From positions 1,498-65,497 of the forward strand of contig CAZUJL010000022.1 of NCBI GenBank assembly GCA_964620045.1: a DNA stretch of 64,000 nucleotides, written 5' to 3'. The DNA is from an uncultured Nitrospirales bacterium. GTDB taxonomy: Bacteria > Hydrogenedentota > Hydrogenedentia > Hydrogenedentales > GCA-2746185. This document shows positions 1 to 64,000 of the stretch, in pieces (positions within the stretch are counted from its first letter, which is position 1; the number at the start of each line of letters is the position of its first letter). The notes under the pieces were generated by a model. It searched no databases. It saw nothing but the letters and a program-made list of their open reading frames with translations, and was not told where the DNA came from. The position numbers and the translations under genes are program-made.

Positions 1-71
1 GTTCCTCTGTGCCTCTGTGGTTAAAAGGCCTGTCCTTGGAGTAGGCCTCACCGTTCCCCTACAATCCCCGC

Positions 72-1781
72 ATGCGGATGTTCTCCACCGACCACAAAAC
101 CGTCGGCATTCAATACGCCCTCGCCGCGGCGTTTTTCCTGCTCGCCGGCCTCACCATCATCCTCCTCATCCGCTGGCAGCTCGCGTACTCCGGCGAGGCG
201 GTGCCCGTGCTCGGCCGGTTCATCAGCGCCGACAACCCGCACATGCCCGAAGGCAAGATGACGTCGACCTTCTACAACTCGCTCGGCGCGATGCACGGCA
301 CGATCATGGTCTTCCTCGCCGTGGTGCCGATGCTGACCGGCGCGTTCGGCATCTACCTCGTGCCGCTGCAGATCGGCGCGCCGGGCATGGCGTTCCCGCG
401 GCTGACGCTGCTCGGCTTCTGGGCGTATCTGCTCGGCGGGCTCACGATCCTCGCGAGCTTCTTCCTGCCCGATGGCCCCGCGTACTCCGGCTGGACCTCG
501 TATCCGCCGCTGTCCGTCATCGCGCCGGACGGGCAGACCGCGTGGCTCGTCGGAATGCTGTTCGTGATCGCGGCGTCCACCTTCGGCGCGGTGAACATGA
601 TCGCCACGATCATCCAACTCCGCGCGCCGGGACTTTCGTTCATGCGCCTGCCGCTGTTCGTGTGGGCGCAGTTCGTCGCGGCGTTCCTGCTGCTCACGGC
701 CTTCCCCTCGCTCGAGGCCGCGAGCCTGCTCCAGCTCTCCGACCGCCTGCTGGACACCAGCTTCTTCATGCCGAGCGGACTCGTCGTGAGCGGCGAGCAA
801 CTCGAATACACCGGCGGCGGGAGTCCGCTGCTGTGGCAGCACCTCTTCTGGTTCCTCGCGCACCCGGAGGTGTACGTGCTCGTGCTGCCCGCGATCGGCA
901 TCGTGGGCGAAGTGATCAGCAACAACACGCGCCGGCCGATCTGGAGCTATCGTGCGGCGGTCGCCTCCGTGCTCGCCGTTGGGTTCATGTCCTTCCTCGT
1001 GTGGGCGCACCATATGTTCCTCACGGGTATGGGCACGACGATGAACGCGTTTTTCGAGCTCACCACGATGATCGTGTCCGTGCCGTCGGTCGTGCTGCTC
1101 ACCGTCATGGTGGCCTCGCTCTGGGGCGGCGCCATCCGGTTCACCACGCCGATGCTGTACGCGCTCGCCTTCCTGCCGATGTTCGGCCTGGGCGGACTCA
1201 CGGGACTGCCGCTCGGCCTCGCGATGTCGGATATTTACCTGCACGACACCTACTACGTCGTCGGTCACTTCCACTACATCGTCGCGCCGGGCACGATATT
1301 TGCCATCTTCGCAGGCGTGTATCACTGGTTCCCGAAGATCACGGGACGGAAAATGAGCCACCTGCTGGGGCACCTGCACTTCTGGCCGACGCTGCTGTGC
1401 ATGAACGCGATCTTTTTCCCGATGCTGCTGCAGGGTTTCCACGGCGTGTCGCGGCGCTTGTATGACGGCGGGCTGAACTACGCGCACGCGCAAGACGTGC
1501 TGATCCTGAACAAGATCATGTCGCACTCGGCCTTCCTGCTCGCGGCTGTGCAGCTCGTGTTCCTCGCGAACCTCGCGTGGAGCTTCTTCTTCGGGAAGCG
1601 CGTCGAGCACAACCCGTGGGACGCGACGACGCTGGAGTGGACCGCGCCCTCGCCGCCGGTGCGCAGCGGCAACTTCGAGACCGCGCCGGCGGTGTACCGC
1701 GGGCCGTATGAATACAGCGTGCCCGGCGCGGCGCGGGACTTCAGCCCGCAGGCGCAGACCGACGGAGGCGCGCCGGCATGA
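72..1781 (+). CDS. ctaD: cytochrome c oxidase subunit I (haem-copper oxidase catalytic subunit)
   Basis: 569 aa polytopic membrane protein; N-terminal FSTDHKTVGIQY and His-rich motifs (HHMF, GHFHY) typical of CoxI; in-frame stop at 42-44 upstream, so start is 72 or shortly after; overlaps next gene by 4 nt. Confidence 0.9.
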   Translation: MRMFSTDHKTVGIQYALAAAFFLLAGLTIILLIRWQLAYSGEAVPVLGRFISADNPHMPEGKMTSTFYNSLGAMHGTIMVFLAVVPMLTGAFGIYLVPLQIGAPGMAFPRLTLLGFWAYLLGGLTILASFFLPDGPAYSGWTSYPPLSVIAPDGQTAWLVGMLFVIAASTFGAVNMIATIIQLRAPGLSFMRLPLFVWAQFVAAFLLLTAFPSLEAASLLQLSDRLLDTSFFMPSGLVVSGEQLEYTGGGSPLLWQHLFWFLAHPEVYVLVLPAIGIVGEVISNNTRRPIWSYRAAVASVLAVGFMSFLVWAHHMFLTGMGTTMNAFFELTTMIVSVPSVVLLTVMVASLWGGAIRFTTPMLYALAFLPMFGLGGLTGLPLGLAMSDIYLHDTYYVVGHFHYIVAPGTIFAIFAGVYHWFPKITGRKMSHLLGHLHFWPTLLCMNAIFFPMLLQGFHGVSRRLYDGGLNYAHAQDVLILNKIMSHSAFLLAAVQLVFLANLAWSFFFGKRVEHNPWDATTLEWTAPSPPVRSGNFETAPAVYRGPYEYSVPGAARDFSPQAQTDGGAPA

Positions 1782-2650
1782 GGGACCTGCTCGGCTTCCC
1801 GCTGGTCGCCTCAGAACACGGCGGCGCGATGACCAACTTCATCCTCGGCGTGCACGCGATCATGCTGGTCGTGTTTTTCGCCTGGGGCCTATGGTTCGTC
1901 ACCGCGCTCATCCGCTTCCGCGCGACGCGCAACCCGCACGCCGATCATCGCGGCCTGCGCACGCGCCTGCCCTACGCCGCTGCCGCTGCGCTCGCGCTCA
2001 CCGAAGCCGCGCTGCTCTTCGGCGTGTCGCTGCCGTTCTGGCACAAGACGATCGCGGCCGCGCCGGACCCCGCCCGCGAGGATGTATACGTCGTGCGCGT
2101 GATCGGCCAGCAGTTCCAGTGGAACGTGCACTATCCCGGCGCGGACGGCGTCTTCGGGCGCACGAGTCCGGCGCTGGTCGACGACGTGCTAAACCCGCTC
2201 GGTCTCGACAACGACGACCCCGCCTCGGCCGACGACATCACGACGCTGAACCAGTTGCACCTGCCGATCGGCAAGATCGCGCTGATTTATCTCGGCTCGA
2301 AGGACGTGATCCATAGCTTCTTTCTGCCGGAATTCCGCGTGAAGCAGGACGCAATCCCCGGCATGCGCGTGCCGGTGTACTTCACGCCGACGATGACCAG
2401 CGAGGAGTTCCGCGCGAAGATTGGAAATCCCGCGCGCGAGTTTGAGATCGCGTGCGCGCAGCTCTGCGGCATCAACCACTACACGATGCGCGGGTTCGTG
2501 ACCATTGAGACGCAGGAGCAGCTTGATGCGTGGTACGCCGCGCAGCTCGAGCAGAAGAAGGAGTACGCTGCGGACGACTGGTGGGTCGAGGCCGCGCCGG
2601 AAACTCTGCCACCGACGCCGGCGCCCGCCCCGGAACCGCAGCAACCCTGA
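1778..2650 (+). CDS. coxB: cytochrome c oxidase subunit II (CuA cupredoxin subunit)
   Basis: 290 aa; two N-terminal TM helices; DVIHSFFLPEFRVKQDAIPG and CuA ligand pattern CAQLCGINHYTM; no fused cytochrome c domain. Confidence 0.8.
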   Translation: MRDLLGFPLVASEHGGAMTNFILGVHAIMLVVFFAWGLWFVTALIRFRATRNPHADHRGLRTRLPYAAAAALALTEAALLFGVSLPFWHKTIAAAPDPAREDVYVVRVIGQQFQWNVHYPGADGVFGRTSPALVDDVLNPLGLDNDDPASADDITTLNQLHLPIGKIALIYLGSKDVIHSFFLPEFRVKQDAIPGMRVPVYFTPTMTSEEFRAKIGNPAREFEIACAQLCGINHYTMRGFVTIETQEQLDAWYAAQLEQKKEYAADDWWVEAAPETLPPTPAPAPEPQQP

Positions 2651-2662
2651 GCCCACAAGCAA

Positions 2663-2712
2663 GCGGGGCCGGGAATCCCATCGGATGCCCGGCCCCGTTC
2701 GCTACGTTTATG
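2663..2712. terminator. hairpin terminator between convergent coxB and downstream minus-strand operon
   Basis: 10-bp perfect stem cggggccggg / cccggccccg (2663-2672 and 2687-2696) with 14-nt loop, followed by T-containing tract; located between two convergent gene ends. Confidence 0.5.
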
Positions 2713-2750
2713 TCTGCTGGGTTGGACCGTAGTCCCGCCCTCAGTGCGGT

Positions 2751-3764
2751 TCAGTTTCCGTTGGCTGCGCCTTCGGCTGGCTTCGCTTCGGTGGTCGCGG
2801 CCGGCTTGGCGACGAAGCCTTCGACTTCGAAAGGCGCGCTCCACTGCGTCTCGCCCCACACGAGGCGCACGATGCCGCCGTTGGCGGTTTGCTCCAGCTC
2901 AACCTTGAAGGTTTCCGCCGGTTCGGCAGGCTTGCCGGTTTCAAGCGCGACCTCGGCGGCGTCGGCTTCGGGGTTGTGCATCGTGCCCCACACGTCCGAC
3001 TCGCTATTGAAGATCAGGTTCCAGCCGGTGGCGGTCTTGCGCATCCAGAGGCTGTACACGCCGGGGTAGTCCGGCGCGACGTTTTCCTTCTTCACGACGC
3101 CCTGCGCGAACTTCATGTCCACGTCGGTCATCAGCTTCGTCGCGCGGCCGCCGACGAATTCGAACACTTCGCCTTCCTTCACTTCGCTCAGGCGCTTATA
3201 GTCTTCGTCGGCCGTCGCGAGCGGATGAAAGTTGACGCTTACTTTGTCGTCGCCGAAGCGCAGGCGTGCGGAGTTGGCGGCCATGCGACGATTGCGGCTG
3301 CGCGTCTCGCGGATTTCCGCGTCTTCACCGGCGGCAACCACGGCCGTGAACGGCGCGCTGAACAGGCCGCTGTCTTCGGCGAAGGTGCCTTCGAGGCCTT
3401 CGGCCGACGGCGTAGCCGTCACCGTGACCTGAAATTCCTGCTGCCCGAACTTCAGCGGATACTTGAGCACCATGTTGCCGCGCTCGTCGATCGAGACGTC
3501 TTCGATGGCCGTCGGCTCGGGCAACTGCGCCGAATCGATCGTGGCGCCGACTTTGCCTTCGAGATCGACGACAATCATGTTGAAATTCATCTGACGTCCC
3601 ATCATGTCGATGGTGACCGCCCAGTTACTGAGGAAATCCCGGGCTTCCGACGAATCGAGCTTCGTCGGCACCGGATCTTCGGCGACCACGGCGGGCGAAA
3701 CCGCCGCCATCATCGCCATCGCGCACACTGCCACCCATTGCCACCCTTGAAATCCCGCGCGCAT
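2751..3764 (-). CDS. secreted protein with C-terminal DUF2911-like domain (paralogue of 27568..28263)
   Basis: 337 aa, N-terminal signal peptide; C-terminal about 110 aa (ENVAPDYPGVYSLWMRKTATGWNLIFNSESDVWGTM...WGETQWSAPFEV) clearly homologous to the 27568..28263 product (ENVAKGYAGVYSLWIKKTADGWAFVFNQKPDVWGTM...WGAHQWSAKFAI); family name from memory, unverified. Confidence 0.5.
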   Translation of the reverse strand: MRAGFQGWQWVAVCAMAMMAAVSPAVVAEDPVPTKLDSSEARDFLSNWAVTIDMMGRQMNFNMIVVDLEGKVGATIDSAQLPEPTAIEDVSIDERGNMVLKYPLKFGQQEFQVTVTATPSAEGLEGTFAEDSGLFSAPFTAVVAAGEDAEIRETRSRNRRMAANSARLRFGDDKVSVNFHPLATADEDYKRLSEVKEGEVFEFVGGRATKLMTDVDMKFAQGVVKKENVAPDYPGVYSLWMRKTATGWNLIFNSESDVWGTMHNPEADAAEVALETGKPAEPAETFKVELEQTANGGIVRLVWGETQWSAPFEVEGFVAKPAATTEAKPAEGAANGN

Positions 3765-3917
3765 GCTCAGACACCCTCTTTGCGTTCGCCGCTGCGGGCG
3801 AACCCAGTCTGCAAGCCAAGGCCCGGCGCAGCGCCGGGCACGTACCCTTAAAGATTATCGGGAGGGACCCGGTTTATGGCCGAATCCCTCCCCGGAACGC
3901 AACTATACGTCACCGGT

Positions 3918-5171
3918 TCAGTCGCCGGGGAACTGCACATCCTTCTTCGGCGCGACGGTCATCCAGGCAAGGTCCATTTCGTCGGTGGTCGGACCGCCGA
4001 AACGAATCGCTTCGCTGGAGTCGAAGCCCGCGGCCGCGCCGCGTTCGTCGGAGTTGTCGTACCAGAATTCCATTTCGACGCGCGTACCGGCCGGCAGAAT
4101 CTTGTGCTCGGCGTAGTCGTAGCCCGTCTGCCAGTTAAAGTCCCACGCCGGAACGTGCAGAAGCTGTTCCGAGGTGCCATCCGGATAGAACGCGGTGTAC
4201 TTCGCTTCGGTACCGCGCAGGTGCATGTGCGGCAGCATCGAGAGCACGATCGTGTCTTCGTCGAAGGTGTGCGACGCGCCAACTTTCCAGTGCTTCGCGT
4301 GCGGCGGAATTTCAAACGAGCCGTGGGCGACCGGGAAGATATTGACCGGGTGCGTGACTTTCGCGCCCTCGGGGTGGAACTGGAGACCGATCTGCGAGCT
4401 GTCCCACTTGCCCGTGCCCGGGCCGGCTTCCTTGTGATAGTGCATCGCGAAGGTGATCGCGGAGCCCTTCTTGAGCTCGATGCCGTAGCCTTCCGGCCAC
4501 TGCGACTGGTCCGCGCCCGGCGCGTTGCCGCCCAGCATGCCGCGGCTGGTTTCGCCGGCATGTTCCTTGGAGTTCGCGTGACCGATGATATGGTGCACCA
4601 CGTCGCTACCCGGCTTGAATTCAATGCTGCGAATCCAGCGATCGTTCGGAAGCTGCTCTTCGGTGAGCTGCGTGGTGATGTTTTCGTAAAGGTCCTGCAC
4701 CTCGTCCTTCACGAAGAAGGGCTTCGGGAAATCGACGACGAGGTCCGGCTGACCGAAGTTCCAACCCGTCTCCGAGAACTTAATCGGGGCGGGGGCATCC
4801 TGCGGATTGCCGCGCTTGGCACCCTGCTGGACCCAGTCGGTCAAGGTCTTGATCTGTTCGGCGGATAGCGTGCGCTCGTTGCTGAACACGCCGTGGTATT
4901 CCTCGGACGCGTCCCACGGCGGCATCACCTTTTCGTTCACCGCCTTCACCATTGCCTTTGCCCACGGACGAACTTCCTCGTAGGTCATCAGCGACATCGG
5001 CGCGACCATGCCCGAGAGATTGATGCCCGAGGGGCGGTGGCAGGTCTGACATTTTTCCTGCAGGATCGGCAGCACGTCCTTGGTGAACGTGATTTCCGCC
5101 TGCGCGGCGCCCGCGAACGATGCGCCGACCAGCGCAGCGCCCAGAGCGACTTTCTTCGTGAGGTAGTGCAT
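3918..5171 (-). CDS. secreted mono-haem cytochrome c fused to PHM/DBH-like type II copper monooxygenase domain (paralogue 1 of 4)
   Basis: Signal peptide from ATG at 5171 (GGGAGA RBS 6 nt upstream; ORF track extends to 5237); CQTCH haem motif plus MPPW; then VHH ... MHYHKE ... HMHLRGT ... TDEMDLAWM, matching the CuH (H,H,H) and CuM (HxH,M) ligand order and spacing of peptidylglycine alpha-hydroxylating monooxygenase; FNWQ motif shared by all four paralogues. Confidence 0.6.
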   Translation of the reverse strand: MHYLTKKVALGAALVGASFAGAAQAEITFTKDVLPILQEKCQTCHRPSGINLSGMVAPMSLMTYEEVRPWAKAMVKAVNEKVMPPWDASEEYHGVFSNERTLSAEQIKTLTDWVQQGAKRGNPQDAPAPIKFSETGWNFGQPDLVVDFPKPFFVKDEVQDLYENITTQLTEEQLPNDRWIRSIEFKPGSDVVHHIIGHANSKEHAGETSRGMLGGNAPGADQSQWPEGYGIELKKGSAITFAMHYHKEAGPGTGKWDSSQIGLQFHPEGAKVTHPVNIFPVAHGSFEIPPHAKHWKVGASHTFDEDTIVLSMLPHMHLRGTEAKYTAFYPDGTSEQLLHVPAWDFNWQTGYDYAEHKILPAGTRVEMEFWYDNSDERGAAAGFDSSEAIRFGGPTTDEMDLAWMTVAPKKDVQFPGD

Positions 5172-5245
5172 GTAAAATCTCCCGGTGTTCCCACCGCGTT
5201 TGCGCCATCCGCAGCGCATCATGCCCGTATAAACCAAAAGCGCGA

Positions 5246-5641
5246 TCAGTATTCGCTGATCACGCTCATTCGAATCACGTTAGCGCCCTTGGCCGTGTAC
5301 TTGAGTCCTTGGACGGTGACCTTCTTGCCGACATATTCCGCGACGAACTTATTTGCCAATTCCAAATGGGAGGCCGGCGCGTTGTTGCGGTAGACGGCGA
5401 TCCAGACTATGCCGGTCTCGTCTTCGAGAATGCCGACGGGGAATCCTTCCTCGATGCGCGCCTTGTGCGCGGCCACGAGCTCGGGCGTGTAGCCCTGCAT
5501 CGCGTAGGTACCAAGTTCGATAACGTCTCCGACGATGATGCCCTTCTCACCTTTTGGTGCCGCATCCTGCGCGAACACCCATGCACCCGCGGTGAGAGCC
5601 ATCGCCGCACAAACGAACACAATCGCGTACTTGCGCTTCAT
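5246..5641 (-). CDS. small secreted hypothetical protein
   Basis: 131 aa with signal peptide; sits between the monooxygenase paralogue and the giant cytochrome in a same-strand tightly spaced array. Confidence 0.4.
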   Translation of the reverse strand: MKRKYAIVFVCAAMALTAGAWVFAQDAAPKGEKGIIVGDVIELGTYAMQGYTPELVAAHKARIEEGFPVGILEDETGIVWIAVYRNNAPASHLELANKFVAEYVGKKVTVQGLKYTAKGANVIRMSVISEY

Positions 5642-5881
5642 GCCTTCCTCCAGTTACCGGGCCGACCGCCCGGAGTCGCTCCGCGCTCTTCCGGTCATTC
5701 CCGCGCGGATATCTGATAATACGTAAACGCGGGCCTGGCCGTCCACCCCCGGCGGCTGCCGCGAGACTCCGTAACTCGAACCTTTCAAAAGACTTACGGA
5801 ATCGACTGCTTTCGCCGCGGGATTCGGCTTCGATGAGTGAAAACACCACCCAAAGCGTCCGGGTTCCAGCAAAACCCCAGC

Positions 5882-8800
5882 CTACGGCTGTTTTTTCACC
5901 GGAAACAGTGCTTTTATTTCCCGCACATTCCCGGCCAATTCGTCGAATCCTGCCTGCACCCGCGGCGCGTCTGCCGTGTCGCCTGCGCGGTCGATTTTGT
6001 TGACCGTCCGGTTCACGGTGCCCAGCATGTATTTCAGCCGGCCTTTCTGCCGCGGATCGACGCCCGTTGTTTCCGGTTTCGAGAGCGCCGCGACCAGATC
6101 GGCGATATCGAGCGCCGGCTGATAGAGCGTGTACCAATCCTTGGCCGCGATGCGCGCGCGCAGGTCTTCTTGTTTAAGATCGATTAGCGCAAGAATTTCC
6201 GGCGCCGTGGCGGGAATTAGCAGCGGCGGGCGGAAGTGGCTGTGCGTCGGCGGCACCCCCGGAGCACCGGGGACGCCCGGCGTCGCCATGCCGGGCATTC
6301 CGGGCATGGCCGACGCGGACGGCGCACCGCCGGTGTCGACCGTGACCTGATCGAACTCAAAGTCGAAGCGTTTGTCGACACCGCCGAGTTTGACGAGCGC
6401 ATACAAGGTCGACGGCATCTGCGGCGGCACGACGGCCATCAAGTAGTCCGCGCCGGGCCGGATCAACTGGAGTTCGTAGACGTCTTCCGTGACTTCGCCG
6501 GTCTTCTCGTTCAGATGTTCGATGCGCGCAGTGCCGGTGAAGTTGCGCGGATCGATCGGACGGCGGAAGTCGTCGTAGAAATACACGCGGAACTCACCGG
6601 GGCTCGGCATGGTGCCTTCCACGTGGTGGAAGAGATTGTCCGCCATGTGGAATTGACCGCCGTGGATTGGATTGTGGTTCATGTGCGCGACGGCGGTGTT
6701 CAGCGCGATCGCGGGATCGATCGTCACCGCGTCGAAGTTGAACGTGAAGGCTTCGCGCTTGCCGCCGATCCACACGCCGGCCTTCACTTCGAGTGGCGTC
6801 GCCGGAGAAACATACGCCACCAGACTTTCGGGCGATTGTGTGTCCCGACTCATCGGCAGCTTCTTGCCGTCCAGTTCAATTTCCGCCGCGAACAGACCGG
6901 GATCAACGGGATGTTTCCACGCGTCGTAGAAATACAGGCGAAGTTCGCCCGGATGCGGCAAGGCGGCTTCGACGTAATGGAAACCGTCGGCGGAGGGATA
7001 GATTTCAGGACTGCCGTGCGGGCCGAGGACGATGGCCTGTTTCGGGGTTGCGTCGGTGGCCGGGTCCCACGGTTCTTCGCTGATTTCGTCAAACTCGAAC
7101 TCGATCGACTGCTTCCCCGTGCCGATGGCGAGTGTGACACGCGTCTTCATCGGCAATTCAGGATTCACTTTCGCGGCGAGGTACTCCGCGCGCGGCGACG
7201 GCACTACGAGGGCGATCGGCGTTCCCGCGGATGACTGCGGGCTGCCGCCGAGCACTTCGGCCTGCGCCGTGAAACCACGCGGATCGATCGGTTGCAAGTT
7301 GGGACCGTAAAAATACAACCGCAGATCGCCGGGCGCCGGCAACGCGGCTTCGACGCGATACTCGGTGCCTTCGATCGCTTCGAGCCAACCACCGTGCGGC
7401 GGTTCGGTGAAACCCTGCTTGGCGGCCGGGTCTTGTGACGCCGCGGGCGGCGTAGGCCCGTTGAACGTGAAGTCGAAGGCTTCTTCCTCGCCGCCGAGCA
7501 AGACCTTGGCGGTAAGCGTTTGCGGAAACACGGGATCCAGCCAGGCGGAAAGGTGATCGTCGCCGGGCAGGAACTGCGTCAACGGCACACTGCGCGCGCC
7601 GCCGTCCACCAGAAGTTCCGCTTTGAAATTGCGCGGATCGATTGGCGCCATACGGTCGTCATAGATGTACAGCGAGAACGCGCCGGGCCGCGGCATTGTG
7701 CCTTGCACTTGGTGGTAGCCATTCTTCGCGATGCGGATACGCTCCGGCTCCTGCGGCACGTCGATGGTCTCGGCGACCGCCTTGGTGGTTTCCGCGACCG
7801 TGCGGCCACCGCCCAGTGCGTCGACGATTTCACCGCCGATGCCGCCCAGCATGCCGCCGCCTTGTTGCGGCTCCTTGGTCACGACGACGGGCGTGAGCTT
7901 GAGGTGATCGTCGAGCGTGTAGTGGAAGTACATGTACAGCCGCTCGTCGAGATAACCCGGACCGGTCTTCACATCTTTTGGCGGACTGTTCGGATTCGAC
8001 TCGTTCGCCTCGGTGTTGTCGAGGTAGCTCGTCAGCACGAGCCGCGCGCCCTGCGGGGCGGCGACCGGCTCTGCGAAGCGATAACTCGTCGCCCACCGTT
8101 GCTGGTATCTCGGCACCCACGCGAGCGTGCGTTCGATGCCGTCGGGATAGAAGATTTCGATCTTAAGCTGCGTCGCCACGGGCCCCGCATGCGGCTCGAT
8201 GGCGAGCAGGTGCGTGTTCTCGGTGAACACATACTCCACTTTCTTCTGCACTTTCTCGCCCACCTTCACCGCAAACGCGGGCGCTTCGGCGAGACGCGAT
8301 TCGACCATCAAATCGAACTCTTCGTTGGGCGCGGCGAGGAACAGGCCGAGGCGCGTGTTGTCGCGGATTTCCTGCGACCAATCGGCCCACTCGGGGCGGA
8401 CGTATTCGACACGCAGTTCGATGCTCGAGCCTTTGTACAGCTTGCGGCCGGCGGTTTGCGGATACATCACCGGGCCATCGCCCTTCACCCACTGGCCGAG
8501 GAAATGCGGACCGGCGGGCATGGGACGCATGCGCGTGATCTCGCGTTCTTTTTCGGTCGCGTAGGGATCGTAGGCGCCCTTGACCTCCATCTCGATCGCG
8601 GGCGGCTGGAAACCTTCGGGATCGTGGAGCCACGCGGTGACGCGGGCGACGTTTTGCGGATTGCCGACCAGAAATTCGTAGCCGGTGATGTAGGTATCCG
8701 CGGGAACATCGACGGCGATGAGGGCTTCGGCCGAATCGTAGACCTTGTCTTTCGGCACGACGTGGCCCTGCGGCAATGCGACGATCAGACCGGGCGCGCC

Positions 8801-9259
8801 CAGCGACCATGTAGGCTCGGCGAATTCCTCCGGCGGTGGCAGATTGCGGTATGGGCCTTGGGGACCACCGCCGCGAATCCAGGCAATGACCATGTCTTTT
8901 TCTTCGCTCGTTAGCGCGCGCGAGTTTTCGAAATGGCCGAAGCGATCGTCCGCGTTCCAGGGCGGCATGCGGCCGAGCATGATCTCGTCTTCGATCTGGG
9001 CGGCCCATGCGCGTGCGCCGGGCTTTGTATCGGTACCGTAGACCGTTAAGTCCACGTAATCCGGCGCGAGGCCGCCGGGGTGGTGGCAAGGCATGCACTT
9101 CTGGATGAAGATCGGCCGGATGGTCTCGCTCCAGGTAACGTCGGTGGTAATCCTGGTGTGGGCGGAGGCCGGAATCGGCGCGATATACAAGGAAAGGGCT
9201 GCCAAGCCCACTGCGGCGAGGGCGATGGCCGTCAAAATCAGGAATTTCGGTCGTTTCAT
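5882..9259 (-). CDS. large secreted cytochrome c with four internal YFYD repeat domains (about 115 aa each)
   Basis: Start at ATG 9259 (MKRPKFLILTAIAL signal peptide); N-terminal CMPCHHPGG ... MPPW module homologous to the N-terminal module of the four monooxygenase paralogues; four repeats each containing P-x-PGE(L/F)R(L/V)YFYD ... P(I/V)DP(R/G)(N/G)F and ending in F-(D/T)-F-(T/E)-F. Confidence 0.6.
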   Translation of the reverse strand: MKRPKFLILTAIALAAVGLAALSLYIAPIPASAHTRITTDVTWSETIRPIFIQKCMPCHHPGGLAPDYVDLTVYGTDTKPGARAWAAQIEDEIMLGRMPPWNADDRFGHFENSRALTSEEKDMVIAWIRGGGPQGPYRNLPPPEEFAEPTWSLGAPGLIVALPQGHVVPKDKVYDSAEALIAVDVPADTYITGYEFLVGNPQNVARVTAWLHDPEGFQPPAIEMEVKGAYDPYATEKEREITRMRPMPAGPHFLGQWVKGDGPVMYPQTAGRKLYKGSSIELRVEYVRPEWADWSQEIRDNTRLGLFLAAPNEEFDLMVESRLAEAPAFAVKVGEKVQKKVEYVFTENTHLLAIEPHAGPVATQLKIEIFYPDGIERTLAWVPRYQQRWATSYRFAEPVAAPQGARLVLTSYLDNTEANESNPNSPPKDVKTGPGYLDERLYMYFHYTLDDHLKLTPVVVTKEPQQGGGMLGGIGGEIVDALGGGRTVAETTKAVAETIDVPQEPERIRIAKNGYHQVQGTMPRPGAFSLYIYDDRMAPIDPRNFKAELLVDGGARSVPLTQFLPGDDHLSAWLDPVFPQTLTAKVLLGGEEEAFDFTFNGPTPPAASQDPAAKQGFTEPPHGGWLEAIEGTEYRVEAALPAPGDLRLYFYGPNLQPIDPRGFTAQAEVLGGSPQSSAGTPIALVVPSPRAEYLAAKVNPELPMKTRVTLAIGTGKQSIEFEFDEISEEPWDPATDATPKQAIVLGPHGSPEIYPSADGFHYVEAALPHPGELRLYFYDAWKHPVDPGLFAAEIELDGKKLPMSRDTQSPESLVAYVSPATPLEVKAGVWIGGKREAFTFNFDAVTIDPAIALNTAVAHMNHNPIHGGQFHMADNLFHHVEGTMPSPGEFRVYFYDDFRRPIDPRNFTGTARIEHLNEKTGEVTEDVYELQLIRPGADYLMAVVPPQMPSTLYALVKLGGVDKRFDFEFDQVTVDTGGAPSASAMPGMPGMATPGVPGAPGVPPTHSHFRPPLLIPATAPEILALIDLKQEDLRARIAAKDWYTLYQPALDIADLVAALSKPETTGVDPRQKGRLKYMLGTVNRTVNKIDRAGDTADAPRVQAGFDELAGNVREIKALFPVKKQP

Positions 9260-9354
9260 TACTGCATTTCCCCGGTTTCCAATTGGATCTGAACCCAAAT
9301 ATACGGGTCGGGGTTCCCGAAATTCATGTTTCGCCGCGCGGGGCGGCCAGATTG

Positions 9355-11379
9355 CTAGACCTTGGCGAGTTCGGCTTCCTCGGCCTGCTCGAAGGGTTCC
9401 TCGGCGATCATGCTGCCGATGCAGACGTAGCGCGTGGGGTTGCCGCCGGAGGAAGTGATCAAGCGGGTGCCGCCGCGGGGGACTTCTTCGTTGGGCATCG
9501 TGATGTAGGCTGGATCGGTGTAGAACTTGGCCTTGTTCTCGAAGCAGCCCTCGACCGTGATGCGGTGGCCGGCGGAATCGCCGGCTTCGATCCGCATCTG
9601 GTACTGCTTCCAGACCACGTCGCGCGCGGCATCGAAGTCTTTCTGCAGGCGGTCCGATTCATCTTTGTATTTTTTGGCGGCCATGAGGCGCTTTTCGATC
9701 GTCCGTGTCATCAGGGTGACGAAGGGCGTGTCGATGCGCTTCTTGAGCCGTTCGCTGGCGCCGCGTTCACCGGCTTTCTTGAGCAGGCGCTGGAGCGTGA
9801 GCACGCGGGAGCGGCCTTGGGCCTCTTCGATCAGTTCCTTCGCCTCGATCGACTTACGAATGTTCTCGCGGCCGAGGCGAATGGTCTCTTCCAGCGCGAT
9901 GAATTCCTGCCGCCAGTGCTGGAGTTTTTCACCGATGTCGGCCAATGCGGAACTCATCAGCTTCCGGTTTCCGCGCACGCCGCGCAGGCGCTTCCGCGAT
10001 TCGGCGACTTGATCGTAGGATTCCGTCAGCGTTGCGTCGTTTGGTTGCTCGCTGATGATTTGCTTCATTTCGCCGTCGAGCCGATCGAAGAAATCCGGTT
10101 CGGCCGCGGCCTCTTCCTCTTCGCCGGTGCCGTCGATCTTGGCTTCGGCTTCCGCGTACAGCGCGCGCAGGCCGAGCAGCACGCGGTTCAAAACATCCAA
10201 GCGCCGTTGCGCGGAGAGCACATCGCCGGCCATCTGACCCGCGGCATCGCCGGCGAGGATGTAGGTCAGCGCGGTTTCGGCGGCGTCTTCGGCTTCTTTC
10301 AGCACGAGTTGAAGTTGCTGGCGAGCGCATTGCAGTTCGGCGCGCGTGCGGAGTGCGCGCGTGACGTCGATCGTCATCTGCTTGCCGGGATTCTCGCCGT
10401 AATCCTTGCACGAAAGGCTGCGGCGGAAGACGATGTCGAGCGTGGCATCGGGCAAGGATCGGAACATGGCGGACTCAACCCGCAGCGACGAGTGCATCTC
10501 GCCCGCTTCGATGCATTCGGCGACCTTAATCGTCGGCGCGAGGAAGCGGCAGCGCGAGGCGCGCTCGCTGACTTTGATCGTGTTGCCGGCGAATACCAGC
10601 TTGGTGCCCGCGGCACGGCGGCAGTGCACCCAGCCGCGCTTGGCGACGATCATGGAGCCGTCGACGATATTGCGCGCGCGCACGTCGCCATTGCGGCTGA
10701 TCACGACGCCGGAGATGTTTTCGAGCACTTCGCAGGTGCCGCTGACGGCGACACGGCCGATGACGAAGCCGTCGACGACGCAGGCGCCGTCCTCGACGAC
10801 GAGCGTGGTGTTTTGCGGCACGTCGCCGAGCACGCGGACGTGGCCGCTGTGTACCATCACGGGCCCGCGCGAGGGGAGTTCCACGCCGGCGATGACGCGC
10901 ACTTCGCGCGCTTGCGCGGCGAGGATGTCTTGCGCGCGGATGACGAGGAAGCGCGCGGACAAGGCGGGCGTGCCGACGACGGCGGGCATGCCGGCGCGGC
11001 GTGCGGCGATGCGGGCGCGGCGTGGCGCGATCGCGCGGCGCACACGCTCGAAGGTAACGGGATTTTGTGCGGCGTGCGCGAACCCGTGAACTGCTTCGAG
11101 CAGATCGAGTTCGTCGCGGCTCATTTTGTCGACTTCGTCTCTTTCGAGACGGTCGATTAGTTCGCGCAACAGTGTTTGGCTGCGGCGGCCTTCGGAGTTC
11201 GGCTTTGCGTGATCGGAGGCGGAGAGCCAGCGCTCAAGGCGGCCTGGTAATTTTTCGATACCCTCGAGGGGTTCTTTGTCGGCGCCGCCATTGGAAAGCC
11301 ACACTTGGCAGAGGGCCGCGTCCTGGATACCGAGCAGGGCGAGCGCCTCGTCGTCCATCGACAAGACGTGCTCCACCAA
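9355..11379 (-). CDS. FapA/DUF342-like protein (beta-helix plus long coiled coil)
   Basis: 674 aa; central region of short V/G-rich repeats (VIAGVELPSRGPVMVHSGHVRVLGDV...VVEDGACVVDGFVIGRVAVSGTCEVLEN) suggestive of a beta-helix, followed by a long Glu/Arg/Leu-rich coiled coil; resemblance to the FapA family is from memory. Confidence 0.35.
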   Translation of the reverse strand: MVEHVLSMDDEALALLGIQDAALCQVWLSNGGADKEPLEGIEKLPGRLERWLSASDHAKPNSEGRRSQTLLRELIDRLERDEVDKMSRDELDLLEAVHGFAHAAQNPVTFERVRRAIAPRRARIAARRAGMPAVVGTPALSARFLVIRAQDILAAQAREVRVIAGVELPSRGPVMVHSGHVRVLGDVPQNTTLVVEDGACVVDGFVIGRVAVSGTCEVLENISGVVISRNGDVRARNIVDGSMIVAKRGWVHCRRAAGTKLVFAGNTIKVSERASRCRFLAPTIKVAECIEAGEMHSSLRVESAMFRSLPDATLDIVFRRSLSCKDYGENPGKQMTIDVTRALRTRAELQCARQQLQLVLKEAEDAAETALTYILAGDAAGQMAGDVLSAQRRLDVLNRVLLGLRALYAEAEAKIDGTGEEEEAAAEPDFFDRLDGEMKQIISEQPNDATLTESYDQVAESRKRLRGVRGNRKLMSSALADIGEKLQHWRQEFIALEETIRLGRENIRKSIEAKELIEEAQGRSRVLTLQRLLKKAGERGASERLKKRIDTPFVTLMTRTIEKRLMAAKKYKDESDRLQKDFDAARDVVWKQYQMRIEAGDSAGHRITVEGCFENKAKFYTDPAYITMPNEEVPRGGTRLITSSGGNPTRYVCIGSMIAEEPFEQAEEAELAKV

Positions 11380-11508
11380 TCGGCGAATGTTGTCGCGCGG
11401 TGCGATGACGAGCCCCCTTGAACGGTCGCGGAATATTCCGTCACCCGTTCCCCCTTGATTACTAACCTATTGTGCGGTAAATCGGGTTGCGTCGCAAGAG
11501 AAATCTGG

Positions 11509-12420
11509 TCAGATTAGTTTGATGGCCTTCAGACGGCTCCGCAAATCCCGCTTTTCTATGGCGGTCATTTCTCGCTGCGGTGGGCGGACGAAACCGGTCT
11601 CGTGGCCGAGCAGGCGGACCGCCTCTTTGTAGGTGGAAATCATGGCGCCGCCGCCGAGCGCGGTGCAGACTGCGTTCAGCTTGTGCTGCGTGGCGAGCGC
11701 GCGGTCGAGTTTGCCTTTCTTCACGTCGTCGTAAATCGAGAGGAAGAGCTCGGGGGTGACGTTGGCCGTCAGCGCAACCGAACCGGCGGCCCCGGTGAGG
11801 TAAGCCTGATACGAGAACTCGTCGGCGCCGTTGATCACGACGAAGCCTTTGGGTGCGCCGGCGATTACCTTGGTGAGGTGGCCGATGTCGCCGCTGCTGT
11901 CCTTCATGCCGACGATGCAGTCGAAGTCATTCGCGAGGCGGTGGATCAGCGCGGGCGACATGGTGTTGCCGGTGTAGCGCGGGATGTTGTAGAGCATCTG
12001 CGGCATTTCGGGGACGGCCTTGGCGACGTGCGCGAAGTGGCCGTAGAGCGATTCGTCGTCGTAGCGGTAGAAGCCGGGCGCGTAGATGGCGGCGGCGTGT
12101 GCGCCGATTTCGTGCGCGTGGCGCGTGAGGTCGATGGTCTGCGGCACGTCGAGGCAGCCGGTCTGCACGACGACTTTAATTTGGCGGCCGACGGCGTCCA
12201 TATATACGCAGGCGAGTTGCTTGCGCTCTTCGGCGGACATCAGCAGGCCTTCGCCGCTGGAGCCGGCCATGAAAATGCCGTGCACGCCTTTCTTCGCGAG
12301 GGTTTCGGCCCAGGCGGCGGCTTTGTCGAAATCGATCTCGGTGCCGCCCTTCTTAAACGGGGTCAGAATTGCGGGCAGAATCCCCTCAAGCTTGAACTTC
12401 ATTGCGCGCACATCCTCCAC
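11509..12420 (-). CDS. dihydrodipicolinate synthase / N-acetylneuraminate lyase family (class I aldolase) protein
   Basis: 303 aa (alternative start at Met7, 12402); TPF ... GVHGIFMAGSSGEG ... and Schiff-base lysine context GMKDSSGD typical of the DapA/NAL family. Confidence 0.75.
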   Translation of the reverse strand: MEDVRAMKFKLEGILPAILTPFKKGGTEIDFDKAAAWAETLAKKGVHGIFMAGSSGEGLLMSAEERKQLACVYMDAVGRQIKVVVQTGCLDVPQTIDLTRHAHEIGAHAAAIYAPGFYRYDDESLYGHFAHVAKAVPEMPQMLYNIPRYTGNTMSPALIHRLANDFDCIVGMKDSSGDIGHLTKVIAGAPKGFVVINGADEFSYQAYLTGAAGSVALTANVTPELFLSIYDDVKKGKLDRALATQHKLNAVCTALGGGAMISTYKEAVRLLGHETGFVRPPQREMTAIEKRDLRSRLKAIKLI

Positions 12421-12482
12421 GGAGAGCCAAGAGGGTACGATCTGGTACCGTAACCCGTCAACATTTTACGGTTCACAGAACG

Positions 12483-13076
12483 ATGGCAGAACGCTTCCTC
12501 ACACATTCGACACCGGCGCTCATCGCGGCGAACGCCGTCGCGATCGTGGTGGCCACGGTCGGCGGCTGGTCGCTGGGCGACTTGTTCCGGCTATACCTCA
12601 TTGAGCTTGTGGCGGTCGGCGTGATCACGCTGGGCCAGATCCACCGCGCGAGCAAACCCGGCGCATTCGCGAAGTCGCAGGGCTATCTATTGATCTTTTT
12701 TGTTGCACACTACGGCAGCTTCTGCGTCTTTTACCTCGCGCTGCTACCGCGGATTGTGGCTGATTTTGGAGCGGTCGCGGTGAATTTCTGGATCGTGGTG
12801 ATCGTGCCGGCCGTCGCGTTCGCCGTCGCGCATGCTGTGTCGTTCGTAAGCGATTATCTCCCGCGCGAAGCGTCGCGGATATCCAGCCTGCAGGCGATGG
12901 CGCTGCCGTATGCGCGCGAGCTTCCGGTGCATGTTCCGTTGATTCTCGCGGCGGCGTTTCTGTCCGGCGTCATTCCCGCGCACCAGGCGGCAATTGGGTT
13001 CGCGCTTGGGAAAACGGCCATCGATGTGTTCGCGCACATCACGCTGCACCGGCGGTTGACGGCTTACGCGACGTGA
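12483..13076 (+). CDS. hypothetical integral membrane protein
   Basis: About 5 predicted TM segments; start placed at MAERFL (ORF track begins 12402); no recognisable motif. Confidence 0.3.
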   Translation: MAERFLTHSTPALIAANAVAIVVATVGGWSLGDLFRLYLIELVAVGVITLGQIHRASKPGAFAKSQGYLLIFFVAHYGSFCVFYLALLPRIVADFGAVAVNFWIVVIVPAVAFAVAHAVSFVSDYLPREASRISSLQAMALPYARELPVHVPLILAAAFLSGVIPAHQAAIGFALGKTAIDVFAHITLHRRLTAYAT

Positions 13077-13244
13077 ATGATCCCGCGCTGCGTGTCCCTT
13101 CATATCCCTCTATATAGCTGACCGCTCGTTGCACTCGCTGGAAACACTGGTTGCGGGACAAGGGGTCAAGCGGCGGGACGCCGCTTCCACATTAGGGGCG
13201 CGAAACAAGGGGTTTTGAAATTCTGGTTTTGCGAAGTTCAGATA

Positions 13245-15227
13245 TTAAGGCGCAGTTACGCCGATTCGGGCGATGCCGTTGACGGATTGGATTGTCATGG
13301 CTTTGTCGATGGTTGGGGTTTCGGCAGATTCGGCATCGGCGGTGTCACCCTTGATGTTGATGGTGCCGCCAGAATCTATAAGGGTGATCACCTCGGTCAA
13401 TGTATTGAAGGGGTGAGTTTCGATCCCGGCTTCGGGCCCAATCGCGGCGAAGTCGATCCACATGATGTCGGTGGGCGGGAAACTGGCGGCGTTTAGAACG
13501 CCGGTGCCGGCAGCGACCTCTCCACCGTCTCCGAAGCCATCGCCGTCGGTATCGAATAACAGCGGGTTGATGCCGAAAACGCTTTCGACCAGATTGCTGA
13601 GGCCGTCGCCGTCGTAGTCGTTTTGGCCGTCGGCGACTCCGTCTGGACTATTCGCGCCGTTGTTGCCGGTGGTGTCGCCGAGGAAGGCATCAAAGGGATT
13701 TTGGACTCCGGGCGTACCCGGATCGAGGTCTACTGATTCTACGGCATCGGATACGCCATCACCATCGGTGTCGGTTTCAGAAGGTGCGCCGAAACTTGAT
13801 GCGCTGATGGGGTTGTAGCCGAAAGTGAACTCGTCTTCGTTGTTCATGCCGTCGTTGTCCCAATCGTTCCAGCCGTCGATGAGGCTGTCGGACGCGGTGA
13901 CGAAGTTGTCGGAGGTGGAGTCGGCGTTTGATGGGTTGAAGGGGTTTTGCGTTCCGGAAATTGCGGAGTCGAGATCGCGGGTTTCGTCATTGTCGGCAAT
14001 GCGATCGTTGTCGGTGTCCGGGCCACGACCGACGCCGGATAGAATTACTGTCCTTGTACCTGACGAGGCCCCGCTGTAAGGAATGCTTAGAGAAGCCGTT
14101 CGAAGGCCAGAAGCAGATGGCTCGAATCGAACTACGATGTTGCGAACAGATCGTCCGGCGACTGTTCCACTGCTACCTCCACTGAGTATGGCGAAATCAC
14201 TTGCGTGGGTTCCGGAGATGCCAATAGAAGAGACCGACAGGGAACCTATCTGCAAATTCGCAAAAACAACTGTACGTTGTTGACCTAATGAGCTGGGGCT
14301 CGCAGCAGGAAAAACAACAACCTGTGGCGCCAGTGGCGAATTGACTTGCCAACCCAAGTCCCTCATTACAGGAACGCTGAGATCAAGATCGTTAAAGAAG
14401 GCGAACCCGGGCACCGTTTTTTGCATAAGCAAAACCGGTGAATGAGCTGTATGCCAATGATGAACAACTTGTTGCAAATCAGGATGAGTGTGAACCATGG
14501 GAAGAGTACCGAAATCCGTGGAGATTACCCCGGGGCCACCATGAGCGCCGGCAAACGGTGCTGTTGTGGTTCCTCCAAAAAAGATATCACCCAGTTGCAT
14601 GGCGTCAAGGCGAAAGCCGCCATTTGTAGCCGGGCTAGAGGTTACAAATGAATCAAAAATACTTCCATCATCTGCGAAGCCAACAAATAGTCGTTGATCG
14701 TAAATGCTTGGAATGTTTCCTCCAAACAGTCCGTTGGACGTAGTCACTCTCGAACGAAATCCAAAACTATGCCCGAGCTCATGTAGCGCAACAGTCACGA
14801 AATTAGTCAAGCTAAAATCACCAGCGCCATCGAGTTTAAAATAAAAATTTTCTCCAGTATGAAATCGGACACGGGCATGGTAGCCGATATAGTCACCCGT
14901 ACTTGGGGTATAGTTTTCGTCGTCTATTTGACTCGCCAAAGCCGCTGGATATCCTATATCTGGCAAGCCATTGATAGTCAGAAACTCCTGTGTGGGCCGA
15001 CCTTCCCCTGGAGGAGAATCGATGGCAGATAAATCCTCAAACGAGGCGTGAATTTTAATAGGAATCGTTCCTTCCAACGACCGCTCCCATATTTTCATCG
15101 CATGTTCGAAAGCTATTTTCGCCTCATCTGGAAATGGGCCGAAATAGTCTGCAGACATAACAGCCTGTCCACTGACTGGAACACAAATCAGGAGCGAGAG
15201 CACGAAGCTGAGGTGCCTTACAAACAT
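13245..15227 (-). CDS. secreted zinc metalloprotease (HExxH) with C-terminal thrombospondin type-3-like calcium-binding repeats
   Basis: Signal peptide; VALHELGHSFGF zincin motif; C-terminal Asp-rich repeats DTDGDGVSDAVE, DYDGDGLSNLVE, DTDGDGFGDGGE; 5' catalytic-domain portion of the gene lies in the low-GC patch. Confidence 0.6.
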   Translation of the reverse strand: MFVRHLSFVLSLLICVPVSGQAVMSADYFGPFPDEAKIAFEHAMKIWERSLEGTIPIKIHASFEDLSAIDSPPGEGRPTQEFLTINGLPDIGYPAALASQIDDENYTPSTGDYIGYHARVRFHTGENFYFKLDGAGDFSLTNFVTVALHELGHSFGFRSRVTTSNGLFGGNIPSIYDQRLFVGFADDGSIFDSFVTSSPATNGGFRLDAMQLGDIFFGGTTTAPFAGAHGGPGVISTDFGTLPMVHTHPDLQQVVHHWHTAHSPVLLMQKTVPGFAFFNDLDLSVPVMRDLGWQVNSPLAPQVVVFPAASPSSLGQQRTVVFANLQIGSLSVSSIGISGTHASDFAILSGGSSGTVAGRSVRNIVVRFEPSASGLRTASLSIPYSGASSGTRTVILSGVGRGPDTDNDRIADNDETRDLDSAISGTQNPFNPSNADSTSDNFVTASDSLIDGWNDWDNDGMNNEDEFTFGYNPISASSFGAPSETDTDGDGVSDAVESVDLDPGTPGVQNPFDAFLGDTTGNNGANSPDGVADGQNDYDGDGLSNLVESVFGINPLLFDTDGDGFGDGGEVAAGTGVLNAASFPPTDIMWIDFAAIGPEAGIETHPFNTLTEVITLIDSGGTINIKGDTADAESAETPTIDKAMTIQSVNGIARIGVTAP

Positions 15228-15241
15228 AGGAAATCCTTGGA

Positions 15242-16954
15242 CTATTGTTCCAATGACGGCAATGCAACGGCACCGTTTGGACGAACCAAAAAGCGTTCGT
15301 GAGCATGCTGAACTGGTGTAACGCGATAACCCCGCAACGGAAGGGCGGGACTGCCACTTACATCTACATATGGCCAGAACAAACCGGACTCACTTTTTGA
15401 GTCTGATACCAACCGGCCTTCGCGATCCGTGGTAGCGATCACTTCACTCAACGGCAATGTGCGTTGCAGGTAGATTGATTTGTCGCCTCGCCGTACAATC
15501 CAGATGATTCCAAGTTGTGGCTGGTCGGTTTGTTTTGGCATGACATAGGATCCATCGGATAGTTCGATGAGCCAACCAATCGTTCCGTCTGGTTTTATAA
15601 GAGGCTGTCTCGCTCTTGCGGATATTGGAAATACCACTTCATCGGCAGGAACGGGCCTTACGCCTTGCGCGTCTCGATACGGCCATATGTCATATTCGAA
15701 AGGCAGTGTTTGGTGCTCGGATTCTTCGAGATCGACAATGCCTGTGGATCGAATCGAGGCATATCGGCCGTTCTCCAATTTGCCACTGTGCTCAAGAACA
15801 AGCTCGTTGTCATCTAAATAAGAAACCAGATAATGAGCGTCGCCGACTTGAACGGTGTCGCGAATACCAACAAGTTCCCCATGTTTTCCTAAATATGCTC
15901 TTGAAAGCAGGTAATTTCGGCTCCAAGAGAGACTGATGATCCCAGGATGCAAGCGCGTTGGCGTTTGCGACATGTATCGTCCGGCGTTCATCCATTTAGC
16001 GACAGGCCGAGGCGGCAAGGCTGCTCCAACTTCGCTAAGACTGGCTACGGCGAAAGCAATGCGGCTCTGTTGGCATGTAGGTTCCACTTCATCCACTAGT
16101 GGCGAGTTGGTGAGGTTGCGTAGATTCATTCCAGCGACGGACGTCGAGTAGATGTCGAAATCGCCAGCGCGATCTGACGCAAACAGGACCGACTGGCCAT
16201 CTGGAGACCAGACTGGATCCCTGTCTTCACCTGGATGATCTGTGATTTGCGTTATCTCGCCCGTAGAAGGATTCAGAATATAGATATCGCCGAAGCCGAG
16301 TGTGTTTCCACGTGCAACAATACGAGTTCCGTCTGGTGACCATGCGGGTTGAGTTAGGAAAACAGATCTCTTTATGGAAATTGGTGTCAGCCCCTCTTTA
16401 TTTGCGTGTGAAAGAACATATGCTCGTTTGCGTTCTTCCATTGATATAGTGAGGGAGGAAACAATCAGCTCAGAAGTCGTTGGGGAAATGGCTGGATCAA
16501 ACACCGGGATTGATGCACTCACCATCAGTAATGGAGCACCACTCGTCAAACTCTGACCCATTACCACTGCATCACGTATGCTTTTGCCCATGGACACGAA
16601 GGCTATACCTCCTCCATCCGGTGTCCAGACGGGCTTTATCTCGTTACTTTCGGCATCTTTCGTAAAACGGCGGTTGTCCGATCCGTCTATGTTCATCAGC
16701 CATATGTCGAAGCCACGGCCATCGTCGCGGGCGTAGGCGATTTGTTTGCCATCGGGGGACCAGGCAGGTTGCTGTACGATGGATTTTCCGTCGGTGAGGC
16801 GGACGCGATTGGTGCCGTCGTCGTTCATGGTGTAGATGTCGTAAACGTACATTTGCTGCGCGGCGGCGAGTTGCGCGAGTTGGGCGTGGGCGCGCGGCAA
16901 CAACGTAGCGGACGCCAGAATCACAAGCGGAAACAAGGATTTGCATAGTCGCAC
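15242..16954 (-). CDS. secreted TolB-like beta-propeller (PD40 repeat) protein with uncharacterised C-terminal domain
   Basis: Signal peptide; repeated WSPDG motifs (PAWSPDGKQIAY, VWTPDGGGIAF, PAWSPDGTRIV, PVWSPDGQSVLFASDRAGDFDIY); C-terminal about 270 aa with no recognised motif, encoded in the low-GC patch. Confidence 0.55.
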   Translation of the reverse strand: MRLCKSLFPLVILASATLLPRAHAQLAQLAAAQQMYVYDIYTMNDDGTNRVRLTDGKSIVQQPAWSPDGKQIAYARDDGRGFDIWLMNIDGSDNRRFTKDAESNEIKPVWTPDGGGIAFVSMGKSIRDAVVMGQSLTSGAPLLMVSASIPVFDPAISPTTSELIVSSLTISMEERKRAYVLSHANKEGLTPISIKRSVFLTQPAWSPDGTRIVARGNTLGFGDIYILNPSTGEITQITDHPGEDRDPVWSPDGQSVLFASDRAGDFDIYSTSVAGMNLRNLTNSPLVDEVEPTCQQSRIAFAVASLSEVGAALPPRPVAKWMNAGRYMSQTPTRLHPGIISLSWSRNYLLSRAYLGKHGELVGIRDTVQVGDAHYLVSYLDDNELVLEHSGKLENGRYASIRSTGIVDLEESEHQTLPFEYDIWPYRDAQGVRPVPADEVVFPISARARQPLIKPDGTIGWLIELSDGSYVMPKQTDQPQLGIIWIVRRGDKSIYLQRTLPLSEVIATTDREGRLVSDSKSESGLFWPYVDVSGSPALPLRGYRVTPVQHAHERFLVRPNGAVALPSLEQ

Positions 16955-17193
16955 GATATTGCCCCCTACCTGTACTACATTAGTGATCAGTTATTCAGAA
17001 ATGTCAAGGTGATGGTTAGAATATCCGTTACACGCGGAGGGTTGCAGATTTGGCGGGGCGGTAGTTTCGTGCTAAGTTCTTAGCGTGTCGACGTTTATAC
17101 GATGGAATGGGCGGCCATTTGTAACCCTTTCGGGGGAATTGCTCACTATTTGTACAGAGTGGCATGCGTTGAGCCGTTTAGGCCGAGGCGGTC

Positions 17194-17754
17194 GTGGATT
17201 CGGTTAGTGGCGAGGACCGCCGGGACATTGAGGCGAGCCTGCGCGGCGATGAGCGCGCGTATGCCCGGCTGGTGGATCGTTACCAAAGTTTAATCGCAGC
17301 GCAGATGTGGCGTTTCACGCGCGATCCTGTAGTTGTAGAGGAGCTCGTGCAGGAGGCGTTTGTCGAGTGTTACCTCGGCTTGGCGAAGTTTCGCGGGCAG
17401 TCGCCGTTTTTGCATTGGATTCGGCGGATCGCGACGCGGGTCGGGTATCGGCATTGGAAGATCAAGGCGCGCGACAAGCGCAAAGAAGATGCGTTGGCGC
17501 AGGAGCCGCGGCCGGACGTGCAAGCGCCGGCGGACCCGGCGCCGGCGGAAGCGGCCGCGTGGTTGCAAGGGATCTTGGCGCAGTTGCCGCCGGAAGATCG
17601 GTTGGTGCTGACGCTGCACTATTTTGAAGATTTGGATATGAACGGCATCGCGCAGCGGATGGGTTGGACGCGATCGCTGGCGAAAGTGCGCGCGTTTCGG
17701 GCGCGGAAGCGCCTGCGCGCGCTGTTGAAGGAGGCAGGGTATGACGAATTTTGA
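17194..17754 (+). CDS. ECF-type RNA polymerase sigma factor (sigma-70 family)
   Basis: 186 aa, GTG start; region 2 (YARLVDRYQSLIAAQMWRFTRD ... EELVQEAFV) and region 4 HTH (LTLHYFEDLDMNGIAQRMGWTRSLAKVRAFRARKRLR); preceded by an AT-rich intergenic region. Confidence 0.8.
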   Translation: MDSVSGEDRRDIEASLRGDERAYARLVDRYQSLIAAQMWRFTRDPVVVEELVQEAFVECYLGLAKFRGQSPFLHWIRRIATRVGYRHWKIKARDKRKEDALAQEPRPDVQAPADPAPAEAAAWLQGILAQLPPEDRLVLTLHYFEDLDMNGIAQRMGWTRSLAKVRAFRARKRLRALLKEAGYDEF

Positions 17755-18025
17755 TTCACACGATACGCAATCGCGCGATCCGTTGGCGTCGATTGCGGCG
17801 CGCGCGCGATTGGAGCCGGCGCCGGCGGTCGATGTGACGGCGGCGGTGTTGCGCCGTCTGCGCGTGGTCTCGGCGGCGGATGCGGTCGAGCGGCCGATGC
17901 TGTGGCTGGCGGCGGGCGCGTTTACGGCCGCGGCGATCATCATGTTCTTCGCGATGCCGTACATCAGCGGCGCGCTGGATCCGTTGACGGAATTCATGGC
18001 CGAAGGGACCTCGACGGTTATCTAA
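17741..18025 (+). CDS. putative anti-sigma factor (small single-pass membrane protein)
   Basis: 94 aa; overlaps the sigma factor gene by 14 nt; one TM segment (MLWLAAGAFTAAAIIMFFAMPYI); assignment by genomic context only. Confidence 0.4.
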   Translation: MTNFDSHDTQSRDPLASIAARARLEPAPAVDVTAAVLRRLRVVSAADAVERPMLWLAAGAFTAAAIIMFFAMPYISGALDPLTEFMAEGTSTVI

Positions 18026-18031
18026 GGCCGC

Positions 18032-18610
18032 ATGAGCAACGACGTCTCCCAACAGACCGCGCCGGAAGGCGCACTGCCGATGCCGCGCCGTTCCCGCATG
18101 AAGGCCTTTATGCTGGGGACGGTGTTGCTGCTTAGCGGCGTGGTGATTGGCAGCGGGCTTACATTGATCGGATTGAACCGCCGCGCGCAGGAGTTTCGCC
18201 AGCGGCCGGACATGTTTTCGAACCGCATTCTGTCGAAGATGGAAACGGATCTGGAACTGACCAAGGAACAGAAGTCGGAACTCAGCAAGATTTTCAAAGC
18301 GGCGCGCGAAGATCTCGACGACGTGCGCCGCCAGCATCGCGTTCAGGCACAGGCGTTCTTCCGCGATTTCCACGATCAGGTTGCGCAAGTGTTGACTGTG
18401 AAGCAGCAGGGTCAGTGGGAAGAATGGTGGAAGCGCGCGAGAGAGCGTGCGTTCCAGGAACGCGGCGGTCCCGGTGGTCCGAGCGGACAGGCTGGTCCCG
18501 GCGGACAAGGCGGGAAGCCGAAGCCGGAGAATCAAAAAGAAGGCGGGAAGCCTGAAAAGGCACCGCCACCGCCGAACGATCAGGCTCCTCCCCCGCCGCC
18601 GGAACAATAG
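18032..18610 (+). CDS. periplasmic LTXXQ-motif (Spy/CpxP/ZraP-like) stress protein with Pro/Gly-rich tail
   Basis: TM/signal segment, then LELTKEQKSELSKIF (LTXXQ motif) and helical Arg/Gln-rich region; C-terminal GGPGGPSGQAGPGGQGGKPKPE low-complexity tail. Confidence 0.5.
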   Translation: MSNDVSQQTAPEGALPMPRRSRMKAFMLGTVLLLSGVVIGSGLTLIGLNRRAQEFRQRPDMFSNRILSKMETDLELTKEQKSELSKIFKAAREDLDDVRRQHRVQAQAFFRDFHDQVAQVLTVKQQGQWEEWWKRARERAFQERGGPGGPSGQAGPGGQGGKPKPENQKEGGKPEKAPPPPNDQAPPPPPEQ

Positions 18611-18613
18611 CGC

Positions 18614-19450
18614 GTGCGTGTTCTGATCGCGGGCTGCGGGTACGTAGGGTGCGGATTGGGCGAGCGGCTTGCGCGCGAGGGGCATACCGTAGTCGGCCTG
18701 CGACGCGACCCCTCCGGTTTGCCTTCGTCGATCACTCCGTGTGCCGCTGATCTTTCTGAACCAGATTCCCTGCGCACGTTGCCGGGGCCCTTCGAGGTTG
18801 TTTTTTATACCGCCGGATCCTCGGGGCACACGGACGACGCGTATCGCACGGCGTATGTCGCTGGATTGCGGAATGTGTTGGACGCGATCGGTCAACAAAC
18901 CACACCACCGAAGCGCGTGATCTTTACGTCGTCGACGGCGGTGTATGCGCAGACGGATGGCGGCTGGGTCGATGAGGATTCGCCCACGGTGCCGGACGGC
19001 TTCAGCGGGCGACGCATGCTGGAGGCGGAACTACTGCTTGCGGCGAGTTCACTCGAAACGATCGCGGTGCGCCTGGGCGGGATTTATGGTCCGGGGCGCA
19101 CTGGGTTGATTGATCGCGTGCGGCGCGGCGAGGCGCGGCGCGAAAAAGATCGCGTGCGCTACATCAATCTGATTCATCTCGAAGATATTGTCGGTTCGCT
19201 TGTTCATTTGATGACTATCGATCGGCCGCAACGCGTGTATCTCGGTGTCGACGACGAGCCGCAGGAATACAACGCGCTCGTCGAATGGCTGGCGGCGCGG
19301 CTGGGCGTGCCTCCTCCCCCATTTTCAGACGAACCACAAACGCGCGGCCGCGCGGCGCACAACCGGCGCTGCTCAAACCGGCGACTGCGCGAGAGTGGGT
19401 ATGCATTCACGAAAAGCAGTGCCCGTATTGGGTACGCCGCGTTGCTTTAA
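18614..19450 (+). CDS. NAD(P)-binding epimerase/dehydratase-family (atypical SDR) protein
   Basis: GTG start; N-terminal Rossmann motif MRVLIAGCGYVGCGLG; about 278 aa; last gene of the sigma-factor operon. Confidence 0.6.
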   Translation: MRVLIAGCGYVGCGLGERLAREGHTVVGLRRDPSGLPSSITPCAADLSEPDSLRTLPGPFEVVFYTAGSSGHTDDAYRTAYVAGLRNVLDAIGQQTTPPKRVIFTSSTAVYAQTDGGWVDEDSPTVPDGFSGRRMLEAELLLAASSLETIAVRLGGIYGPGRTGLIDRVRRGEARREKDRVRYINLIHLEDIVGSLVHLMTIDRPQRVYLGVDDEPQEYNALVEWLAARLGVPPPPFSDEPQTRGRAAHNRRCSNRRLRESGYAFTKSSARIGYAALL

Positions 19451-19607
19451 TTCAGGGCAACAAAAACCGACGCCCCTGTCGAAATTATCGCCGATACGCA
19501 TTTCCGGCACTTGACTAAATTTGCTCGGCGGTCCAGAGTGGTCGGGGTAGTACATAGGTATAGAACAGTGATCCGCCTTCGATGAAGGGGAACTTGGGAG
19601 ACCTACT

Positions 19608-20957
19608 GTGAAGCTGCGATCCACGATGGGATGGTGTGCGGGATTTGCCGCGCTGACGGTGACGATCGGCGCGTGGGCGGCGGATGCTCCCGACGGCGCG
19701 CGGAAGATCACGTTTACGAAAGACATCCTGCCGATTCTCCAGGAGAACTGCCAGGAATGTCACCGGCCGGGCGGCGACACGGTCGCGGGCGTGGGCGCGC
19801 CGATGGCGTTGATCACGTACGACGAAGTGCGGCCGTGGGCGAAGGCGATGGCCGAGAAAGTGACGGCGAAGGAAATGCCGCCGTGGGACGCGACGGACGC
19901 GACGCACGGACTATTCGTCAACGAGCGCAGCCTGTCGGCGGAGCAGATCGATACATTCGTGAAGTGGGCGGCGAGTGGCGCGGCTCGCGGCAACCCGAGC
20001 GATGCGCCGCCGGTGAAAGAATTGGCGGACAACGACGGCTGGGTGATGGGCAAGCCCGATCTTGAAGTTTATTTGGAAGACCCGTATTGGGTGAAAGACG
20101 AGATTGTCGACATTCAACCGATGTTCCAGATCAAGATTACGAAAGAGATGCTGCCGGAGCCGCGCTGGATTCAGGCGGCGGAGTGCCGCCCGGCGACGTC
20201 GATGGTGCATCACACGTTCAGCACCGTAACGGCGCCCGCGGTGGAAGGGCATCCGGAGGAAATGTTTGCGCTGGTGTCCGCGGCGGCGGGTGAAGATCCG
20301 CAGCAGTTCCCGGACGGTTTCGGCAATCTGCTGCGGCCGGGTTCGGTGGTGAATATTTCGATGCACTACCACAAGGAGCCGGGACCGGGCACGGGCAAGT
20401 GGGACCGCTCGGGCGTGGGCATCAAGTTTTATCCGAAGGGCCGCGAGATTGAGCACAAGGTGAACTGGGGCCCGATCGGCGACAACGGCATCGGGAACGC
20501 GGGCTTCGAAGTGCCGCCGAATCACGCGAGCTGGCCGGTGGGCTGGAGCGGAACCTTTGATGACGACACGCTGCTGCTGTCGCTGCACCCGCACATGCAT
20601 TACCGCGGCAAGAGCATGACGTACACGGCGTATTACCCCGACGGCACGACCGAAATGCTGCTCGACGTTGACCGGTATAACTTCGCGTGGCAGACGATTT
20701 ACTTCTATAAACAACCGAAGCTCATTCCGGCGGGTACGCGCATTGACGCGATCGCGGTGTTTGATAATTCGGAAAGCGCGAAGGCCGCGTGGCCGGAGAT
20801 CGATACCTCGCAGCCGGTGCGGTTCGGCGAGGCGTCGACGGACGAGATGATGATCCCGTATGTGTCGTGGACGCATGCTGACCCGGTTGCGGGGCAGGCG
20901 TATCGCGACAAGAACATGGCGCACCGCAAGCGGGTGCTGACGGAAGGCGTGGAGTAA
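19608..20957 (+). CDS. secreted mono-haem cytochrome c fused to PHM/DBH-like copper monooxygenase domain (paralogue 2 of 4)
   Basis: GTG start with GGGAGA RBS 6 nt upstream (alternative ATG 19626); CQECH plus MPPW; MVHH ... MHYHKEPGPGTGKWD ... HPHMHYRGK ... FAWQ ... STDEMMIPY. Confidence 0.6.
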   Translation: MKLRSTMGWCAGFAALTVTIGAWAADAPDGARKITFTKDILPILQENCQECHRPGGDTVAGVGAPMALITYDEVRPWAKAMAEKVTAKEMPPWDATDATHGLFVNERSLSAEQIDTFVKWAASGAARGNPSDAPPVKELADNDGWVMGKPDLEVYLEDPYWVKDEIVDIQPMFQIKITKEMLPEPRWIQAAECRPATSMVHHTFSTVTAPAVEGHPEEMFALVSAAAGEDPQQFPDGFGNLLRPGSVVNISMHYHKEPGPGTGKWDRSGVGIKFYPKGREIEHKVNWGPIGDNGIGNAGFEVPPNHASWPVGWSGTFDDDTLLLSLHPHMHYRGKSMTYTAYYPDGTTEMLLDVDRYNFAWQTIYFYKQPKLIPAGTRIDAIAVFDNSESAKAAWPEIDTSQPVRFGEASTDEMMIPYVSWTHADPVAGQAYRDKNMAHRKRVLTEGVE

Positions 20958-20980
20958 GGTTGCTGGTCAACGAGAATTAC

Positions 20981-21013
20981 GCGGCAAACCTTCGCGGTTT
21001 GCCGCGTTTTTTG
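20981..21013 (+). terminator. intrinsic terminator
   Basis: Stem gcggcaaacc / ggtttgccgc with 5-nt loop, followed by gttttttg; 24 nt after the stop of the preceding gene. Confidence 0.65.
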
Positions 21014-21108
21014 TCCGTACACTCGGATTGAATGCGGATGGGTGTTGATACCGGCCGGAAGGTCGCGATATCGTGTTGCGGCTGAGTTCTGGAGGTCATT
21101 CCCGGTCT

Positions 21109-21855
21109 ATGAAGTACGCGATGTTGTTCGTGTGCGCGGCGAGTTACATTTTGTCAGGCGCGGCGGTGGCGGCCGAGCCGCGTCAGCCCGGCGAGAATGC
21201 CGAGGCGGCGGCGGTGAAGAATCCGCACGAGGCGAATGAGCAGTCGATTCAACAGGGTAAGCTGCAGTATGAGCGCTACTGCGTGACGTGCCACGCGCTG
21301 GACGGATCGGGCAAGACGGACATGACGGAGATGCTCGATGTGCCGCCGCAGACCTTTGCGGACAACGAGTGGAAGTATGGCAAGACCGATGGCGAGCTGT
21401 TCAGCGTAATCAAGGATGGCGGCCAGAACGGCATGCAGGGTTTCGTCGGCAAGATTCCCGACGATCGGATTTGGCACGTGATTAATTATATCCGGACTTT
21501 TTCGAAGGCGGGTGAAGGCGACGCGGGCGCGGCGGTGGCGGAAACGGACGTGCCGGAGAACCCGATCGCGACGTCACCGGAATCGGTGGCGCTGGGCAAG
21601 CAGTACTACGCTCGATTCTGTGTGAAGTGCCACGGATTGAATGGCCGGGGCGATACGGAGATGCGCGAATTTTTGAGCACGCATCCGAGTGATTTTACGG
21701 ATGGCGAGTGGAAGTACGGCAACAAGGACGGCAATATTTTTAACGTCATCAAGAACGGCACCGAATACGACATGACGGCCTTTAAAGACACCGTGGACGA
21801 CGAGAAAATCTGGCACATGGTGAATTATCTTCGGAGCTTCGAAAAGAAAAAATAG
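21109..21855 (+). CDS. secreted dihaem c-type cytochrome
   Basis: Start at ATG 21109 (GGAGGT RBS upstream); signal peptide; two CxxCH motifs (CVTCH, CVKCH), each followed by a repeated module ending WH(V/M)(I/V)NY(I/L)R(T/S)F. Confidence 0.8.
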
Positions 21856-21886
21856 CGCTTCGGGGCGCTGGCGGAGGACAGACACG

Positions 21887-23839
21887 ATGAGCGGAAAGCG
21901 CACGGAAAAACAATCCAAGCCATCGAGCGAAAGCCGGCGTGACTTCATCAAAACCGCGGCGCTCGGCGCGGGTCTGTCGGCATTGGCGGGCGGCGCCGCA
22001 AAAGCAGCCACTCCAGAAACGGGCGACCACGCAATCTCGCGTCCGCAACAGTTCACGGACCTGGCGTCGGTGCCACCACCGGATGATTTTGCGTTTCCCG
22101 CGTCGGGCGCGCAGATTTTTGCCGAGGCGTGCAAGAAAGAGGGACTGGCGGCGCTGTTCTGCTGCCCCGGCAACTACAGCATCATCAGCGCGCTGGCGAA
22201 TGCCGGCATCCCGAGTTTCGGCGGGCGCACCGAGGGTCCGATGTGCTCGGCGGCGGATGCGTTTATCCGCGTGACGGGCGAGATCGCCGCGGCCTCGGGC
22301 ACGGAAGGTCCCGGATTCACGAACATGATTTGCGCGATTGCGGCGGCGAACTCCTGCCGCACGCCGTTGCTGGTGCTGGCGAGCAACATGTCGCTGCGCG
22401 GCGATGACACCGAGCGCAACTTGCAGCGCGGCTACCAACAACCGACGACCGAGGGCATCAAGAAGTACGGCAAGCGCATTGTGACGAAAGAGCGCGTGCA
22501 CGAATACGCGGGCTATGCGTTCCGCCAACTGAAGACGGGGGTGCCGGGACCGGTCCATCTGGATTTCGTGGAAGAAGCCGCGGGACGCGAATCGACGATC
22601 GAGAGCGCCGCGGATCTGGACGCGTACTGGGGACTTGAGCAATACCGGACGATGGCGCGGCCGCATCCGGATCCGAAAGAGATTGATCGCGCGCTCGATT
22701 TGATTAAGCAGGCGCAACGTCCGCTCATTGTCGCGAGCACGGGCGTGTTCTACAGCAAGGCGTGGGACGCGCTGAAGGCGTTTGCGGAAAAGGCGCAGAT
22801 TCCCGTGGCGGAATCCGGCCCGACCCGCGGGCATTTCTCGGACGGTCACCCACTCTCGGCGAGCACGGCGCCGACGGCGATTTACAGCGTGGATTTGGCC
22901 ATCTTCGTCGGGCAGTACTGCATGCCGAGCGTGGGCGAGTATCCGTTTGACGTGAACTGCAAATACATTCGCATCGAGCCGGAGGGCCGCGACATTGGCC
23001 GCAACATTCCGATCGATGTGGGTATCGTGAGCTGCGAGAAGGCCGCGCTCGAAGCGCTGGCGGACAAGTGCCCCGCGATGAAGCACGATGCGTGGGTGGC
23101 GGAAGTGGCCGCGGCGCGCGAGGCGTTTGAAAAAGAAAACGACGAGCACTATGCGCTCGGCAAGGGCTACACGGATGCCGTGCACCCGGCCGTGATCGCT
23201 ACGGAACTCGCGAACTTCCTCTACAAGGGAAAACTGCCGCCCGATCAGACAACCGTGGTGTCGGGTGGGTTCGGCATTGCAAAGTACACGCGGCGGCGGC
23301 TGCGCGCGTTCCGTCCGGGCCAGATCTGCAACGGCGCCTATCAGTACGGATCGATCGGGCCGGACGTGGGCTATACCTTTGGCGTGGGCGTGGCGAAAGA
23401 CCTGGGCGTCGGCGTGCAGAAGCCGTATCAGGGCGGGCCGGTGGTGGCGGTCACGGGTGACGCGGGCTTTGCCTATTCCGCGTTTGAGATCGACACGATG
23501 GCGAAGTATCGAATTCCGGGCATCGTGATCGTGTACAACAACAATGCGTGGGGCACGTGGGCGGGGTATTCGAAGATGCCGCGTGCCGGCCACATCCATC
23601 TGTTCCAGGAAAACCTGCGGTACGACAAGGTGGCCGAGGGTCTGGGCGGACACGGCGAATATGTGACGTCGCCGGATCAGTTCACGCCGGCGCTGGAGCG
23701 GTGCTGGCAGATCGCGGTGAGCGAGCGTAAGCCGTGCGTGATCAACTGTCAGGCGAAAAAGGAATTCTGGATCGCGCGCGAGTACGCACCGGGCATGCTG
23801 GGCCAGGTCGAGCCGGGCGCAATGTCCTACAACCACTAG
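21887..23839 (+). CDS. Tat-exported thiamine-diphosphate-dependent enzyme (acetolactate synthase / pyruvate oxidase / oxalyl-CoA decarboxylase superfamily)
   Basis: Twin-arginine motif [19 protein letters not shown]; N-terminal pyrimidine-binding domain (FCCPGN ... [33 protein letters not shown]) and C-terminal ThDP motif [33 protein letters not shown]. Confidence 0.75.
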
Positions 23840-23902
23840 CTTACTTTCTTTTCGACTTACTTTCTTTTCGAGAAAAGGAAGTAAGCAAAGAAAAGCCGTT
23901 GT

Positions 23903-23935
23903 GGGTGGCGCGAATGCGCCACCCATTTAATTTTG
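23903..23935 (+). terminator. intrinsic terminator after the ThDP enzyme gene
   Basis: Stem gggtggcgc / gcgccaccc with loop gaat, followed by atttaattttg; preceded at 23839-23893 by a 15-nt tandem direct repeat (cttactttcttttcg x2) that can also pair with the downstream gaaaaggaagtaag. Confidence 0.5.
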
Positions 23936-23962
23936 TGATGGGGATTTGCGAGTACGATTCTT

Positions 23963-24469
23963 ATGGCTGCGAAGACAAAGCGGACAGCAAAAACTAAACC
24001 TGCGAAAGATTATGTGGGCGTGGTGCGGGAGTTGTTGGCGCCGCTTGCGCAGCGCGGGGTCATCCGCAGTCTGGATGAGCGCACTGTTCGCGGGAAGACT
24101 GAGTTCCGGTTCATGTGGCTGCTGGATCGGCGATTCACGATGGTGTTCGATCCGGAGAACGGGAAAATCACGTTGAAGGATTTGTTGCCGAACGTTTCGG
24201 TGAAGTCGGATGTGGCGGAGGCCGTGCGCGGATGGGTCGCGGGTCGCGCCGAGAAGTCGCTGCCTCCCCACCGCCGTCTCGATCCCGCCAAAATTACCGC
24301 GCAGGTGTCCGTGCGCGGCGACATGCTGAGCATCGCGTTCGACGTGAAACGCAACCAGTACGCCTACGCCGTGCCCAAGGTGCTGAACTTCTGTAACGAA
24401 CTTTTTGGGCACCTCAGCATGTACCAGGTCCAATATATGTGGGCGCACATGGGTTTGCCGGAAGAGTAG
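23963..24469 (+). CDS. hypothetical protein
   Basis: 168 aa, Lys-rich N-terminus, no recognisable motif. Confidence 0.3.
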   Translation: MAAKTKRTAKTKPAKDYVGVVRELLAPLAQRGVIRSLDERTVRGKTEFRFMWLLDRRFTMVFDPENGKITLKDLLPNVSVKSDVAEAVRGWVAGRAEKSLPPHRRLDPAKITAQVSVRGDMLSIAFDVKRNQYAYAVPKVLNFCNELFGHLSMYQVQYMWAHMGLPEE

Positions 24470-24487
24470 TGAGCGGCGGGCGAGTCA

Positions 24488-24575
24488 GCCGTCCCTACGG
24501 GACTGATTGGGTGATGCGGGCATGGACCCCGGCGTTGAAACGCCGGGCTACTATCATCTGCCCCTCCGGGGCAAT
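24488..24575. repeat. structured intergenic repeat element, copy A (three hairpins)
   Basis: Shares cgtccctacgggact (hairpin gtccc-tac-gggac) and a terminal gcccctc(c/t)ggggc hairpin with a second copy at 41470-41558, at nearly identical spacing (69 vs 71 nt); the central hairpin differs in sequence but not in structure (ccccggcg-ttgaaa-cgccgggc here). Confidence 0.5.
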
Positions 24576-24808
24576 AAGCCCTGTGTATTTGCCAAGCCTC
24601 GGAAACGCCCTATTCACAAATGCTAAATATGCCGATTTTAGACAACCAATACCCGTGAATGTATTTCGTGGCTTTTCGCAATTTGCGGACTATGGCTCCC
24701 GTGCTATTATCGCCGGGTTAGAGGTTTATGTAGCTGCGGGAGCTCTGCGCGGAGCCGTATCGTTTTACGACGTAACGGTTTGTCACGCGCATTTCGGAGG
24801 GCGGGCAC

Positions 24809-26131
24809 GTGATGGGTTGGCAAGCGCGACAATGGTGCGGCGCGGCAGCGGCCGCGATGGCGATTTCGGCGTCGTGGGCACACGCGGATGCGCCGGCCTC
24901 GGTAACTTTCAGCAAAGACGTCCTCCCGATCTTCCAAAAAAATTGCCAGGACTGCCATCGCCCCTCCGGCGCGAATTTGTCGGGCATGGTGGCGCCGATG
25001 TCACTCACCTCGTACGAAGAAGCGCGTCCTTGGGCGAAGGCAATTGTCACCGCGGTGACCACCAAAAAAATGCCGCCGTGGTTTGCGTCAGCGGAACAAC
25101 ACGGCCAGTTCGAACTCGAGCGCGGCCTTACGCAGGACGAGATCGACACGATCGTGAAATGGGCTGAAACGGGTGCGAAACGCGGCAACCCGGAAGACGC
25201 GCCTGCACCGCTTGAGTTCCCGTCGTCTGAGGGTTGGGTGATGGGCGAACCGGATATTGTGATTCCTCTTCCGGAGCCGTATTGGGTTGCGGACGAAGTC
25301 GAGGATATTCAGCCGAGCTTCGATCTGATCTTGACCGAAGACATGCTTTCCGAAGACAAGTGGGTGAAGTGGATCGAATTCCGGCCGGGCTGCAAGATCA
25401 TTCACCACGGCGGCGCGAGCACACAGCCGCTGGGCCCCGACGGCAAGCCGGTGGTCGATCCGATCAGCGGCGGCAAGCTGATCGGCACGGCGCAGGGCGA
25501 TGGTCCGGATGTGTGGCCGGAAGGTTTCGGCAAACTCGTGCGCAAGGGTTCGCGCTTCAGCTTCAACATTCACTACAACAAAGAACCGGGGCCGGGCACG
25601 GGCGTGTGGGACCGGTCGATGATCGCGATCAAGTGGCAGACGACGCCGGTGAAACATGTGGTGCGTTCGGCGGGCGTGAGCTCGCGCGGCTGGGAAATTC
25701 CGCCGCACACGGCGGACTGGACGGTCGGCGCGGCGAAGACCTTTGACGAAGACGCGTACATCATCAACATGATGCCGCACATGCACTGGCGCGGGACGAA
25801 GGCGAAGTATGAGCTGGTGTATCCCGATGGCAAGCGCGAGACGCTGCTGGATGTGCCGGGCTACAACTTCGCGTGGCAATTGACCTACACGTACAAAGAG
25901 CCGAAGTTTGCGCCCGCGGGCAGCCGGCTTGAAGTGACGATGGTGTATGACAACTCGGACGGCAATGCGTTCATCAAGGATCCGGAGCGTCCGATCAGCT
26001 TTGGGTCGATGACCAAGGACGAGATGAATATCGGCTGGACGGAGTACGCGAATGCCGCGCCGATTCATGACATTTTGAACCACGACTTTGGCGTCGAGGG
26101 AACCGGCGTCGAAGATTTGGATCCGGAATGA
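24809..26131 (+). CDS. secreted mono-haem cytochrome c fused to PHM/DBH-like copper monooxygenase domain (paralogue 3 of 4)
   Basis: GGAGGG RBS; CQDCH plus MPPW; KIIHH ... NIHYNKEPGPGTGVWD ... MPHMHWRGTK ... FAWQ ... MTKDEMNIGW; overlaps paralogue 4 by 4 nt (ATGA). Confidence 0.6.
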   Translation: MMGWQARQWCGAAAAAMAISASWAHADAPASVTFSKDVLPIFQKNCQDCHRPSGANLSGMVAPMSLTSYEEARPWAKAIVTAVTTKKMPPWFASAEQHGQFELERGLTQDEIDTIVKWAETGAKRGNPEDAPAPLEFPSSEGWVMGEPDIVIPLPEPYWVADEVEDIQPSFDLILTEDMLSEDKWVKWIEFRPGCKIIHHGGASTQPLGPDGKPVVDPISGGKLIGTAQGDGPDVWPEGFGKLVRKGSRFSFNIHYNKEPGPGTGVWDRSMIAIKWQTTPVKHVVRSAGVSSRGWEIPPHTADWTVGAAKTFDEDAYIINMMPHMHWRGTKAKYELVYPDGKRETLLDVPGYNFAWQLTYTYKEPKFAPAGSRLEVTMVYDNSDGNAFIKDPERPISFGSMTKDEMNIGWTEYANAAPIHDILNHDFGVEGTGVEDLDPE

Positions 26132-27453
26132 GCAACGGCTTTTTGCCGCAGGGAGATTTGGGAATGGTGCTACGGTTTGGTGTGGCGGGTGTGCTCGCGG
26201 CGGGCGCGATTTGTGCCGGCGCGGCGGCAGACGAGAAGGTCACGTTCACGAAAGACGTGCTTCCGATTCTGCAAGAGAACTGCGTGAAGTGTCACCGGCC
26301 CGGCGGCGACAACATTGCCGGCATGGTGGCGCCGATGTCGCTGATGACGTACGACGAAGTGCGTCCGTGGGCGAAGGCGGTGGCGAAGGCGGTAACCGAG
26401 AAGAAGATGCCGCCGTGGTTCACGACCGAGCAGTTCCACGGCATTTTCGAGAACGAGCGCGTGCTGAGCGAGCAGGAAGTGCAAACGATTGTTTCCTGGG
26501 CGAGCAGCGGCGCGGCGCGCGGCAATCCGCAGGATGCGCCGGCCCCGGTGGTGTTTGAAGACACGGGCGGCTGGCTGACGGGTACGCCGGACCTCGTGGT
26601 GAAAATGCCGGAGCCGTACTTCGTGAAGGACGACGTGGAAGACATCTACGTCAATTTTGTGACCGACCCGATTTCCGAAGCGGACCTGCCGAAGGACCGC
26701 TGGCTGCGCGCGATTGAGTGGCGCGGACAGAGCGAAGTCGTGCATCACATTGTGGGCGGCGCGAGCGTGAAAGACGCGAACGGCGACCAGCTTTACTACG
26801 AACTCGGCTCCATTGCGCCGGGCGAAGAGGGCATGCTGTTCCCCGAGGGCCACGGCAAACTGTTGCCGAAGGGATCGAAGGTCCATTTCCAGATGCACTA
26901 CCACAAGGAAAGCGGACCGGGGACGGGCACGTGGGACCAGTCGATGGTCTCGTTCCGCTTCTGGGACGAAGAGAAGGACCCGAAGATCCAGTACGCGATG
27001 GCGCGCTCGGGCATTTCGAACCACACGTTTGAGATTCCGCCGAACCACGAAGCGTGGCCGGTGGGCGCGGCGATCACGTTTGACGAAGACACGACGATCC
27101 ACGCGCTGCACCCGCACATGCACCTGCGCGGGAAGGACGCGCGGTACATCGCCTACTACCCCGACGGCTCGCAGGAAGAGTTGCTGTGGGTGCCGAATTT
27201 CGACTTCAACTGGCAATTGGACTACACGTACGCCGAGCCGAAGAAAGTGCCGGCGGGTACGCGCGTGGAATTCACGGCGCACTACGACAACTCGCCGGAC
27301 AATATCTACAACCCGGACCCGACCATTTCGATGGCGTGGGGCGGGCCGACGACGATGGAAATGATGATTGGGTATATCGCCTTCTGCAATACGGAACCGA
27401 GCGATAACCCCATGCCGGCGGCGCGCAAGGCGACGGGCGAAGCCTCGGAGTGA
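26128..27453 (+). CDS. secreted mono-haem cytochrome c fused to PHM/DBH-like copper monooxygenase domain (paralogue 4 of 4)
   Basis: Translationally coupled to paralogue 3 (alternative ATG 26164); CVKCH plus MPPW; EVVHH ... QMHYHKESGPGTGTWD ... HPHMHLRGKD ... FNWQ ... TTMEMMIGY. Confidence 0.6.
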   Translation: MSNGFLPQGDLGMVLRFGVAGVLAAGAICAGAAADEKVTFTKDVLPILQENCVKCHRPGGDNIAGMVAPMSLMTYDEVRPWAKAVAKAVTEKKMPPWFTTEQFHGIFENERVLSEQEVQTIVSWASSGAARGNPQDAPAPVVFEDTGGWLTGTPDLVVKMPEPYFVKDDVEDIYVNFVTDPISEADLPKDRWLRAIEWRGQSEVVHHIVGGASVKDANGDQLYYELGSIAPGEEGMLFPEGHGKLLPKGSKVHFQMHYHKESGPGTGTWDQSMVSFRFWDEEKDPKIQYAMARSGISNHTFEIPPNHEAWPVGAAITFDEDTTIHALHPHMHLRGKDARYIAYYPDGSQEELLWVPNFDFNWQLDYTYAEPKKVPAGTRVEFTAHYDNSPDNIYNPDPTISMAWGGPTTMEMMIGYIAFCNTEPSDNPMPAARKATGEASE

Positions 27454-27477
27454 ACCTACGGTGAATCGTTAAGTCTG

Positions 27478-27513
27478 GCCCCGGAATCCAATGTGGTTCC
27501 GGGGCTTTCGTTT
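27478..27513 (+). terminator. intrinsic terminator
   Basis: Stem gccccggaa / ttccggggc, 10-nt loop, followed by tttcgttt; 25 nt after the paralogue 4 stop. Confidence 0.55.
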
Positions 27514-27567
27514 GGTAGAGTGGCAACGTTTCCTATTCCAGTGGCGCGAAGCCACGCGGCTGCGCAA

Positions 27568-28263
27568 ATGAGGACATTCGACATGACGAATACGCGGAAG
27601 GTGTGGGCGATCGTGGGCGCGGTGCTGCTGTGCGTGGAAGCACAGGTTTGTTTCGCGCAACAACAACCGGCGCAGACGACGACTCCGCCGGCGGACGTGG
27701 CGGCGGGCGGCGAGGATGCGCCGCTGGAAGGCGCGAGCAATGCCGCGGGCGGAACTGCGGAGGCACAAGCGCGCGCGCGACGTCGCATGCAAACCACGAC
27801 GACGGCGGCGCTGAAGATCGGCGACAAGAACATCAGCATGCTGGCGGCGATCCTGAAAGCGGACGCGCCGGACTATGCGTTGATCGACAAACTTAAAGAA
27901 GGCGACGTGCTGCAGATTACGCGCAGCCAGGCGATCAAGTTGAAGACCGATTTGCCGCTCACCTTCGGCGATGTGACGCTGAAAACCGAGAACGTCGCGA
28001 AGGGTTATGCCGGCGTGTACAGCTTGTGGATCAAGAAGACCGCGGACGGCTGGGCGTTTGTGTTCAACCAGAAGCCGGACGTATGGGGCACGATGTATGA
28101 CGCGGCCGCGAATGTTGGCGAGGTGAAGGTTGAACATGGCGCGCCGGAAAAGACCGACGAAGGCCTGAAGTTTGCGATCGAGCAGCAGGGCACGGACGGC
28201 GGTACGATCAAAATCTCGTGGGGCGCGCACCAGTGGTCCGCCAAGTTCGCCATCGCCCAGTGA
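27568..28263 (+). CDS. secreted protein with DUF2911-like domain (paralogue of 2751..3764)
   Basis: Start moved to MRTFDMTNTRK (27568) because the ORF-track start at 27493 overlaps the upstream terminator; signal peptide; C-terminal domain homologous to the 2751..3764 product; 3' end overlaps the PQQ dehydrogenase gene. Confidence 0.5.
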   Translation: MRTFDMTNTRKVWAIVGAVLLCVEAQVCFAQQQPAQTTTPPADVAAGGEDAPLEGASNAAGGTAEAQARARRRMQTTTTAALKIGDKNISMLAAILKADAPDYALIDKLKEGDVLQITRSQAIKLKTDLPLTFGDVTLKTENVAKGYAGVYSLWIKKTADGWAFVFNQKPDVWGTMYDAAANVGEVKVEHGAPEKTDEGLKFAIEQQGTDGGTIKISWGAHQWSAKFAIAQ

Positions 28264-30281
28264 GCCGCCTCGGGATCGTTTGCACGGTACTCCTCGCCTG
28301 CTTCGCGGGCGCCACGGTGGCGTTTGCGGAAGGCTACGACACCTCCGCGGGCGAATGGCCCACCTACGGCGGCGACCTGTATAGCCACAAGTATTCGCCG
28401 CTGGACCAGATCAACGGGGAGAACTTCTCCAAGCTGCAGGTCGTGTGGCGGTGGAAATCCGCCGACGAATGGATCAGCAAAACGGTATCCGGCGGCGAAT
28501 GGTGGTCGAAGTCCACGCCGGTGTTCGACGACTTACAAAAAGACAATCCCAACCGCTGGCGCGGCGGGCTTGTGCCCCGGCTTGCGGGATTCAAGGCGAC
28601 GCCGCTGATGGTGGGCGGCAAGTTGTACGTCACGACCGCGCTGTACCAAGCGGCGGCGATCGACGCGAAGACCGGCGAGACGCTGTGGGTCTTCAATCCG
28701 AAGAGCTACGAAACCGGCACGCCGACGATGAGCATCTATTGGAACCATCGCGGGGCGGCGTATTGGACGGACGGCACAGACGAGCGCATTTTCTGGGGCA
28801 CGGGCGACGCGTATCTGTGGTGCGTGGATGCGAAGACCGGGCGGCCGTGCGCGGATTTCGGCGACGGCGGCCGCGTGGACATTGCGAAGGATGTGCCGCG
28901 CGCGGAGCGCGACAAGCGCGACTATTTGAACGCGCTGCTGTACTCGTGCGCCTCTCCCCCACTCGTGGTGAACAACGTTGTGATCACGGGGCAGTCGATC
29001 GCCGATCGCCGCGTAGTGAAGGAAGCGCCGCCGGGCTATGTGCGCGGTTGGGATGCGAAGACCGGCGCGTTGAAGTGGACGTTCAACAGCGTGCCGCAGG
29101 CGGGCGAGTTCGGCAACGAGACCTGGGAAAACGGCTCGGCCGAATACTCCGGCAATTCGAATGTGTGGACGCAGATGAGCGCCGACCCGGAACTCGGGCT
29201 GGTGTATTTGCCGACGGGCACGCCGACGAACGACTTTTACGGCGGGCATCGCCTGGGCGATAACCTGTTTGCCGAATGCGTGATCGCGGTGAACGTCGAG
29301 ACCGGCGAGCGCGTGTGGCATTTCCAGACCGTGCACCATGGCCTGTGGGACTACGACAATCCCGCGGCGCCGAACCTTGTGGATATCGTCGTGGACGGCA
29401 AGCCGATCAAGGCCGTCGCGCAGGTGACGAAGCAAGGGTTTGTATTTGCGTTCGATCGCGCGACCGGCAAGCCCATCTGGCCAATTGAAGAGAAGCCGGT
29501 GATTACGGAATCAAACATTCCAGGCGAGCGCCCGGCGGCGACGCAGCCGATGCCGACGAAACCGCTTGCGTTCGAATACCAGGGCGTGAAAGAAGACGAC
29601 CTGATCGACTTTACGCCGGAGCTGCACCAGTTGGCGCTGGACATTGTGAAGGAGTACACGATCGGGCCGCTGTTTACGCCGCCGATGCTGGGCAAGGCGA
29701 CGATCATGCGACCGGGTCTCGGCGGTGGCGCGAACTGGACCGGCGCGGCGGTGGATCCGGAGACGGGCGTCTTGTATGTGCCGTCGGTGGCTGGATACTC
29801 GGTCGTGCATTTCTTCACGCCGGGCGCGGACGTAAACGGGAACCTCGACTATACGCACGGCGCGCGCGGCGGACTGGCGCAGGGCCCCAAGGGCCTGCCG
29901 CTATTCAAACCGCCGTACTCGCGCGTGACGGCGATCGATATGAACACGGGCGAGCACCTGTGGTGGGTGCCGACGGGCAATGGTGACAACGTGCGGAACC
30001 ATCCGGACTTGAAGGCGCTGAACCTGCCGCCGGTGGGTGGCGATGGCGAGACCGGGCCGCTGCTGACGAAGACGGTGCTTGTGATCGGCCTTGCGCCGAC
30101 CGAAGGCGCGCCGACGCTGACCGCGTACGACAAGAAAACCGGCGCGGTGCTGGGTTCAGTCGAGCTGCCCGGCAAACCGGTGAGCACGCCGATGACGTAT
30201 CTCTACGACGGCAAGCAATACATCGCGCTCACCTGCGGCGGAGCGACGCCGGAATTGGTCGCGCTCGCGCTTCCTGAATAG
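28261..30281 (+). CDS. soluble periplasmic PQQ-dependent dehydrogenase (eight-bladed quinoprotein propeller)
   Basis: GTG start at 28261 gives signal peptide VSRLGIVCTVLLACFAGATVAFA (ORF track starts 28218); WPTYGGDLYSHKYSPLDQINGENFSKLQVVWRW N-terminal signature; repeated DAKTG-x-x-W motifs; HHGLWDYD motif as in quinoprotein glucose/alcohol dehydrogenases. Confidence 0.75.
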
Positions 30282-30320
30282 ATCGACAAATCAAAGTCCG
30301 TTCACAGGGGTTTTAATCTC

Positions 30321-31139
30321 ATGACCAGCCCTATCCCTGACTTTTCGGCGTGCAGGGAGCGTATTGACAGGGCAAATAGCAAAGCCCAATTCGTTATAGA
30401 TCAATGGAAATCTCTTCACGAGAACAACCGACCAAAAACATCTCTCAAAGACAAGGGTGACGGACGACATATCATCTGCGTAACATCTCCCAGCATTCCG
30501 TCTAGCCTCGCGCTCGAATTGGGCGAAGTTCTCTATCAAATTCGCGCTGCACTAGATAATGCCGTTTACGCCAGTTGCGTTTGTGATTGCACCAACGACT
30601 TTACCAAGTACGAAAGAGACATTGGATTTCCTGTTTGTGCTACACCCAAATCTTTCAAAGATCGCGTTGAGCACAAATGTTTGGATAAGAAGCGCATTCA
30701 GATTCTTCGAACTATACAACCGTTTTACACCGACAATATGCCGAACGAATTTAAGTTCAGGTGTTACTCTTGGGCCTTTCATGTTCTTAACGAGTGGGCC
30801 AAAATCGATAGGCATCGACGATTGCATGTTCTCACTGCAGCATTCTTTGACCCATCGATAAGCTTTACATTCGGAAAACAGGTTGTCATTGCTAACCCAA
30901 CGCTCTACAAAATTCAGTTTCTGGAAGGTGAAACCGACATAGGGGAATTGACCATCATCAATCCACATGGCACCCCGACGACCATGGATACGGAAACAAA
31001 CTCGATATTCGATATCGAGATTGGGATCAAGGAGCCTCCTTTGCCCTTGGTTCAAGAAGACACGTTGACTCACCGTCTCAACACAATCTTCGAGGCGTCA
31101 AGAGCCATTATCCAAGCCTTTCAAGAAAGCTATTCGTAA
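30321..31139 (+). CDS. hypothetical protein encoded in a low-GC island
   Basis: 272 aa, Cys-containing, no recognisable motif; local GC about 40-45% against about 67% background. Confidence 0.4.
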   Translation: MTSPIPDFSACRERIDRANSKAQFVIDQWKSLHENNRPKTSLKDKGDGRHIICVTSPSIPSSLALELGEVLYQIRAALDNAVYASCVCDCTNDFTKYERDIGFPVCATPKSFKDRVEHKCLDKKRIQILRTIQPFYTDNMPNEFKFRCYSWAFHVLNEWAKIDRHRRLHVLTAAFFDPSISFTFGKQVVIANPTLYKIQFLEGETDIGELTIINPHGTPTTMDTETNSIFDIEIGIKEPPLPLVQEDTLTHRLNTIFEASRAIIQAFQESYS

Positions 31140-31590
31140 AACCAAATCTACATACATTCGCGCAGCGTAACTTCGGACAATCTAGGCAAAAGTCACGCAT
31201 ACAATTCCTCAAAAACCCCTTATTTTTCGCTGAATTCATTCCTCTATCGGATCGCCGAAAGTGTGGTTTTATACGCCTCGGATCGCTATATGTAGTGATC
31301 TGGCAAGAAGAATTTTCAATTCGTAGAAAATAATCGTTGACATGCACAATATGTTGTGTTATAAAGGTCGCGGTGTCAGGGGGTGACACAGCAGGGGGAC
31401 CGGACGGCGTTCACATCTCTCCACAGCCCAGCAGCGTGGACGCACCAACGGACGGTAATTGGCTCTGCAACGAGTTTGACGGAACGCGGTGACCGCAGCC
31501 CACCCGCCCCGTCGTTTGTAGCTCGGACCCGTGCCTAGCGCCAGGTATACGGAGTTACACCCATAGACACACCCCGCAATGTACGGGCGG

Positions 31591-31632
31591 TGGGTTTCGA
31601 CCCACCGCCCCGTCTCTTTTTAGGGCGCAGGA
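31591..31632 (+). terminator. strong intrinsic terminator-like hairpin with no upstream ORF
   Basis: Perfect 11-bp stem gggcggtgggt / acccaccgccc with loop ttcg, followed by cgtctcttttt; nearest upstream plus-strand CDS ends 450 nt away. Confidence 0.5.
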
Positions 31633-31725
31633 TTGAACTCCCGCGAGGGGGTGTATAGACTACGGCCCTTCCAGTGGGCCGCATTTCGCGGGTTTTTTCT
31701 TAATTTTTGGGCCTTGTCCTCATTC

Positions 31726-32862
31726 ATGAAAATTTTTGTTCCGAGAGAGACCTTTCCGGGCGAAACCCGGGTGGCGCTGCTTCCCGCGACGGTCAAAAAG
31801 CTCGTGGGCGTCGGCGCGGAGGTATCCATTGAGCCCGGCCTTGGGCGCATCATCGGGATTGAGGATGCGGCGTACACCGAGGTGGGCGCGACGCTGAGCG
31901 ATGCCACCGCGGGCCTGGGCAACGCGGACATCGTGGTGCGCCTGCGCCGGCCGGCGGCCGGTGATATCGCGCAGATGCGCGAGGGCGCCGTGGTTGTTGG
32001 CCTGCTCGACCCCTTCACGAATGCGGACGGGCTGCGCGCGCTGGCCGCGCGGAAGATCTCCGCGATTTCGATGGAAATGATTCCGCGCACGACGCTGGCG
32101 CAGAAAATGGACGTGCTCAGCTCGCAGGCAAACCTGGCGGGGTATGTGGCCGTGATTCTGGCGGCCGAGCGGCTGGATAAAGTGCTGCCGATGATGATGA
32201 CGCCGGCGGGCACGATCTCGCCGTCGAAGGTGTTCATCATCGGCGTCGGCGTGGCGGGTCTGCAGGCGATCGCGACGGCGCGGCGGCTTGGCGCGCGCGT
32301 GGAAGCATTCGACACGCGGCCGGTGGTGGAAGAACAGGTGCAATCGCTCGGCGCGAAGTTCGTGAAGATTGATCTCGGCGAGACCGGCCAGACGGCGCAG
32401 GGCTACGCCAAAGAACTCACGCCGGAACAGCAGGCCATGCAGCGCGCGGGCATGGCAAAGGCGTGCGCGCAGGCGGATATTGTGATCACGACGGCGCAGT
32501 TGTTCGGCAAACCCGCGCCGCGATTGGTGACGGCGGAGATGATCGCCGGCATGAAGCCGGGCAGCGTGGTCGTGGACCTCGCGGTCGAGAGCGGTGGCAA
32601 TGTCGAAGGCTCGAAGCTCGACGAAGAAGTGCTTGTGAACGGCGTGCGCATCATCGGCCTTGGAAATCTTCCGGGGCATGTGGCGTCGGTGGCGAGCCAG
32701 ATGTACTCCGCGAACGTCGGCAGCTTGATCGAACATTTCTGGGACAAGACCGAGAAGCGCCTGCAGCTCAAGCTGGACGACGACATCATGAAGGGCGCGC
32801 TGGTGACGCACGGCGGCGAAATCGTGAATCCGATGCTGAAGGAACGCGTGGGCGCGGCCTGA
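31726..32862 (+). CDS. pntAA: NAD(P) transhydrogenase alpha subunit, part 1 (dI domain; alanine-dehydrogenase-like fold)
   Basis: Start at MKIFVPRETFPGETRVALLP (ORF track begins 31633); SAISMEMIPRTTLAQKMDVLSSQANLAGY ... VFIIGVGVAGLQAIATARRLGARVEAFDTRP closely matches PntA dI; no pntAB or pntB follows in this window. Confidence 0.75.
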   Translation: MKIFVPRETFPGETRVALLPATVKKLVGVGAEVSIEPGLGRIIGIEDAAYTEVGATLSDATAGLGNADIVVRLRRPAAGDIAQMREGAVVVGLLDPFTNADGLRALAARKISAISMEMIPRTTLAQKMDVLSSQANLAGYVAVILAAERLDKVLPMMMTPAGTISPSKVFIIGVGVAGLQAIATARRLGARVEAFDTRPVVEEQVQSLGAKFVKIDLGETGQTAQGYAKELTPEQQAMQRAGMAKACAQADIVITTAQLFGKPAPRLVTAEMIAGMKPGSVVVDLAVESGGNVEGSKLDEEVLVNGVRIIGLGNLPGHVASVASQMYSANVGSLIEHFWDKTEKRLQLKLDDDIMKGALVTHGGEIVNPMLKERVGAA

Positions 32863-32890
32863 ACTACAGGGCGACCACGGGGGGTCGCCC

Positions 32891-34120
32891 CTACTTGTTT
32901 GGCGTGTCGTCGGTACCCAGGTCGATCGCATCTTCGTCGAACAGTTCCGCCAGGGCCTGCGGCGAAGGTTCATCCGTGTGCGGTTCCTTCGGCGGCATCA
33001 GGGCGCGCAGTTCGCGCAACTCTCCGTAACACAACAGGACATCGCCCTCGCGCACGAGTTCGTCGCCTTTCGGGTTCGGAATGACCGCGCTCTTACGCGT
33101 AATGCTCATGACGTGAATGTTGCGCGCGGTGAGGTCGGTCTCGCGCAAGGCCTTGTTTGTGATCTGCGGGATATTGCGCACGGCGAATTCGGCGATGCCG
33201 TAGCCGCCGGTGAGGCGCAGGCGCTGGCGCAGATCGACTTCCGGCACGAGCACCTGCTGCTGGATGTCTTCGATGATCGCGCCCGCGATATCGGTCTGCG
33301 TGGTTTTTTCGATGCCTTCGAGACCGGGCGACGAGTTCACCTCGAGCACGCGCGGACCTTCGGTCGATTCGAGCATATCCACACCGGCCAGACGCAGGCC
33401 CATGATCTGCGTGGCGCGGATGGCGGTGGCCTCGTACGCGGGATCGAGTTGCACGGGCTCGGCCGTACCGCCGCGGTGCATGTTGCTGCGGAACTCGCCG
33501 GCCATGGCCTTGCGGCGCATCGCGGCGACGACCTTGTCCCCCACCACCAGCGCGCGGATGTCGCGCCCCCCACTTTCCTGCACGAACTTCTGGATGAGCA
33601 CGTTCTGCCGCGCGAGTTGGAGCGTCTGGATGATGGCCTCGGCCATTTTGGTGGTCTCGGCGAGGATGACGCCGATCCCTTGTGTGCCTTCGAGCACCTT
33701 GATGATTACGGGCGGGCCGCCGAGGCGATCGATCGCGGCGAGGATTTCGTCGCGGTCACGCACGAAGGCGGTCGCGGGCAGGCCGACGTCGTATTTGCTG
33801 AGCACCTGCATGGCGCGGAGCTTGTCGCGCGAGCGCGCGATGGCGAGCGCGGGGTTGATGGTGTAGATGCCCATCTGCTCGAACTGCTGCACGAGGGCGA
33901 GACCGAAGAAGGTGATGGACGCGCCGATGCGCGGGATGATGGCGTCGATGTGCGGCAGGCTGCGGTGGCGATAAAACAGTCCCGGCTTCTGGTGCTCGAT
34001 CATGATGGAAAATTTCAGCGTATCGAGCACGCGGATTTCGTGGCCGCGCTGACGGGCGGCCTCGCGCAGACGCTTCACGCTGTACGAACGCGGGTTTCGG
34101 CTTAGGATGGCGATTCTCAT
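32891..34120 (-). CDS. rimK: RimK-family ATP-grasp ligase with C-terminal TrkA-C-like extension
   Basis: N-terminal 300 aa match RimK (MRIAILSRNP...SYSVKRL ... ATP-grasp); extra 110-aa C-terminal domain (VRNIPQITNKALRETDLTARNIHVMSITRKSAVIPNPKGDELVREGDVLLCYGELREL) resembles an RCK/TrkA-C fold. Confidence 0.8.
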   Translation of the reverse strand: MRIAILSRNPRSYSVKRLREAARQRGHEIRVLDTLKFSIMIEHQKPGLFYRHRSLPHIDAIIPRIGASITFFGLALVQQFEQMGIYTINPALAIARSRDKLRAMQVLSKYDVGLPATAFVRDRDEILAAIDRLGGPPVIIKVLEGTQGIGVILAETTKMAEAIIQTLQLARQNVLIQKFVQESGGRDIRALVVGDKVVAAMRRKAMAGEFRSNMHRGGTAEPVQLDPAYEATAIRATQIMGLRLAGVDMLESTEGPRVLEVNSSPGLEGIEKTTQTDIAGAIIEDIQQQVLVPEVDLRQRLRLTGGYGIAEFAVRNIPQITNKALRETDLTARNIHVMSITRKSAVIPNPKGDELVREGDVLLCYGELRELRALMPPKEPHTDEPSPQALAELFDEDAIDLGTDDTPNK

Positions 34121-34123
34121 GGC

Positions 34124-34618
34124 TTATCTCTTGCGTTTGGTGAGTTTGCGGAGTTTTTTCTTGGGCGCGTGGACGCTGCGGTGCGAGACGTCCACGAGAA
34201 AATCATTGTCGAGCGCTTCGCGGCCGATCAACATGCGATAAATCATACGCTCGCGCGAGATGAGCGAGATTTCGATGTTTTTCTCGATCGGCCCGATGCG
34301 CACTTTTGTTTTGACGAAGCAGCGTTCCGTGAAATGGCCGGTGCTGCTGCGCACATTGGCCCAGCGGGAGACGCGCGCGGTGACGCTTTTGCGCCGGTGC
34401 GAGTTTCGGCGCGAGAGGACCACGTCGAACCGCACGTGGTTTTCGGGCAAATGCTCGAGGTTTTCGACATGCAGCGCGCTCGTGCGCGCGCCGGTATCCA
34501 CTTTGGCGTTCAACGCGCGGATGCCCCAGGAAACGAAGTCCACGGGCTCCGACCAGCCGATGACGACACGATCATCGCCTTTGCCGTTGCTTTCGTTTTC
34601 GGTGGCGGCTTTCTTCAC
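34124..34618 (-). CDS. RimK-associated retropepsin-like aspartic protease-family protein (putative ATP-dependent zinc protease family)
   Basis: 164 aa; VDTGARTSALH (D-T-G motif); immediately upstream of and co-oriented with rimK, the usual arrangement for this family. Confidence 0.6.
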   Translation of the reverse strand: MKKAATENESNGKGDDRVVIGWSEPVDFVSWGIRALNAKVDTGARTSALHVENLEHLPENHVRFDVVLSRRNSHRRKSVTARVSRWANVRSSTGHFTERCFVKTKVRIGPIEKNIEISLISRERMIYRMLIGREALDNDFLVDVSHRSVHAPKKKLRKLTKRKR

Positions 34619-34666
34619 GCGGCAATGTCCCCGATACGCGGGAGAATACCACAGGGCAGGACGCGC

Positions 34667-36106
34667 TCAGCGCTCGCCGGGCGCGTTGCGATAATCCAGC
34701 GGCGGCTTTTGATCGCGCTCGAGCATCGGCGCGTATTTCAGGTGCGCGGTGCGTTGCTCGAGTTCGGCCTTGGCCTTGGCGATCGCGTCGGCGTCGTGCG
34801 CGAGGTCCCACGCGGTTGCGGCGAGCGTGCGCGCGGCGAATTCCATGCCCTGGCGGCCGATGGTGGTGCCGCCGGCGGCGGTGGCCTGCCACGAATGCGC
34901 GGGCGTGCCCGGCACCCAGCAGGCGGTGCGGAAGCCGACCGTGGGGACGACCCACGATACATCGCCGACGTCGGTGGAGCCTTTGTTCACGTCGCCTTCG
35001 CGCGCGAAGACCTGGCCGATGGTGTGCAACGCGACCGGCGCGTCGAGTGTTTTTTGGATGGTCTCGGCGAAGGCGCGCTCTTCGTCGTTGTAAGTGATGC
35101 TGACCAGCTCGCGCATGTTGCGCAGCGTGACGTCGGTGAGCGCGTCGTTCGGAAGAATGTTGTAGGTGCCGCCGAGATTCTCGACTTCGAGCCGCGTCTC
35201 GGTGGCCATCGCGCCCGCCTGCGCGCAGAGCAGCAGGCGGCGAAAGAGATCGTATACGACGGCGGCGTCGGGATGGCGCACGTAGTAATAGGCCTCCGCG
35301 AAATCCGGCACGACGTTCGGCGCTTCGCCGCCGGCGGTGATCACGTGGTGGATGCGCGTGTAGTCCGGCGTGTGTTCGCGCAGCAGTTCGGAGGCGTGCA
35401 CCATGAGTTCGACGGCGTCGAGCGCGGAACGGCCCTGCTCCGGCGCGCCGGCGGCATGGGCGCTTTTGCCATAGAACCGGAATTTTGCGGAGATGCGCGC
35501 CATGTTGGTCGGATCGCCGGCGGTGTTGCGATCGCTTGGGTGCCAGTGCAGCACGACGTCGCAATCCGCGAACAAACCCGCGCGCACCATGAACACCTTG
35601 GCGGCGCCGCCTTCCTCGGCGGGCGTGCCGTAAAAGCGGATCGTGCCGGGAAGTTCGCCGGCTTTTACTTGGTCGGCGAGCGCGAGCGCGGCGAGCATTG
35701 AGGCGACGCCAAACAGGTGATGTCCGCACCCTTGGCCGTAGCCCGTTCCGGGGCGGGGCGTCTGCACGGGGACGGCTTCCTGTGCGAGACCAGGCAGCGC
35801 GTCGAACTCGCCGAGGATTCCGATGACGGGGTGGCCGGAACCGATGGTGGCGGTGAAGGCGGTGGGAATGTCGGCGACGCCGCGCTCCAGCGTGAAGCCG
35901 GCGGATTCGAGTGTGCTTGCGAGGAGCGCGGAGGATTTTATTTCCTGATAGCCCGGCTCGGCCCAGTCCCAGATTTTCAGCGCGGACTGCCAGCCTTCTT
36001 CGAGACGCGCGTCGATTGCCGTGTTCAGCGCATTTTTATCGGCCTGCGCCAGCGCGGGCGCAGCCAAGATCAGCATGATGAGCAAACGATAAACAAACTG
36101 GATCAT
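34667..36106 (-). CDS. secreted M20-family metallopeptidase / amidohydrolase (AbgB-like)
   Basis: Signal peptide; 479 aa; GHPVIGILGEFDALPG ... GHHLFG ... dimerisation-domain pattern typical of M20D aminoacylase/AbgB proteins. Confidence 0.7.
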   Translation of the reverse strand: MIQFVYRLLIMLILAAPALAQADKNALNTAIDARLEEGWQSALKIWDWAEPGYQEIKSSALLASTLESAGFTLERGVADIPTAFTATIGSGHPVIGILGEFDALPGLAQEAVPVQTPRPGTGYGQGCGHHLFGVASMLAALALADQVKAGELPGTIRFYGTPAEEGGAAKVFMVRAGLFADCDVVLHWHPSDRNTAGDPTNMARISAKFRFYGKSAHAAGAPEQGRSALDAVELMVHASELLREHTPDYTRIHHVITAGGEAPNVVPDFAEAYYYVRHPDAAVVYDLFRRLLLCAQAGAMATETRLEVENLGGTYNILPNDALTDVTLRNMRELVSITYNDEERAFAETIQKTLDAPVALHTIGQVFAREGDVNKGSTDVGDVSWVVPTVGFRTACWVPGTPAHSWQATAAGGTTIGRQGMEFAARTLAATAWDLAHDADAIAKAKAELEQRTAHLKYAPMLERDQKPPLDYRNAPGER

Positions 36107-36175
36107 TGAAGACCTTTCCTAATTCGCATTGAAAAACTATAGCAAACGGAACACGGCAGCATTTAAAGCGGCGGA

Positions 36176-36198
36176 ATTTCACGAAAGCCTCGTGAAAT
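36176..36198. promoter_or_regulatory. candidate operator: 9-bp perfect inverted repeat in divergent intergenic region
   Basis: atttcacga-aagcc-tcgtgaaat between the divergent M20 peptidase gene (start 36106) and the DtxR-like regulator gene (start 36293); a TTAGGTTGA half-site-like sequence lies 30 nt downstream. Confidence 0.35.
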
Positions 36199-36292
36199 GT
36201 TTAACCGCAGTCAACTTAGGTTGATTACCTTCCAGGCTTCCACTAGAATGACGTTGCTGTGTTTCTGCGGGCACAGCGCGTGGGAGGCACGC

Positions 36293-36883
36293 ATGACGAA
36301 AAGTATCAACGATTCCGCGTACTGGCGCGAGTTCGAAAAAAACGAGCTCACCCATTCCGCGGCGCACTATTTGATGGCGATCGACGCACTGCGCGAGGAG
36401 CTTGGCTACGCGCGCGTGACGGACGTGGCGGAAAAGCTCGAAGTGTCGCGCGGCGCGGCGTCGATGTTCATCACCCAGCTCAAGAAGCGCGGCTGGGTGA
36501 AGGAAGATCCGAACCGTTTTCTGTTGCTCACCGATCGCGGCGACGCGGTGGTGAATCTGGTCGAGCATAACTTCCGCATCGTGTCCCGCTTCTTCCAGGA
36601 TTTCCTGCAAGTCGACAAGGACACGGCCTTTGGAGACGCCTGCAAAATTGAGCATCTGCTGAGCCTGGAAACGGGCAAGCGCATGCTGGGGCTGATGCAC
36701 TTCATCGAGAGCAATCCCAAGCTCAAGGCGCAGATGGACGAAGTTCTTGCCTCCGGCAAGAACCAGCGCGAAGACATCGACGGTTGCCCCATCTGCGACG
36801 GCACGATGGAAGCCGAGCCCGTGGAGCCGACGCCCGCGCACCGCAGCGGCGGCCGCTCGCGCACGACGAAGGCCAAGCAGTAA
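36293..36883 (+). CDS. DtxR/MntR-family metal-dependent transcriptional regulator with C-terminal Cys-x-x-Cys extension
   Basis: ATG 36293 with GGGAGG RBS; HYLMAIDALREELGYARVTDVAEKLEVSRGAASMFITQLKKRGWV winged-helix typical of DtxR/MntR; C-terminal GCPICDG. Confidence 0.6.
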   Translation: MTKSINDSAYWREFEKNELTHSAAHYLMAIDALREELGYARVTDVAEKLEVSRGAASMFITQLKKRGWVKEDPNRFLLLTDRGDAVVNLVEHNFRIVSRFFQDFLQVDKDTAFGDACKIEHLLSLETGKRMLGLMHFIESNPKLKAQMDEVLASGKNQREDIDGCPICDGTMEAEPVEPTPAHRSGGRSRTTKAKQ

Positions 36884-36970
36884 CACCTGCGCCGCTTCCG
36901 AGAAGGCTGCTATGCTAGGGGTTTGGCCGCGCCCTGCGCGGACCTATTCATCCGGGAGGCATCGCACGCC

Positions 36971-38242
36971 ATGTCTGATTTGTCATCGCTGGGCCGCCGC
37001 AATTTTCTGAAGACGGGCGTGGCTGCGGCCGGCGCGGCGGCGTTGAGCGCGAAGAGTTATGCGCGCGTGATCGGCGCGAATGATCGCTTGAATGCGGGGA
37101 TGATTGGCTGCGGCGGGATGGCGGGCAGCCACCTTGGCACGCTGCTGGCGCTGAATCTGGAAGACAACGTGTCGGTGCGCGTGGCGTGCGACGTGAATCC
37201 TGAGCGCGCGGCGTCATTCCGCGATCGCATTGTGTCCTCCGGCCAGGAAGCGCGGGCGTCCAACCACTACCAGGACGTGCTGGCGGATCCGGAGATCGAC
37301 TATGTCGTGATCGCGACACCGGAGCACACGCACCATTACCTCGCGATGGCGTCGCTCGAAGCCGGCAAGCATGTCTATTGCGAGAAGCCGTTGTGCTACG
37401 ACATCCGCGAGGCTAAGGAAGTCGTCGCAAAGGCGGCGTCGACCGGATTGAAGTTGCAGGTGGGTGTGCAGGGCATGGCGGACGACAGCTATTCGTCGGC
37501 GCAGGACGCGATCCGCGCGGGGAAAATCGGCAAGGTCGTGCAGGCACAGATCGACTACGTGCGCAATCATGAGCCGGGCCGCGGACCGTGGCGCCGCGCG
37601 GACGTTACCGATGCGACGCCGATGCCGCAGGGACTTGATTGGGAAGCCTGGCTGTATCCACGTGCGCCGCGCGCGTGGGAACCGCACCACTACTTCGAGT
37701 GGCGGTGCTACCGCGACTACTCGGGCGGCATCGCGACGGATCTATTTGTGCACCGCGTGACGCGTATTATTCGCGCGTGTGGACTGAGCTTCCCTTCGCG
37801 CGCGATCGGCATGGGCGGGATTTACACATGGGACGACGGCCGCGATCTGCCGGACAGCATGGAGATGCTGCTGGAGTATCCGGCGGTGGCGGGCATCACG
37901 GACGGCATGACGGTGCATCTGCTGGGCACGATGGCGAACGAAAAACAGAACCCGCACTGCATTCGCGGCAAGGACGGCACGCTGACCTTCACACCGACGG
38001 GCTGGGAGATTGCGCTGGAGAAGGGCGGCCGCGTGATCGAGCAGCACAAGAAAACCGGCGGCGAGGATTTGGTGCCGCACCACAAAAACCACCATGCGTC
38101 CATCCGCACCGGCGCGCCGCTGAACTGCCCGCCGGAGCTCGGCTTGTACGGTGTGGTGGCGTCGCGCATGGGCAATCTGGCGTGGTTCCAGCGCAAATTG
38201 GTGGCATGGGACGCGGATAAGCAGACGGTGGTGGCGTCTTAA
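36971..38242 (+). CDS. Tat-exported Gfo/Idh/MocA-family NAD(P)-dependent oxidoreductase
   Basis: Twin-arginine signal GRRNFLKTGVAAAGAAAL; Rossmann LNAGMIGCGGMAGSH; EKPL motif (CEKPLCYD). Confidence 0.7.
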   Translation: MSDLSSLGRRNFLKTGVAAAGAAALSAKSYARVIGANDRLNAGMIGCGGMAGSHLGTLLALNLEDNVSVRVACDVNPERAASFRDRIVSSGQEARASNHYQDVLADPEIDYVVIATPEHTHHYLAMASLEAGKHVYCEKPLCYDIREAKEVVAKAASTGLKLQVGVQGMADDSYSSAQDAIRAGKIGKVVQAQIDYVRNHEPGRGPWRRADVTDATPMPQGLDWEAWLYPRAPRAWEPHHYFEWRCYRDYSGGIATDLFVHRVTRIIRACGLSFPSRAIGMGGIYTWDDGRDLPDSMEMLLEYPAVAGITDGMTVHLLGTMANEKQNPHCIRGKDGTLTFTPTGWEIALEKGGRVIEQHKKTGGEDLVPHHKNHHASIRTGAPLNCPPELGLYGVVASRMGNLAWFQRKLVAWDADKQTVVAS

Positions 38243-38388
38243 TCCGCTCCGAAAACGCCTCGATCCGCTTACAAATGCGTTGTTTGGCAACTAGATATTA
38301 ATATGACAACGTAAGCGGACGTTTAGTATACTAAACGCCTCGTATACCTTCGTTAACCATTTCCCTTATGTTGCAAGGAGCTTGAGGC

Positions 38389-39366
38389 ATGTCTTCCCGT
38401 TCTGCATCCGGCCGTCGTGGCGGCTTCACTCTCATCGAGTTGCTGGTTGTGATCGCGATCATCGGCATCTTGGCCTCGATTCTGTTGCCGGCGCTGGCGC
38501 GGGCCCGCGAGGCGGCGCGCCGCGCGAGCTGCGCGAACAATCTGAAGCAGATCGGGTTGTCGCTGAAGATGTACGCGAGCGAGACGCGCGGCGAGCGCTT
38601 CCCGCGGCTGCAGGGTACGAATTGCGAGCCGGAGATTCTGCCGTCGTACAACTGGATGTTCGATGTGCAGACGGTGTACCCGGAGTATTTGCCGGATCTG
38701 AACGTGATGGTGTGCCCGAGCGCGCTGGGCGGCGCGGATGCCGTTGCGCGGTGGGACAAGGGCGAGAACTACAATCCGAATTGGGAAGAAGCGTCGAACC
38801 CCGTGCTGGGCGTCTCCAATGACGGCAAGGTGACCGGGTGCGAAGTGCTGGCGGAGCCGTATTTCTACTACGGGTGGACGCTGTACCGCAGCCAGTTCCA
38901 GACCGAAGAGGACGTCGAGATCCTTGAGGAAGCGCTGCACTTTGAGTTTGAAGAAGAAGTGGAAGACGAAGCGATGATCACGAACGACATCGACGAGTTG
39001 AAGGAATTCCTCGACGAAGACATGCACCTCGAAACCTCGGAGGGCGTGATTGAACCGATCGACGGGAAGGACCATCTGCTGCGCTTGCGCGAAGGCATTG
39101 AGCGCATCTTCATTACCGACATCAACAACCCGGGCGCGTCGGCGCAGGCGGCCTCGGATATTGTGGTGATGCACGACTCGATCGAAGAAAACCCCAACGA
39201 CTTTAACCATGTGCCGGGCGGCGTGAATGTGCTGTACCTTGACGGCCACGTGAACTTTGAGAAGTGGGTGCCGAACGGCGCCGGCAACTACGGCGCGCCG
39301 TTCCCCGTGAATGCGGCGGCGCTGGAGCTGCACGAAATCGGCGAAGGCGAAGAAGAGGAAGAATAA
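38389..39366 (+). CDS. prepilin-type N-terminal cleavage/methylation domain protein (pilin-like with H-x-DGH C-terminus)
   Basis: [25 protein letters not shown] prepilin signal; C-terminal [16 protein letters not shown]; acidic Glu-rich tail. Confidence 0.7.
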
Positions 39367-39417
39367 GGCCTCGCGGTTGACGGTTTTTCCGGTCTCTGGT
39401 AGCCTTTTGGCGGGAGA

Positions 39418-39720
39418 TTGGCTGTGATTCGTCGCGAATATCGGCGATGGGTGCTGTTTGCCGCGCTATTGCTCGCAGTGGGCTTTGCGCACGGCGCGGT
39501 GCCGCATTCGCACGATTCCGGCGATCCTGGCCATGGGCCGGCCCCCTGCTCCATTTGCGCGAGCGGCTCGGCCTATTTCGTCGCGGCGTCCGCCCCGACG
39601 GCCTCCCTCCTGCCGCCGCCCGCGGCGCCGGTGCTTGTCCTCTCCGAGGTCGCGCCGGATTGCGCCGCGCCGGATGCGCCTTGGTCTCCGCGCGCGCCTC
39701 CATCTGAAGTCCTCAGCTAA
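39418..39720 (+). CDS. hypothetical small membrane protein, His/Cys-rich
   Basis: 100 aa; one TM segment, then HGAVPHSHDSGDPGHGPAPCSICASG; only ORF-level support. Confidence 0.25.
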   Translation: MAVIRREYRRWVLFAALLLAVGFAHGAVPHSHDSGDPGHGPAPCSICASGSAYFVAASAPTASLLPPPAAPVLVLSEVAPDCAAPDAPWSPRAPPSEVLS

Positions 39721-39840
39721 CTCCATCCCGTTCCAAAACCGCTGACGCCCGGTGTGTGTGCACACACGGGCCGGCTGGCCGTAACTCCGGCGCATTGCGT
39801 CGCCGCGCGGCCCAGCCTGGACTTCAACAGGAGCCATACC

Positions 39841-40809
39841 ATGAACACAAGACGCCCGAGCCGTGGGTTTACGTTAATTGAATTGCTGGTGGTCATCGCG
39901 ATCATCGGGATACTTGCCGCTATTCTTTTGCCGGCGCTGGCGCGGGCACGCGAGGCGGCGCGCCGCGCGAGTTGCGCGAACAACCTGAAGCAGATCGGAT
40001 TGTCCCTGAAGATGTATGCGAGTGAGACACAGGGCGAGCGCTTTCCGCATATCAAGACGACCAATTGCTTTCCGGAAATCCACGAGACGTATGTGTGGAT
40101 GTTCGATGTGCAAGCGATGTACCCCGAGTATCTGCCGGACCTGAACGCGCTGGTGTGCCCCAGTTCGTTTGGCGGCGCGGATGCGGTCGCGCGGTGGGAC
40201 GAGGGCGATCAGGAAAGCCCCGAGTGGGAGGAAGTGAACAATCCGCCGCTGGGTGTGTCGCACGACGGCATTGTGACCGGGTGCGAGGTGGTCGACCATC
40301 CGTATTACTACTACGGCTGGGCGTTCCATCGGGATATGTTCAAGAGCACGACGGACTTTACGACGCTGGAAGATGTGCTGGTGTTTGAGTTCAACGAGGA
40401 GTACAAGCCGGCGTTCGACGTGGACAATTACGAGGCCGTGCGGCAGTTTGTCGACAGCGATCTGGAACTGGAAACGGCGCCGGATACCTTCGGAGAGATT
40501 GATGGTCGCGACTACATCGCGCGGTTGCGCGAAGGCATTGAGCGCATCTTTATCACGGACATCAATAATCCAGGGGCATCGGCACAGGCGCAGTCGAATA
40601 TTGTGGTAATGCACGATGCGATTTCGCCGGAGCCGGAGCATTTCAACCATGTGCCCGGCGGCACGAATGTGTTGTACCTAGATGGGCACGTGGATTTTAC
40701 GAAATGGATTCCCTCGCCGGAGAGCCTGGGCGGGCCGTTCCCGGTGAACGGGGCGGGGTTGATCCTGCACGAAGTGCCGGAGGAACTGGCGGGCACGCAC
40801 ACGCATTAA
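39841..40809 (+). CDS. prepilin-type pilin-like protein (tandem paralogue of 38389..39366)
   Basis: ATG 39841 ([62 protein letters not shown], near-identical to the upstream paralogue); C-terminal [16 protein letters not shown]. Confidence 0.7.
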
Positions 40810-40860
40810 CGGTTTGCGCGCGCCGGGGTGCGCGGTGCATCCCGGCGCGTTTAGCGCGGC

Positions 40861-41445
40861 GTGTGCGATGTGCTATCGTACTTGGACTGCGGGACTCATC
40901 TTGTGAGCGAAACCCTACCCAACGAGAACGTGCGGCCGATCGTCATTCGTATTCTGGCGATCAGCGCGGCGGCGTTTCTGTTTTTGCTGTGGTTGCTGTA
41001 TTTCAAGGGGCCGTCGGACTCGAGCGGGCATAGTTTGTCGTTCTTGCCGGCGGTGAATGCGACGCTGAACGGGCTTGCGGCGGCGTGCATCACGGCGGGC
41101 GTGATCGCGATCAAGAGCGGGCGCAAGCGGCTGCACATGACGCTGATGATCACGGCGGTGTCGCTGTCGATCGTGTTTCTGGTCAGCTACATCACGTACC
41201 ACAATCTGCACGGCGACACGAAGTTTGTGACGCACGGCACGATTCGCACCGTGTACTTCTTCATCCTGATTTCGCATATAGCGTGCACGGTGTTTGCGTT
41301 ACCGTTGATCATGAGCGCGGTGTTCTTCGCGATCACGAAACGGTTTGAGCTGCACAAGCGCGTGGTGAAGTACACCGTGCCGTTGTGGCTGTACGTCTCG
41401 ATTACGGGCGTGGCGATTTACTTCCTGCTGAAGGCGAATTCCTGA
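40861..41445 (+). CDS. DUF420-like (CtaM-like) four-TM membrane protein
   Basis: LNATLNGLAAACITAGVIAIK ... SYITYHNLHG ... IRTVYFFILISHIACTVFALPL ... VPLWLYVSITGVAIY resembles the DUF420 family, which is linked to aa3-oxidase function in Bacillus; family identity from memory. Confidence 0.45.
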   Translation: MCDVLSYLDCGTHLVSETLPNENVRPIVIRILAISAAAFLFLLWLLYFKGPSDSSGHSLSFLPAVNATLNGLAAACITAGVIAIKSGRKRLHMTLMITAVSLSIVFLVSYITYHNLHGDTKFVTHGTIRTVYFFILISHIACTVFALPLIMSAVFFAITKRFELHKRVVKYTVPLWLYVSITGVAIYFLLKANS

Positions 41446-41469
41446 CGCCGCGTATCGACCGCGTTTCTG

Positions 41470-41558
41470 TCGTCCCTACGGGACTTGATGCCGAGGTCGC
41501 TATCGGCATACCCACCGCTGAAGCGGTGGGCTAAATTCTGTCGCCCCTCTGGGGCTCA
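41470..41558. repeat. structured intergenic repeat element, copy B (three hairpins)
   Basis: cgtccctacgggact ... cccaccgc-tgaa-gcggtggg ... gcccctctggggc; same architecture and spacing as copy A at 24488-24575; followed at 41581-41619 by a 16-nt direct repeat containing the 12-bp palindrome gcaatgcattgc. Confidence 0.5.
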
Positions 41559-41649
41559 CCGTCGGTGCAATTTCTCGAGTTGCAATGCATTGCGTTTAGA
41601 GTAGCAATGCGTTGCGTTTCGAAGAATATGTAGTATCGGTTTGCGAGAC

Positions 41650-42222
41650 TTAGCCTTTTAACTTCTGAATCATCTCGGCGACGCGTTTGCCGATGGCTTC
41701 CACGCTGGCCTGCTGCTGGGCATCCTTGAGTTTGGGGCCGTCGAAGGCTTCGTGCGCCTTCATGACGGCGACCTGATCCGGCAGCACGAGCGTCTGGATA
41801 TTTCCCAGGATCGAGCGTACGGTCACGAGGCCGCGCAGGCCGCCGAGCGCGCCGGGCGACGCGCTCATGAGTCCGGCTACTTTGCCGACGTAGGCCTCCA
41901 ACGGCTTCTCGGCCCCTTCGCGGCGCGAGGCCCAGTCGATCGCGTTTTTCAGGAGCGGCGTGATTGAACTGTTGTACTCCGGCGCGGAGATCAGGAAGCC
42001 GTCGTGCGACTTCATGAGTTCCTTAAAGGTCTTCGCATTCGGCGGGAGGCCACTGCGTGCTTCGTCGTCTTCGTTGTACAGCGGCAAGGGTAAGGCATTC
42101 CAATCGACGAGCGTTACCGTGGCGCCGGCGTTGCGCGCGCCGTCGGCGGCGATTTTCACAAGGCGCGTGTTAAACGAATCGAGCCGGGCGCTGCCGGAGA
42201 ACGCGAGAATTTTCGGGGTCAT
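41650..42222 (-). CDS. NADPH-dependent FMN reductase-family flavoprotein
   Basis: 190 aa; MTPKILAFSGSARLDSFNTRL ... FLISAPEYNSSITPLLKNAIDW typical of NADPH-dependent FMN reductases. Confidence 0.75.
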   Translation of the reverse strand: MTPKILAFSGSARLDSFNTRLVKIAADGARNAGATVTLVDWNALPLPLYNEDDEARSGLPPNAKTFKELMKSHDGFLISAPEYNSSITPLLKNAIDWASRREGAEKPLEAYVGKVAGLMSASPGALGGLRGLVTVRSILGNIQTLVLPDQVAVMKAHEAFDGPKLKDAQQQASVEAIGKRVAEMIQKLKG

Positions 42223-42243
42223 GCGGGTGATTTCCTCTTCGTT

Positions 42244-43035
42244 TTACTGCGTGATGATCTGCGGCTGACCGTCGGGCACGCAGAGATACTGATCGAAATC
42301 CGTGTAACCGATGCCGCGCAGGAAGTCTTCGTCGATGAGGGCCTCGCCGTTGGATTTATCGGGATGCTGCACGATTTCCCAGGTGGCATCGGCCAGGATA
42401 TCGGCCTTGCGCCAGAGGGTCGGATCGCCGAGCTTCCAGTTGATCGTGGCGAAGGACTCGATGAGCGTCTTCGGCCAGAGGGCGGTCGCACGGATGTTGT
42501 ACTCGCCGAATTCCTGCGGCAGGCCGTGCGCGATCATCGTCATGCCGAATTTGCTGATGCAATAGCCGATGTGGCTGGGGAGCATCCGCAGATCGATCGG
42601 CGGCGACATGAGTACGACGTGGCCGGACTTTTGCGCCTTCATCGCGGGCAGAAAGGCCGTGGTGACGGCGAAGGAGCCGCGCGCGTTCACGTCCATCATC
42701 AGGTCGAAGCGCTTCATGGGCGTTTCGTCCATGGGCTTCCACCAGAGCGCGCCGGCGTTGTTGATCACGACGTCAACCCGGCCGAATTTTTCGAGCGTGG
42801 CCTTGGCCGCTTGTTCGACGCTTTGCAGATCGGTCACGTCGCAGCGAACCGGGAAGGCCTCGGTGCCGTGGCGGGAAATTTCGTCGGCCGCGCTGAAGAT
42901 CGTGCCGGGGAGCTTCGGGTTTTCCTCGGTGCTTTTCGCCGCGACGACAATGTCGTAGCCTTCGCGCGCGAAACGATGCGCGCAGGCCTTGCCGATGCCG
43001 CGGGACGCGCCGGTGATGAATGCCACTTTTCTCAT
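42244..43035 (-). CDS. short-chain dehydrogenase/reductase (SDR)
   Basis: Start MRKVAFITGASRGIGKA at 43035 (the ORF-track 535-aa frame runs through from the upstream gene); NNAG ... catalytic YxxxK (YCISK). Confidence 0.75.
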   Translation of the reverse strand: MRKVAFITGASRGIGKACAHRFAREGYDIVVAAKSTEENPKLPGTIFSAADEISRHGTEAFPVRCDVTDLQSVEQAAKATLEKFGRVDVVINNAGALWWKPMDETPMKRFDLMMDVNARGSFAVTTAFLPAMKAQKSGHVVLMSPPIDLRMLPSHIGYCISKFGMTMIAHGLPQEFGEYNIRATALWPKTLIESFATINWKLGDPTLWRKADILADATWEIVQHPDKSNGEALIDEDFLRGIGYTDFDQYLCVPDGQPQIITQ

Positions 43036-43919
43036 TGCGTTGCCTCCTTCGGCGCAGCGGCCGGGGCTTTGGACTGCATCGCGGCGGCGACCTTGGCGAT
43101 CGCCGCGCGCACATCGGCTTCGGCGTTCCACGGCACCCAGTGGCTCTTGCCGTCCAGCCGCATCACGTCCACGATGGTACCAGCCGGGAACTCGCGACGC
43201 ATGTAGTCTACATTCGAATGCGGCACCAATATATCGTCTGGCGCGTGCACGATCACGATCGGACAATGCAGTTCCTTGAGGCGCGGCTGCATGGCTTCGA
43301 GTTCGGCCTTCATCGGCCGGAGTTCGCGGTCGGAATTCCGCAGAAAATACGGGACCATATAGGGAACAAAGGCGAAACCCACCACGTGCTGGTACCACGC
43401 GATTTTTTCCAGAGACGGGTCGAGGGAGCCGGAGAGGATGACGAGGCCGCCGACGCGATCGGGGTATTGCAGGGCGGCCTCGACGATGATGGGACCGCCG
43501 AGCGAGTGGCCGACGAGAATCGTGCCGCGGCCGCCGCGGTTTACGAGCAGCGGTTCGAGGCACTGCGCCTGTTCTTCCATCGTGTAGACCGGCTTGCGCG
43601 GCGTTGTGTGCCCGAAGCCGGGTCGATCGACCGAGACGGAGTCGAAGCCCGCGATGGGCGACGTGAGGTAATCCTCGAAGGCGGTGGCGTCGCCCGGCGT
43701 GCCGTGGACGTACAGAATGCGCGGCAACTGATTGGCGTCGGGCATGGGCGCGGCGATGTAGCTCATCGTGAAACCGTTGGACGACGGCACGGTGCCGCGG
43801 ATGAGGCCGGCGTTTTCCATCGGCAACACGAAGGCGTCGTATACGCGGCATGAGGCAAATTCGAGCACAAGCAGGACGATGAGCGTGATGCCGAGGATGC
43901 GGAAAATCTTACGGCGCAT
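43032..43919 (-). CDS. alpha/beta-fold hydrolase
   Basis: N-terminal TM anchor; nucleophile elbow GHSLGG; overlaps SDR gene start by 4 nt. Confidence 0.65.
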   Translation of the reverse strand: MRRKIFRILGITLIVLLVLEFASCRVYDAFVLPMENAGLIRGTVPSSNGFTMSYIAAPMPDANQLPRILYVHGTPGDATAFEDYLTSPIAGFDSVSVDRPGFGHTTPRKPVYTMEEQAQCLEPLLVNRGGRGTILVGHSLGGPIIVEAALQYPDRVGGLVILSGSLDPSLEKIAWYQHVVGFAFVPYMVPYFLRNSDRELRPMKAELEAMQPRLKELHCPIVIVHAPDDILVPHSNVDYMRREFPAGTIVDVMRLDGKSHWVPWNAEADVRAAIAKVAAAMQSKAPAAAPKEATQ

Positions 43920-43925
43920 AACGGG

Positions 43926-44750
43926 TCAACCGGTGCCGAGCTCCGTGAGGCCGAGCACCTGTTCGCGCGCCTGCGCGGCGAGGACTTTGCGGTCGGTCTC
44001 GCCTGGCGGGATGGGCTCGCCGAACACGACCACCACGCTGACGCCGCGCAGCCCAAGCACGCGCCAGAGGTGCGGCACGAGCGTGTGATCGTCGCGCCAA
44101 TAGGCGATGTCTTCCGTGAGCGAGGCGTTCGGCGCGGTCACGCCCCAACGCAGACCCACGGGCAGCAGCGGCACGGCGCGATTGATGGCGGGCTGCACGA
44201 GAGAGGCGTGAAACGGCATGACGCGATCGCCGGCGCTGGTGGTGCCTTCCAAGAACACGCAGACCGGCACGCCGGCATCGAAACGTTCGCCGATTTTTTC
44301 GTTGACGGCGGCGACGCTGCGGCGATCGGCGCGCGCAATGCCGATGTGTTCGGAAGTGTTGAACAAGTGCCCGATGATGGGCCAATGCACGACGTCCGCT
44401 TTGGAGACGAACATCGTTGCGGTGACGGCACCGACGGCCATGATGTCGAGATAACTGATGTGGTTCGGCGTGAGCAGCACGGCCTGGTGCGGCGGCATGC
44501 CGGCGGAGGTGACGGAGATGCCGCCGATCCGCGCGATGCCCACGAGCCAGCGGTGGGTGTACTCCGCGGCGAAGCGACGGCGTTCAGCTGGGTCGCGCGT
44601 GGAGAAACGCGCGCGCAGGTGGATGAGGTGCGAGTAGAGCGTCCAACCGCCGATGAGAAAGAGTCGCCACGCGGACAGCGCGTGGTTGATGCGGGCGCGC
44701 GGCATGGTTTCTTCACTGCCGTCCGCGTGCGCGGGCGTGGTTGCACTCAT
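43926..44750 (-). CDS. lysophospholipid/lyso-aminolipid acyltransferase (PlsC family; OlsA-like)
   Basis: NHISYLD (HxxxxD acyltransferase motif) and FLEGTTS (FPEGTRS-like); overlaps the upstream GNAT gene by 4 nt. Confidence 0.7.
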   Translation of the reverse strand: MSATTPAHADGSEETMPRARINHALSAWRLFLIGGWTLYSHLIHLRARFSTRDPAERRRFAAEYTHRWLVGIARIGGISVTSAGMPPHQAVLLTPNHISYLDIMAVGAVTATMFVSKADVVHWPIIGHLFNTSEHIGIARADRRSVAAVNEKIGERFDAGVPVCVFLEGTTSAGDRVMPFHASLVQPAINRAVPLLPVGLRWGVTAPNASLTEDIAYWRDDHTLVPHLWRVLGLRGVSVVVVFGEPIPPGETDRKVLAAQAREQVLGLTELGTG

Positions 44751-45589
44751 TCGATCACGTCCAACCGCGAGAGCGCGACGCCCTTGCCGTCCATCTGGAT
44801 CAGGAAATCGACCGTGCCGAATTCGCGGTCGATTGCGGGTTCGGAGACAACGAGCGCGCCGAGTTTCAGGTAGGTGCGGAAGAGTTTTGGGATTTTAAGC
44901 GCCGGACCGAGCTTCGGATCGTGCTCGCGCGCGGCGTCGCCACAGGAGCGATCCGGTTGCGCCCGTAGCCAGAGATCCGGGTGCAGGCATTTCGCCTCGC
45001 GCAGGGTCTTCAGCGCACGCCAGCCGTCGTCGGGGTCCTGCGTGGTCAGCGAGCAGCAGCCGAAGAGGTAGCGCAGGTTGTGCGCGTTCATGTAGGCGCC
45101 GATGCCGAGCCACATGGCGATCATCGCCCGGAAATTGCGGTGATCGGCGGCGAGACAGGCGCGTCCGACTTCGACGCTTTCTTCCAGGAACGGCGCCATT
45201 GGCGCGAGATCGTATTGCTCGGCCGAGTAAATGCCGCCGTTGCGCGAGGCTTCGCCGGCGGATTGCAGGCGGTAGGTGCCGACGATGCGCCCGGTTTGTT
45301 GCTCCATGAGGACGAGGTGCGTCATTTGATCGTCGTAACGATCTGCGTCGAGCCCGGTTTCCATGGAGGATGCGAGGCCTTCTTCGAGTTCGATATTGAA
45401 CACAAGAAAGCGCAAGCGCTGGGCGGCTTCGACGCACTTCGTGGAATTGGCGAACCCGGCGACGTAGCGATCGGTGTCGCCGTGCGGCAGCGCGAGAAAA
45501 TCTACCGTGCCCCAGCGATCGCGGAAGTCTGCGGCACCTTCGAACGGCGCGCGCGTCAGCGCCTGATCACCGTGTTCGACCCGTGCCAT
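44747..45589 (-). CDS. GNAT-fold N-acyltransferase of the OlsB/hemolysin-like family
   Basis: 280 aa; family size, and translational coupling to a PlsC-type acyltransferase, mirror the olsB-olsA ornithine-lipid operon; assignment relies partly on context. Confidence 0.5.
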   Translation of the reverse strand: MARVEHGDQALTRAPFEGAADFRDRWGTVDFLALPHGDTDRYVAGFANSTKCVEAAQRLRFLVFNIELEEGLASSMETGLDADRYDDQMTHLVLMEQQTGRIVGTYRLQSAGEASRNGGIYSAEQYDLAPMAPFLEESVEVGRACLAADHRNFRAMIAMWLGIGAYMNAHNLRYLFGCCSLTTQDPDDGWRALKTLREAKCLHPDLWLRAQPDRSCGDAAREHDPKLGPALKIPKLFRTYLKLGALVVSEPAIDREFGTVDFLIQMDGKGVALSRLDVIE

Positions 45590-45603
45590 GGTGTGGCCTC
45601 GAT

Positions 45604-47253
45604 TTACCCCGCGATGGGGTAGTTCCGCGACAAACGCCGATAGAGTAACACATCTTTAATGAACTGTAACGGACCCAGCGGCGCGTGGCCCGCGCGACGA
45701 TTCGCGTCGCCGATCACGAACAACACCTTGTACTGGTCGAACAACGTGCGGTAGGCGTCGAGCAGGCGCGCTTCGGGGTCCCAAATGTGCGTGGCCTCGG
45801 CGCCCGCGCCGTTCACTTCCACAATCATGAATCCCTCGCCCCGCTGCAAAGATTCAACGTCGCGGAAGCGGATGTCGAACCGGCCGAAGAAAAAGCGCGG
45901 CAGGCCGTGGGCGATCTCGTCTATTCGGGCCGAGAGCGCGGGCGTCAGCAGGTGCAGGCCGTCGCGGAAAATGCAGCCCTGAGCGTGGTTTCCGGCAAAG
46001 ACCAGCGGGAAGCGCTCGCCGATGGTGAGGACGCGATCGAGCGAGGCGGCGTGGCGTTTGAAATAGACTTCGGAGACGAGCTTTGCGCGATCGTCCGCTT
46101 CGATCAGCTCGCGCAGCGTGCGTTCACCGTCGCCGACGACGAAGGGAAACTCCTTGAGCGTCACCGAGACGATGCGACCGCGCTGCTCGGAGGGCAAGCG
46201 GTAATACATCAGGCCGACTTCGTGCTTGAAGGGCGCGAGCGTCTGCAACACGATTGTGATGCCGCGCGGCATGGTTTCAAAATACGCGCGCAGATCGTGT
46301 GCGGTGTAAATCGGCCGCACACCGGCGCCGCGCTGGCCCTGATCGGGTTTCGCGACGATCGGCAGGACGAGCCCGGCAGCGGAAACCACGGCGAGTGCGG
46401 CTTCGACGTGTTCGTCGAGCGAACCTTGCGCGGTGAAGTGATACGTCGTGTGTGGCGCGAACCAGCGGCGCTCGGATTCGGGGACGAGATCGAGGATCTG
46501 GCTTTTTGATTCGCGGATCATGCCGCCGGAGTAGATGGAGGGGTTGACGGCGGTGGGCAGCGTGAGGCTGCGGAAACGAACAGCGAGCCAGAAGTAATAG
46601 AGTCCGACCGGGATGTAAAACAAGAAGGGATGCCAGAACTCGAACATCGACGCGGGGGCTTCTTCGGCGGTGACGCTTGCGGGGTCCTCGGCCATGCGTT
46701 TGTACGAGCGGCGCTGGATAAGGATGACGACGACGATGAGCGCGGCGCCGACGGCCCATTTCAGCTCGCCGAGCAGCGGAAGAATCGCGCGCCCGAGATA
46801 CACGATCGACGTGACCGCGGTGAACGTCCACAACATGGACGCGAAGATGGCACAGGGAAGGTAGCGCTTGAGGCTGGCGCGCGCCATGCCGACGGCGAGG
46901 TTCGCGGGCAGGCGCAGGCCGGGCACGAAACGCGAGACCATGATCGCGGTGAACATATTGTCGTCGAACCACACGCGCATGCGCTCGAGGCGGTGCTTGG
47001 ACACGAGCTTACGCTTGACGATCCACGGCTCCAGGTAGCGTCCGGCGACGTAGAGCAGCCAGTCCCCCACGCCGATGCCGATACAGAGGCCGGCGATCGC
47101 GGTTTCGTAGAGCATCTGATCGTCGGCGACGAGCAAAGCGCACGCGATCAGTGTCGGGTCTTCCAGCACGAAGGTGCACAGCATGATGACGATGACTTGC
47201 AGAAAGGGATCGCTGGAGAGCGCGCGCAGGGCGGAATCGAAATAGGCTTCCAC
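45604..47253 (-). CDS. membrane protein: DedA/VTT-type N-terminal domain fused to a C-terminal ATP-grasp-like domain
   Basis: GTG 47253 (1 nt after the upstream stop) or ATG 47186; N-terminal TM region with FVPGLRLP DedA-like motif; C-terminal 330 aa with PIVAKPDQGQRGAGVRPI resembling the ATP-grasp nucleotide-binding loop. Confidence 0.45.
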   Translation of the reverse strand: MEAYFDSALRALSSDPFLQVIVIMLCTFVLEDPTLIACALLVADDQMLYETAIAGLCIGIGVGDWLLYVAGRYLEPWIVKRKLVSKHRLERMRVWFDDNMFTAIMVSRFVPGLRLPANLAVGMARASLKRYLPCAIFASMLWTFTAVTSIVYLGRAILPLLGELKWAVGAALIVVVILIQRRSYKRMAEDPASVTAEEAPASMFEFWHPFLFYIPVGLYYFWLAVRFRSLTLPTAVNPSIYSGGMIRESKSQILDLVPESERRWFAPHTTYHFTAQGSLDEHVEAALAVVSAAGLVLPIVAKPDQGQRGAGVRPIYTAHDLRAYFETMPRGITIVLQTLAPFKHEVGLMYYRLPSEQRGRIVSVTLKEFPFVVGDGERTLRELIEADDRAKLVSEVYFKRHAASLDRVLTIGERFPLVFAGNHAQGCIFRDGLHLLTPALSARIDEIAHGLPRFFFGRFDIRFRDVESLQRGEGFMIVEVNGAGAEATHIWDPEARLLDAYRTLFDQYKVLFVIGDANRRAGHAPLGPLQFIKDVLLYRRLSRNYPIAG

Positions 47254-47254
47254 G

Positions 47255-48019
47255 TCAGCGCGCCTGGGCCGGCGCCGCAAGCAGACGCAGCGAGCAATGC
47301 GTGGCGGCGTCGCGCGTTTCGGGCGTGGGCGTCGGCCAGTAGCGCAGCTCGACCCGGCCCGGGTTCGCATGCACACGCGCCTGCGTGATGCTGCGCGTGG
47401 CGGACCATTCGCGCCGCATCAAGGGCGAGCGTTCCGCGTGGCCGGCTTCCTGGAGCAAATGAAACGCCGGCAGGGTGTCGATGTGCGCAGCGCCGTCCGC
47501 GATCCAGCGATTGAACCGTTCCTCGCGCCAGCGCACGACTTCGGCGCTGTCCCAACCCGAGGACGAGCGCACCAGCCATGGATCGCGATTCGTAATCGTG
47601 GTGAGCGAACCTTTGCCGAGCCATTCACAGATCAATGTTTGATCCAGTGACGCGACGAGCAAGGTGAACGATGGATACTGCGCGGCGTCCAGTTCCGATT
47701 TAATCCAGTGCTGCGCAGCATCGCCATCGCCGGCGGCGAGCACGGCGGGAACGATTTCGCCGCGCGTGCGATAGCGGCCCGTCGTATCCGGCAGCAGGCT
47801 TTCGCCGGGCTGATAGGCGTTCATAATGCAGGCGACCACGCCGCAGGCGTTGGCCCCCATCCAGGTGCCGCCTTTTTCGCTGTCGATGGGCGCGACCCAA
47901 TCGCCGTTGGCGGCCGCGTGCAGTTCAGGCTTTCGTTCCGGCGCGCGGGAATAAGCCTCGTCGCGGTTCATCGTCGCGGTGAACCCGGAGCCGGTGCGTT
48001 GGATGGTCACCGTACACAT
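47255..48019 (-). CDS. NRDE/TANGO2-family protein
   Basis: MCTVTIQRTG start (Cys2) and MNRDEAYSRAP (NRDE motif) as in the PF05742 family. Confidence 0.55.
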   Translation of the reverse strand: MCTVTIQRTGSGFTATMNRDEAYSRAPERKPELHAAANGDWVAPIDSEKGGTWMGANACGVVACIMNAYQPGESLLPDTTGRYRTRGEIVPAVLAAGDGDAAQHWIKSELDAAQYPSFTLLVASLDQTLICEWLGKGSLTTITNRDPWLVRSSSGWDSAEVVRWREERFNRWIADGAAHIDTLPAFHLLQEAGHAERSPLMRREWSATRSITQARVHANPGRVELRYWPTPTPETRDAATHCSLRLLAAPAQAR

Positions 48020-48040
48020 CGAATAAAACCGCCTGCGAGG

Positions 48041-48565
48041 TTAGCGGACCGCCGTCTGCCGGAAGGCGGCCGTCGAAAAGGCCAGCGCGAGGTCTTCGGG
48101 AAGGTCGACCCCCTGTTCGCGACAGAGATTTCGGACCACGGCGAGATGGTGGATCGTGTGGCTCGACAGAAACACAAGTTCACGCTCGACCGTCGATTCC
48201 AGGGTGCTCGGCTCGCTGTCGAGCGCGGCCGTCTGGCGCACGGTGATGCGCTGGCGCAACTGGTCTGGGGTCAGCGTCGAAAGGGTGCGGCAAACGTTCG
48301 CCAGGGCCTCGCGAAAACAGGCCGGATCGCGCTCGATGGATTCATCGCGATCGCGCGCGTCGTAATCCACCACGCCATCGCCCAGTCCGCGCAAGAAGCA
48401 GATGAAGTGTTCGGCGGCGTGCCGCAGGTGCGCGCCGATGGGCGAGCGTCCCGGTGCGGCGGTGGCAAACATCTCGAAGGAAATGGCGTCGACAATCCGT
48501 TCACATCTGCCGCAGGCATCGATACATCCGCGAACTGCGGGACTGACAGACGGTGTCATTTGCAT
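48041..48565 (-). CDS. DinB/YfiT-like (DinB_2 superfamily) putative metal-dependent protein
   Basis: Start at MQMTP (48565; ORF track to 48700); His triad context HLRHAAEHF ... HTIHHLA. Confidence 0.4.
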   Translation of the reverse strand: MQMTPSVSPAVRGCIDACGRCERIVDAISFEMFATAAPGRSPIGAHLRHAAEHFICFLRGLGDGVVDYDARDRDESIERDPACFREALANVCRTLSTLTPDQLRQRITVRQTAALDSEPSTLESTVERELVFLSSHTIHHLAVVRNLCREQGVDLPEDLALAFSTAAFRQTAVR

Positions 48566-48799
48566 ACGAGAATCGGTTCTCCCCGAACGAATGCGCAGCA
48601 CACGGCAGGAGTCTAGCACCGCCGATTTATGCCGAACAATCCGCACAATTTCCGCAGTGCGCGGGGTCTGCGCGACGGTTGAATAACCCCTGGGTCGCAT
48701 CCGTCTAATCTTGTACCGGGCTGCAGCCTGTATGTTAGACTGTCGGCCCTGAAACCGGGTTGAGCAGCCACGTTTAGCGTGGTAAAGGAAAGGTTACTC

Positions 48800-49465
48800 A
48801 TGCGAATTCTCACTGCGGCGGCCCTGCTGTTGCTGCCGATGGCCCCTGTTGCGATGGCGGACGACGCCAAGGTCGAACTGAAGATCGAGCTTCCGGAACC
48901 CTATTTCGGCGGCACGCCGTTGGACTATTTTGGGCCGAATCTTGAGGAACCGGATTACAAGCCGCGGGCGCCGTTCATGGTGCCGGACGGCACGACGAAT
49001 GTGGCCAAGGGCAAGACGGTGACCAGCCAGGCGGCGCCGAGCTTCGGCAAGCTGGAAATGCTGGTTGACGGCGACAAATCTTATAAAGACGAGAGCTTGT
49101 TGGGCCTTGAGCGCGGCCTGCAGTGGGTGCAGGTCGACCTTGGTTCGATGAACGCGCTGTATGCGTTGCTGCTGTGGCACTTCCACCAGGGCGATCGCGT
49201 GTACTTCGACGTGATCGTGCAGGTGGCGGACGACGCCGAGTTCACGAAGAACGTGCGCACGGTGTTCAACAACGACCATGACGACACCTCGGGCCTGAAG
49301 CTGGGCGCGGGCACGAACAAGGAATACATCGAGACCTACAAGGGCAAGCTGGTGGATCTCGGCGGCGTGAAGGCGCGCGCGATCCGTTTCTATAGCAAGG
49401 GCAACACGACGGACGACTTCAACCACTACGTCGAAGCCGAAGTGTTCGGCAAGGCCGCCGAGTAA
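48800..49465 (+). CDS. secreted discoidin (F5/8 type C)-like domain protein
   Basis: ATG 48800 with AAGGAAAGG RBS; signal peptide; WVQVDLGSMNALYALLLWH ... ARAIRFY pattern reminiscent of discoidin domains. Confidence 0.4.
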   Translation: MRILTAAALLLLPMAPVAMADDAKVELKIELPEPYFGGTPLDYFGPNLEEPDYKPRAPFMVPDGTTNVAKGKTVTSQAAPSFGKLEMLVDGDKSYKDESLLGLERGLQWVQVDLGSMNALYALLLWHFHQGDRVYFDVIVQVADDAEFTKNVRTVFNNDHDDTSGLKLGAGTNKEYIETYKGKLVDLGGVKARAIRFYSKGNTTDDFNHYVEAEVFGKAAE

Positions 49466-49489
49466 CCTATCCACGAGGTACATCGCCGG

Positions 49490-51115
49490 GTGAGCCGGTC
49501 TTCCCGAAAGCGCGGCGCGCGGACGGGCACCGCCATTCTTTTGCTACTCATCGCGGGCGCAGCGCTCGCGGTGCGCAGCCTCGATCTTGAGCTGCGTCCG
49601 GTCCATGGCGACGAAGCCAACCAGGCGTACAAGACCGGGAAGCTGCTCGAGACCGGCAAGTACGTCTACGATCCGCACGATCACCACGGACCTACGCTCT
49701 ATTATTTAGCGTTGGTGCCGCTGGCCGCGTCCGGCGCGCACACGATGGCGGACGCCGAAACGTGGATGCTGCGCGCGGTGCCGGTGGCGTTCAGCGTCGC
49801 GACGCTGCTGCTGTTCATTCCCTTGCGCAACGCGTTGCCGCCGGGCGGCGCACTGTGCGCGGCGCTGCTGCTCGCCTTCTCCCCCGCGTTTACTTTTTAT
49901 GCGCGCTACTACATTCAGGAAACGCTGCTGGTCTTTTTCACGCTGTCGGTGATCGTGTTCGGCTGGAAGTACGCGCAGCTTCCGGGACGCCTGAACGCGA
50001 TTGGCGTGATGGTGTCGCTGTGTTTGATGCATGCGACGAAAGAAACGGCCGTGCTGGCGTGGGCGGCGATGGGTTTTGCATTGGTGGTCACGCTGCTGTG
50101 GCGTTACGGCGTCCGTGAATCGATCGAGCGCGTGAAAAACACGGTGCGTCCGCGCGATTTTCTGGCGGGATTCATCGTCGCGCTGATCATTTCGGTGGTG
50201 TTGTTTAGCGCCTTCTTCACGCACTGGCGCGGGCCGCTGGACAGCATTCTCACGTATCGCAACTACCTCACGCGTGCGGGCGGCGCGGGGATTCACGACA
50301 AGCCGTGGTACTACTACCTCTCGTTGCTGGCATACACGCATCGCGGACCGGGGCCGGTGTGGAGCGAAGGGGCGGTGCTGGTGTTGGGCGTGATTGGCAT
50401 TGTGATCGCGGCGTGGCGCTTGCCGAATCTTCCGCGCGATACGGATGAATACGGCGATCCGTGGCTACTGCGATTCTTCGCGATCTATACGATCGTGCTC
50501 GCGATGATGTACGCGGCGGTGCCGTATAAAACGCCGTGGTCGCTGCTGAGTTTTTATTTTGGCGTGATCGTGCTGGCCGGCGTGGCGGTGGCCTATGGCA
50601 TTGCGCTGGCCCCGCCGGCGTGGCGGCGTAGCGCGGTGGTTACGGCGTTTGTACTCGTGCTGGCGCACCTCGGGCTGCAGTCCTGGCGCGCAGAGACGAC
50701 CTACGCGGCGGATGTGCGCAATCCTTGGGTATACGCGCACACATCGACGAACCTCGCGGAACTCGCGAAACGCATCGACGAGATCGCGGCGGTGGGGCAT
50801 GGCGCAGACACGACAATTCAGGTGATCCAGCCGGACAACGATTACTGGCCGCTGCCGTGGTATCTGCGGCGCTACGCGAAAACCGGCTACTGGAATACGA
50901 TGCCGGCGAACCTTGATGCGGACATTATTGTGTCCAGCCCGCGCATCGGCAACGACCTTCGCGGGCGGCTGGGCGAAGCTTATTTCGGGCCGTCCATGTA
51001 TAGCCTGCGGCCGGCGGTGCTGCGGGAATTGTACGTGCGCAAGGAGCTGTGGGACGCGTTTATGGCGAAGCGGGCGGCGGAATCGACAAGCGGCGAGACG
51101 CCGCTTCCACATTAA
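49490..51115 (+). CDS. GT-C superfamily membrane glycosyltransferase (ArnT/PMT-like, polyprenyl-phosphate-sugar dependent)
   Basis: 541 aa, more than 10 TM; early periplasmic-loop acidic motif VHGDEANQ; architecture typical of ArnT/GT39/GT83 enzymes. Confidence 0.6.
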   Translation: MSRSSRKRGARTGTAILLLLIAGAALAVRSLDLELRPVHGDEANQAYKTGKLLETGKYVYDPHDHHGPTLYYLALVPLAASGAHTMADAETWMLRAVPVAFSVATLLLFIPLRNALPPGGALCAALLLAFSPAFTFYARYYIQETLLVFFTLSVIVFGWKYAQLPGRLNAIGVMVSLCLMHATKETAVLAWAAMGFALVVTLLWRYGVRESIERVKNTVRPRDFLAGFIVALIISVVLFSAFFTHWRGPLDSILTYRNYLTRAGGAGIHDKPWYYYLSLLAYTHRGPGPVWSEGAVLVLGVIGIVIAAWRLPNLPRDTDEYGDPWLLRFFAIYTIVLAMMYAAVPYKTPWSLLSFYFGVIVLAGVAVAYGIALAPPAWRRSAVVTAFVLVLAHLGLQSWRAETTYAADVRNPWVYAHTSTNLAELAKRIDEIAAVGHGADTTIQVIQPDNDYWPLPWYLRRYAKTGYWNTMPANLDADIIVSSPRIGNDLRGRLGEAYFGPSMYSLRPAVLRELYVRKELWDAFMAKRAAESTSGETPLPH

Positions 51116-51168
51116 CCACTTTTAGCTCGCATCGGGTATTGTCAGCAGGTCGACAGGAGGTATTTGCC

Positions 51169-51990
51169 ATGCGCCAACGCGGTCCGTATTTGTGTCAGAT
51201 TTTCGGAATTGCGGCGCTGGTGTATTACGGATTTTTTGCGCACGCGCAGATCACGGGCGAATCGGCGACGACGCCGCGCATTCAGGATCGCGTCTATCAC
51301 TGCGCCGAAGCGAAGGCCGATCTCCCCTATTCTGTGTTTGTGCCGAGCACGTATGACGGCAGCAAGGCGTATCCGCTGATCGTGGCGCTGCACGGACTCG
51401 GTAGTTCCTCGGACCAAATCATCCGCTACCGCGGCATGACGGATTTGGCGGAGCACCACGGCTACATCGTCATTGCGCCGATGGGCTACAACAACCACGG
51501 GTGGTACGGCAGCCTTGGGCCGGGCAAGAACCGCTTCTCGGAACGTTTTGCGAATGGTGTGCCGGATCCCGAGAACCTCGGCGAGTTGAGCGAGAAAGAT
51601 GTATTCAACGTGCTCGACATCGCGAAGAAGGAATTTAAGATCGATCCGAACCGCATTTACCTGATGGGCCATTCAATGGGCGGCGGCGGGACGTTGTACC
51701 TCGGCATGAAGCACAAGGAAATCTGGGCGGGGCTGGGCGCGATTGCGCCGGCGATTTACTCGAACCCGAACCAGCTCAGCGACATCGCCACGATGCCGAT
51801 TATCGTCGTGCAGGGCGATGCGGACCGGCTCGTGCGCGTGGAAGCGACGCGGCGCTGGACGGAGAAAATGGCCGAACTCGGCATGCCGCACGAGTACATT
51901 GAAGTGGCGGGCGGCGATCATGTGCGCGTGGCGCCGCAGCACCTGCCGGATATCTTCGCGTTCTTCAACGAGCACGCGCGCAGCGAGTAG
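51169..51990 (+). CDS. secreted alpha/beta hydrolase (esterase/lipase, PHB-depolymerase-like family)
   Basis: ATG 51169 with AGGAGG RBS; signal peptide; GHSMGG nucleophile elbow. Confidence 0.6.
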   Translation: MRQRGPYLCQIFGIAALVYYGFFAHAQITGESATTPRIQDRVYHCAEAKADLPYSVFVPSTYDGSKAYPLIVALHGLGSSSDQIIRYRGMTDLAEHHGYIVIAPMGYNNHGWYGSLGPGKNRFSERFANGVPDPENLGELSEKDVFNVLDIAKKEFKIDPNRIYLMGHSMGGGGTLYLGMKHKEIWAGLGAIAPAIYSNPNQLSDIATMPIIVVQGDADRLVRVEATRRWTEKMAELGMPHEYIEVAGGDHVRVAPQHLPDIFAFFNEHARSE

Positions 51991-52722
51991 TCAGCGGCGC
52001 GTGTAGGCCCCCGCCCATGCGCGCAGACGAATGCGCAGCACTTCGGCGAACATCATCAGCGAATCGTGCACGGCGCGCACGCGCGTATCGGTCGAGTTAA
52101 TCCAGCGGACGGGCACTTCTTCGGTCTTCAGATTATGCAGGCGCGCGATCACGAGCATCTCGCAGTCGGAGCCGAAGCCGTCGATCGTGAGCCGCGGAAA
52201 GATGATGTCGCGGGCGCGGGCCGTGAAGGCCTTGAAGCCGCACTGCGTGTCTCGGAACTCGGTGAGCCCCAGGCTACGCAGCAGCACGTTGTAGGCGCGG
52301 CCCATCATGCGGCGATACTTCGGCTGCGGCGTTTCCACGCGCGCGCCGGGTGCGGCACGCGAGCCGATCACGACCTCGGCGCCCTGATCGAGGTGCGGCC
52401 AGAGCTTTTCGATCTCGTCGATGGGTGTCGAGCCGTCCGCGTCGTACACGAGCACGACTTCCCCCGTGGAGCGCGCGGCGCCGAGGCGCATGGCGTGGCC
52501 TTTGCCCCGGTTCCAGGGCGACTCGATGATTTTGACCTCGGGAAAACGCCCGCGGACGGCCTCGGCGGTGCCGTCCGTGCTGCCGTCGTCCACCACGATC
52601 ACCTCGGTGGGATAGGCCTGCGCGCGGAAATAGGCCTGCGCTTTGTCGAGGGTCACGAGTACGCGGACGGCCTCGTTAAAGGCCGGAATGACGAGCGAAA
52701 GGCGTGGGGTGACGATGGTCAT
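51991..52722 (-). CDS. GT2-family polyprenyl-phosphate glycosyltransferase (DPM1/ArnC-like)
   Basis: Start MTIVTPRLSLVIPAFNE at 52722 (ORF track to 52914); VVDDGSTDGT ... DAD motif (YDADGS). Confidence 0.7.
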   Translation of the reverse strand: MTIVTPRLSLVIPAFNEAVRVLVTLDKAQAYFRAQAYPTEVIVVDDGSTDGTAEAVRGRFPEVKIIESPWNRGKGHAMRLGAARSTGEVVLVYDADGSTPIDEIEKLWPHLDQGAEVVIGSRAAPGARVETPQPKYRRMMGRAYNVLLRSLGLTEFRDTQCGFKAFTARARDIIFPRLTIDGFGSDCEMLVIARLHNLKTEEVPVRWINSTDTRVRAVHDSLMMFAEVLRIRLRAWAGAYTRR

Positions 52723-52877
52723 GCTGGATGGGCGGCGCGGCGCTGGGCGTGGGAATGCGCTCGATCCCCCGCGAGTGGCACGGCCCGCCTGCGCGCCGGT
52801 TTGCCAGACTGTACCAAAAGGGGCGCGCGCCGGCCAACCCACGGACCCCATTGCCAGCAAGGGCGGAGCGCTATAGA

Positions 52878-53573
52878 ATGCTGTCCATGGGAGACGCTCC
52901 CGCCGGAGGACCACGGATGGTGGACGAAACGGATACCGCGCGCGCGGACGAGCGTATTCAACCTCGCCGACAACCGGTGCAGGCGCGAAGCCGCGAACGT
53001 GTGGAGAAAATCCTGGACGCGGCGGTGCAACTGCTGATCGAAGAAGGCTACGACGCCGTCAAGACCAATGCCATCGCCCGCCGCGCGGATGTCTCCATCG
53101 GATCCGTTTACCAGTTTTTCCCCAACCGCTTCGCCATCTTCGGCGCACTCGCGGAACGCTACCGCGAAAAAATTGCGCACTCGCTTGAGAGTCATTTGAA
53201 AGTCGGACCGGACCGCTCGTGGGACGTGGCGCTGGCGGACACGGTCGATACGCTGGCGGCGATGTGGCGGACGGACTGGGCCTTCCACTCCGTGTGGCTC
53301 GCGATCCAGAACACAGCGGAGCTGCGCGATTCGCGCGAGCAGTATCGCAATGTGCTGCTGCGCGAAACGCTTACGGCGTTTCTGCGGACCATTCTTCCGC
53401 ATGCGTCGGAGGCGGAGATCACGACGATCGGCCGCGTGACGCTGGAATCGAGCAACATCATGTTGGACTTGTCGATGCGCGTGGCGCCGCAGGATGAGCA
53501 GATGATCGCGGAATTGAAGCTGATGCTGCACAGCTATATTCAGGCGCACGTGAACGCGGGCGGACGGGCCTAG
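52878..53573 (+). CDS. TetR-family transcriptional regulator
   Basis: HTH RERVEKILDAAVQLLIEEGYDAVKTNAIARRADVSIGSVYQFFPNR; divergent from the GT2 gene. Confidence 0.7.
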   Translation: MLSMGDAPAGGPRMVDETDTARADERIQPRRQPVQARSRERVEKILDAAVQLLIEEGYDAVKTNAIARRADVSIGSVYQFFPNRFAIFGALAERYREKIAHSLESHLKVGPDRSWDVALADTVDTLAAMWRTDWAFHSVWLAIQNTAELRDSREQYRNVLLRETLTAFLRTILPHASEAEITTIGRVTLESSNIMLDLSMRVAPQDEQMIAELKLMLHSYIQAHVNAGGRA

Positions 53574-53914
53574 GCCGCGGGCACGAAGGTAATCACGCCG
53601 AATACCATTGCTGATATCAGCAATACAGAAATAAACAGACCGAAGTAGCCTATCGCCAGGCCGAAAGTGGCCATTCCCTCGTTTGAGTACGCCCCCGGTG
53701 TCTTCTGAAATGCGCGCCGGGCGAGGTGTCCCGCGATGATCGCGGGGATGAAGCACAGGAACACGTAGGCGCCGCCGGGGACCCATTTTCCGAGGATCAA
53801 TCCCGCCAGCGACATGACGGAGGCCACGAAACTTACCGTGGCCGCGCGGTTCATGCGCAGCGGGGCCTGCGCCGGTTGCGCAGCGCGCAGCAGGACGTTT
53901 GATTGATCGTCCAT
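53570..53914 (-). CDS. small membrane protein (DUF4190-like)
   Basis: 114 aa, two or three TM helices, Gly-rich. Confidence 0.3.
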   Translation of the reverse strand: MDDQSNVLLRAAQPAQAPLRMNRAATVSFVASVMSLAGLILGKWVPGGAYVFLCFIPAIIAGHLARRAFQKTPGAYSNEGMATFGLAIGYFGLFISVLLISAMVFGVITFVPAA

Positions 53915-53938
53915 GCTGCGCGCTCCTTACTGGTTTGG

Positions 53939-56584
53939 TTAGGACGCCGTCTCCGTCGCGCGAGCAGCCTTGCGACGGCGCGGGGCCTTGCCGGCTTCGA
54001 TGCGCGCGCCACGGCGCTTGTCGATGAAGTTCTGCCACGCCAACACGACCGGGGAGGCGATGTAGATCGAGGAGTAGGTACCCACCACGATGCCAATGAT
54101 CATCGCGAGCGAGAAGGGTTTAAGCTCGTCGCCACCGAAGAAGAACAGCACGATCAACACGAACATGGTCGTGGTCGATGTGAGTAGCGTTCGGCTTAGT
54201 GTGCGGTTGATGCTGATGTTCAGGCCTTCGAGGAAGGACATGCCGCGCGACTTGTTCAGCGCCATGTCTTCGCGCACGCGGTCGAACACGACGATCGTGT
54301 CGTTCAGCGAGTAGCCGATGATGGTAAGCAAGGCGGCGATCACGGGGATCGTGACCTGCTGGCCGAGGGCCGACATGAGGCCGATCACGATGAGCACGTC
54401 GTGCGCCATGGCGACGACGGCGCCGAGCGCGAACTTCCATTCGAACCGGAACCACAGGTAGAGAATGATGAAGAGCAGCGCGTAGAGCATGGTGTTCACA
54501 GCGTCGAGGCGGAGCTGCTTGCCGACGGCCGGGCCGACGGACTCGACCGACAGGAGCTTTACTTCATCGTCGAGTTTCGGGCTGGACGGGTTGGCGCTGA
54601 GCGGCAACAGGGCCTGCTGCAGGTGCACGGCGACGCTGGTGTTTTCGCTGTCGCCTTCGCCAAGCGATTCCGCCTGCCCTACGCGGATGATGAAGGTGTT
54701 GGCATTCCCCTGGCCACCTTCGGTGTAGCGCTGGACGATCGGCTCCGCGAAACCGGCGGCGACAATGCGATCACGCACCTCGCCGTCGACGATCTCCTTG
54801 CCATCAGGCGCACTGATTTCCACGCGGGCGTTGGTACCCGTGCGGAAGTCGACGCCGAAGTTGTCGTCGCCGCGGAAGGCGAAGATCGCGATGCTGATGA
54901 TCGTGGCGATGATGCTGGCCGTGACCGCGATGCGGCGCTTGCCCATGAAATCGAGCCGCGGCTCGAGCGGGATAAGCTCGGTGAACTTGAACTTGTTGAT
55001 GATCTGGCGCTCGGAGACGAACTCCATCAGCGCGCGCGTGAAGACCAGCGCAGCGATCAGCGTGGAGACGACACCGACGGCCAGCGCGATGGCGAAGCCC
55101 TGGATGGCGCCCGTGCCAAACTGCAACAACACACCGGCCGCGATGAGCGTGGTGACGTTGGAGTCGAGAATCGCGGAGGCCGCGTTCTGGAAACCCGATT
55201 GGATGCAGTTGGCGAAGGACTTGCCCAATAACTGCTCTTCGCGAACACGCTCATAAATAAGCACGTTGGAGTCCACGGCCATACCGATCGTGAGCACCAG
55301 ACCGGCGATACCGGGCAGGGTCAGCGTGATGTCGAAGTAGGCGAAGGCCGCGAGAATGAGCAAGCCGTTGAACGCGAGAGAGAGCACTGCGATCACGCCG
55401 GCGAAGCGGTACCACGCGATCACGGAGATGACGACGAGCGTGAGCCCGATGACGGAAGCGTACACGCCCTTGCTGACGGCTTCCTGACCGATCGAGGCGC
55501 CGACGATCGCTGTGTACTCTTCTTTCACTTTCACCGGAAGCGAACCGGAGTTCAGCGAGATCGCGAGATCCTTGGATTCGTCGGCCGAGAACGTGCCTTC
55601 GATGACGCCGCTGCCGTAAATGCGCTGGTTGATGGTCGGCGCGGAGACGACGTTGCCGTCGAGCACGATCGCCATCTGGCGCTTGATGTTTTCTTCCGTG
55701 AGTTTCGCGAACTGATTGGCGGCTTCGCCATCGAATTGGAACGCGATGAGCCAGTTGCCCGGGCTGCGCGTGTCGGTTTGCGGGGAAGCGGACTTGATGC
55801 CTTCGCCGGACATTTCCTCGACGCGGTTCAGGACATACACTTCGCGGCGTGTGGTCTTTTCCCACGCCTTCGGGGACGGACCGAACGCGATATCGAGATT
55901 TGCGGGGATGACGTTTGCGGCGCGCGCGTCGTCCACCACTTTCTTCACGAGTTCGTAGTTTGCTTCTTCGACTTCGACGATAGAGCCCGATTGCGCGCTC
56001 GGCGCATCGAGGAAGGGGACAAAGCCGTTCTTCGAGAAAGCGTCGACCGCCTTGATGACTTCGCGGGTTTCGTCCGGACCGCTGACGAGATGGAAGCCGA
56101 GGTGGGCCGTGCGGGTAATCAGGTCGCGGGCGCGCTGCGTGTCTTTTTCGCCGGGGAGCTGGATTTGGACCTGGTTGGTGCCGAGCGTCTGGATCAGCGG
56201 CTCGGTGGCTTCAAACTCGCTGATGCGGTTCGTGACGCGTTGCAAGACAAGTTGTTGCACGTCGGTTTCTAGCAGGCCGCGCGCCTTCATTTCTTCGGTG
56301 AAGTCGAAGCCGATCACCATCAGCACGCCGCCCTGAAGGTCGAGGCCGAGGTTGATCACCATGTCGCGATTGAACTGCGACCATTTTTTAAAGCCGTGCG
56401 CCGCGCGCTCAAACGGGCCGGCGCCTTCGCGGCGCAGCTCGATGTCTTCCGTGCGCCAACGCTCGATGCGGCTTTTCTGTTCGGCTTCGTCGAGCCGATA
56501 CCAGCCGATGGTGGGGAACAGATTGACCGCCGCGACAACGATCAGCGCGATGATCAGCAAGGTACGTCCAAGGTGCTTCTGCAT
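53939..56584 (-). CDS. secDF: protein translocase subunit SecDF (fused)
   Basis: 881 aa; N-terminal MQKHLGRTLLIIALIVVAAV TM; large periplasmic domains and two 6-TM bundles typical of fused SecD-SecF. Confidence 0.85.
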   Translation of the reverse strand: MQKHLGRTLLIIALIVVAAVNLFPTIGWYRLDEAEQKSRIERWRTEDIELRREGAGPFERAAHGFKKWSQFNRDMVINLGLDLQGGVLMVIGFDFTEEMKARGLLETDVQQLVLQRVTNRISEFEATEPLIQTLGTNQVQIQLPGEKDTQRARDLITRTAHLGFHLVSGPDETREVIKAVDAFSKNGFVPFLDAPSAQSGSIVEVEEANYELVKKVVDDARAANVIPANLDIAFGPSPKAWEKTTRREVYVLNRVEEMSGEGIKSASPQTDTRSPGNWLIAFQFDGEAANQFAKLTEENIKRQMAIVLDGNVVSAPTINQRIYGSGVIEGTFSADESKDLAISLNSGSLPVKVKEEYTAIVGASIGQEAVSKGVYASVIGLTLVVISVIAWYRFAGVIAVLSLAFNGLLILAAFAYFDITLTLPGIAGLVLTIGMAVDSNVLIYERVREEQLLGKSFANCIQSGFQNAASAILDSNVTTLIAAGVLLQFGTGAIQGFAIALAVGVVSTLIAALVFTRALMEFVSERQIINKFKFTELIPLEPRLDFMGKRRIAVTASIIATIISIAIFAFRGDDNFGVDFRTGTNARVEISAPDGKEIVDGEVRDRIVAAGFAEPIVQRYTEGGQGNANTFIIRVGQAESLGEGDSENTSVAVHLQQALLPLSANPSSPKLDDEVKLLSVESVGPAVGKQLRLDAVNTMLYALLFIILYLWFRFEWKFALGAVVAMAHDVLIVIGLMSALGQQVTIPVIAALLTIIGYSLNDTIVVFDRVREDMALNKSRGMSFLEGLNISINRTLSRTLLTSTTTMFVLIVLFFFGGDELKPFSLAMIIGIVVGTYSSIYIASPVVLAWQNFIDKRRGARIEAGKAPRRRKAARATETAS

Positions 56585-56632
56585 GAATGACTCCCGTCTA
56601 TATGGAGAAGGATGCTGCCATCCTTCGCGGTG

Positions 56633-56986
56633 TTACTTCTTTGCGGTTTCCTGGGTTGCTTGCTCGCGAATGACCTGAGCGATGGCGCTGCGGACAAACT
56701 CGATCTTGGTGACCGGGTCGTCGCTGACTTTCAGCACCACCGATTTGTCGGACGTTCCGACCACGGTGCCGCAGATGCCGCCCGTGGTGATGACCTGATC
56801 GCCTTTGGCCAGGCTGTCGAGCATCTGCCGGCGATCTTTTTCGCGCTTCTGGTTCGGGCGCAGCACGAAGAAATACATGACGCCGAACATGATCAGCAGG
56901 AACGGGAACATCGACATCAGACCGCCCGCGGGGGGCGCTGCCGTGCCGGAACCCGCCGGTGGCGCAGCGGTTTCCTGCGCGTACAT
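56633..56986 (-). CDS. yajC: preprotein translocase subunit YajC
   Basis: FPFLLIMFGVMYFFVLRPNQKREKDRRQML ... GDQVITTGGICGTVVG typical YajC; start at MYAQE (ORF track to 57028). Confidence 0.75.
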   Translation of the reverse strand: MYAQETAAPPAGSGTAAPPAGGLMSMFPFLLIMFGVMYFFVLRPNQKREKDRRQMLDSLAKGDQVITTGGICGTVVGTSDKSVVLKVSDDPVTKIEFVRSAIAQVIREQATQETAKK

Positions 56987-56993
56987 CAACAGA

Positions 56994-58160
56994 TCAATCC
57001 ACACGAGACACGAACTCCTCAGGGCCATCGCCTTCGTTTGCCGGGATGGGCGCGCCGCGGTAAGCGGCGAGAAAGGCGCGTCTGAATTCAGCGAAGCAGC
57101 CTTCGAGAATCGCCCGGCGGCATTTGGTCGCTAACTCTAACATAAAGAACAGGTTGTGTAAAGTATTCAGCTGCAGCGCGAGGATCTCTCCCGCGCGGAA
57201 AAGATGGTGCAAATACGCGGGTGTGTAGCGCTGCGTGACGGGCGTCGGGAAGTCGGGATCGAGACAGCCGAAGTCGTCGCGGAAGCGCGCGTTCTTGATG
57301 TTCGCCTTGCCGCGGGACGTGAAGAGCGAGCCGTTGCGCGCGTTGCGCGTCGGCATCACGCAGTCGAACATGTCCACGCCGCGCGCGATGGCTTCGACGA
57401 GGTCATCGGGCGCACCGACGCCCATCAGATAGCGCGGGGAATTCACGGGCAAGCGTGGCGCGACCCAATCGACCGCGCGCAGCATGTCGTCCTTGCCCTC
57501 CCCCACGCTGACGCCGCCGATGGCATAACCGGGGAAACCCATGGCGACAGTGGCGTCGGCGCTTTCCCGGCGCAGATCCTCGAAAATGCTGCCCTGCACG
57601 ATGCCGAAGAGGGACTGCGTGCCGGTGGTTGTTTCTTCCCAGCGCCGCTTGCAGCGTTCGGCCCAGCGCAGCGTCATTCGCATTGATTTGGCGGCGGTAT
57701 CGTGATCGACGGGGTAGCTGGTGCATTCGTCGAGGCACATGATGATGTCGGCACCGATCGCGCGCTGGACGTCCATCGCAATCTCAGGCGACATGAAATG
57801 GCGCGAGCCGTCGAGGTGGCTCTGGAAATGCGCGCCTTCCTCGGTAATTTTGGCGAACTGCGCGAGGCTAAATATCTGGAAGCCGCCGGAGTCGGTGAGG
57901 ATGGGCTTGTCCCAGCGCATGAATTTATGCAGGCCGCCGGCCTTCTGGATGATTTCCGTGCCGGGACGCAGATACAGGTGGTAGGCGTTGCCGAGGATGA
58001 TCTGCGCGCCGATGCCGGGGAGATCCTCGGTGTTCATCGCCTTCACGGCGCCCTGCGTGCCGACGGGCATGAAGATTGGGGTCAGCACTTCGCCGTGCGG
58101 TAGCGCGAGACGGCCAGCACGGGCGCCGGTGGGGTCGGTGGCTTCGAGGGTGAAGTTCAT
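56994..58160 (-). CDS. tgt: tRNA-guanine transglycosylase (queuine tRNA-ribosyltransferase)
   Basis: LALPHGEVLTPIFMPVGTQGAVK ... DSGGFQ ... zinc-site Cys/His cluster; 388 aa. Confidence 0.85.
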   Translation of the reverse strand: MNFTLEATDPTGARAGRLALPHGEVLTPIFMPVGTQGAVKAMNTEDLPGIGAQIILGNAYHLYLRPGTEIIQKAGGLHKFMRWDKPILTDSGGFQIFSLAQFAKITEEGAHFQSHLDGSRHFMSPEIAMDVQRAIGADIIMCLDECTSYPVDHDTAAKSMRMTLRWAERCKRRWEETTTGTQSLFGIVQGSIFEDLRRESADATVAMGFPGYAIGGVSVGEGKDDMLRAVDWVAPRLPVNSPRYLMGVGAPDDLVEAIARGVDMFDCVMPTRNARNGSLFTSRGKANIKNARFRDDFGCLDPDFPTPVTQRYTPAYLHHLFRAGEILALQLNTLHNLFFMLELATKCRRAILEGCFAEFRRAFLAAYRGAPIPANEGDGPEEFVSRVD

Positions 58161-58554
58161 GGATTAGAAATCGGCGTCGGGTGATTAGTTTGAAGGGACG
58201 TAAAGGACGAAAAAGACCTAAAGGAAAATGTGACGGAAAGCCGTGAAAAGTCTGGGATATTTGTCAGACTTTGTGCATATATATTTCGCGATTTAATAGT
58301 TTTTATTGATTTTTGCTTTCTTGGGAATCCCGTGGTACAGTTCGTCTGGTCAACGCCGAATGTGGCGTTTCTCCTTCCGCGGGGGCCCGGGATAACCTCA
58401 GTCCCGGGTCCCTTAATCTTTACATTTCGGCCTTCCAACGGAAGGCCGTTCTTATTTTTGGCCAATGGACGCCATGGACAATTTGGACGGGATGGACAAT
58501 GGGCCGGGCGGCCACGGGGGGCCGCCCCTACTGTTATATGGCGTAGTTCGAGAG

Positions 58555-59955
58555 TCATTTTCCGATGCAGAAGCTGCCGAAGATGTGCTCGAGCACGTCG
58601 TCGGGGGTGGTTTCGCCGGTGATTTCGCCCAAGCTGCGCAGGGCGTCATCCAATTCGAGTCCGAGGAACTCCGGGGACTGGCCGAAGCCGGATTCGACCC
58701 GGCGGACGGCTTCCAAGGCGCGGCGCAGGCTTTCCTTCTGGTGCGTGCGCGTGAGGAGGGCCTGATCGGGGGCGATGGCCGCGCCGCCGAGGAGCAATTT
58801 GGCGAGGATGGCTTCGAGTTCGGGCAGGCCTTGGCCGGTCAGGGCGGAAGTTAGGATCGTGGCGCTGATGGGGATGTCCGGGGGCAGGTTCATTGAGGCG
58901 CGCCAATCCGGAGATTGGCGTTCCCGGGAATCTACTTTGTTGATGACGTACAGCATGGGCGTTTCGGTTTGCGCGAGTTCGCGCGCGAGCGATTCGTCTT
59001 CGGGGACGAGTCCGGTTTCGGCGTCGACCACGAGCAGGATGAGTGCGGCTTCGCGCAGCGCTTCGCGCGCGCGCTCGACACCGATGCGTTCGACTTCGTC
59101 GTCGGTGTCCCGCAGGCCGGCCATGTCGGTGAGGCGGACGGCGATGCCTTGCACGAGGATAGTCTCCTGAATCAGATCGCGCGTGGTGCCGGGGCGCGCG
59201 GTGACGATGGCGCGCGACTCGCGCAACAGCGCGTTGAACAGGCTCGACTTCCCCACGTTCGGACGTCCGGCGATCGCGACGGCGGCACCTTCACGGAGCA
59301 GGCGGCCGGCGTCGGCGGTGGCGAGCAGCGATTCCATGCGCGTGCGGGCGTTTGCAACGGCGCGACGCAACTCGGGCGTGATGGTTTCAGGGACGTCTTG
59401 ATCCGGGAAATCGATCGCGGCTTCGACATGCGACTTCGCGAGCACGAGCGCCTCGCGGATGGAATGCAATTCTTTCGACAACACGCCGCGTGAAGCTGCG
59501 GACGCCGCGAGCAGCGCGGCACGGCCTTGCGCGCGAATGCGATCAATCACGGCTTCAGCTTGCACGAGATCGATGCGGCCGTTCAGGAACGCGCGGCGCG
59601 TGAATTCGCCGGGCGCGGCCAATCGCGCGCCGGAACGCAGCACGAGATCGAGCACGGCGTGCAACGGTGCGGCACCGCCGTGGCAATTTATTTCGACGAC
59701 ATCTTCGCGCGTGTAGCTGTGCGGCGCGCGCATGACGTGGATGAGGACTTCATCCACGACCGCGCCGGTGTCGCGGATTTCGCCGTAATATACCTGCCGC
59801 GCGCCGTCGCCGAGGCGTCGGCCGGATGCGGAAACGAAAAGCCGTCCCGCGATGGGGACGGCCTCCGAACCACTGATGCGGACGATGCCAATCCCGCCCT
59901 CGCCGGGGGGAGTGGCGATCGCCGCGATCGTATCTTCACTCGTCTTCGTCGTCAC
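58555..59955 (-). CDS. mnmE: tRNA modification GTPase MnmE (TrmE)
   Basis: GTG 59955 giving [28 protein letters not shown]; G-domain motifs ([19 protein letters not shown]); C-terminal CIGK; ORF-track upstream extension is a low-complexity read-through. Confidence 0.8.
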
Positions 59956-61339
59956 TGTTGGACTTGTCGTCGCCGCCCTTGCCTTCTTCGTCGTCGGCGT
60001 AGGCCTTGAAGTCCGGATCGTCATCGTACTCATCCGGCTCGAAGCCTTGGCCCTTCTTTTCGTTGCCCTCGTCATCGCCGCTATCGGACTCATCGTCCGG
60101 GGCGTCCTCGGCGGTCTGCGCGGCGCGCGCGCCGGATTCGTCGGAGAGCGCAATCACCACCCGGCGGTGCAGGCTGTTACCAAGGCTGAAGGTGCGCACG
60201 TCGGGATCTTTTTCGAGCGCGAGGTGCACAATGCGGCGCTCCTGCGGATCGAGCGGTTTGAGGCGCAGCGCGCGGCCGCTGGTTTTCACTTTTTCGGCCA
60301 TCTTGCGCGCCATGTCTTCGAGCTGTTCCTTGCGGCGCTTGCGGTAGCCTTCGATGTCGATCAGGATGCGATCGACCGTGTCTTTTTCGTCGCCGCTCAC
60401 GAAGATGCGGTTGATCAGGAACTGCAGGGCTTCGAGATTTTTGCCCTTGCGGCCGATCAGCATGCCACCGTGCTCGGTCTTCACATCGAGCACAACGTTG
60501 TCGTCTTCGTTCAGGTAGCTGCTGACTTCGCCCGGCATGCTCATCTTTTCGAGCAACTCGGCCAACAATGCCGCTGCGGACTTACCCAGCGCCTCCGCGG
60601 CTTCCTTGTCGATCGGCGTGGTGCGTTCGCGGCGCGGACGCGGCTTGGACGGCGCCTGCGGGACGCGCGGCTCGCGGCGTGGGCCGCGGTTGTCGCGATC
60701 ACCGTGCGGACGTCCGCCGCGATCGTTGCGCGGGCCCCGGTTGTCGCGACGCGGGCCGCGGTTGTCGCGGCCACCTTCACGGCCTTGACGGCGATCACCA
60801 CCGCCGCCACCGCCGCGGTTGTCCCGGCGCGGGCCGCGATTGTCGCGGTTACCGCGATCCTCACGCGGGCCACGGTCTTCACGATTCCCGCGATCTTCAC
60901 GGGGACCGCGATCGAAATTACCACCGCCCTGCGGGCGCGGCTGACGCGAGATGGGGCCCGCGGGACGCACCAGGTGCGGTTGTGTGCGCGGCTGCATGTT
61001 GCCGGGCTGGCCGCCACGCTGTTGTTGTCCACCGGGGCCACGCTTCGGGCCGCGGCGGCGGGTCTGCGTGCGGGTGGGTTGGCGGCTGGTTTCGAGATGG
61101 CTTTCAACGCCGGCGCGGTTGCCGATGTTGTCGTCCTCGTCTTCCTCCGCCACGACACCGCCGGAAAGGTGCGGAGCCTTTACGCGGACCTGCACGTCGC
61201 GCGAACCGAGACCGAGAAAGCCCTTGCTGCCTTCGTCGACGATCTCGATTTGGACTTCATCCAGCTCGCAACCGAGCTGGTCGAGCGCCATTTGAATGGC
61301 CTCTTTTCTGGTCTTTGCGGTTGTTTCAACGATACGCAT
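59936..61339 (-). CDS. jag: Jag/KhpB-family RNA-binding protein (Jag-N, KH and R3H domains) with long Arg/Gly/Asp-rich disordered insert and acidic C-terminal tail
   Basis: N-terminal [41 protein letters not shown]; KH/R3H region [14 protein letters not shown] ... [13 protein letters not shown]; about 150-aa (GPRxDNRG)n insert; C-terminal Asp/Glu-rich tail of about 55 aa. Confidence 0.7.
60660..60910. repeat. degenerate tandem nucleotide repeat encoding the Jag RG/DR-rich insert
   Basis: Repeated units resembling cgcgggccgcggttgtcgcg across about 250 nt. Confidence 0.5.
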
Positions 61340-61472
61340 TCCTTGCCTTACCTCCTGCGGTCCCGGCGATTTCCGGCCGGCCGCGTGTGTGGGCCGTTGA
61401 TGATCACCGGCGCGTCGAGACGGGCCATCGGTGGGTCCGCTCCGGCAAGTACACGCGGGCGGCGATCATCGA

Positions 61473-63422
61473 TCACTTTTTCTTGCGATTTTTCTTTTCG
61501 GCCCGGGCCATCTCCCGTTTGCGCTGTTGAGCGCGGTCATAAAAATGCTGCGGCTTTTTCCGGCGTACGACCGGTGCCGCCACTTTCTCGGGTTGCGGTT
61601 TCTTGCCATTGCCATCTTCGGGGCCGTCGGCGAGCACGGGCACGAGCGGCGCAATCGGCGGCCCGCCGATGCGCGTGTGGCGCACGAGCCAGTTCTGCGC
61701 GATGCCGAGGACGGTGCTGGTGAGCACGTAGAGATTCAGACCGGCGGCGAAGGGATACGAGAAGGCGGCAAAGATGATCGGCATGAGGTTCATGACCATC
61801 TTCTGTTCCGGCGATTGCATTGGTCCGGAGGTCGGCGTGAGCTTCATGCTGATGAGCATGGAGCCGCCGATCAGGATCGGCAGGATGTTGAAGTGGCTCA
61901 GCGCATCACCGAAAAACGGCAAGCCGCGCAGGAAGGAAATCTGGAACAGGCTGTCGGGTTGCGAGAGGTCCTTCACCCACAGGAAGTCCGCGCCGCGAAT
62001 TTCGAACGTGTTCCACAGCATGCGGTAGAGGGCGATGAACACGGGCATCTGCAGGAGCAAGGGCAAGCAGCCCGCAAGCGGATTGATCTTCCGTTCGCGG
62101 TAGATGAGCATCATCTGCTTCTGGAATTCCTGCGGATTGTCCTTGTACTTCTCCTTGATCGCCTGCATCTCGGGCTGGAGCGCCTGCATCTTTTTCATGC
62201 TGCGCATCGACTTGATGGTGAGCGGGAAAACCACCATGCGGACGAGCACCGTGAGCAAAATGATCGCGACGCCGTAGTTTGGAATGAAGCTGTGCCACCA
62301 GTTCAGGTTGCGCAGGAGCTGCTTGGCGAACCAGTCCATCAAGTCGCTGACGGTGTCGCCGAACCATCCGCCGGGCGGGAAGAACCGCAGCGCGGTCGAC
62401 AAGGTCGGCCAGGCTTCCTGCAGTTCGCCGAGGTGCATCGGCCCGAGGTAAAGGCGGTAGTCGGTGCGGCTGGTTTCGGACGGCGCCAGCGTCATCGATG
62501 GCTGCGAGAGGCCAAACTGGAAGGCCTGCGGCAGGCCGTTGATCCAGGCGTCGTTCGTCATCGCGCCATCGCCGGCAGGTTTGAGCGCGACCATGAAGTA
62601 CTTGCTCTTGTATCCGATCCAGTCGACGGACGGCACGCGCTTGTCTTGCGGTTTGCCATCGGCGCCCACGGGAAGTTCCGCGGTCTTAAAAATTTGCGTC
62701 GCCGCATCCCGGCGCCACACGAGCGTGGGCGGGAACTGATTGCCTTCGTGTTGCACGACGAGGCCGGGGCCCCAGGTGAGCATGTAGGCGGGGGTCTGAT
62801 CGAGGCCGAGACGACGCGGCGCGGCTTCGAGGTTTTGATATTCGACGTGCACTTCGACGACGTGGCGATCGGTGCTAAGGCGAAACCGCTTCTGCACGCG
62901 CGCGGCGCCGGGGAGATCGAGATTAAACGTGATGCCGCGGCTGTCACCATCGGGAATCGCGTCGAAGCGGCGCGCATCGAGCTGCTGGCCGAGTTCCGGG
63001 TCCGTGAAGCGCAGGCCGAGCGGATACATCACTTGCGTGTCGGGCGTGGCGGCGGCCGCTTGCGGCACCAACTGGATTGATTCATCGCCGTTTTCGCCGA
63101 GCAATACCGAGGCGCGTTTGAGCCGGGCGCCGATCTTGGTGAACACAAGTTCGAGATCGTTATCGCGAATGATTACTTCGTCGTCGGGGCTGGGCTCGGC
63201 GGGCACCGGCGGCAGAAACGGCCAGGCGCTTTCCGTTTCACCGGCAGCAGTCGGGGCAGCATCGGCGGCAGGAGCCGCGGCGGTTCCGGCGGTGGTGTTG
63301 GCCGCGGTCGAAGTGGTGGCTTGTTGGGGCGCGGCGGGCTTTGGCTTTGGGGCAAAATACGTGAACCAGCCCCAGAGCAGCAGCAACATGACGACGAGGG
63401 CGATCGTTTGTCGCCGCGCCAT
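61473..63422 (-). CDS. yidC: membrane protein insertase YidC
   Basis: Start at MARRQTIALVVML (63422); large periplasmic domain; conserved C-terminal 5-TM core (NYGVAIILLTVLVRMVVFPLTIKSMRSMKKMQALQPEMQAIKEKY); Lys/Arg-rich C-terminal tail. Confidence 0.85.
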   Translation of the reverse strand: MARRQTIALVVMLLLLWGWFTYFAPKPKPAAPQQATTSTAANTTAGTAAAPAADAAPTAAGETESAWPFLPPVPAEPSPDDEVIIRDNDLELVFTKIGARLKRASVLLGENGDESIQLVPQAAAATPDTQVMYPLGLRFTDPELGQQLDARRFDAIPDGDSRGITFNLDLPGAARVQKRFRLSTDRHVVEVHVEYQNLEAAPRRLGLDQTPAYMLTWGPGLVVQHEGNQFPPTLVWRRDAATQIFKTAELPVGADGKPQDKRVPSVDWIGYKSKYFMVALKPAGDGAMTNDAWINGLPQAFQFGLSQPSMTLAPSETSRTDYRLYLGPMHLGELQEAWPTLSTALRFFPPGGWFGDTVSDLMDWFAKQLLRNLNWWHSFIPNYGVAIILLTVLVRMVVFPLTIKSMRSMKKMQALQPEMQAIKEKYKDNPQEFQKQMMLIYRERKINPLAGCLPLLLQMPVFIALYRMLWNTFEIRGADFLWVKDLSQPDSLFQISFLRGLPFFGDALSHFNILPILIGGSMLISMKLTPTSGPMQSPEQKMVMNLMPIIFAAFSYPFAAGLNLYVLTSTVLGIAQNWLVRHTRIGGPPIAPLVPVLADGPEDGNGKKPQPEKVAAPVVRRKKPQHFYDRAQQRKREMARAEKKNRKKK

Positions 63423-63519
63423 GTCCTTGTCTTGATCGTCGTTCAGCATCGCACCGCACACCACGTAGAGCGTGGCCAATCATCCGGAATGTGGTGTGCA
63501 GACGCGGCGGGCGCGACGT

Positions 63520-63765
63520 TCACGGGACCGGGTCGTATCCGCCCTTCGAGAAGGGCTGGCAGCGCAGGATGCGGTATACGGCAAGCCATGCGCCACGGAT
63601 CGGTCCGTGTTTTTCAATCGCCTCAATCGCGTACTGCGAACAGGAGGGCGTGAACCGGCAACTAGGCCCCGCGACGGCCAACAGCACCGGCGAAAGGAAC
63701 ATTTGGTACACGCGCACTGCGCCGATCAGCAGCTTGCTCATCCCTTTGATGAGCAAATTACTCAC
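63520..63765 (-). CDS. yidD: membrane protein insertion efficiency factor YidD
   Basis: [19 protein letters not shown] motif; 81 aa; overlaps rnpA 3' end. Confidence 0.7.
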
Positions 63766-64000
63766 CGAACGCGCCTCCCTGGCGGAACAACCGGCGCAGC
63801 GCCTCGCGACTTTCGTCGTAGGTCAATGCAGCGGCCGCGGGTTTGGCCACGACGACCATCCGCATTCCTTCGCGGAGCGCGGCACGTTCGTGACGATACA
63901 CCTCGCGGATGAATCGCTTAACCCGGTTGCGAATGACAGCGCCGCCTACTTTGCGGGACACCGCCAATCCCAATTTCCGCCCTTGCCCCTCGGCCACATA
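63758..64000 (-). CDS. rnpA: RNase P protein component (partial, runs off the window edge)
   Basis: [27 protein letters not shown] motif; N-terminus lies beyond position 64000. Confidence 0.7.

Follow-up and report, generated by a model that had tools for sequence, protein, structure and literature searches.

DUF2911 proteins encoded beside predicted cytochrome c-fused, PHM/DBH-like monooxygenases in two paralogous gene modules

PHM/DBH-type hydroxylation is a copper- and O2-dependent reaction with ascorbate as reductant, and the eukaryotic enzymes produce amidated peptides and catecholamines. To our knowledge, copper monooxygenases of this type are known almost solely in eukaryotes. Some redox enzymes also carry accessory modules. 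One example is DOMON, an accessory beta-sandwich attached to DBH and to cytochromes of the cellobiose dehydrogenase type. Electron supply to copper oxygenases has been described for LPMO systems, in which a fungal AA12/AA8 pyranose dehydrogenase drives LPMOs (PMC5960967) and bacterial LPMOs are reduced by c-type cytochromes (PMC8981238).

The DNA analyzed here, a single 64-kb stretch hereafter called the window, appears to encode a bacterial version of the PHM/DBH type with a built-in haem entry point for electrons and strong paralogue expansion; more than 6000 homologues of its first member, MO1, are detectable. As in the LPMO systems, copper oxygenase, cytochrome, and PQQ dehydrogenase are encoded together and all are exported. 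The window enzyme differs in being PHM-like, in having its cytochrome fused to the oxygenase, and in the presence of a DUF2911-like component, which LPMO systems lack. DUF2911 (PF11138) is a family without assigned function, and the recurring pairing described below provides its first functional context. A literature search covering DUF2911, the copper monooxygenase Pfam domains, bacterial PHM/DBH, and Hydrogenedentes returned no paper on this monooxygenase family or on its pairing with DUF2911. It turned up a single publication that mentions DUF2911, where a member from Sphingobacterium appears in a table of a secretome (PMC4666044).

Putative cytochrome-fused monooxygenase paralogues

The window contains five monooxygenase paralogues, namely MO1 to MO4 and the N-terminus of the large protein BIG:

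3918-5171, minus strand: MO1, in which a PHM/DBH-like copper monooxygenase core is combined with a signal peptide and a monohaem cytochrome c domain (CxxCH, MPPW); 417 aa in the public gene call
19608-20957, plus strand: MO2, a paralogue with ligands intact and no DUF2911 neighbour
24809-26131, plus strand: MO3, a paralogue with ligands intact
26128-27453, plus strand: MO4, the paralogue directly 5' of the DUF2911 gene DUF_B; DBH and PHM are the matches to its AF2 model
5882-9298, minus strand: BIG, exported and 1138 aa long, in which a haem c motif is joined by a monooxygenase-like domain and tandem repeats of about 115 aa

Such massive paralogy distinguishes the family from PHM and DBH, as do its bacterial origin, its periplasmic location, and its fused N-terminal c-type haem domain. 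Ten positions are invariant in 17 aligned sequences (MO1 numbering: C41, C44, H45, M83, H193, H194, H244, H315, H317, and M399), and the equivalents of CxxCH, MPPW, HH, H, HxH, and M are likewise invariant in 51 sequences. In the monooxygenase-like domain of BIG, the copper ligands are lost. The HH..H and HxH..M elements follow the same order as in PHM and are spaced much alike: from the third His to HxH there are 71 residues here and 70 in PHM (H172 to H242). From this order and spacing, rather than from a residue-level structural alignment, we infer that the elements are equivalent to the CuH and CuM ligands of PHM.

Structural modeling points in the same direction. The AF2 model of MO4 (pLDDT 80.9, pTM 0.80) predicts a core of two beta-sandwich domains, as in PHM, DBH, and tyramine beta-monooxygenase, and the top 31 Foldseek matches in the PDB are all DBH or PHM (probability 1.00, E 3.5e-11 to 9e-9), with DBH 4zel and PHM 1phm among the leading entries. 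The fold evidence for MO1 comes via this model. At the sequence level, no PDB relative of the family was found. Pfam Cu2_monoox_C (PF03712) scored below its cut-off of 23 in MO3 (16.3 bits) and MO2 (19.1 bits), Cu2_monooxygen (PF01082) gave no match, and a few homologues carry a precomputed PF03712 match. The haem domain scored slightly below the cut-off for Pfam Cytochrom_C (18.7-20.1 bits against 21.3), NCBIfam returned only sub-threshold SoxX-like haem matches, and homologues bear the JGI name 'mono/diheme cytochrome c family protein'. The label 'monooxygenase' is a putative one that rests on predicted fold and ligand pattern, a curated family match being absent. Because the haem c domain is fused to the monooxygenase, the reductant here is probably a cytochrome chain rather than ascorbate.

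DUF2911 partners and the question of copper delivery

Two DUF2911 genes lie directly downstream of monooxygenase genes:

2751..3764, minus strand: DUF_A, an exported two-domain protein of 337 aa, with signal peptide, N-terminal beta-barrel module, basic helix, and C-terminal DUF2911 domain
27583..28263, plus strand: DUF_B, a short-form exported DUF2911 protein with signal peptide, low-complexity linker, and DUF2911 domain; 226 aa in the public gene call

Both proteins exceed the PF11138 gathering threshold of 27 bits (DUF_A 49.3 bits, E 6e-13; DUF_B 48.7 bits, E 9e-13), and PF11138 also matches 125 of 126 representatives of the subfamily; NCBIfam holds no family for either. The earlier note on this DNA had proposed that they are homologous in the C-terminal domain, and this holds: 41% of residues are identical in an alignment of 152 aa (E 2e-40), with the motifs YPGVYSLW, GW, FN, DVWGTM, and WG aligned. 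It had also placed the DUF_B start at 27568, which is possible within the open reading frame (27493-28263, plus strand), but the ATG at 27583 is favoured, being preceded by GAGGA and agreeing with the public 226-aa call.

In DUF_A, the beta-barrel spans approximately residues 38-143, the basic helix 149-162, and the DUF2911 domain about 165-314. Residues 38-162 form a helix, nine strands, and a helix in the AF2 model (pLDDT 89.7), an order compatible with a calycin (lipocalin/FABP) fold. Domain-sized Foldseek matches were FABP5 (5bvt, TM on target 0.50), SAHS (5xn9, 0.46), and Can f 1 (8epu, 0.33). These barrel matches reach a Foldseek probability of about 1, yet with E of 0.07-0.08 and TM of at most 0.5, and the output does not state which domain is aligned. 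A diverged DUF2911 copy was considered for the N-terminal module and ruled out (hhalign probability 0.7%); the N- and C-terminal modules are unrelated, and a search with the N-terminal module alone gave no matches. The whole protein has 94 detected homologues. PDB sequence searches with DUF_A, MO1, and profiles A1 and A2 yielded nothing meaningful. Among the best 150 of 608 cluster representatives, the DUF2911 domain is C-terminal or nearly so in almost all cases and is preceded by 0 to 3 copies of the N-terminal module. The longest protein in this set has 567 aa, and none is a monooxygenase-DUF2911 fusion.

As an all-beta, non-catalytic module accompanying a PHM/DBH-type core, DUF2911 may be likened to DOMON. 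It differs in being a separate, unfused polypeptide encoded downstream and in having no conserved haem ligands in the aligned sequences, and the Foldseek search with DUF_A returned no DOMON fold.

DUF2911 has eleven invariant positions, occupied by K, N, Y, G, Y, W, W, N, D, W, and G; the aromatic ones could be mere core residues. This composition bears on a copper delivery role, one of the functions suggested in the earlier note, in which DUF2911 would act as a chaperone loading the CuH and CuM sites. The two proteins are co-exported, with signal peptides on all partners, and metallochaperone accessory genes often adjoin copper enzyme genes. Nevertheless, delivery of copper is very improbable because DUF2911 lacks conserved His, Cys, or Met: none is invariant or near-invariant among the 53 or 126 sequences aligned. 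Substrate binding and a docking or regulatory subunit are the other candidate roles. PDB sequence and profile searches together with Foldseek found no similarity to any solved copper protein. Periplasmic chaperones of the PCuAC, CopC, and Sco types were considered as models and rejected, as Cu-ligating residues are not among the conserved columns.

Conservation of the pairing and its division into two modules

The adjacency reported in the earlier note is confirmed in both loci. In locus 1, MO1 is followed by DUF_A on the minus strand at a distance of 153 nt, and in locus 2 the MO3-MO4 pair is followed by DUF_B on the plus strand with an MO4-DUF_B gap of about 130 nt. Enrichment of this neighbourhood in other genomes, the check set beforehand, proved clearly positive from both the monooxygenase and the DUF2911 side.

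For the first comparison, 80 independent loci (1.29 Mb) were picked by monooxygenase similarity alone. A DUF2911 gene is present in 16, immediately 3' on the same strand in 15 and divergent and upstream in one, and none was found at any other place in the 1.29 Mb. The occupancy of this slot corresponds to a binomial P of about 3e-16 against random placement within loci, for events that are not phylogenetically independent. DUF2911 is also the commonest downstream family (20 clustered members plus L070, of 106 downstream ORFs), followed by another monooxygenase (12). From the opposite side, a monooxygenase lies immediately 5' in 25 of 43 informative metagenome loci picked by DUF2911 similarity (14/21 long-form, 11/22 short-form). 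Distant DUF2911 members show this neighbour in only 1 of 14 informative loci, and linkage to the monooxygenase sets the window subfamily apart within Pfam DUF2911. All 26 adjacent cases anchored on DUF2911 keep the order monooxygenase to DUF2911 on one strand. Adjacency of the two families is far above chance.

A rival reading is historical accident, meaning co-inheritance in one lineage with no functional significance. In its favour, much of the sample consists of orthologous loci from a single phylum (Hydrogenedentota-like MAGs), which means that independent events are fewer than the counts suggest. Against such an origin, which we consider extremely improbable, the pair occurs in at least eight different flanking contexts and, going by record titles, in at least two phyla, Hydrogenedentota and Acidobacteriota (L043, L070), with gene order kept where partner identity falls to 30-40%. 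In three loci (L008, L009, L091), it stands as a bare pair amid unrelated genes. A divergent third form from soil metagenomes consists of a monooxygenase followed by a protein of about 400 aa with a C-terminal DUF2911 domain. By eye, the N-terminal half of this protein resembles a second, degenerate copy.

The window loci represent two ancient modules that are paralogous to each other, and each is conserved in other genomes as well. Module A comprises MO1 and a long DUF2911 form, at times as a bare pair in unrelated contexts, and module B comprises MO3-MO4, a short DUF2911 form, and a PQQ dehydrogenase. Monooxygenases of the MO1 clade go with long forms and those of the MO4 clade with short forms, and the DUF2911 tree mirrors the monooxygenase sub-clades (Mantel r 0.84, with 0 of 2000 permutations as high). 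The earlier note had argued from repeated pairing after duplication to a functional partnership. A functional link is supported because enrichment is seen in both directions, bare pairs survive, and the partners co-diverge paralogue by paralogue. Independent re-pairing, on the other hand, gives way to the ancient paralogous modules. Shared species phylogeny makes up part of the mirror-tree signal.

Further genes flank the pairs:

5246..5641, minus strand: s131, small and exported, without a match to any family
9355..11379, minus strand: g674, 674 aa, without family match; close relatives show it in synteny with BIG
21073..21855, plus strand: g260, a dihaem cytochrome c weakly similar to PedF/MoxG-type acceptors of PQQ dehydrogenases
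21887..23839, plus strand: TPP650, a ThDP-dependent enzyme carrying a twin-arginine signal; other genomes show it in synteny with module B
23963..24469, plus strand: g168, 168 aa, no family match; syntenic with module B
28260..30281, plus strand: PQQ-dependent dehydrogenase, a beta-propeller (Pfam PF01011, E 1.5e-184) with an alternative start at 28218

The s131 gene is conserved directly 5' of MO1-type genes (L011, L012, L013, L015, L095, L099, L115, L127), and BIG belongs to an extended module in close relatives. One locus (L098) has s131 followed by DUF2911 with no monooxygenase in between. DUF2911 genes also stand alone, both in the long form (P0075, P0078) and in the short form (P0079, P0092), and a DUF2911 neighbour is missing from 64 of the 80 monooxygenase-anchored loci, as it is from MO2 in the window. 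Neither family is therefore bound to the other as an obligatory partner.

Spacers, gene overlap, and the proposed role of the pair

The spacer between monooxygenase and DUF2911 holds a hairpin in both window loci:

3860..3892, minus strand: GC-rich hairpin of 13 pairs, located after the MO1 stop and ahead of the DUF_A start; its T tail is weak
27477..27506, plus strand: hairpin of 12 pairs, 8 of them GC, in the MO4-DUF_B spacer; its T tail, TTCGTTTGG, is likewise weak

At the position of the first, hairpins of differing sequence occur in eight other loci (L001, L003, L005, L011, L012, L013, L015, L016), the placement being conserved in many module-A loci, and the spacers of L008, L009, and L018 lack a stable one; in L175, the spacer measures only 38 nt. 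No sigma-70-like promoter was found in either window spacer. Given these terminator-like hairpins in both loci, monooxygenase and DUF2911 may be transcribed separately or at different levels. Such spacers would suit two proteins that share a periplasmic pathway or regulon without contact, acting at different steps on one compound or as a stress or envelope factor, so that adjacency would reflect co-regulation and co-inheritance only. Both families are also found alone, and the wider cluster is itself syntenic (cytochrome c, exported ThDP enzyme, PQQ dehydrogenase, cytochrome oxidase). We nonetheless rate this explanation as rather unlikely: order and strand are strict (26/26 and 15/16 in the two comparisons), the monooxygenase-DUF2911 order persists though all other neighbours change, and the paralogue-specific matching exceeds what regulon membership alone would produce.

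The interpretation we place first, at an evenly balanced level of confidence, is that DUF2911 proteins act as exported accessories without catalytic function, each dedicated to certain monooxygenase paralogues, most likely in binding and presenting substrate or product. The analysis shows homology, signals for export, conservation of ligands, a predicted fold, a conserved gene order, co-divergence, and the lack of metal ligands in DUF2911; physical contact, ligand binding, electron route, and substrate class are the parts that we infer. The c-type haem domain would take electrons from periplasmic cytochromes or dehydrogenases and pass them to PHM/DBH-type copper sites (His3 and His2Met), which would activate O2 and hydroxylate the substrate of a periplasmic hydroxylase. 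Each DUF2911 partner has diverged in step with the monooxygenase paralogue beside it: MO1-type enzymes go with the long form and its extra small beta-barrel module, MO4-type enzymes with the short form. DUF2911 would most likely bind the substrate or the hydroxylated product for presentation to the monooxygenase, and at locus 2 the product would be handed on to the PQQ dehydrogenase encoded by the overlapping gene. If DUF2911 sets substrate specificity, this would explain how a single catalytic scaffold gave rise to many paralogues in Hydrogenedentota and Acidobacteriota. The conserved pair also constitutes a defined two-protein system for expression.

The overlap itself, described in the earlier note, is confirmed and amounts to 46 nt with the GTG start at 28218 or 4 nt (GTGA) with the GTG at 28260. 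It is kept in six other loci (L024, L026, L060, L124, L125, L128). This start/stop overlap couples DUF_B translationally to the PQQ dehydrogenase, and more tightly than DUF_B is coupled to MO4. Such coupling could instead indicate a docking or adaptor subunit that holds cytochrome c or the PQQ dehydrogenase beside the monooxygenase haem domain and binds no substrate. PQQ dehydrogenase genes recur near members of the monooxygenase family, the dihaem cytochrome weakly matches PedF/MoxG acceptors, and paralogue-specific co-divergence suits a protein-protein interface. A natural fusion of DUF2911 with a monohaem cytochrome c (P0260) lies 38 nt 3' of an MO4-like gene and directly 5' of a TPP650 orthologue. 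However, such a fusion is present in only 1 of 126 representatives, the PQQ dehydrogenase is absent from module A and from the bare pairs, and the N-terminal modules vary in number, a trait more often associated with binding modules than with a fixed adaptor. An adaptor role is therefore a credible but minority possibility.

The accessory, ligand-presenting role of DUF2911 can be extended to the whole of locus 2, in a scheme that we put forward as speculation and think improbable in its full extent. DUF2911 proteins would serve as subunits that set specificity or present the substrate in a large bacterial family of periplasmic PHM/DBH-type hydroxylases fused to cytochrome c. With the PQQ dehydrogenase, the dihaem cytochrome c, and the Tat-exported ThDP enzyme, they would form a self-feeding periplasmic route for a recalcitrant or hydrophobic substrate. 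C-H hydroxylation would come first, alcohol oxidation second, its electrons flowing back to the haem of the monooxygenase, and C-C cleavage last. The adjoining genes for PQQ dehydrogenase, cytochrome c, and exported ThDP enzyme offer testable guesses on electron supply and pathway.

Several minor features concern the surroundings of module B. An Rfam Acido-Lenti-1 match 5' of MO3 was considered as a cluster leader and set aside, as the motif lies at other intergenic sites in relatives and is absent 5' of orthologous MO3. The MO3 stop and MO4 start share an ATGA overlap, and MO2 is followed on its 3' side by a strong terminator and then by the dihaem cytochrome c gene. The product of that gene resembles the haem domain of the P0260 fusion.

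Exported monooxygenase and DUF2911 gene families

The window encodes five monooxygenase paralogues, and the open reading frames of both loci are present as the earlier note had given them:

2751-3764, minus strand: DUF_A, the long-form DUF2911 protein (337 aa; Pfam DUF2911 49.3 bits against a gathering score of 27)
3918-5171, minus strand: MO1, monooxygenase paralogue with DUF_A downstream on the same strand
5882-9298, minus strand: 1138-aa protein whose N-terminus is a monooxygenase paralogue
19608-20957, plus strand: MO2, monooxygenase paralogue without a DUF2911 neighbour
24809-26131, plus strand: MO3, monooxygenase paralogue
26128-27453, plus strand: MO4, monooxygenase paralogue with DUF_B downstream on the same strand
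27493-28263, plus strand: reading frame of DUF_B, the short-form DUF2911 protein, start ATG at 27583 (Pfam DUF2911 48.7 bits against 27)

For DUF_B the frame stands, but the start proposed earlier (27568) appears less plausible than ATG 27583, which is preceded by GAGGA and agrees with a public 226-aa gene call. The suggested homology of the two DUF2911 proteins is likewise upheld (41% identity over 152 residues, E 2e-40, both above the Pfam gathering score). Both carry N-terminal signal peptides, as do all five monooxygenase paralogues, and these proteins are therefore exported. The closest relatives bear Hydrogenedentota names.

The window paralogues fall below the Pfam cut-offs for Cu2_monoox_C (16-19 bits; cut-off 23) and Cytochrom_C (19-20 bits; cut-off 21.3), and PDB sequence searches with the monooxygenase returned no relatives. 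Alignments of 17 and of 51 family members contain invariant CxxCH and MPPW motifs, the first reading as a c-type haem site and the second as carrying the Met that is probably its ligand. Also invariant are HH, H, HxH, and M (H193, H194, H244, H315, H317, and M399 in MO1). In PHM and DBH, the CuH site is formed by three His and the CuM site by two His and one Met; the family's HH..H / HxH..M arrangement matches this pattern, and the spacing is similar. An AlphaFold2 model of MO4 (pLDDT 81, pTM 0.80) was compared with PDB structures, and the top 31 matches were all human DBH or rat PHM (probability 1.00, E about 1e-9 to 1e-11). Based on the invariant ligands and these matches, we treat the monooxygenase as a putative enzyme of the PHM/DBH structural superfamily, bacterial and periplasmic, with a fused cytochrome c domain. 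Its catalytic core resembles PHM/DBH in predicted fold and ligand pattern, whereas the family lies under curated sequence thresholds and carries a fused haem domain. No bacterial counterpart of this core is described in the literature searched. The family comprises at least 6131 matches at E ≤0.001 among 8000 candidates scored.

In the exported 1138-aa protein, the paralogue keeps its haem motif (CMPCH), but the residues at the copper-ligand positions are replaced (HH to LH, HYH to EYV, HMH to HAG, EM to ER). Tandem repeats of about 115 aa (signature HGG...YFYD...P.DP..F) follow the monooxygenase-like N-terminus, and the gene is syntenic with that of a 674-aa protein without family match (9355-11379).

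The confident AlphaFold2 model of DUF_A (pLDDT 90) comprises an N-module of one helix and nine strands (38-143), a basic helix (149-162), and an all-beta C-terminal DUF2911 domain; the N-module and this domain are unrelated (hhalign probability 0.7%). An exhaustive search with the C-terminal domain gave 608 cluster representatives at E ≤0.001. Nearly all of the best 150 carry the domain at their C-terminus or close to it, and none is a fusion to a monooxygenase, all proteins being too short. The extra module is lacking in proteins of 200-240 aa; one N-module is present in proteins of about 310-330 aa, two at about 445 aa, and three at about 565 aa. Invariant residues among 53 homologues are K210, N228, Y233, G235, Y237, W240, W248, N253, D257, W259, and G304. 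Neither this set nor one of 126 sequences contains a conserved His, Cys, or Met, which argues against a copper site and makes the copper-delivery role suggested in the earlier note unlikely.

Conservation and ancestry of the pairing

A gene-neighbourhood comparison, as proposed earlier, finds the pairing enriched. One genome per species was scanned, with 80 loci picked by monooxygenase similarity only. A DUF2911 gene is present in 16, and in 15 of them (15/80 overall) it is the very next downstream gene on the same strand; in L043 it is a divergent upstream neighbour. No DUF2911 gene lies elsewhere in the 1.29 Mb of these loci. Pairing by chance is unlikely, as random placement within the loci gives P about 3e-16, a figure that makes the case look too strong, since the loci share phylogeny. 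Of the 106 genes located immediately downstream, DUF2911 also supplies the largest share (20 clustered plus L070), followed by monooxygenases (12), with other families at 4 or fewer.

Viewed from the DUF2911 side, long-form homologues on long contigs have a monooxygenase upstream in 7 of 9 cases; P0079 and P0092, the two short-form homologues checked, are both unpaired. Among metagenome loci with upstream sequence long enough to judge, a same-strand monooxygenase lies immediately upstream of 14/21 long-form, 11/22 short-form, and 1/14 distant DUF2911 genes. Bare pairs occur between an acetyltransferase and a glycosyltransferase gene (L008), beside sugar-metabolism genes and a MatE transporter (L009), and beside STAS, PhoD, and sulfatase genes (L091). 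In soil metagenomes (L138, L142, L149, L154), a third form of the pair occurs, in which the gene next after the monooxygenase codes for an exported protein of about 400 aa, whose C-terminal half matches DUF2911 and whose N-terminal half, by eye, resembles a degenerate second copy.

The two loci, previously taken as independent, are instead two old modules. Module A consists of s131 (a 131-aa protein), MO1, and the long DUF2911; in close relatives, the 674-aa and 1138-aa proteins precede it and cytochrome oxidase genes face it. Module B contains a dihaem cytochrome c, a Tat-signal ThDP enzyme, g168 (168 aa, without family match), MO3, MO4, the short DUF2911, and a PQQ dehydrogenase, and it recurs in L024, L026, L033, L049, L060, and L124. 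In a neighbour-joining tree, MO1-clade genes are followed by the long form with few exceptions, and MO4-clade genes always by the short form. The DUF2911 tree mirrors the monooxygenase sub-clades (Mantel r 0.84, reached by 0 of 2000 permutations), partly through shared species history, and paralogues inside one genome each retain their own partner type. Given these matching clades, mirrored trees, and retained partners, the pair duplicated, or diverged, as one unit whose linkage has persisted since. This history speaks more strongly for a functional link than two separate re-pairings would, although it differs from the course of events implied in the earlier note.

Other neighbours are also conserved. 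The exported s131 (5246-5641, minus strand), without family match, is the immediate upstream neighbour of MO1-type genes (L012, L013, L015, L099, L115, and L127), distant loci included; in L098 a long DUF2911 gene directly follows s131 with no monooxygenase between. The cytochrome c oxidase genes (72-2650, plus strand; subunit I first, overlapping subunit II) converge on DUF_A, an arrangement kept in L001, L003, L005, L007, L011, L095, L097, and L099. The ThDP enzyme (21887-23839, plus strand) belongs to the acetolactate-synthase superfamily, scores under every NCBIfam cut-off, and is probably exported, judging by its twin-arginine signal SRRDFIK. Several genomes keep it in synteny with the MO3-MO4-DUF2911-PQQ module.

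Possible roles of the DUF2911 protein

It is firmly supported that two exported proteins, an oxygenase with haem and copper sites, judged by its fold and ligands, and a non-catalytic, metal-ligand-free beta protein, are kept together and co-diverge. For DUF2911, a single paper was found, with one line in a secretome table; we rate it as a previously unrecognised partner of a PHM/DBH-like copper enzyme variant. There is roughly an even chance that it would act as a paralogue-specific accessory of the monooxygenase, binding and presenting substrate or taking product. Four features suggest this role. DUF2911 has neither catalytic nor metal residues, its invariant set is aromatic and polar, its N-terminal barrel modules vary in number, and it is placed between the monooxygenase and a PQQ dehydrogenase of the alcohol type.

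The main rival, suggested by one natural fusion, is docking in electron transfer. Pfam domains in 126 representatives comprise DUF2911 alone in 125; the exception, P0260 (355 aa; L175 401-1468, GCA_016178795.1), is a short DUF2911 fused to a monohaem cytochrome c, the only such case. Its gene follows an MO4-like gene fragment at 38 nt and is itself directly followed by the gene of a ThDP enzyme orthologue (59-65% identical to the window product). The haem domain of P0260 is similar to the dihaem cytochrome of the window, and the latter shows weak similarity to PedF/MoxG acceptors of PQQ dehydrogenases. In LPMO systems, cytochromes and PQQ dehydrogenases feed electrons to copper oxygenases (PMC5960967, PMC8981238), a precedent that serves here purely as an analogy. 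The monooxygenase and DUF2911 could also merely be members of the same pathway.

Spacer hairpins, gene overlaps, and other features

Both pairs are separated by a hairpin with a tail that is T-rich only to a moderate degree:

3892-3860, minus strand: MO1/DUF_A spacer, 13 pairs, strong, directly after the MO1 stop codon
27477-27506, plus strand: MO4/DUF_B spacer, 12 pairs, strong, directly after the MO4 stop codon

The module A hairpin keeps its position with differing sequences in L001, L003, L005, L011, L012, L013, L015, and L016. A spacer hairpin is absent in L008, L009, and L018, and the L175 spacer measures only 38 nt. Comparable hairpins lie 3' of s131, MO2, and the ThDP enzyme gene. MO3 and MO4 overlap at ATGA (26128-26131). 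The overlap of DUF_B with the PQQ dehydrogenase gene, noticed earlier, is borne out (GTGA at 28260-28263, or 46 nt with an upstream GTG) and recurs in orthologous loci. These overlaps suggest translational coupling within each pair. Since they join each pair and the hairpin lies between the pairs, locus 2 reads as two units, MO3 with MO4 and DUF_B with the PQQ dehydrogenase. Each hairpin may either set stoichiometry, as a leaky terminator or a stabiliser, or mark a true unit boundary.

Directly after the PQQ dehydrogenase gene, a 272-aa reading frame (30321-31139, plus strand) lacks the GC3-rich codon bias of its neighbours and has no meaningful family match. The Rfam Acido-Lenti-1 RNA motif (RF01687) occurs above its gathering score at 24528-24573 and 41511-41556 (both plus strand), one match falling in the spacer upstream of MO3. 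A role as leader of the cluster was rejected; relatives carry the motif at other intergenic sites (L001 17306-17351 and 17456-17501; L003 13996-14041 and 16713-16767; L095 8026-8071), and it behaves as a dispersed lineage element. The region 13100-17200, about 4 kb at 48-51% G+C against 62%, is missing in L001, which is syntenic elsewhere, and is probably an acquired insert. It encodes two secreted minus-strand proteins, one of 660 aa with DxDxDG calcium-type repeats and one of 570 aa resembling, by eye only, a TolB/PD40-type repeat protein.

Follow-up and report, generated by a model that had tools for sequence, protein, structure and literature searches.

Could a giant exported cytochrome c with four tandem, His-associated domains, encoded beside cytochrome-c copper monooxygenases, pass electrons or metal ions along its length? 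The earlier note on this locus proposed such a periplasmic electron or metal (Cu) relay scaffold. We examined the protein domain by domain, together with its relatives and its neighbours in the 64,000-nt stretch of DNA that was analysed (the window).

Architecture of the giant protein

The open reading frame is a real gene. It runs on the minus strand from an ATG at position 9259, with its stop codon inside the frame, at 5882, and the databases hold one identical entry and 13 full-length four-repeat orthologues (41–78% identity). From the N- to the C-terminus, the protein consists of a signal peptide, a cytochrome c domain, a PHM/DBH-like body, four repeats, a linker and a four-helix bundle (Table 1), and the domains are confident in the whole-protein model (pLDDT 84).

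Table 1. Features of the giant gene, its product and the neighbouring genes (window coordinates).
Feature	Residues	Nucleotides	Strand	Basis or remark
Whole coding sequence	1125 aa plus stop codon	5882..9259	minus	ORF and translation
Signal peptide, ends ASA	1-33	9161..9259	minus	read from sequence; cleavage predicted just before His34
His34, predicted first residue of mature protein	34	9158..9160	minus	family-wide conservation
Cytochrome c domain	34-135	8855..9160	minus	motif conservation and structure model
CMPCH	55-59	9083-9097	minus	haem motif in cytochrome c domain
MPPW	98-101	8957-8968	minus	cytochrome c domain motif
PHM/DBH-like double beta-sandwich without copper ligands	136-455	7895..8854	minus	blastp, Foldseek, ligand columns
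Repeat 1	506-606	7442..7744	minus	degenerate beta-sandwich, one cluster His left; 72.7 bits
Repeat 2	619-730	7070..7405	minus	degenerate beta-sandwich, HGG and Glu left; 51.9 bits
Repeat 3	745-850	6710..7027	minus	degenerate beta-sandwich; HGS, one His and Glu left; 60.8 bits
Repeat 4	855-982	6314..6697	minus	intact His-rich beta-sandwich; 176.3 bits
Conserved cluster, H-M-N-H-N-P-I-H-G-G-Q-F-H-M-A-D-N-L-F-H-H-V-E-G	859-882	6614..6685	minus	alignment
Met/Pro-rich linker (AMPGMPGMATPG...)	ends in H-S-H at 1006-1008	6236..6313	minus	conserved H-S-H
C-terminal four-helix bundle	1013-1125	5885..6223	minus	model; conserved P-A-x-D and D-R-A-G-D motifs
Exported protein without family assignment	131 aa	5246..5641	minus	neighbour
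Monooxygenase paralogue 1	417 aa	3918..5171	minus	cytochrome c and PHM-like domain, all six copper ligands intact; start adopted from L002 orthologue
DUF2911 protein		2751..3764	minus	Pfam PF11138, E 6.1e-13
Haem-copper oxidase subunit I		72-1781	plus, convergent	Pfam COX1, E 3.1e-126
Haem-copper oxidase subunit II		1778-2650	plus, convergent	Pfam COX2, E 3.2e-09; CuA motif CAQLCGINHYTM

As had been described, the protein is an exported cytochrome c that has a single haem and four repeats. It has one CxxCH, within CMPCHHPGG (C55, C58, H59), followed by MPPW (M98), both as previously read, and the repeats were recovered by blastp and by profile. C58, H59 and M98 do not vary across 91 giant-family sequences, and 89 of these have C55, the other two being gapped there; the protein has only two cysteines, both in the haem motif. 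Pfam cytochrome models matched the giant protein only below their cut-offs, and the model of the domain has helices at residues 43–54, 83–94 and 118–129.

The signal peptide has a long hydrophobic stretch (~22 aa), and its cleavage site before His34 was read by eye. The homologues carry classical signal peptides ending in ANA or ASA directly before the His, and A33 and H34 are nearly invariant in the family alignment. A predicted mature N-terminal His is found in 89 of the 91 family members and in 11 of 12 split-gene relatives (see below), whereas none of 58 copper-ligand-bearing paralogues has a His at the aligned column. Among the 71 family members with a small-x-small-His motif within their first 60 residues, the His sits 21 residues N-terminal to CxxCH in 68. 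Residues 32–37 are of low confidence in the structure model.

A PHM/DBH-like body without copper ligands

The haem module reported to be common to the giant protein and the monooxygenases is present, but the homology is not confined to it and spans the whole N-terminal ~450 residues. With blastp, residues 22–417 aligned with paralogue 1 (E 1e-33), and paralogue 2 was also matched (E 7e-25); Foldseek searches with the model retrieved PHM (1phm, 6ay0 and others; E ~1e-11, TM ~0.6 on the target) and DBH (4zel, E 1.2e-10). In the 58 paralogue-family sequences, the six copper-ligand columns are conserved almost without exception, with 57 or 58 sequences agreeing at each. In the giant protein, on the other hand, all six ligands are substituted, and none of the columns is conserved across its 91 family members. 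Therefore, the PHM/DBH-fold region is a pseudo-enzyme (pseudo-monooxygenase). New invariant motifs have appeared in the N-domain (such as an acidic EVEV..YDP..TRMR insertion, D451-H452 and GGM), and it is under strong constraint, with no decay.

The double beta-sandwich (residues ~136–455) is the one found in PHM/DBH, the copper type II ascorbate-dependent monooxygenases (PF01082/PF03712). The giant protein differs from these in lacking both the six ligands and a Pfam match, in being bacterial and periplasmic, and in having an N-terminal haem c domain that probably supplies electrons in place of ascorbate. The window's paralogues retain the HH...H and HxH...M ligand pattern, and one of them matched PF03712 weakly (E 1e-3, below the cut-off).

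Could the protein instead be a new redox enzyme, with copper at the N-terminal His or at the repeat-4 cluster wired to haem c, and with the PHM-derived body binding the substrate? Histidine-brace copper proteins include LPMOs, some CopC proteins and PmoB, and the giant protein is likewise predicted to start with a His after cleavage, conserved family-wide and absent from the paralogues with a classical copper site. The constrained N-domain with its new motifs and the built-in cytochrome donor, a common enzyme design, are also in line with catalysis. However, the His stands at the start of a cytochrome c domain and not of an Ig-like or cupredoxin-like one, no partner His or other second brace ligand was identified, and the N-terminus itself depends on a predicted cleavage in a poorly modelled segment. 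The gene context offers no clue to a substrate, and the strong association of the repeat-4 module with HMBD and CusF (see below) suggests metal trafficking. We therefore regard a new enzyme as unlikely.

The design can also be compared with that of CCS, the chaperone that delivers copper to Cu,Zn superoxide dismutase and that itself includes a copy of this target. Both join an enzyme-homologous domain that lacks the catalytic metal ligands to separate metal-binding modules, and the giant protein is encoded next to an intact enzyme. The likeness is one of logic, with docking and copper transfer drawn by analogy: the two proteins are unrelated in sequence and fold, and some members of the giant family have no intact monooxygenase next to them. 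Moreover, the intact monooxygenase family is found in many genomes that lack the giant protein, which excludes dedicated chaperoning as a general role.

Repeats, linker and helix bundle

The four tandem repeats are real. They measure ~115–125 aa, with Y(F/I)Y(D/G) cores at residues 531, 649, 776 and 893 (spacing 118, 127 and 117 aa), and they match one another in pairwise blastp (E 1.6e-13 to 4.7e-23, 29–40% identity). A profile built from single-repeat homologues only, with four-repeat proteins excluded, found four domains in the giant protein (scores in Table 1), whereas the best score among 100 shuffles was 0 or below. No tandem repeat was found at the DNA level across the repeat domains, and therefore the duplications are old. 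The Ig-like beta-sandwich that had been expected for each repeat was borne out by the structure models (repeat 4 alone, pLDDT 83). A Foldseek search with the repeat gave no significant match, and the repeat has no Pfam or NCBIfam model, in agreement with the earlier failure to recognise a named domain.

The repeats are less uniform than first described. Of the common YFYD core, all four copies are present, but repeat 1 reads YIYD and repeat 2 YFYG; the F-x-F-x-F strand said to end every repeat is IEFEF in repeat 2. His-containing segments do precede all four, but very unequally: HMNHNPIHGGQFHM...FHHVEG in repeat 4, PHGS...FHYVE in repeat 3, PHGGW...VE in repeat 2 and YHQVQ in repeat 1. Within the repeat-4 cluster, H859, M860, H862, M872, H878, H879 and E881 are invariant across the 91 family members and H866 is nearly so. 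Near-invariant counterparts of H859, H862, H866, M872, H878, H879 and E881 occur in 131 proteins of unrelated architecture, where the M860 counterpart is mostly Gly. Repeat 4 is the counterpart of the one domain that most homologues have, and most giant-family members have one repeat only, so the four-fold array marks one lineage and is not the functional core.

Do the four repeats then form equivalent metal or electron stations, that is, a linear relay of copper or electrons across the periplasm? The model does show four well-folded tandem sandwiches with flexible linkers between them; repeats 2 and 3 retain HGG or HGS, a His and a Glu, conserved among the 14 orthologues; repeats 1–3 take the position of three HMBD metal-binding modules in sister proteins; and the linker of the closest orthologues is Met-rich. 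However, the invariant cluster of five His, one Met and one Glu is found in repeat 4 alone, repeats 1–3 hold just 1–3 of the seven residues kept both in the giant family and in the unrelated architectures, and a single repeat suffices in most of the family. With one haem and no further redox cofactor motif, there is no electron path along the repeats. These results make the four equivalent relay sites of the earlier proposal distinctly improbable.

Downstream of repeat 4, H1006 of the linker is invariant and H1008 nearly so in the family alignment, whereas Met enrichment (7–28%) is limited to the closest orthologues. The linker DNA contains a 9-nt tandem repeat at 6287–6308. The bundle, with modelled helices at residues 1019–1038, 1046–1059, 1069–1094 and 1098–1117, had no match among Pfam models or PDB sequences; it also accompanies the beta domain in 42 of the 45 representatives that are long enough. 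The repeat-4 domain and the bundle together make up an undescribed His-rich module. The repeat-4-type domain is widespread (568 clusters at 50% identity, E <= 1e-3), and the module also occurs in exported proteins or lipoproteins of 140–500 aa.

Split genes, neighbours and a possible role in metal handling

What would such a module do? Of the 131 other representatives that carry the domain, 77 (59%) also have HMBD (PF19335) and one has CusF, and the module is fused with HMBD or CusF also in proteins without any haem. Sister forms of the giant protein have three Cys-rich, Cys4 (HMBD-like) modules where repeats 1–3 sit, and 12 of them have precomputed HMBD hits. One member (L090) lies within a metal-efflux island with a YHS/HMBD P-type ATPase, a DUF305 protein, an RND pump and a CDF transporter; other genomic contexts of the module are mostly uninformative. 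Of the suggested metal (Cu) role, the metal part, with copper as the probable ion, is thus backed by the HMBD/CusF fusions and by the efflux-island member. The invariant cluster Met and the Met-rich linker of the closest orthologues were also counted toward a metal link. The closest known systems include the HMBD-containing periplasmic proteins and CusF, which have the repeat-4-plus-bundle module in common with the giant protein, although the latter has no HMBD and its beta domain and bundle have no Pfam or NCBIfam model. Also among them are P19/Tp34/FtrA/HftA and the CopC family (CrdA), beta-sandwiches that bind copper or iron in the periplasm. No match to a known metal site was found.

At 12 metagenome loci, the module and the ligand-less cytochrome-c/PHM-like protein are encoded by separate, overlapping genes. 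Gene 1 encodes a signal peptide, HMBD modules, the beta domain and the bundle, and gene 2, directly after it, encodes cytochrome c and the ligand-less PHM-like domain; the frames overlap when taken from stop to stop (in L113, 11 nt from the called starts). In 11 of the 12 loci, the product of gene 2 also starts with a predicted N-terminal His. Because these loci hold the two halves as adjoining separate genes, a functional link between the halves of the giant protein is supported.

It is plausible, at a little under an even chance in our judgement, that the giant protein is a soluble periplasmic protein for redox-linked handling of a metal, probably copper, with two coupled halves. The first is the one-haem c-type cytochrome with its PHM/DBH-type double beta-sandwich, a paralogue of the neighbouring monooxygenases that has lost the six catalytic ligands and gained the predicted N-terminal His; the disabled body might act as a docking or recognition domain. 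The second is the His-rich Ig-like sandwich of repeat 4 with the four-helix bundle, and we infer that a metal ion, copper being the most probable one, is bound there. The degenerate repeats 1–3 between the halves are most likely spacers or low-grade accessory sites. The haem could give or take one electron, for example from Cu(II) to Cu(I), so that the protein would hold, reduce or pass on copper in the periplasm; candidate recipients are the copper enzymes encoded alongside, namely the CuA/CuB oxidase and the monooxygenase paralogue with its ligands intact.

The ion could also be zinc, nickel or iron, buffered or delivered under metal limitation, for example. The His/Glu/Asp-rich ligands and the Cys4 ribbon-like HMBD modules also fit zinc; at five closely related loci of Thermoanaerobaculia, the next gene downstream of the family gene encodes an S14 ribosomal protein without Cys; another genome has FolE2 and L28 no more than 6 kb from a family gene, and these gene types are often regulated by zinc starvation; and the L090 island includes the CDF transporter. 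However, the link to S14 is restricted to a single lineage, and the invariant Met, Met-rich linkers, CusF fusion, YHS/HMBD ATPase and DUF305 speak for copper or silver. It is hard to see what a haem would do with a redox-inert metal such as zinc, and the window neighbours are copper enzymes, so a non-copper metal seems to us rather improbable. As a point against copper, zinc or nickel would also fit a His/Glu-rich cluster and Cys4 modules.

Around the giant gene, the minus-strand order is as previously laid out: giant, 131-aa protein, monooxygenase paralogue 1 and DUF2911. The 131-aa protein is kept in synteny in L002, L007, L092-L095 and L108. Four-repeat forms share the order giant, 131-aa protein, intact monooxygenase, DUF2911, COX2, COX1, which also recurs in one HMBD-carrying form whose N-domain is only ~48% identical. 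This synteny is limited to the four-repeat and related HMBD-carrying forms; it is absent in Acidobacteriota and Sumerlaeota, where no link of the family to copper genes was found. Could the protein, then, be simply a respiratory cytochrome c feeding the adjacent CuA oxidase or the intact monooxygenase, its Ig-like domains and bundle forming a stalk or docking scaffold with no metal handling? The conserved haem c domain next to COX2/COX1 and the haem-copper monooxygenase would suit this, as would the generic Ig/FN3-like fold of the repeats without a significant specific match. It leaves unexplained, however, the invariant five-His, one-Met, one-Glu cluster, the HMBD/CusF fusions in haem-free proteins and the occurrence of the family away from oxidase genes in other phyla, and we consider it very unlikely. 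In the intergenic DNA, the giant gene is followed by a gap of 240 bp in which weak sites resemble promoters and terminators, and a hairpin with a 13-bp stem lies downstream of paralogue 1.

Haem domain and PHM-like body

The giant protein, the 1125-aa product of the open reading frame listed in the table, has its ATG 95 bp beyond the stop codon of the upstream gene, behind a purine-rich stretch. Public assemblies contain the identical protein and 13 full-length orthologues (41–78% identity to it); the database names of its relatives are "hypothetical protein" throughout, except for one spurious ribosomal name. Read by eye, the N-terminus carries a signal-like sequence with an AxA site, ending in ASA. 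The only two Cys residues of the protein lie within the CxxCH haem-attachment motif, C55-M-P-C58-H59. Across the 91 aligned homologues that make up the giant family, C58 and H59 never vary, and 89 have C55 (the other two have gaps). The alignment points to M98 of MPPW, invariant in the giant family and in the paralogues, as the candidate distal Met ligand. By motif, the giant protein is a c-type cytochrome; one alternative is that it is simply a respiratory cytochrome carrying a stalk. None of the curated cytochrome c models reached its cut-off (Cytochrome_CBB3, 19.7 bits, cut-off 27; Haem_bd, 14.6 bits, cut-off 27), and the whole protein searched against Pfam and NCBIfam gave no family above threshold, only sub-threshold cytochrome matches and chance matches.

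Features of the window and of related loci (coordinates are those of the sequence named)
Feature	Sequence	Position	Strand	Remarks
Giant protein, open reading frame	window	5882-9259	-	1125 codons, ATG at 9259
Met/Pro-rich linker (AMPGMPGM)	window	6236-6313	-	from R4 to conserved HSH; 9-nt tandem repeat at 6287-6308
131-aa exported protein	window	5246-5641	-	no family assignment; immediately follows the giant gene at every four-repeat locus and at L108
Upstream gene, ~670-aa protein	window	9355-11379	-	no Pfam family
Paralogue 1	window	3918-5171	-	
Paralogue 2	window	19608-20957	+	
Oxidase subunit II	window	1778-2650	+	CuA motif CAQLCGINHYTM
Hairpin, GC-rich, 13-bp stem	window	3860-3892	-	after the paralogue 1 stop, before the DUF2911 gene
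660-aa exported protein	window	13245-15227	-	
Split first and second genes	L113	7862-8878 and 8868-9920		end of the first gene overlaps the called start of the second by 11 nt
Cys-less ribosomal protein S14	L004	10341-10646		directly downstream of the family member

The earlier note held that the haem module is common to the giant protein and the monooxygenase paralogues. This is so, but the homology is wider than the haem module alone: it spans residues 22–417, with E 1e-33 to paralogue 1 and 7e-25 to paralogue 2, and includes a PHM-like fold. In Foldseek searches, the model of residues ~136–455 matched PHM at E 1.2e-11 (probability 1.0, ~310 columns) and dopamine beta-hydroxylase (DBH) at E 1.2e-10, so that the predicted model has the two-beta-sandwich catalytic core fold of these copper monooxygenases. 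The Pfam models of PHM/DBH (PF01082/PF03712) gave no match to the giant protein at E ≤ 1.

We compared the giant family with 58 paralogue-family sequences assembled from genome loci. Each haem ligand and each of the six copper ligands (HH...H, HxH...M) is kept in 57 or 58 of the 58 paralogue-family sequences. In the giant family, the haem ligands are retained and none of the six copper-ligand columns is conserved. The columns of the window protein, which we describe as all replaced, read A205, R206, E285, H357, G359 and R440. At the CuH site (His-His ... His), the first three of these correspond to Y/H/K, R/S and E/D/Q across the family, against His in 57–58 of the 58 paralogues. At the CuM site (His-x-His ... 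Met), occupied by the last three, only 33 of the 91 sequences have His in the first column, 65 have Gly in the second, and P, R or Q fills the Met column. Because the copper ligands are replaced and none is kept across the giant family, the PHM-like domain is a pseudo-enzyme; the numerous invariant residues peculiar to it show that it is not a decaying one. The giant protein therefore belongs to the PHM/DBH family by structure and not by function, as the defining copper sites were tested for and are absent.

The ligand-bearing paralogues themselves are members of a large family of bacterial proteins in which a PHM-like domain is fused to haem c. A genome scan yielded 583 confirmed relatives, mostly of the ligand-bearing type, in Acidobacteriota, Planctomycetota and Verrucomicrobiota. 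Pfam hardly sees this family (PF03712, E 1e-3, below cut-off), and in the literature on bacterial PHM homologues we found no paper on it.

The residue after the predicted A-x-A/H cleavage site, 21 residues before CxxCH, is His in 89 of the 91 giant-family members, and no paralogue-family sequence has His at the equivalent position. This recalls the histidine-brace copper proteins, in which His is mature residue 1; for the giant protein, the cleavage is predicted, and the N-terminus of the model has a pLDDT below 50. The giant protein could be a new enzyme in which an N-terminal-His copper centre, or the five-His centre of the fourth repeat, is wired to the haem. A broader form of this reading takes the giant family and its split version as a new periplasmic haem-copper system, in which a PHM-derived scaffold would have given up the classical CuH and CuM sites, N-terminal-His and/or five-His copper would be wired to haem c to give a cupric reductase or a copper oxidase of a new kind, and HMBD modules or extra sandwiches would feed or receive the metal. 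We regard that system as improbable.

The four repeats and the C-terminal module

The tandem repeats reported in the earlier note are real. The Y(F/I)Y(D/G) core is found at residues 531, 649, 776 and 893, and comparisons between the four repeats (R1–R4) give E 1.6e-13 to 4.7e-23 with 29–40% identity. A profile built solely from single-copy homologues finds four domains in the giant protein (72.7, 51.9, 60.8 and 176.3 bits), and none of 100 shuffles scored above 0. Among the four repeats, no DNA-level repeat or recent DNA duplication was found. The predicted beta-sandwich fold was likewise borne out by the whole-protein model (mean pLDDT 84, pTM 0.48), which gives four separate eight-stranded sandwiches joined by low-confidence linkers, like beads on a string. 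As the earlier note had it, the repeat corresponds to no named Pfam or NCBIfam family; nor did it match a curated adhesin or Ig repeat family devoid of conserved His, and the His residues of R4 are invariant. Searching a word index for homologues with the repeat profile brought up five proteins, which contributed nothing further.

The homologues mostly have a single repeat, which corresponds to R4. About 60 of them are ~740 aa long and come from Acidobacteriota (Thermoanaerobaculia, Holophagae, Vicinamibacteraceae); about 35, of ~880 aa, come from Hydrogenedentota and Sumerlaeota and have three Cys4 HMBD-like modules inserted ahead of the repeat. In R4, a His/Met/Glu cluster (H859, M860, H862, H866, M872, H878, H879 and E881) is invariant or nearly so, and the pair H1006-x-H1008 is likewise conserved. 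R1–R3 retain one to three of the cluster residues. Because they are degenerate and located where the sister forms carry the three HMBD modules, R1–R3 look, from the alignments, like a lineage-specific replacement, serving as spacers or at most as weak accessory sites. The earlier proposal of a metal or electron relay with four stations along the repeats is consequently weak: R1–R3 are degenerate, and only R4 is intact. The linker that follows R4 is rich in Met and Pro, recalling the Met-rich Cu(I) motifs of proteins for copper resistance; Met makes up 7–28% of it in the closest orthologues and is absent from it in distant ones.

Residues 859–882 of R4 fit the pattern H-x-[DN]-H-x-P-x-H-G-G-x-F-[FH]-M ... 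[WYF]-H-H-[LVI]-E-G, which none of R1–R3 fits. Directly after R4 come the motifs P-A...D and L-D-x-x-G-D, in a region modelled as a four-helix bundle. An exhaustive profile search for the module formed by this His-rich sandwich and the bundle, with clustering at 50% identity, gave 568 clusters at E ≤ 1e-3 for the sandwich, 355 of them at E ≤ 1e-10. The proteins are mostly 140–500 aa long and are exported or lipoproteins. H..H.P.H.G is present in 125 and [WYF]HH[LVI]E in 124 of the 143 representatives retrieved, which include ~12 giant-family fragments; in 131 module proteins, the residues of the His cluster are near-invariant. A profile of the giant-family C-terminus matches 42 of the 45 representatives that are long enough. 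The Cys-rich metal-binding domain HMBD (PF19335) occurs in 77 of the 131 module proteins and CusF in one, and no further domain recurs. One module protein is encoded in an island alongside a YHS/HMBD P-type ATPase, DUF305, an RND pump and a CDF transporter.

Sandwich and bundle have no sequence match in Pfam, NCBIfam or PDB; PDB searches with the paralogue and with the family, repeat and bundle profiles gave nothing significant. The giant protein is not an HMBD or DUF3347 member, and it probably does not belong to P19 or CopC. HMBD itself, carried by the sister forms, is ruled out in the giant protein by the lack of paired CxxC (the only Cys are those of CxxCH) and of a Pfam match. The bundle is not DUF3347 (PF11827), as 0 of 26 bundle sequences match it at E ≤ 1; weak DUF3347 matches fall only in separate N-terminal regions of two representatives (P0130 and P0132). 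In the literature on HMBD, DUF3347, PF19335 and bacterial PHM homologues, we found no paper on the giant family; the single PF19335 paper found deals with an unrelated plant protein. The core module is undescribed in the domain libraries and literature searched. Found in at least 568 sequence clusters from several phyla and mostly HMBD-fused, it is a candidate for a new metal-binding domain of the periplasm, with putative ligands that can be specified residue by residue.

Split genes, gene neighbourhood and possible function

The same halves also occur as two genes. A metagenome scan found this split arrangement in 12 loci (L109–L114 and L116–L121); L115 was left out of the count, being too short for the second gene. 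The first gene encodes a signal peptide, HMBD modules, the His-rich sandwich and the bundle (~338 aa), and the second a cytochrome c plus PHM-like protein (~350 aa) without copper ligands (for example, HH to RR). As in L113, the stop-to-stop reading frames of both genes overlap at the other split loci. At 11 of the 12 loci, the second protein is predicted to begin with His once mature (for example, A/HEPTLSRFNF). The loci are for the most part closely related to each other; L110 and L120 are more divergent. Fusion in some lineages and an overlapping gene pair in others is a classic sign of functional partnership. Since the two halves are fused in one set of lineages and encoded by overlapping genes in another, they appear to be functionally partnered. 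We thus have the case of a pseudo-enzyme family, sister to haem-c-fused PHM-like monooxygenases, that lost the copper ligands, gained a predicted N-terminal His and is permanently coupled, by fusion or operon, to a metal module.

In part of the family, copper-enzyme genes adjoin the gene in conserved order. In the four-repeat clade (L002, L007 and L092–L095), the giant gene is followed by the genes for the 131-aa protein, the intact monooxygenase and DUF2911 and by convergent COX2 and COX1; the full order also occurs in one HMBD-carrying form (L108), and an intact monooxygenase and/or COX genes adjoin the gene in L005/L101, L010 and L096. On the other side, the upstream gene, with DHDPS and DUF6498 beyond, is kept in L002, L007 and L092. 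We found no conserved context outside the Hydrogenedentota-like lineage: the Acidobacteriota loci are syntenic only among themselves, and at the Sumerlaeota locus the neighbours are unrelated, so that the family gene stands alone there, as in Acidobacteriota. The contexts of three short-form module proteins were uninformative. As a separate observation, oxidase subunit II of the window has Gln in place of the usual Glu in its CuA motif and no fused cytochrome c domain.

Could a dead monooxygenase body serve to dock a metal carrier onto its target? In CCS, our working analogy, a target-like domain lacking the catalytic ligands is joined to a metal-binding module; the PHM-like body of the giant protein corresponds to the former, and R4 with the bundle is the predicted counterpart of the latter. 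We tentatively propose, at a little less than an even chance, that the R4-type module binds a metal ion, copper, that the giant protein reduces, holds or delivers it in the periplasm, and that the dead monooxygenase body is a docking domain as in CCS. The giant protein could handle a metal other than copper; the Met in the cluster and the Met-rich linkers of the closest orthologues, the CusF and HMBD fusions of the module, and the copper-type efflux island and copper-enzyme neighbours argue for copper, as does the haem, which makes sense only for a redox-active metal. We place the giant protein among periplasmic metal-handling or cytochrome proteins, and see a small chance that it stands for a haem-copper redox system of a new type. 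Should it turn out to deliver copper to copper enzymes, or to reduce it for them, the CCS design would have a counterpart in the periplasm, and there would be a way into how poorly studied phyla (Hydrogenedentota, Sumerlaeota, Thermoanaerobaculia) load their copper enzymes. Should the protein prove ordinary, the family would still be cleanly defined and deserve a database model.

Other features of the surrounding DNA

A gap of 240 bp, at 5642-5881, follows the giant gene, and scans of the window for operon-structure consensus elements did no better than shuffles. Judged from its sequence, the strong hairpin behind paralogue 1 may divide the minus-strand genes between separate transcripts.

The S14 adjacency listed for L004 recurs in L013, L022, L029 and L042, and in L006 the family member has the FolE2 and L28 genes no more than 6 kb away. 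The proximity of S14, FolE2 and L28 may hint, weakly, at regulation by zinc; we discounted a link to zinc starvation, the S14 adjacency being found in a single Thermoanaerobaculia lineage.

The GC content of the window dips to 0.49 at 14001-16000 and to 0.53 at 30001-32000, against ~0.62 elsewhere, and this low-GC DNA may have been acquired horizontally. The first dip covers the 660-aa exported protein, which has an HELGH zinc-protease-like motif and Asp-rich repeats of the calcium-binding type.

Follow-up and report, generated by a model that had tools for sequence, protein, structure and literature searches.

Catalysis by ThDP is regarded as cytoplasmic or organellar chemistry, and the cofactors of cargo carried by the twin-arginine (Tat) pathway are, to our knowledge, molybdopterin, FeS clusters, flavin, copper, nickel-iron centres and NADP, with ThDP not among them. 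One-electron acceptors can oxidise ThDP enamines: transketolase and pyruvate decarboxylase are assayed with ferricyanide in this way, and pyruvate:ferredoxin oxidoreductase uses a radical mechanism in which the ThDP enamine undergoes one-electron oxidation; we know of no natural ThDP enzyme that directly reduces cytochrome c. A full-text literature search returned no description of a natural Tat-exported or periplasmic ThDP enzyme: the ThDP enzyme in PMC4103992 has no predicted signal peptide, PMC3917463 merely proposes engineered secretion of ThDP enzymes, and a 2026 preprint on PQQ does not mention thiamine. No experimental study of the ThDP family described here was found in the searchable literature either.

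The window, meaning the whole stretch of 64,000 nucleotides that was analysed, carries a gene for a ThDP-dependent enzyme with a Tat signal next to a gene for a c-type cytochrome. The locus represents a widespread, so far uncharacterised module of three linked genes, for a ThDP enzyme that is probably exported by Tat, a c-type cytochrome and a small protein that would act as a helper in the cytoplasm. Conservation of the Tat signal and of the linkage to both partner genes suggests that the module serves a periplasmic oxidation not described before. A cluster look-up for names or accessions left the proteins of the window nameless in every source.

The ThDP enzyme and its signal peptide

The features of the ThDP gene are as follows.

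21873..21878, forward strand: Shine-Dalgarno sequence GGAGGA, 8 nt ahead of the ATG of the ThDP gene, by direct reading
21887..23839, forward strand: Tat-signal ThDP-dependent enzyme, 650 aa, ATG start; Pfam TPP_enzyme_N, TPP_enzyme_M and TPP_enzyme_C
21887..22006, forward strand: twin-arginine signal peptide, residues 1-40, with RR at 17-18, an uncharged stretch at 23-38 and AKA; TIGR01409
22103..22429, forward strand: pyrimidine-binding (PYR) domain with the catalytic Glu E116; PF02776, residues 73-181
22682..23059, forward strand: central Rossmann-type domain; PF00205, residues 266-391
23369..23749, forward strand: diphosphate-binding (PP) domain with GDAG-X23-NNN; PF02775, residues 495-621

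The earlier note had read both halves of a ThDP enzyme in this frame, and the Pfam search bears this out, with TPP_enzyme_N at 70.5 bits, TPP_enzyme_M at 79.6 and TPP_enzyme_C at 66.9, each above its gathering score and in the order PYR, central, PP that characterises the POX/ALS/OXC ('decarboxylase') superfamily. E116 is invariant in 32 family members and is the counterpart, by alignment, of the Glu of RHE in Oxc, PoxB and IlvI of E. coli. The diphosphate motif is G524-D525-A526-G527 followed by N551-N552-N553, which fits the diphosphate/Mg2+ pattern GDG-X(24-27)-NN (G524-D525-A526, 24 residues between, N551-N552); G524, D525, N551 and N552 are invariant when family members and the E. coli enzymes are aligned. 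The AF2 model of the enzyme has a pTM of 0.79. Compared with OXC, HACL and BAL the family has in addition the Tat signal, a conserved linker of about 30 residues and an 11-residue insertion ahead of GDAG; it also ends in an invariant C-terminal tail, EPG[C/A]MSYNH, and its invariant residues hold no CxxC or cluster-type Cys pattern.

Among enzymes of solved structure, those closest to the family are oxalyl-CoA decarboxylase, 2-hydroxyacyl-CoA lyase and benzaldehyde lyase, at 21-25% identity; these types give the top PDB sequence matches (137 bits), and OXC, HACS and BAL are the best Foldseek matches of the model (TMq 0.67-0.70, E about 1e-30). NCBIfam returned 52 matching models, and among the 25 listed none comes near its cut-off. 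Scores fall short for OXC (NF006721, 157 of 557 bits; TIGR03254, 142 of 739), for HACL (NF058623, 131 of 600), for acetolactate synthase and glyoxylate carboligase (TIGR00118, 159 of 538; NF004516, 202 of 587; NF008431, 136 of 791) and for pyruvate oxidase (NF006377, 107 of 742), with 57 bits to the L. plantarum POX chains. One position, Y183, is kept in the alignment opposite an OXC residue which we take to be Tyr120.

The earlier note had raised a central FAD-binding domain as a point to settle, and the outcome is divided: a full central domain is there (PF00205), and two features of the E. coli flavin relatives are not. The 9-10-residue insertion common to PoxB, Gcl and IlvI is missing in the family, which has the same deletion as Oxc, and the G-x-[RQ]-F-x-x-R motif of these three enzymes is absent, with GQYCMP in its place. 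Searched alone, the central domain (residues 251-425) scores 60.6 bits to HACL/OXC, 39 to Gcl and 31 to POX, and thus looks more like the ADP-binding type. With a central domain more like the ADP-binding type and both features missing, the enzyme is probably flavin-free, and any electron transfer would therefore run without FAD.

At the N-terminus, S16-R17-R18-D-F-I-K22 is followed by the uncharged stretch and by A38-K39-A40, with cleavage predicted before A41, and the curated Tat HMM TIGR01409 scores 19.5 bits on residues 16-37 against a cut-off of 16.7. Conservation was counted in the 120 homologues listed, which are 61-100% identical. All 120 hold xRRx[FLIVMAW][LIVMFA] inside the first 60 residues, 99 fit the stricter [ST]RRxF[LIMV], and AxA occurs 12-42 residues past RR in 116; the uncharged stretch after RR has a median of 18 residues and a mean hydropathy of 1.17. 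The N-terminal 60 residues are kept as protein across the whole set (120 of 120). A start downstream of the RR motif was rejected on this conservation and on the position of the Shine-Dalgarno sequence, and the annotated ATG appears a credible start. The textbook Tat motif described in the earlier note is thus upheld.

As c-type cytochromes mature only outside the cytoplasm, the conserved cytochrome partner of the ThDP gene also suggests that the enzyme is exported, which agrees with the export proposed in the earlier note. Chance is ruled out as the source of the RR signal and of the cytochrome adjacency, because signal and neighbourhood are both conserved. Elsewhere in the window, a Gfo/Idh/MocA protein (36923-38242) gives a weak TAT_signal match of 20.2 bits, slightly below the Pfam cut-off of 22.7; this apparent Tat use in the same genome was counted as support for export.

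Linkage to a cytochrome and a small protein

The partner genes and the signals around them are the following.

20979..21007, forward strand: terminator-like hairpin, 12-bp stem with 8 GC pairs, then TTTTTTG
21045..21074, forward strand: weak sigma-70-like promoter match ahead of the cytochrome gene, TTGATA-18-TATCGT, 9/12 positions
21109..21855, forward strand: secreted dihaem class-I cytochrome c, 248 aa, with two Cytochrome_CBB3/Cytochrom_C stretches (Pfam) and a Sec-type N-terminus
23901..23926, forward strand: terminator-like hairpin in the interval between the ThDP gene and the small gene, 11-bp stem with 8 GC pairs, then TTAATTTTGT
23963..24469, forward strand: conserved small protein, 168 aa, without signal peptide; orthologues adjoin the ThDP gene at other loci

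Relatives of the ThDP enzyme are encoded in at least 565 species-level genomes, whose labels include Hydrogenedentota, Acidobacteriota (Blastocatellia, Bryobacterales, Vicinamibacterales), Gammaproteobacteria, Verrucomicrobiota and Planctomycetia. Linkage was assessed at 43 well-flanked loci, defined by at least 3 kb upstream and at least 5 kb downstream of the ThDP gene. A cytochrome c gene lies on the same strand within 5 kb at 42 of these 43, in several phyla, and cytochrome and small protein are both found within that distance and on that strand at 40. Ten loci have the cytochrome upstream and 32 have it downstream; gene order thus varies among phyla, and the linkage of the ThDP gene with its partners persists. 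The gaps are few: L065 is without both partners, L084 and L086 are without the small protein, and L049 is without a nearby cytochrome. The last of these is Methylobacterium sp. J-030, listed as an ordinary genome record and not as a MAG.

Other periplasmic redox genes account for the cytochrome less readily. A PQQ dehydrogenase or haem/copper protein occurs within 10 kb at only 27 of the 43 loci, and about 15 loci have the cytochrome and no other obvious client. Because the linkage holds where such genes are absent, the cytochrome is assigned, on gene neighbourhood, to the ThDP gene and not to its other neighbours; the partnership put forward in the earlier note is in this way strengthened. 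The dihaem cytochrome is present as that note had said, with the motifs CVTCH and CVKCH, and its gene ends 31 nt ahead of the ThDP start, where 30 had been given. Orthologues from other loci have one or two haem sites, and the part that aligns is the C-terminal domain, so by alignment it is the C-terminal haem domain that is conserved as the neighbour of the ThDP gene.

On the 5' side, the hairpin at 20979..21007 probably closes the upstream gene and would bound the cytochrome-ThDP unit. Sigma-70-like matches in the region overall are not in excess over shuffled sequence. A search around the operon for known RNAs, a TPP riboswitch among them, found none but two Acido-Lenti-1 motifs, which are not conserved at eight related loci.

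The small protein is a third conserved component, which the earlier note had overlooked. It has no Pfam or NCBIfam family match, and an exhaustive profile search of 1.84 billion representatives gave 343 relatives in a family of about 155 aa. Among the 150 listed, 149 are stand-alone proteins of 109-214 aa, and no fusion to a partner was accepted as proof of a physical link; the one candidate, the 575-aa protein P0218 with a truncated small domain and a haem-motif region, is likely an assembly or frameshift chimera. The AF2 model (pLDDT 87.9) predicts an alpha-beta4-alpha-beta2-alpha-alpha fold. Its best PDB fold matches include ExsC, InvB, SycE, Spa15 and YbjN, and these are weak (Foldseek E 0.016-0.3, TMq at most 0.45); structures of TorD/DmsD or NapD type are not among the top 50, and the protein has no cofactor-type residues. 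On its modelled fold, it is probably an export or assembly chaperone for the ThDP enzyme.

The hairpin at 23901..23926 parts the small gene from the ThDP gene here and as such counts against the favoured reading. It is specific to this genome; at most other loci the two genes are near-contiguous, with gaps of 10-25 nt or overlaps (e.g., L003, L013, L022 and L024). In L005 and L006 it is the cytochrome gene that the small gene overlaps, by 17 nt, and the two are likely translationally coupled there.

Proposed electron route and its alternatives

The reading we favour, as somewhat more probable than its denial, is that the ThDP enzyme, exported by Tat and probably free of flavin, carries out the oxidation of a carbonyl compound in the periplasm, with cytochrome c as electron acceptor and the small protein as probable chaperone. 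The 650-aa enzyme would fold and bind ThDP-Mg2+ in the cytoplasm, probably dimerising there, while the helper of about 155 aa would hold the enzyme or its signal peptide until assembly is done. The Tat pathway would then carry it across the membrane, with the signal cleaved off behind AKA (residue 40). Once exported, the enzyme would use its ThDP ylide to attack a periplasmic carbonyl substrate, which may be a 2-oxoacid, an aldehyde or an alpha-hydroxyketone, and the enamine intermediate would arise by decarboxylation, deprotonation or C-C cleavage. The partner cytochrome c would oxidise this enamine in two one-electron steps, without a flavin; the acyl-ThDP would be hydrolysed to a carboxylic acid, and the reduced cytochrome would hand its electrons on to a terminal oxidase or to further haem proteins of the periplasm. 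A haem-copper oxidase (COX1/COX2) is encoded in the window at 72-2650 and is a possible other end for the electrons.

Since CoA thioesters are not expected in the periplasm, an acyl-CoA such as oxalyl-CoA is an unlikely substrate there. The substrate could plausibly be a product of the PQQ-type dehydrogenases that often adjoin the module. A PQQ-dependent D-lactate dehydrogenase converts D-lactate to pyruvate at the periplasmic face (PMC13230246), a precedent for the formation of 2-oxoacids in the periplasm. The neighbours of the module in the window are listed below.

19608..20957, forward strand: haem-c domain fused to a PHM/DBH-like two-copper domain, paralogue A, with CxxCH and the invariant HH, H, HxH and M
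24809..27453, forward strand: two more tandem haem-c/PHM-like paralogues (24809-26131 and 26128-27453), 45-49% identical to paralogue A and with the same invariant residues
27493-28263: DUF2911 gene ahead of the PQQ-type dehydrogenase
28218..30281, forward strand: soluble PQQ-type dehydrogenase of the glucose/quinate/shikimate clade; PF01011 at 615 bits, TIGR03074 at 389 bits, below cut-off

Of 80 loci, 37 have a PQQ dehydrogenase cluster; gammaproteobacterial ones of the L004 kind carry a PQQ dehydrogenase fused to a cytochrome between the ThDP and small genes. Further neighbours are partly conserved in the same 80 loci: the haem/copper protein at 29, an unknown 188-aa protein at 20, a glyoxalase/VOC-family protein at 18 and a luciferase-like protein at 14. 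Reading a substrate from the neighbours was tried and rejected, as the partly conserved genes beyond the cytochrome and the small protein give no pathway. Members of the haem-c/PHM-like family lie within 10 kb of the ThDP gene at 21 of the 43 well-flanked loci. As copper monooxygenases need two electrons per turnover, the module may, more speculatively, be a periplasmic electron source for these proteins, which are found at about half of the loci.

One competing account keeps the enzyme in the periplasm as a non-redox decarboxylase, lyase or carboligase, for example one condensing or cleaving aldehydes or hydroxyketones that PQQ dehydrogenases form there, and leaves the cytochrome to serve those dehydrogenases or the haem/copper proteins. 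It draws strength from the non-oxidative nature of the solved enzymes nearest to the family (OXC, HACL/HACS, benzaldehyde lyase, formolase and glyoxylate carboligase), which also tells against the favoured reading. The sequence comparison showed no flavin signature either, and PQQ dehydrogenase clusters lie inside the operon in L004 among others. We nevertheless judge it unlikely: the cytochrome adjoins the ThDP gene at all but one of the 43 loci, the pair stays together despite changes of order among phyla, and the dehydrogenases and haem/copper proteins that would have to be its clients are near at only 27, with none obvious at about 15. A flavoenzyme resembling PoxB or pyruvate oxidase but moved to the periplasm, in which two electrons would go from hydroxyalkyl-ThDP to FAD in the central domain and from there to cytochrome c, would explain both the complete central domain and the choice of Tat, by which flavoproteins usually travel, and PoxB and POX are the sole members of the fold known to feed a respiratory chain. 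The central domain itself makes this improbable, as it scores only half as high to POX as to the ADP-binding HACL/OXC, has neither the insertion nor the G-x-[RQ]-F-x-x-R motif, shares the deletion of Oxc and has GQYCMP where the motif would stand; the score to NF006377 is also far below cut-off.

That the RR motif is no export signal, and that the enzyme is cytoplasmic through a downstream start or an N-terminus with another purpose, finds an in-frame GTG at codon 62 in its favour but must contend with the complete Tat layout of the conserved N-terminal 60 residues in each homologue listed, a TIGR01409 score above cut-off, a Shine-Dalgarno sequence ahead of the annotated ATG and a conserved partner that is an extracytoplasmic cytochrome c, and we give it almost no credence. 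A further alternative concerns solely the role of the small protein, which could be a structural subunit that leaves the cell as a Tat hitchhiker with the ThDP enzyme and acts in the periplasm in docking to the cytochrome or in regulation. Tat hitchhiking of signal-less subunits is established, e.g., in PaoABC, and the small protein comes without a signal peptide, stands alone among the relatives listed (one likely chimera aside) and appears coupled in translation to the cytochrome gene in L005 and L006. Since its best fold matches are cytoplasmic secretion chaperones and it lacks cofactor-type residues, this role is rather unlikely, if less so than any of the alternatives above.

The favoured reading, oxidation by a flavin-free ThDP enzyme with cytochrome c as acceptor, has a bolder form to which we hold only tentatively: this would be the first natural extracytoplasmic ThDP dehydrogenase, free of flavin and FeS, whose enamine is oxidised directly by a dedicated c-type cytochrome that leads to the respiratory chain, and which is matured by a new class of Tat chaperone with a secretion-chaperone-like fold. 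If true, ThDP would join the list of Tat-cargo cofactors, periplasmic 'incomplete oxidation' respiration would gain a new enzyme class, and the orphan family of about 155 aa would receive a role. It would also provide a natural case of direct electron transfer from enamine to haem, relevant to bioelectrocatalysis and to ThDP radical chemistry. The module occurs commonly in Acidobacteriota, Hydrogenedentota and marine Gammaproteobacteria, known for the most part from metagenomes, and may therefore account for carbon oxidation in soil and ocean by a route that has so far escaped notice.

Comparison with known systems

The ThDP family has the same three-domain fold as OXC, HACL/HACS and BAL/formolase, with a central domain apparently of the flavin-free type. 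OXC, HACL and BAL themselves are cytoplasmic or peroxisomal, use acyl-CoA or are plain lyases, and have no cytochrome partner. E. coli PoxB, formerly called 'pyruvate dehydrogenase (cytochrome)', belongs to the same superfamily, and as it oxidises hydroxyalkyl-ThDP and feeds the respiratory chain it may serve as a functional analogy for the proposed ThDP-cytochrome module. PoxB, however, works at the cytoplasmic face with FAD and reduces quinone, whereas the ThDP family has a Tat signal and its presumed acceptor, linked to it, is a soluble c-type cytochrome. Pyruvate:ferredoxin oxidoreductase is a precedent for flavin-free, stepwise one-electron oxidation of hydroxyalkyl-ThDP via a radical, but it has an unrelated domain organisation and FeS acceptors and is CoA-dependent, cytoplasmic and oxygen-sensitive, and the ThDP family carries no Cys-cluster motif.

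The small protein resembles Tat proofreading chaperones (TorD/DmsD, NapD) in being a signal-less protein encoded beside a cofactor-carrying Tat substrate, of which NapD with NapA is an example. Its predicted fold gives its best PDB matches, all of them weak (E at least 0.016), to secretion chaperones of type III (ExsC, SycE, InvB and Spa15) and to YbjN. Unlike TorD/DmsD, NapD and the type III chaperones, it has no sequence family match of any kind.

A parallel in layout is offered by the flavoprotein-cytochrome c dehydrogenases of acetic acid bacteria and by PaoABC, whose features are established knowledge. In both, a cofactor-loaded catalytic subunit is exported folded by Tat, and sugars, acids or aldehydes are oxidised outside the cytoplasm; the acetic acid bacterial enzymes are likewise encoded with a small protein and a c-type cytochrome. 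Their cofactor is FAD, or molybdopterin with FeS and FAD, and never ThDP. In the flavoprotein complexes the Tat signal is on the small subunit and the cytochrome is a membrane-bound trihaem protein, whereas in the ThDP module the Tat signal is on the large subunit, the cytochrome is soluble and mono- or dihaem, and the small protein has no signal peptide.

The ThDP-dependent enzyme and its twin-arginine signal

The 650-aa protein has the domain architecture and catalytic motifs of a ThDP-dependent enzyme together with a conserved Tat signal, and its gene is linked to those of an extracytoplasmic cytochrome c and a small orphan protein. The ORF lies precisely where the earlier note had placed it, with the same length and start. 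The relevant features are as follows (window positions; domains by Pfam, above the gathering score).

72-2650, +: haem-copper oxidase genes at the window start, COX1 (569 aa) and then a COX2-like gene (290 aa)
20979-21007: hairpin closing the gene upstream of the cytochrome gene
21109-21855, +: dihaem cytochrome c, 248 aa, with Sec-type N-terminus, two CxxCH motifs and two cytochrome c domains
21873-21878, +: Shine-Dalgarno sequence GGAGGA, 8 nt ahead of the ThDP-gene ATG
21887-23839, +: ThDP-dependent enzyme, 650 aa, ATG start; TPP_enzyme_N at residues 73-181, TPP_enzyme_M at 266-391, TPP_enzyme_C at 495-621
23901-23926: strong terminator-like hairpin between the ThDP gene and the small gene, unusual for the module
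23963-24469, +: small protein, 168 aa, with a basic, variable N-terminus and no signal peptide

All three POX/ALS/OXC-type domains being above gathering scores, the claimed ThDP-enzyme identity is secure. The diphosphate motif is G524-D525-A526-G527 ... N551-N552-N553, and the cofactor-activating glutamate is E116, which is invariant in the family alignment (n=32) and aligns with the Glu of the RHE motif in E. coli Oxc, PoxB and IlvI. In the alignment with the E. coli enzymes Gcl carries Val at this position, a known trait of that enzyme; its appearance in the expected column indicates that the alignment is in register. The AlphaFold model (pLDDT 74.5, pTM 0.79) has four low-confidence segments: the signal peptide, residues 168-198, residues 555-575 and the C-terminal tail. 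The last three are rich in invariant or near-invariant residues, and may take on order only upon dimerisation, cofactor binding or contact with a partner.

The N-terminus opens with a polar, basic region followed by S-R-R-D-F-I-K (residues 16-22) and an uncharged Ala/Gly/Leu-rich stretch ending in A-K-A (residues 38-40), with cleavage predicted before A41. The curated model TIGR01409 (TAT_signal_seq) matches residues 16-37 at 19.5 bits against a cut-off of 16.7, supporting the Tat motif that the earlier note had read by eye. More than 120 homologues, with identities of 61-100%, came from a search of 5.8 billion proteins, and motifs were counted in 120 of them: an RR motif is found within the first 60 residues in 120/120 (median position of the pair, 20), the fuller [ST]RRxF[LIMV] in 99, and AxA 12-42 residues past RR in 116. 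The uncharged stretch has a median length of 18 and averages 1.17 on the Kyte-Doolittle hydropathy scale. Homologue lengths are nearly all 639-680 aa (one partial entry has 618 aa), indicating that the family as a whole has the N-terminal extension. The refuting condition set in the earlier note, a true start downstream of RR, does not hold, as the N-terminal region is conserved as protein and a ribosome-binding site precedes the annotated ATG; a mis-called start on a cytoplasmic enzyme is effectively excluded. Export of the enzyme is very likely. Elsewhere in the window, a Gfo/Idh/MocA-family oxidoreductase (36923-38242, +) scores 19.3 bits with TIGR01409 (cut-off 16.7) and weakly matches Pfam TAT_signal; judging from sequence, it is probably a second Tat-exported enzyme with a nucleotide cofactor.

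Linkage of the three genes across genomes

The adjoining secreted dihaem cytochrome c is as had been claimed, but its stop codon is separated from the ThDP start codon by 31 nt rather than 30. With a hairpin at either end, at 20979-21007 and 23901-23926, the cytochrome and ThDP genes resemble a two-gene unit in the window. Directly past the ThDP stop (23839-23900) the intergenic structure is unusual: a tandem direct repeat, two copies of cttactttcttttcga, is followed by the near-complementary stretch gaaaaggaagtaag and then the terminator hairpin.

In five loci from different lineages, a c-type cytochrome gene close to the ThDP gene and a 152-168-aa ORF without a Pfam family were found in 5/5. 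The small proteins are homologous to that of the window (32-42% identity, 29 invariant columns), and the cytochromes match the window dihaem protein in its C-terminal haem domain. When one genome per GTDB species was scanned, at least 565 genomes, most of the module carriers being metagenome-assembled, were seen to encode a relative of the ThDP enzyme. The best 80 loci were kept, labelled Hydrogenedentota, Blastocatellia, Bryobacterales, Vicinamibacterales, Pseudomonadales, Porticoccaceae, Opitutales, Limisphaerales and Planctomycetia, the automatic labels being doubtful for a few MAGs. Neighbourhoods were counted by tblastn with the window proteins in the 43 of these loci whose flanks reach at least 3 kb upstream and 5 kb downstream. 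A cytochrome lies within 5 kb of the ThDP gene in 42/43 and both cytochrome and small protein do so in 40/43, always on the ThDP-gene strand, yet the order changes: the cytochrome is upstream in 10 loci (Hydrogenedentota, Gammaproteobacteria, Bryobacterales) and downstream, past the small gene, in 32 (mainly Blastocatellia). Independent all-against-all clustering of neighbour ORFs gave the same two families as top clusters (66/80 and 65/80 loci). That the genes stay linked while being rearranged from phylum to phylum argues strongly for a joint function of all three. A PQQ dehydrogenase or haem/copper protein occurs within 10 kb in only 27/43 loci, so the cytochrome is not simply the partner of those neighbours. 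The cytochrome partnership proposed in the earlier note is quite probably functional.

The sole record among the best 80 loci not labelled as a MAG, Methylobacterium sp. J-030 (L049; NZ_JAKSYM010000171.1, 9962-12413), combines a ThDP gene with Tat signal (SRRSFLR) with the small gene, and no cytochrome c gene is nearby. Around them lie, among others, genes for an MFS transporter, a DUF6166 protein, an amidohydrolase and an NMT1-like binding protein, and the locus would be a useful entry point for experiments. In two acidobacterial loci (L005 10056-10759, L006 10800-11518), an 80-87-aa ORF and a Fic-domain gene stand between the ThDP and small genes, which looks like a toxin-antitoxin-like pair landed within the module.

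The window also holds four paralogues of ~440 aa, 44-53% identical (3918-5237, -; 19608-20957, +; 24809-26131, +; 26128-27453, +), in which an N-terminal haem-c domain (CxxCH) is joined to a domain with weak Pfam Cu2_monoox_C matches, and a larger relative of 1138 aa (5882-9298, -). All six copper-ligand positions of peptidylglycine/dopamine monooxygenases (HH, H, HxH, M) are invariant in eight members, and a member lies within 10 kb of the module in 21/43 loci; these proteins may be copper monooxygenases of the periplasm that are fed by cytochromes. Two DUF2911 paralogues, 38% identical (27493-28263, +; 2751-3764, -), each adjoin a haem/copper protein gene; one is directly ahead of a PQQ dehydrogenase, a pair seen again in L003, L008, L012 and L036. 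The Acido-Lenti-1 RNA motif (RF01687) occurs at 24528-24573 (+) and 41511-41556 (+), at 43.2 and 56.7 bits (gathering score 37), both intergenic, just 3' of the small gene and of a DUF420 gene; eight related loci gave no match, and the motif is thus not part of the module. As read from translation, three + strand genes lie upstream of the cluster: 17194-17754 resembles an ECF-type sigma factor gene; 17741-18025 is short, has a possible membrane segment and may specify an anti-sigma factor; and 18032-18610 encodes a secreted protein of 192 aa whose tail is rich in proline.

The small protein

The small protein has no match in Pfam or NCBIfam. An exhaustive profile search of 1.84 billion representatives gave 343 relatives, and 149/150 among the matches listed are stand-alone proteins of 109-214 aa. 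The one long relative among them, the metagenomic P0218 (575 aa), matches a truncated small domain at residues 6-133 and carries two CxxCH (CMFCH, CSVCH) in the remainder; a chimera from assembly or frameshift is one possible explanation, a rare haem-protein fusion the other. The AlphaFold model is confident (pLDDT 87.9; topology alpha-beta4-alpha-beta2-alpha-alpha). Foldseek against the PDB gave weak matches only, none at E <=0.001, the best mostly of secretion-chaperone-type fold: PA14_16140 (E 0.016, probability 0.98) and ExsC (E 0.022), then InvB, SycE, Spa15 and YbjN. The fold assignment is accordingly weak. As with NapD/NapA and TorD/TorA, a signal-less protein is encoded beside a cofactor-carrying Tat substrate, and by this analogy and its predicted fold a role as export or assembly chaperone is favoured. 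The alternative of a co-exported 'hitchhiker' subunit is to be taken seriously; in L005 and L006 the small and cytochrome genes share 17 nt, as either role would allow.

Cofactors and candidate mechanism

Among the NCBIfam matches listed for the ThDP enzyme, none comes near its cut-off: the best is ALS-like (202 of 587 bits), and others are oxalyl-CoA decarboxylase (157/557), glyoxylate carboligase (136/791), 2-hydroxyacyl-CoA lyase (131/600) and pyruvate oxidase (107/742). The nearest solved structures by sequence are oxalyl-CoA decarboxylases and 2-hydroxyacyl-CoA lyases/synthases (137 bits), then BbmA and benzaldehyde lyase/formolase (about 120-127), with weaker matches to glyoxylate carboligase (86), AHAS (72) and pyruvate oxidase (57); Foldseek with the AlphaFold model ranks the same enzymes top (TMq 0.67-0.70, 21-25% identity). 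Homologues are named at source only 'thiamine pyrophosphate-binding protein' or 'acetolactate synthase large subunit-like', and cluster look-up gave no name for the window enzyme, cytochrome or small protein.

The earlier note had asked whether a central FAD-binding domain is present; a full central domain is, but the features common to flavin-dependent relatives are absent. Residues 251-425 searched alone match ADP-binding HACL/OXC best (60.6 bits), with FAD-binding Gcl at 39. At motif level, E. coli poxB, gcl, oxc and ilvI were aligned with six Tat-family members: PoxB, Gcl and IlvI share a 9-10-residue insertion (MTGLIGFS, MVGLQTAHRY, MLGMHGTY) and a G-x-[R/Q]-F-x-x-R motif (GTQFPYR, GNRFANR, GVRFDDR), whereas Oxc and the Tat family are both without the insertion, and the family has an invariant G-Q-Y-C-M-P in place of the motif. 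The 32-member alignment contains no iron-sulfur-type Cys pattern, C82 being the only invariant Cys. The enzyme is probably without flavin and iron-sulfur clusters, and a PoxB-like flavoenzyme is disfavoured, the central domain reaching only 31 bits to POX and the whole protein falling far short of the pyruvate oxidase model. A periplasmic, non-redox lyase or carboligase agrees with the nearest relatives, yet would leave the near-universal cytochrome linkage unexplained where no other redox gene is nearby.

ThDP enamines are oxidised by one-electron acceptors, as in ferricyanide assays of transketolase and pyruvate decarboxylase, and pyruvate:ferredoxin oxidoreductase oxidises its enamine via a radical intermediate. 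In the oxidative mechanism proposed here, ThDP-Mg2+ would be loaded in the cytoplasm and the enzyme exported folded; in the periplasm it would form the usual enamine from a carbonyl substrate and give the cytochrome two electrons, singly, the acyl-ThDP then being hydrolysed to the acid. This flavin-free mechanism as stated has an even chance of being correct, and the account of the module as a whole, a comparative and predictive one, is slightly more likely correct than not. The substrate source is likely the PQQ-type dehydrogenase family that accompanies the module (37/80 loci); gammaproteobacterial loci, L004 among them, encode a form with a fused cytochrome domain, its gene being sited between the ThDP and small genes. 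A PQQ dehydrogenase of this broad family converts D-lactate to pyruvate at the periplasmic face (PMC13230246). The haem-copper oxidase of the window could accept electrons from the cytochrome, and may serve the periplasmic cytochromes as terminal oxidase; in L003, too, the cluster has a COX1 gene on its downstream side.

Full-text literature searches turned up no account of a ThDP enzyme that is naturally Tat-exported or periplasmic. The ThDP fold, the Tat signal and the class-I cytochrome c are each of known kind; what appears undescribed is their combination, in which the exported cofactor is ThDP and both the cytochrome and the orphan helper are dedicated. The logic of the module is similar to that of Tat-exported dehydrogenase-cytochrome systems.
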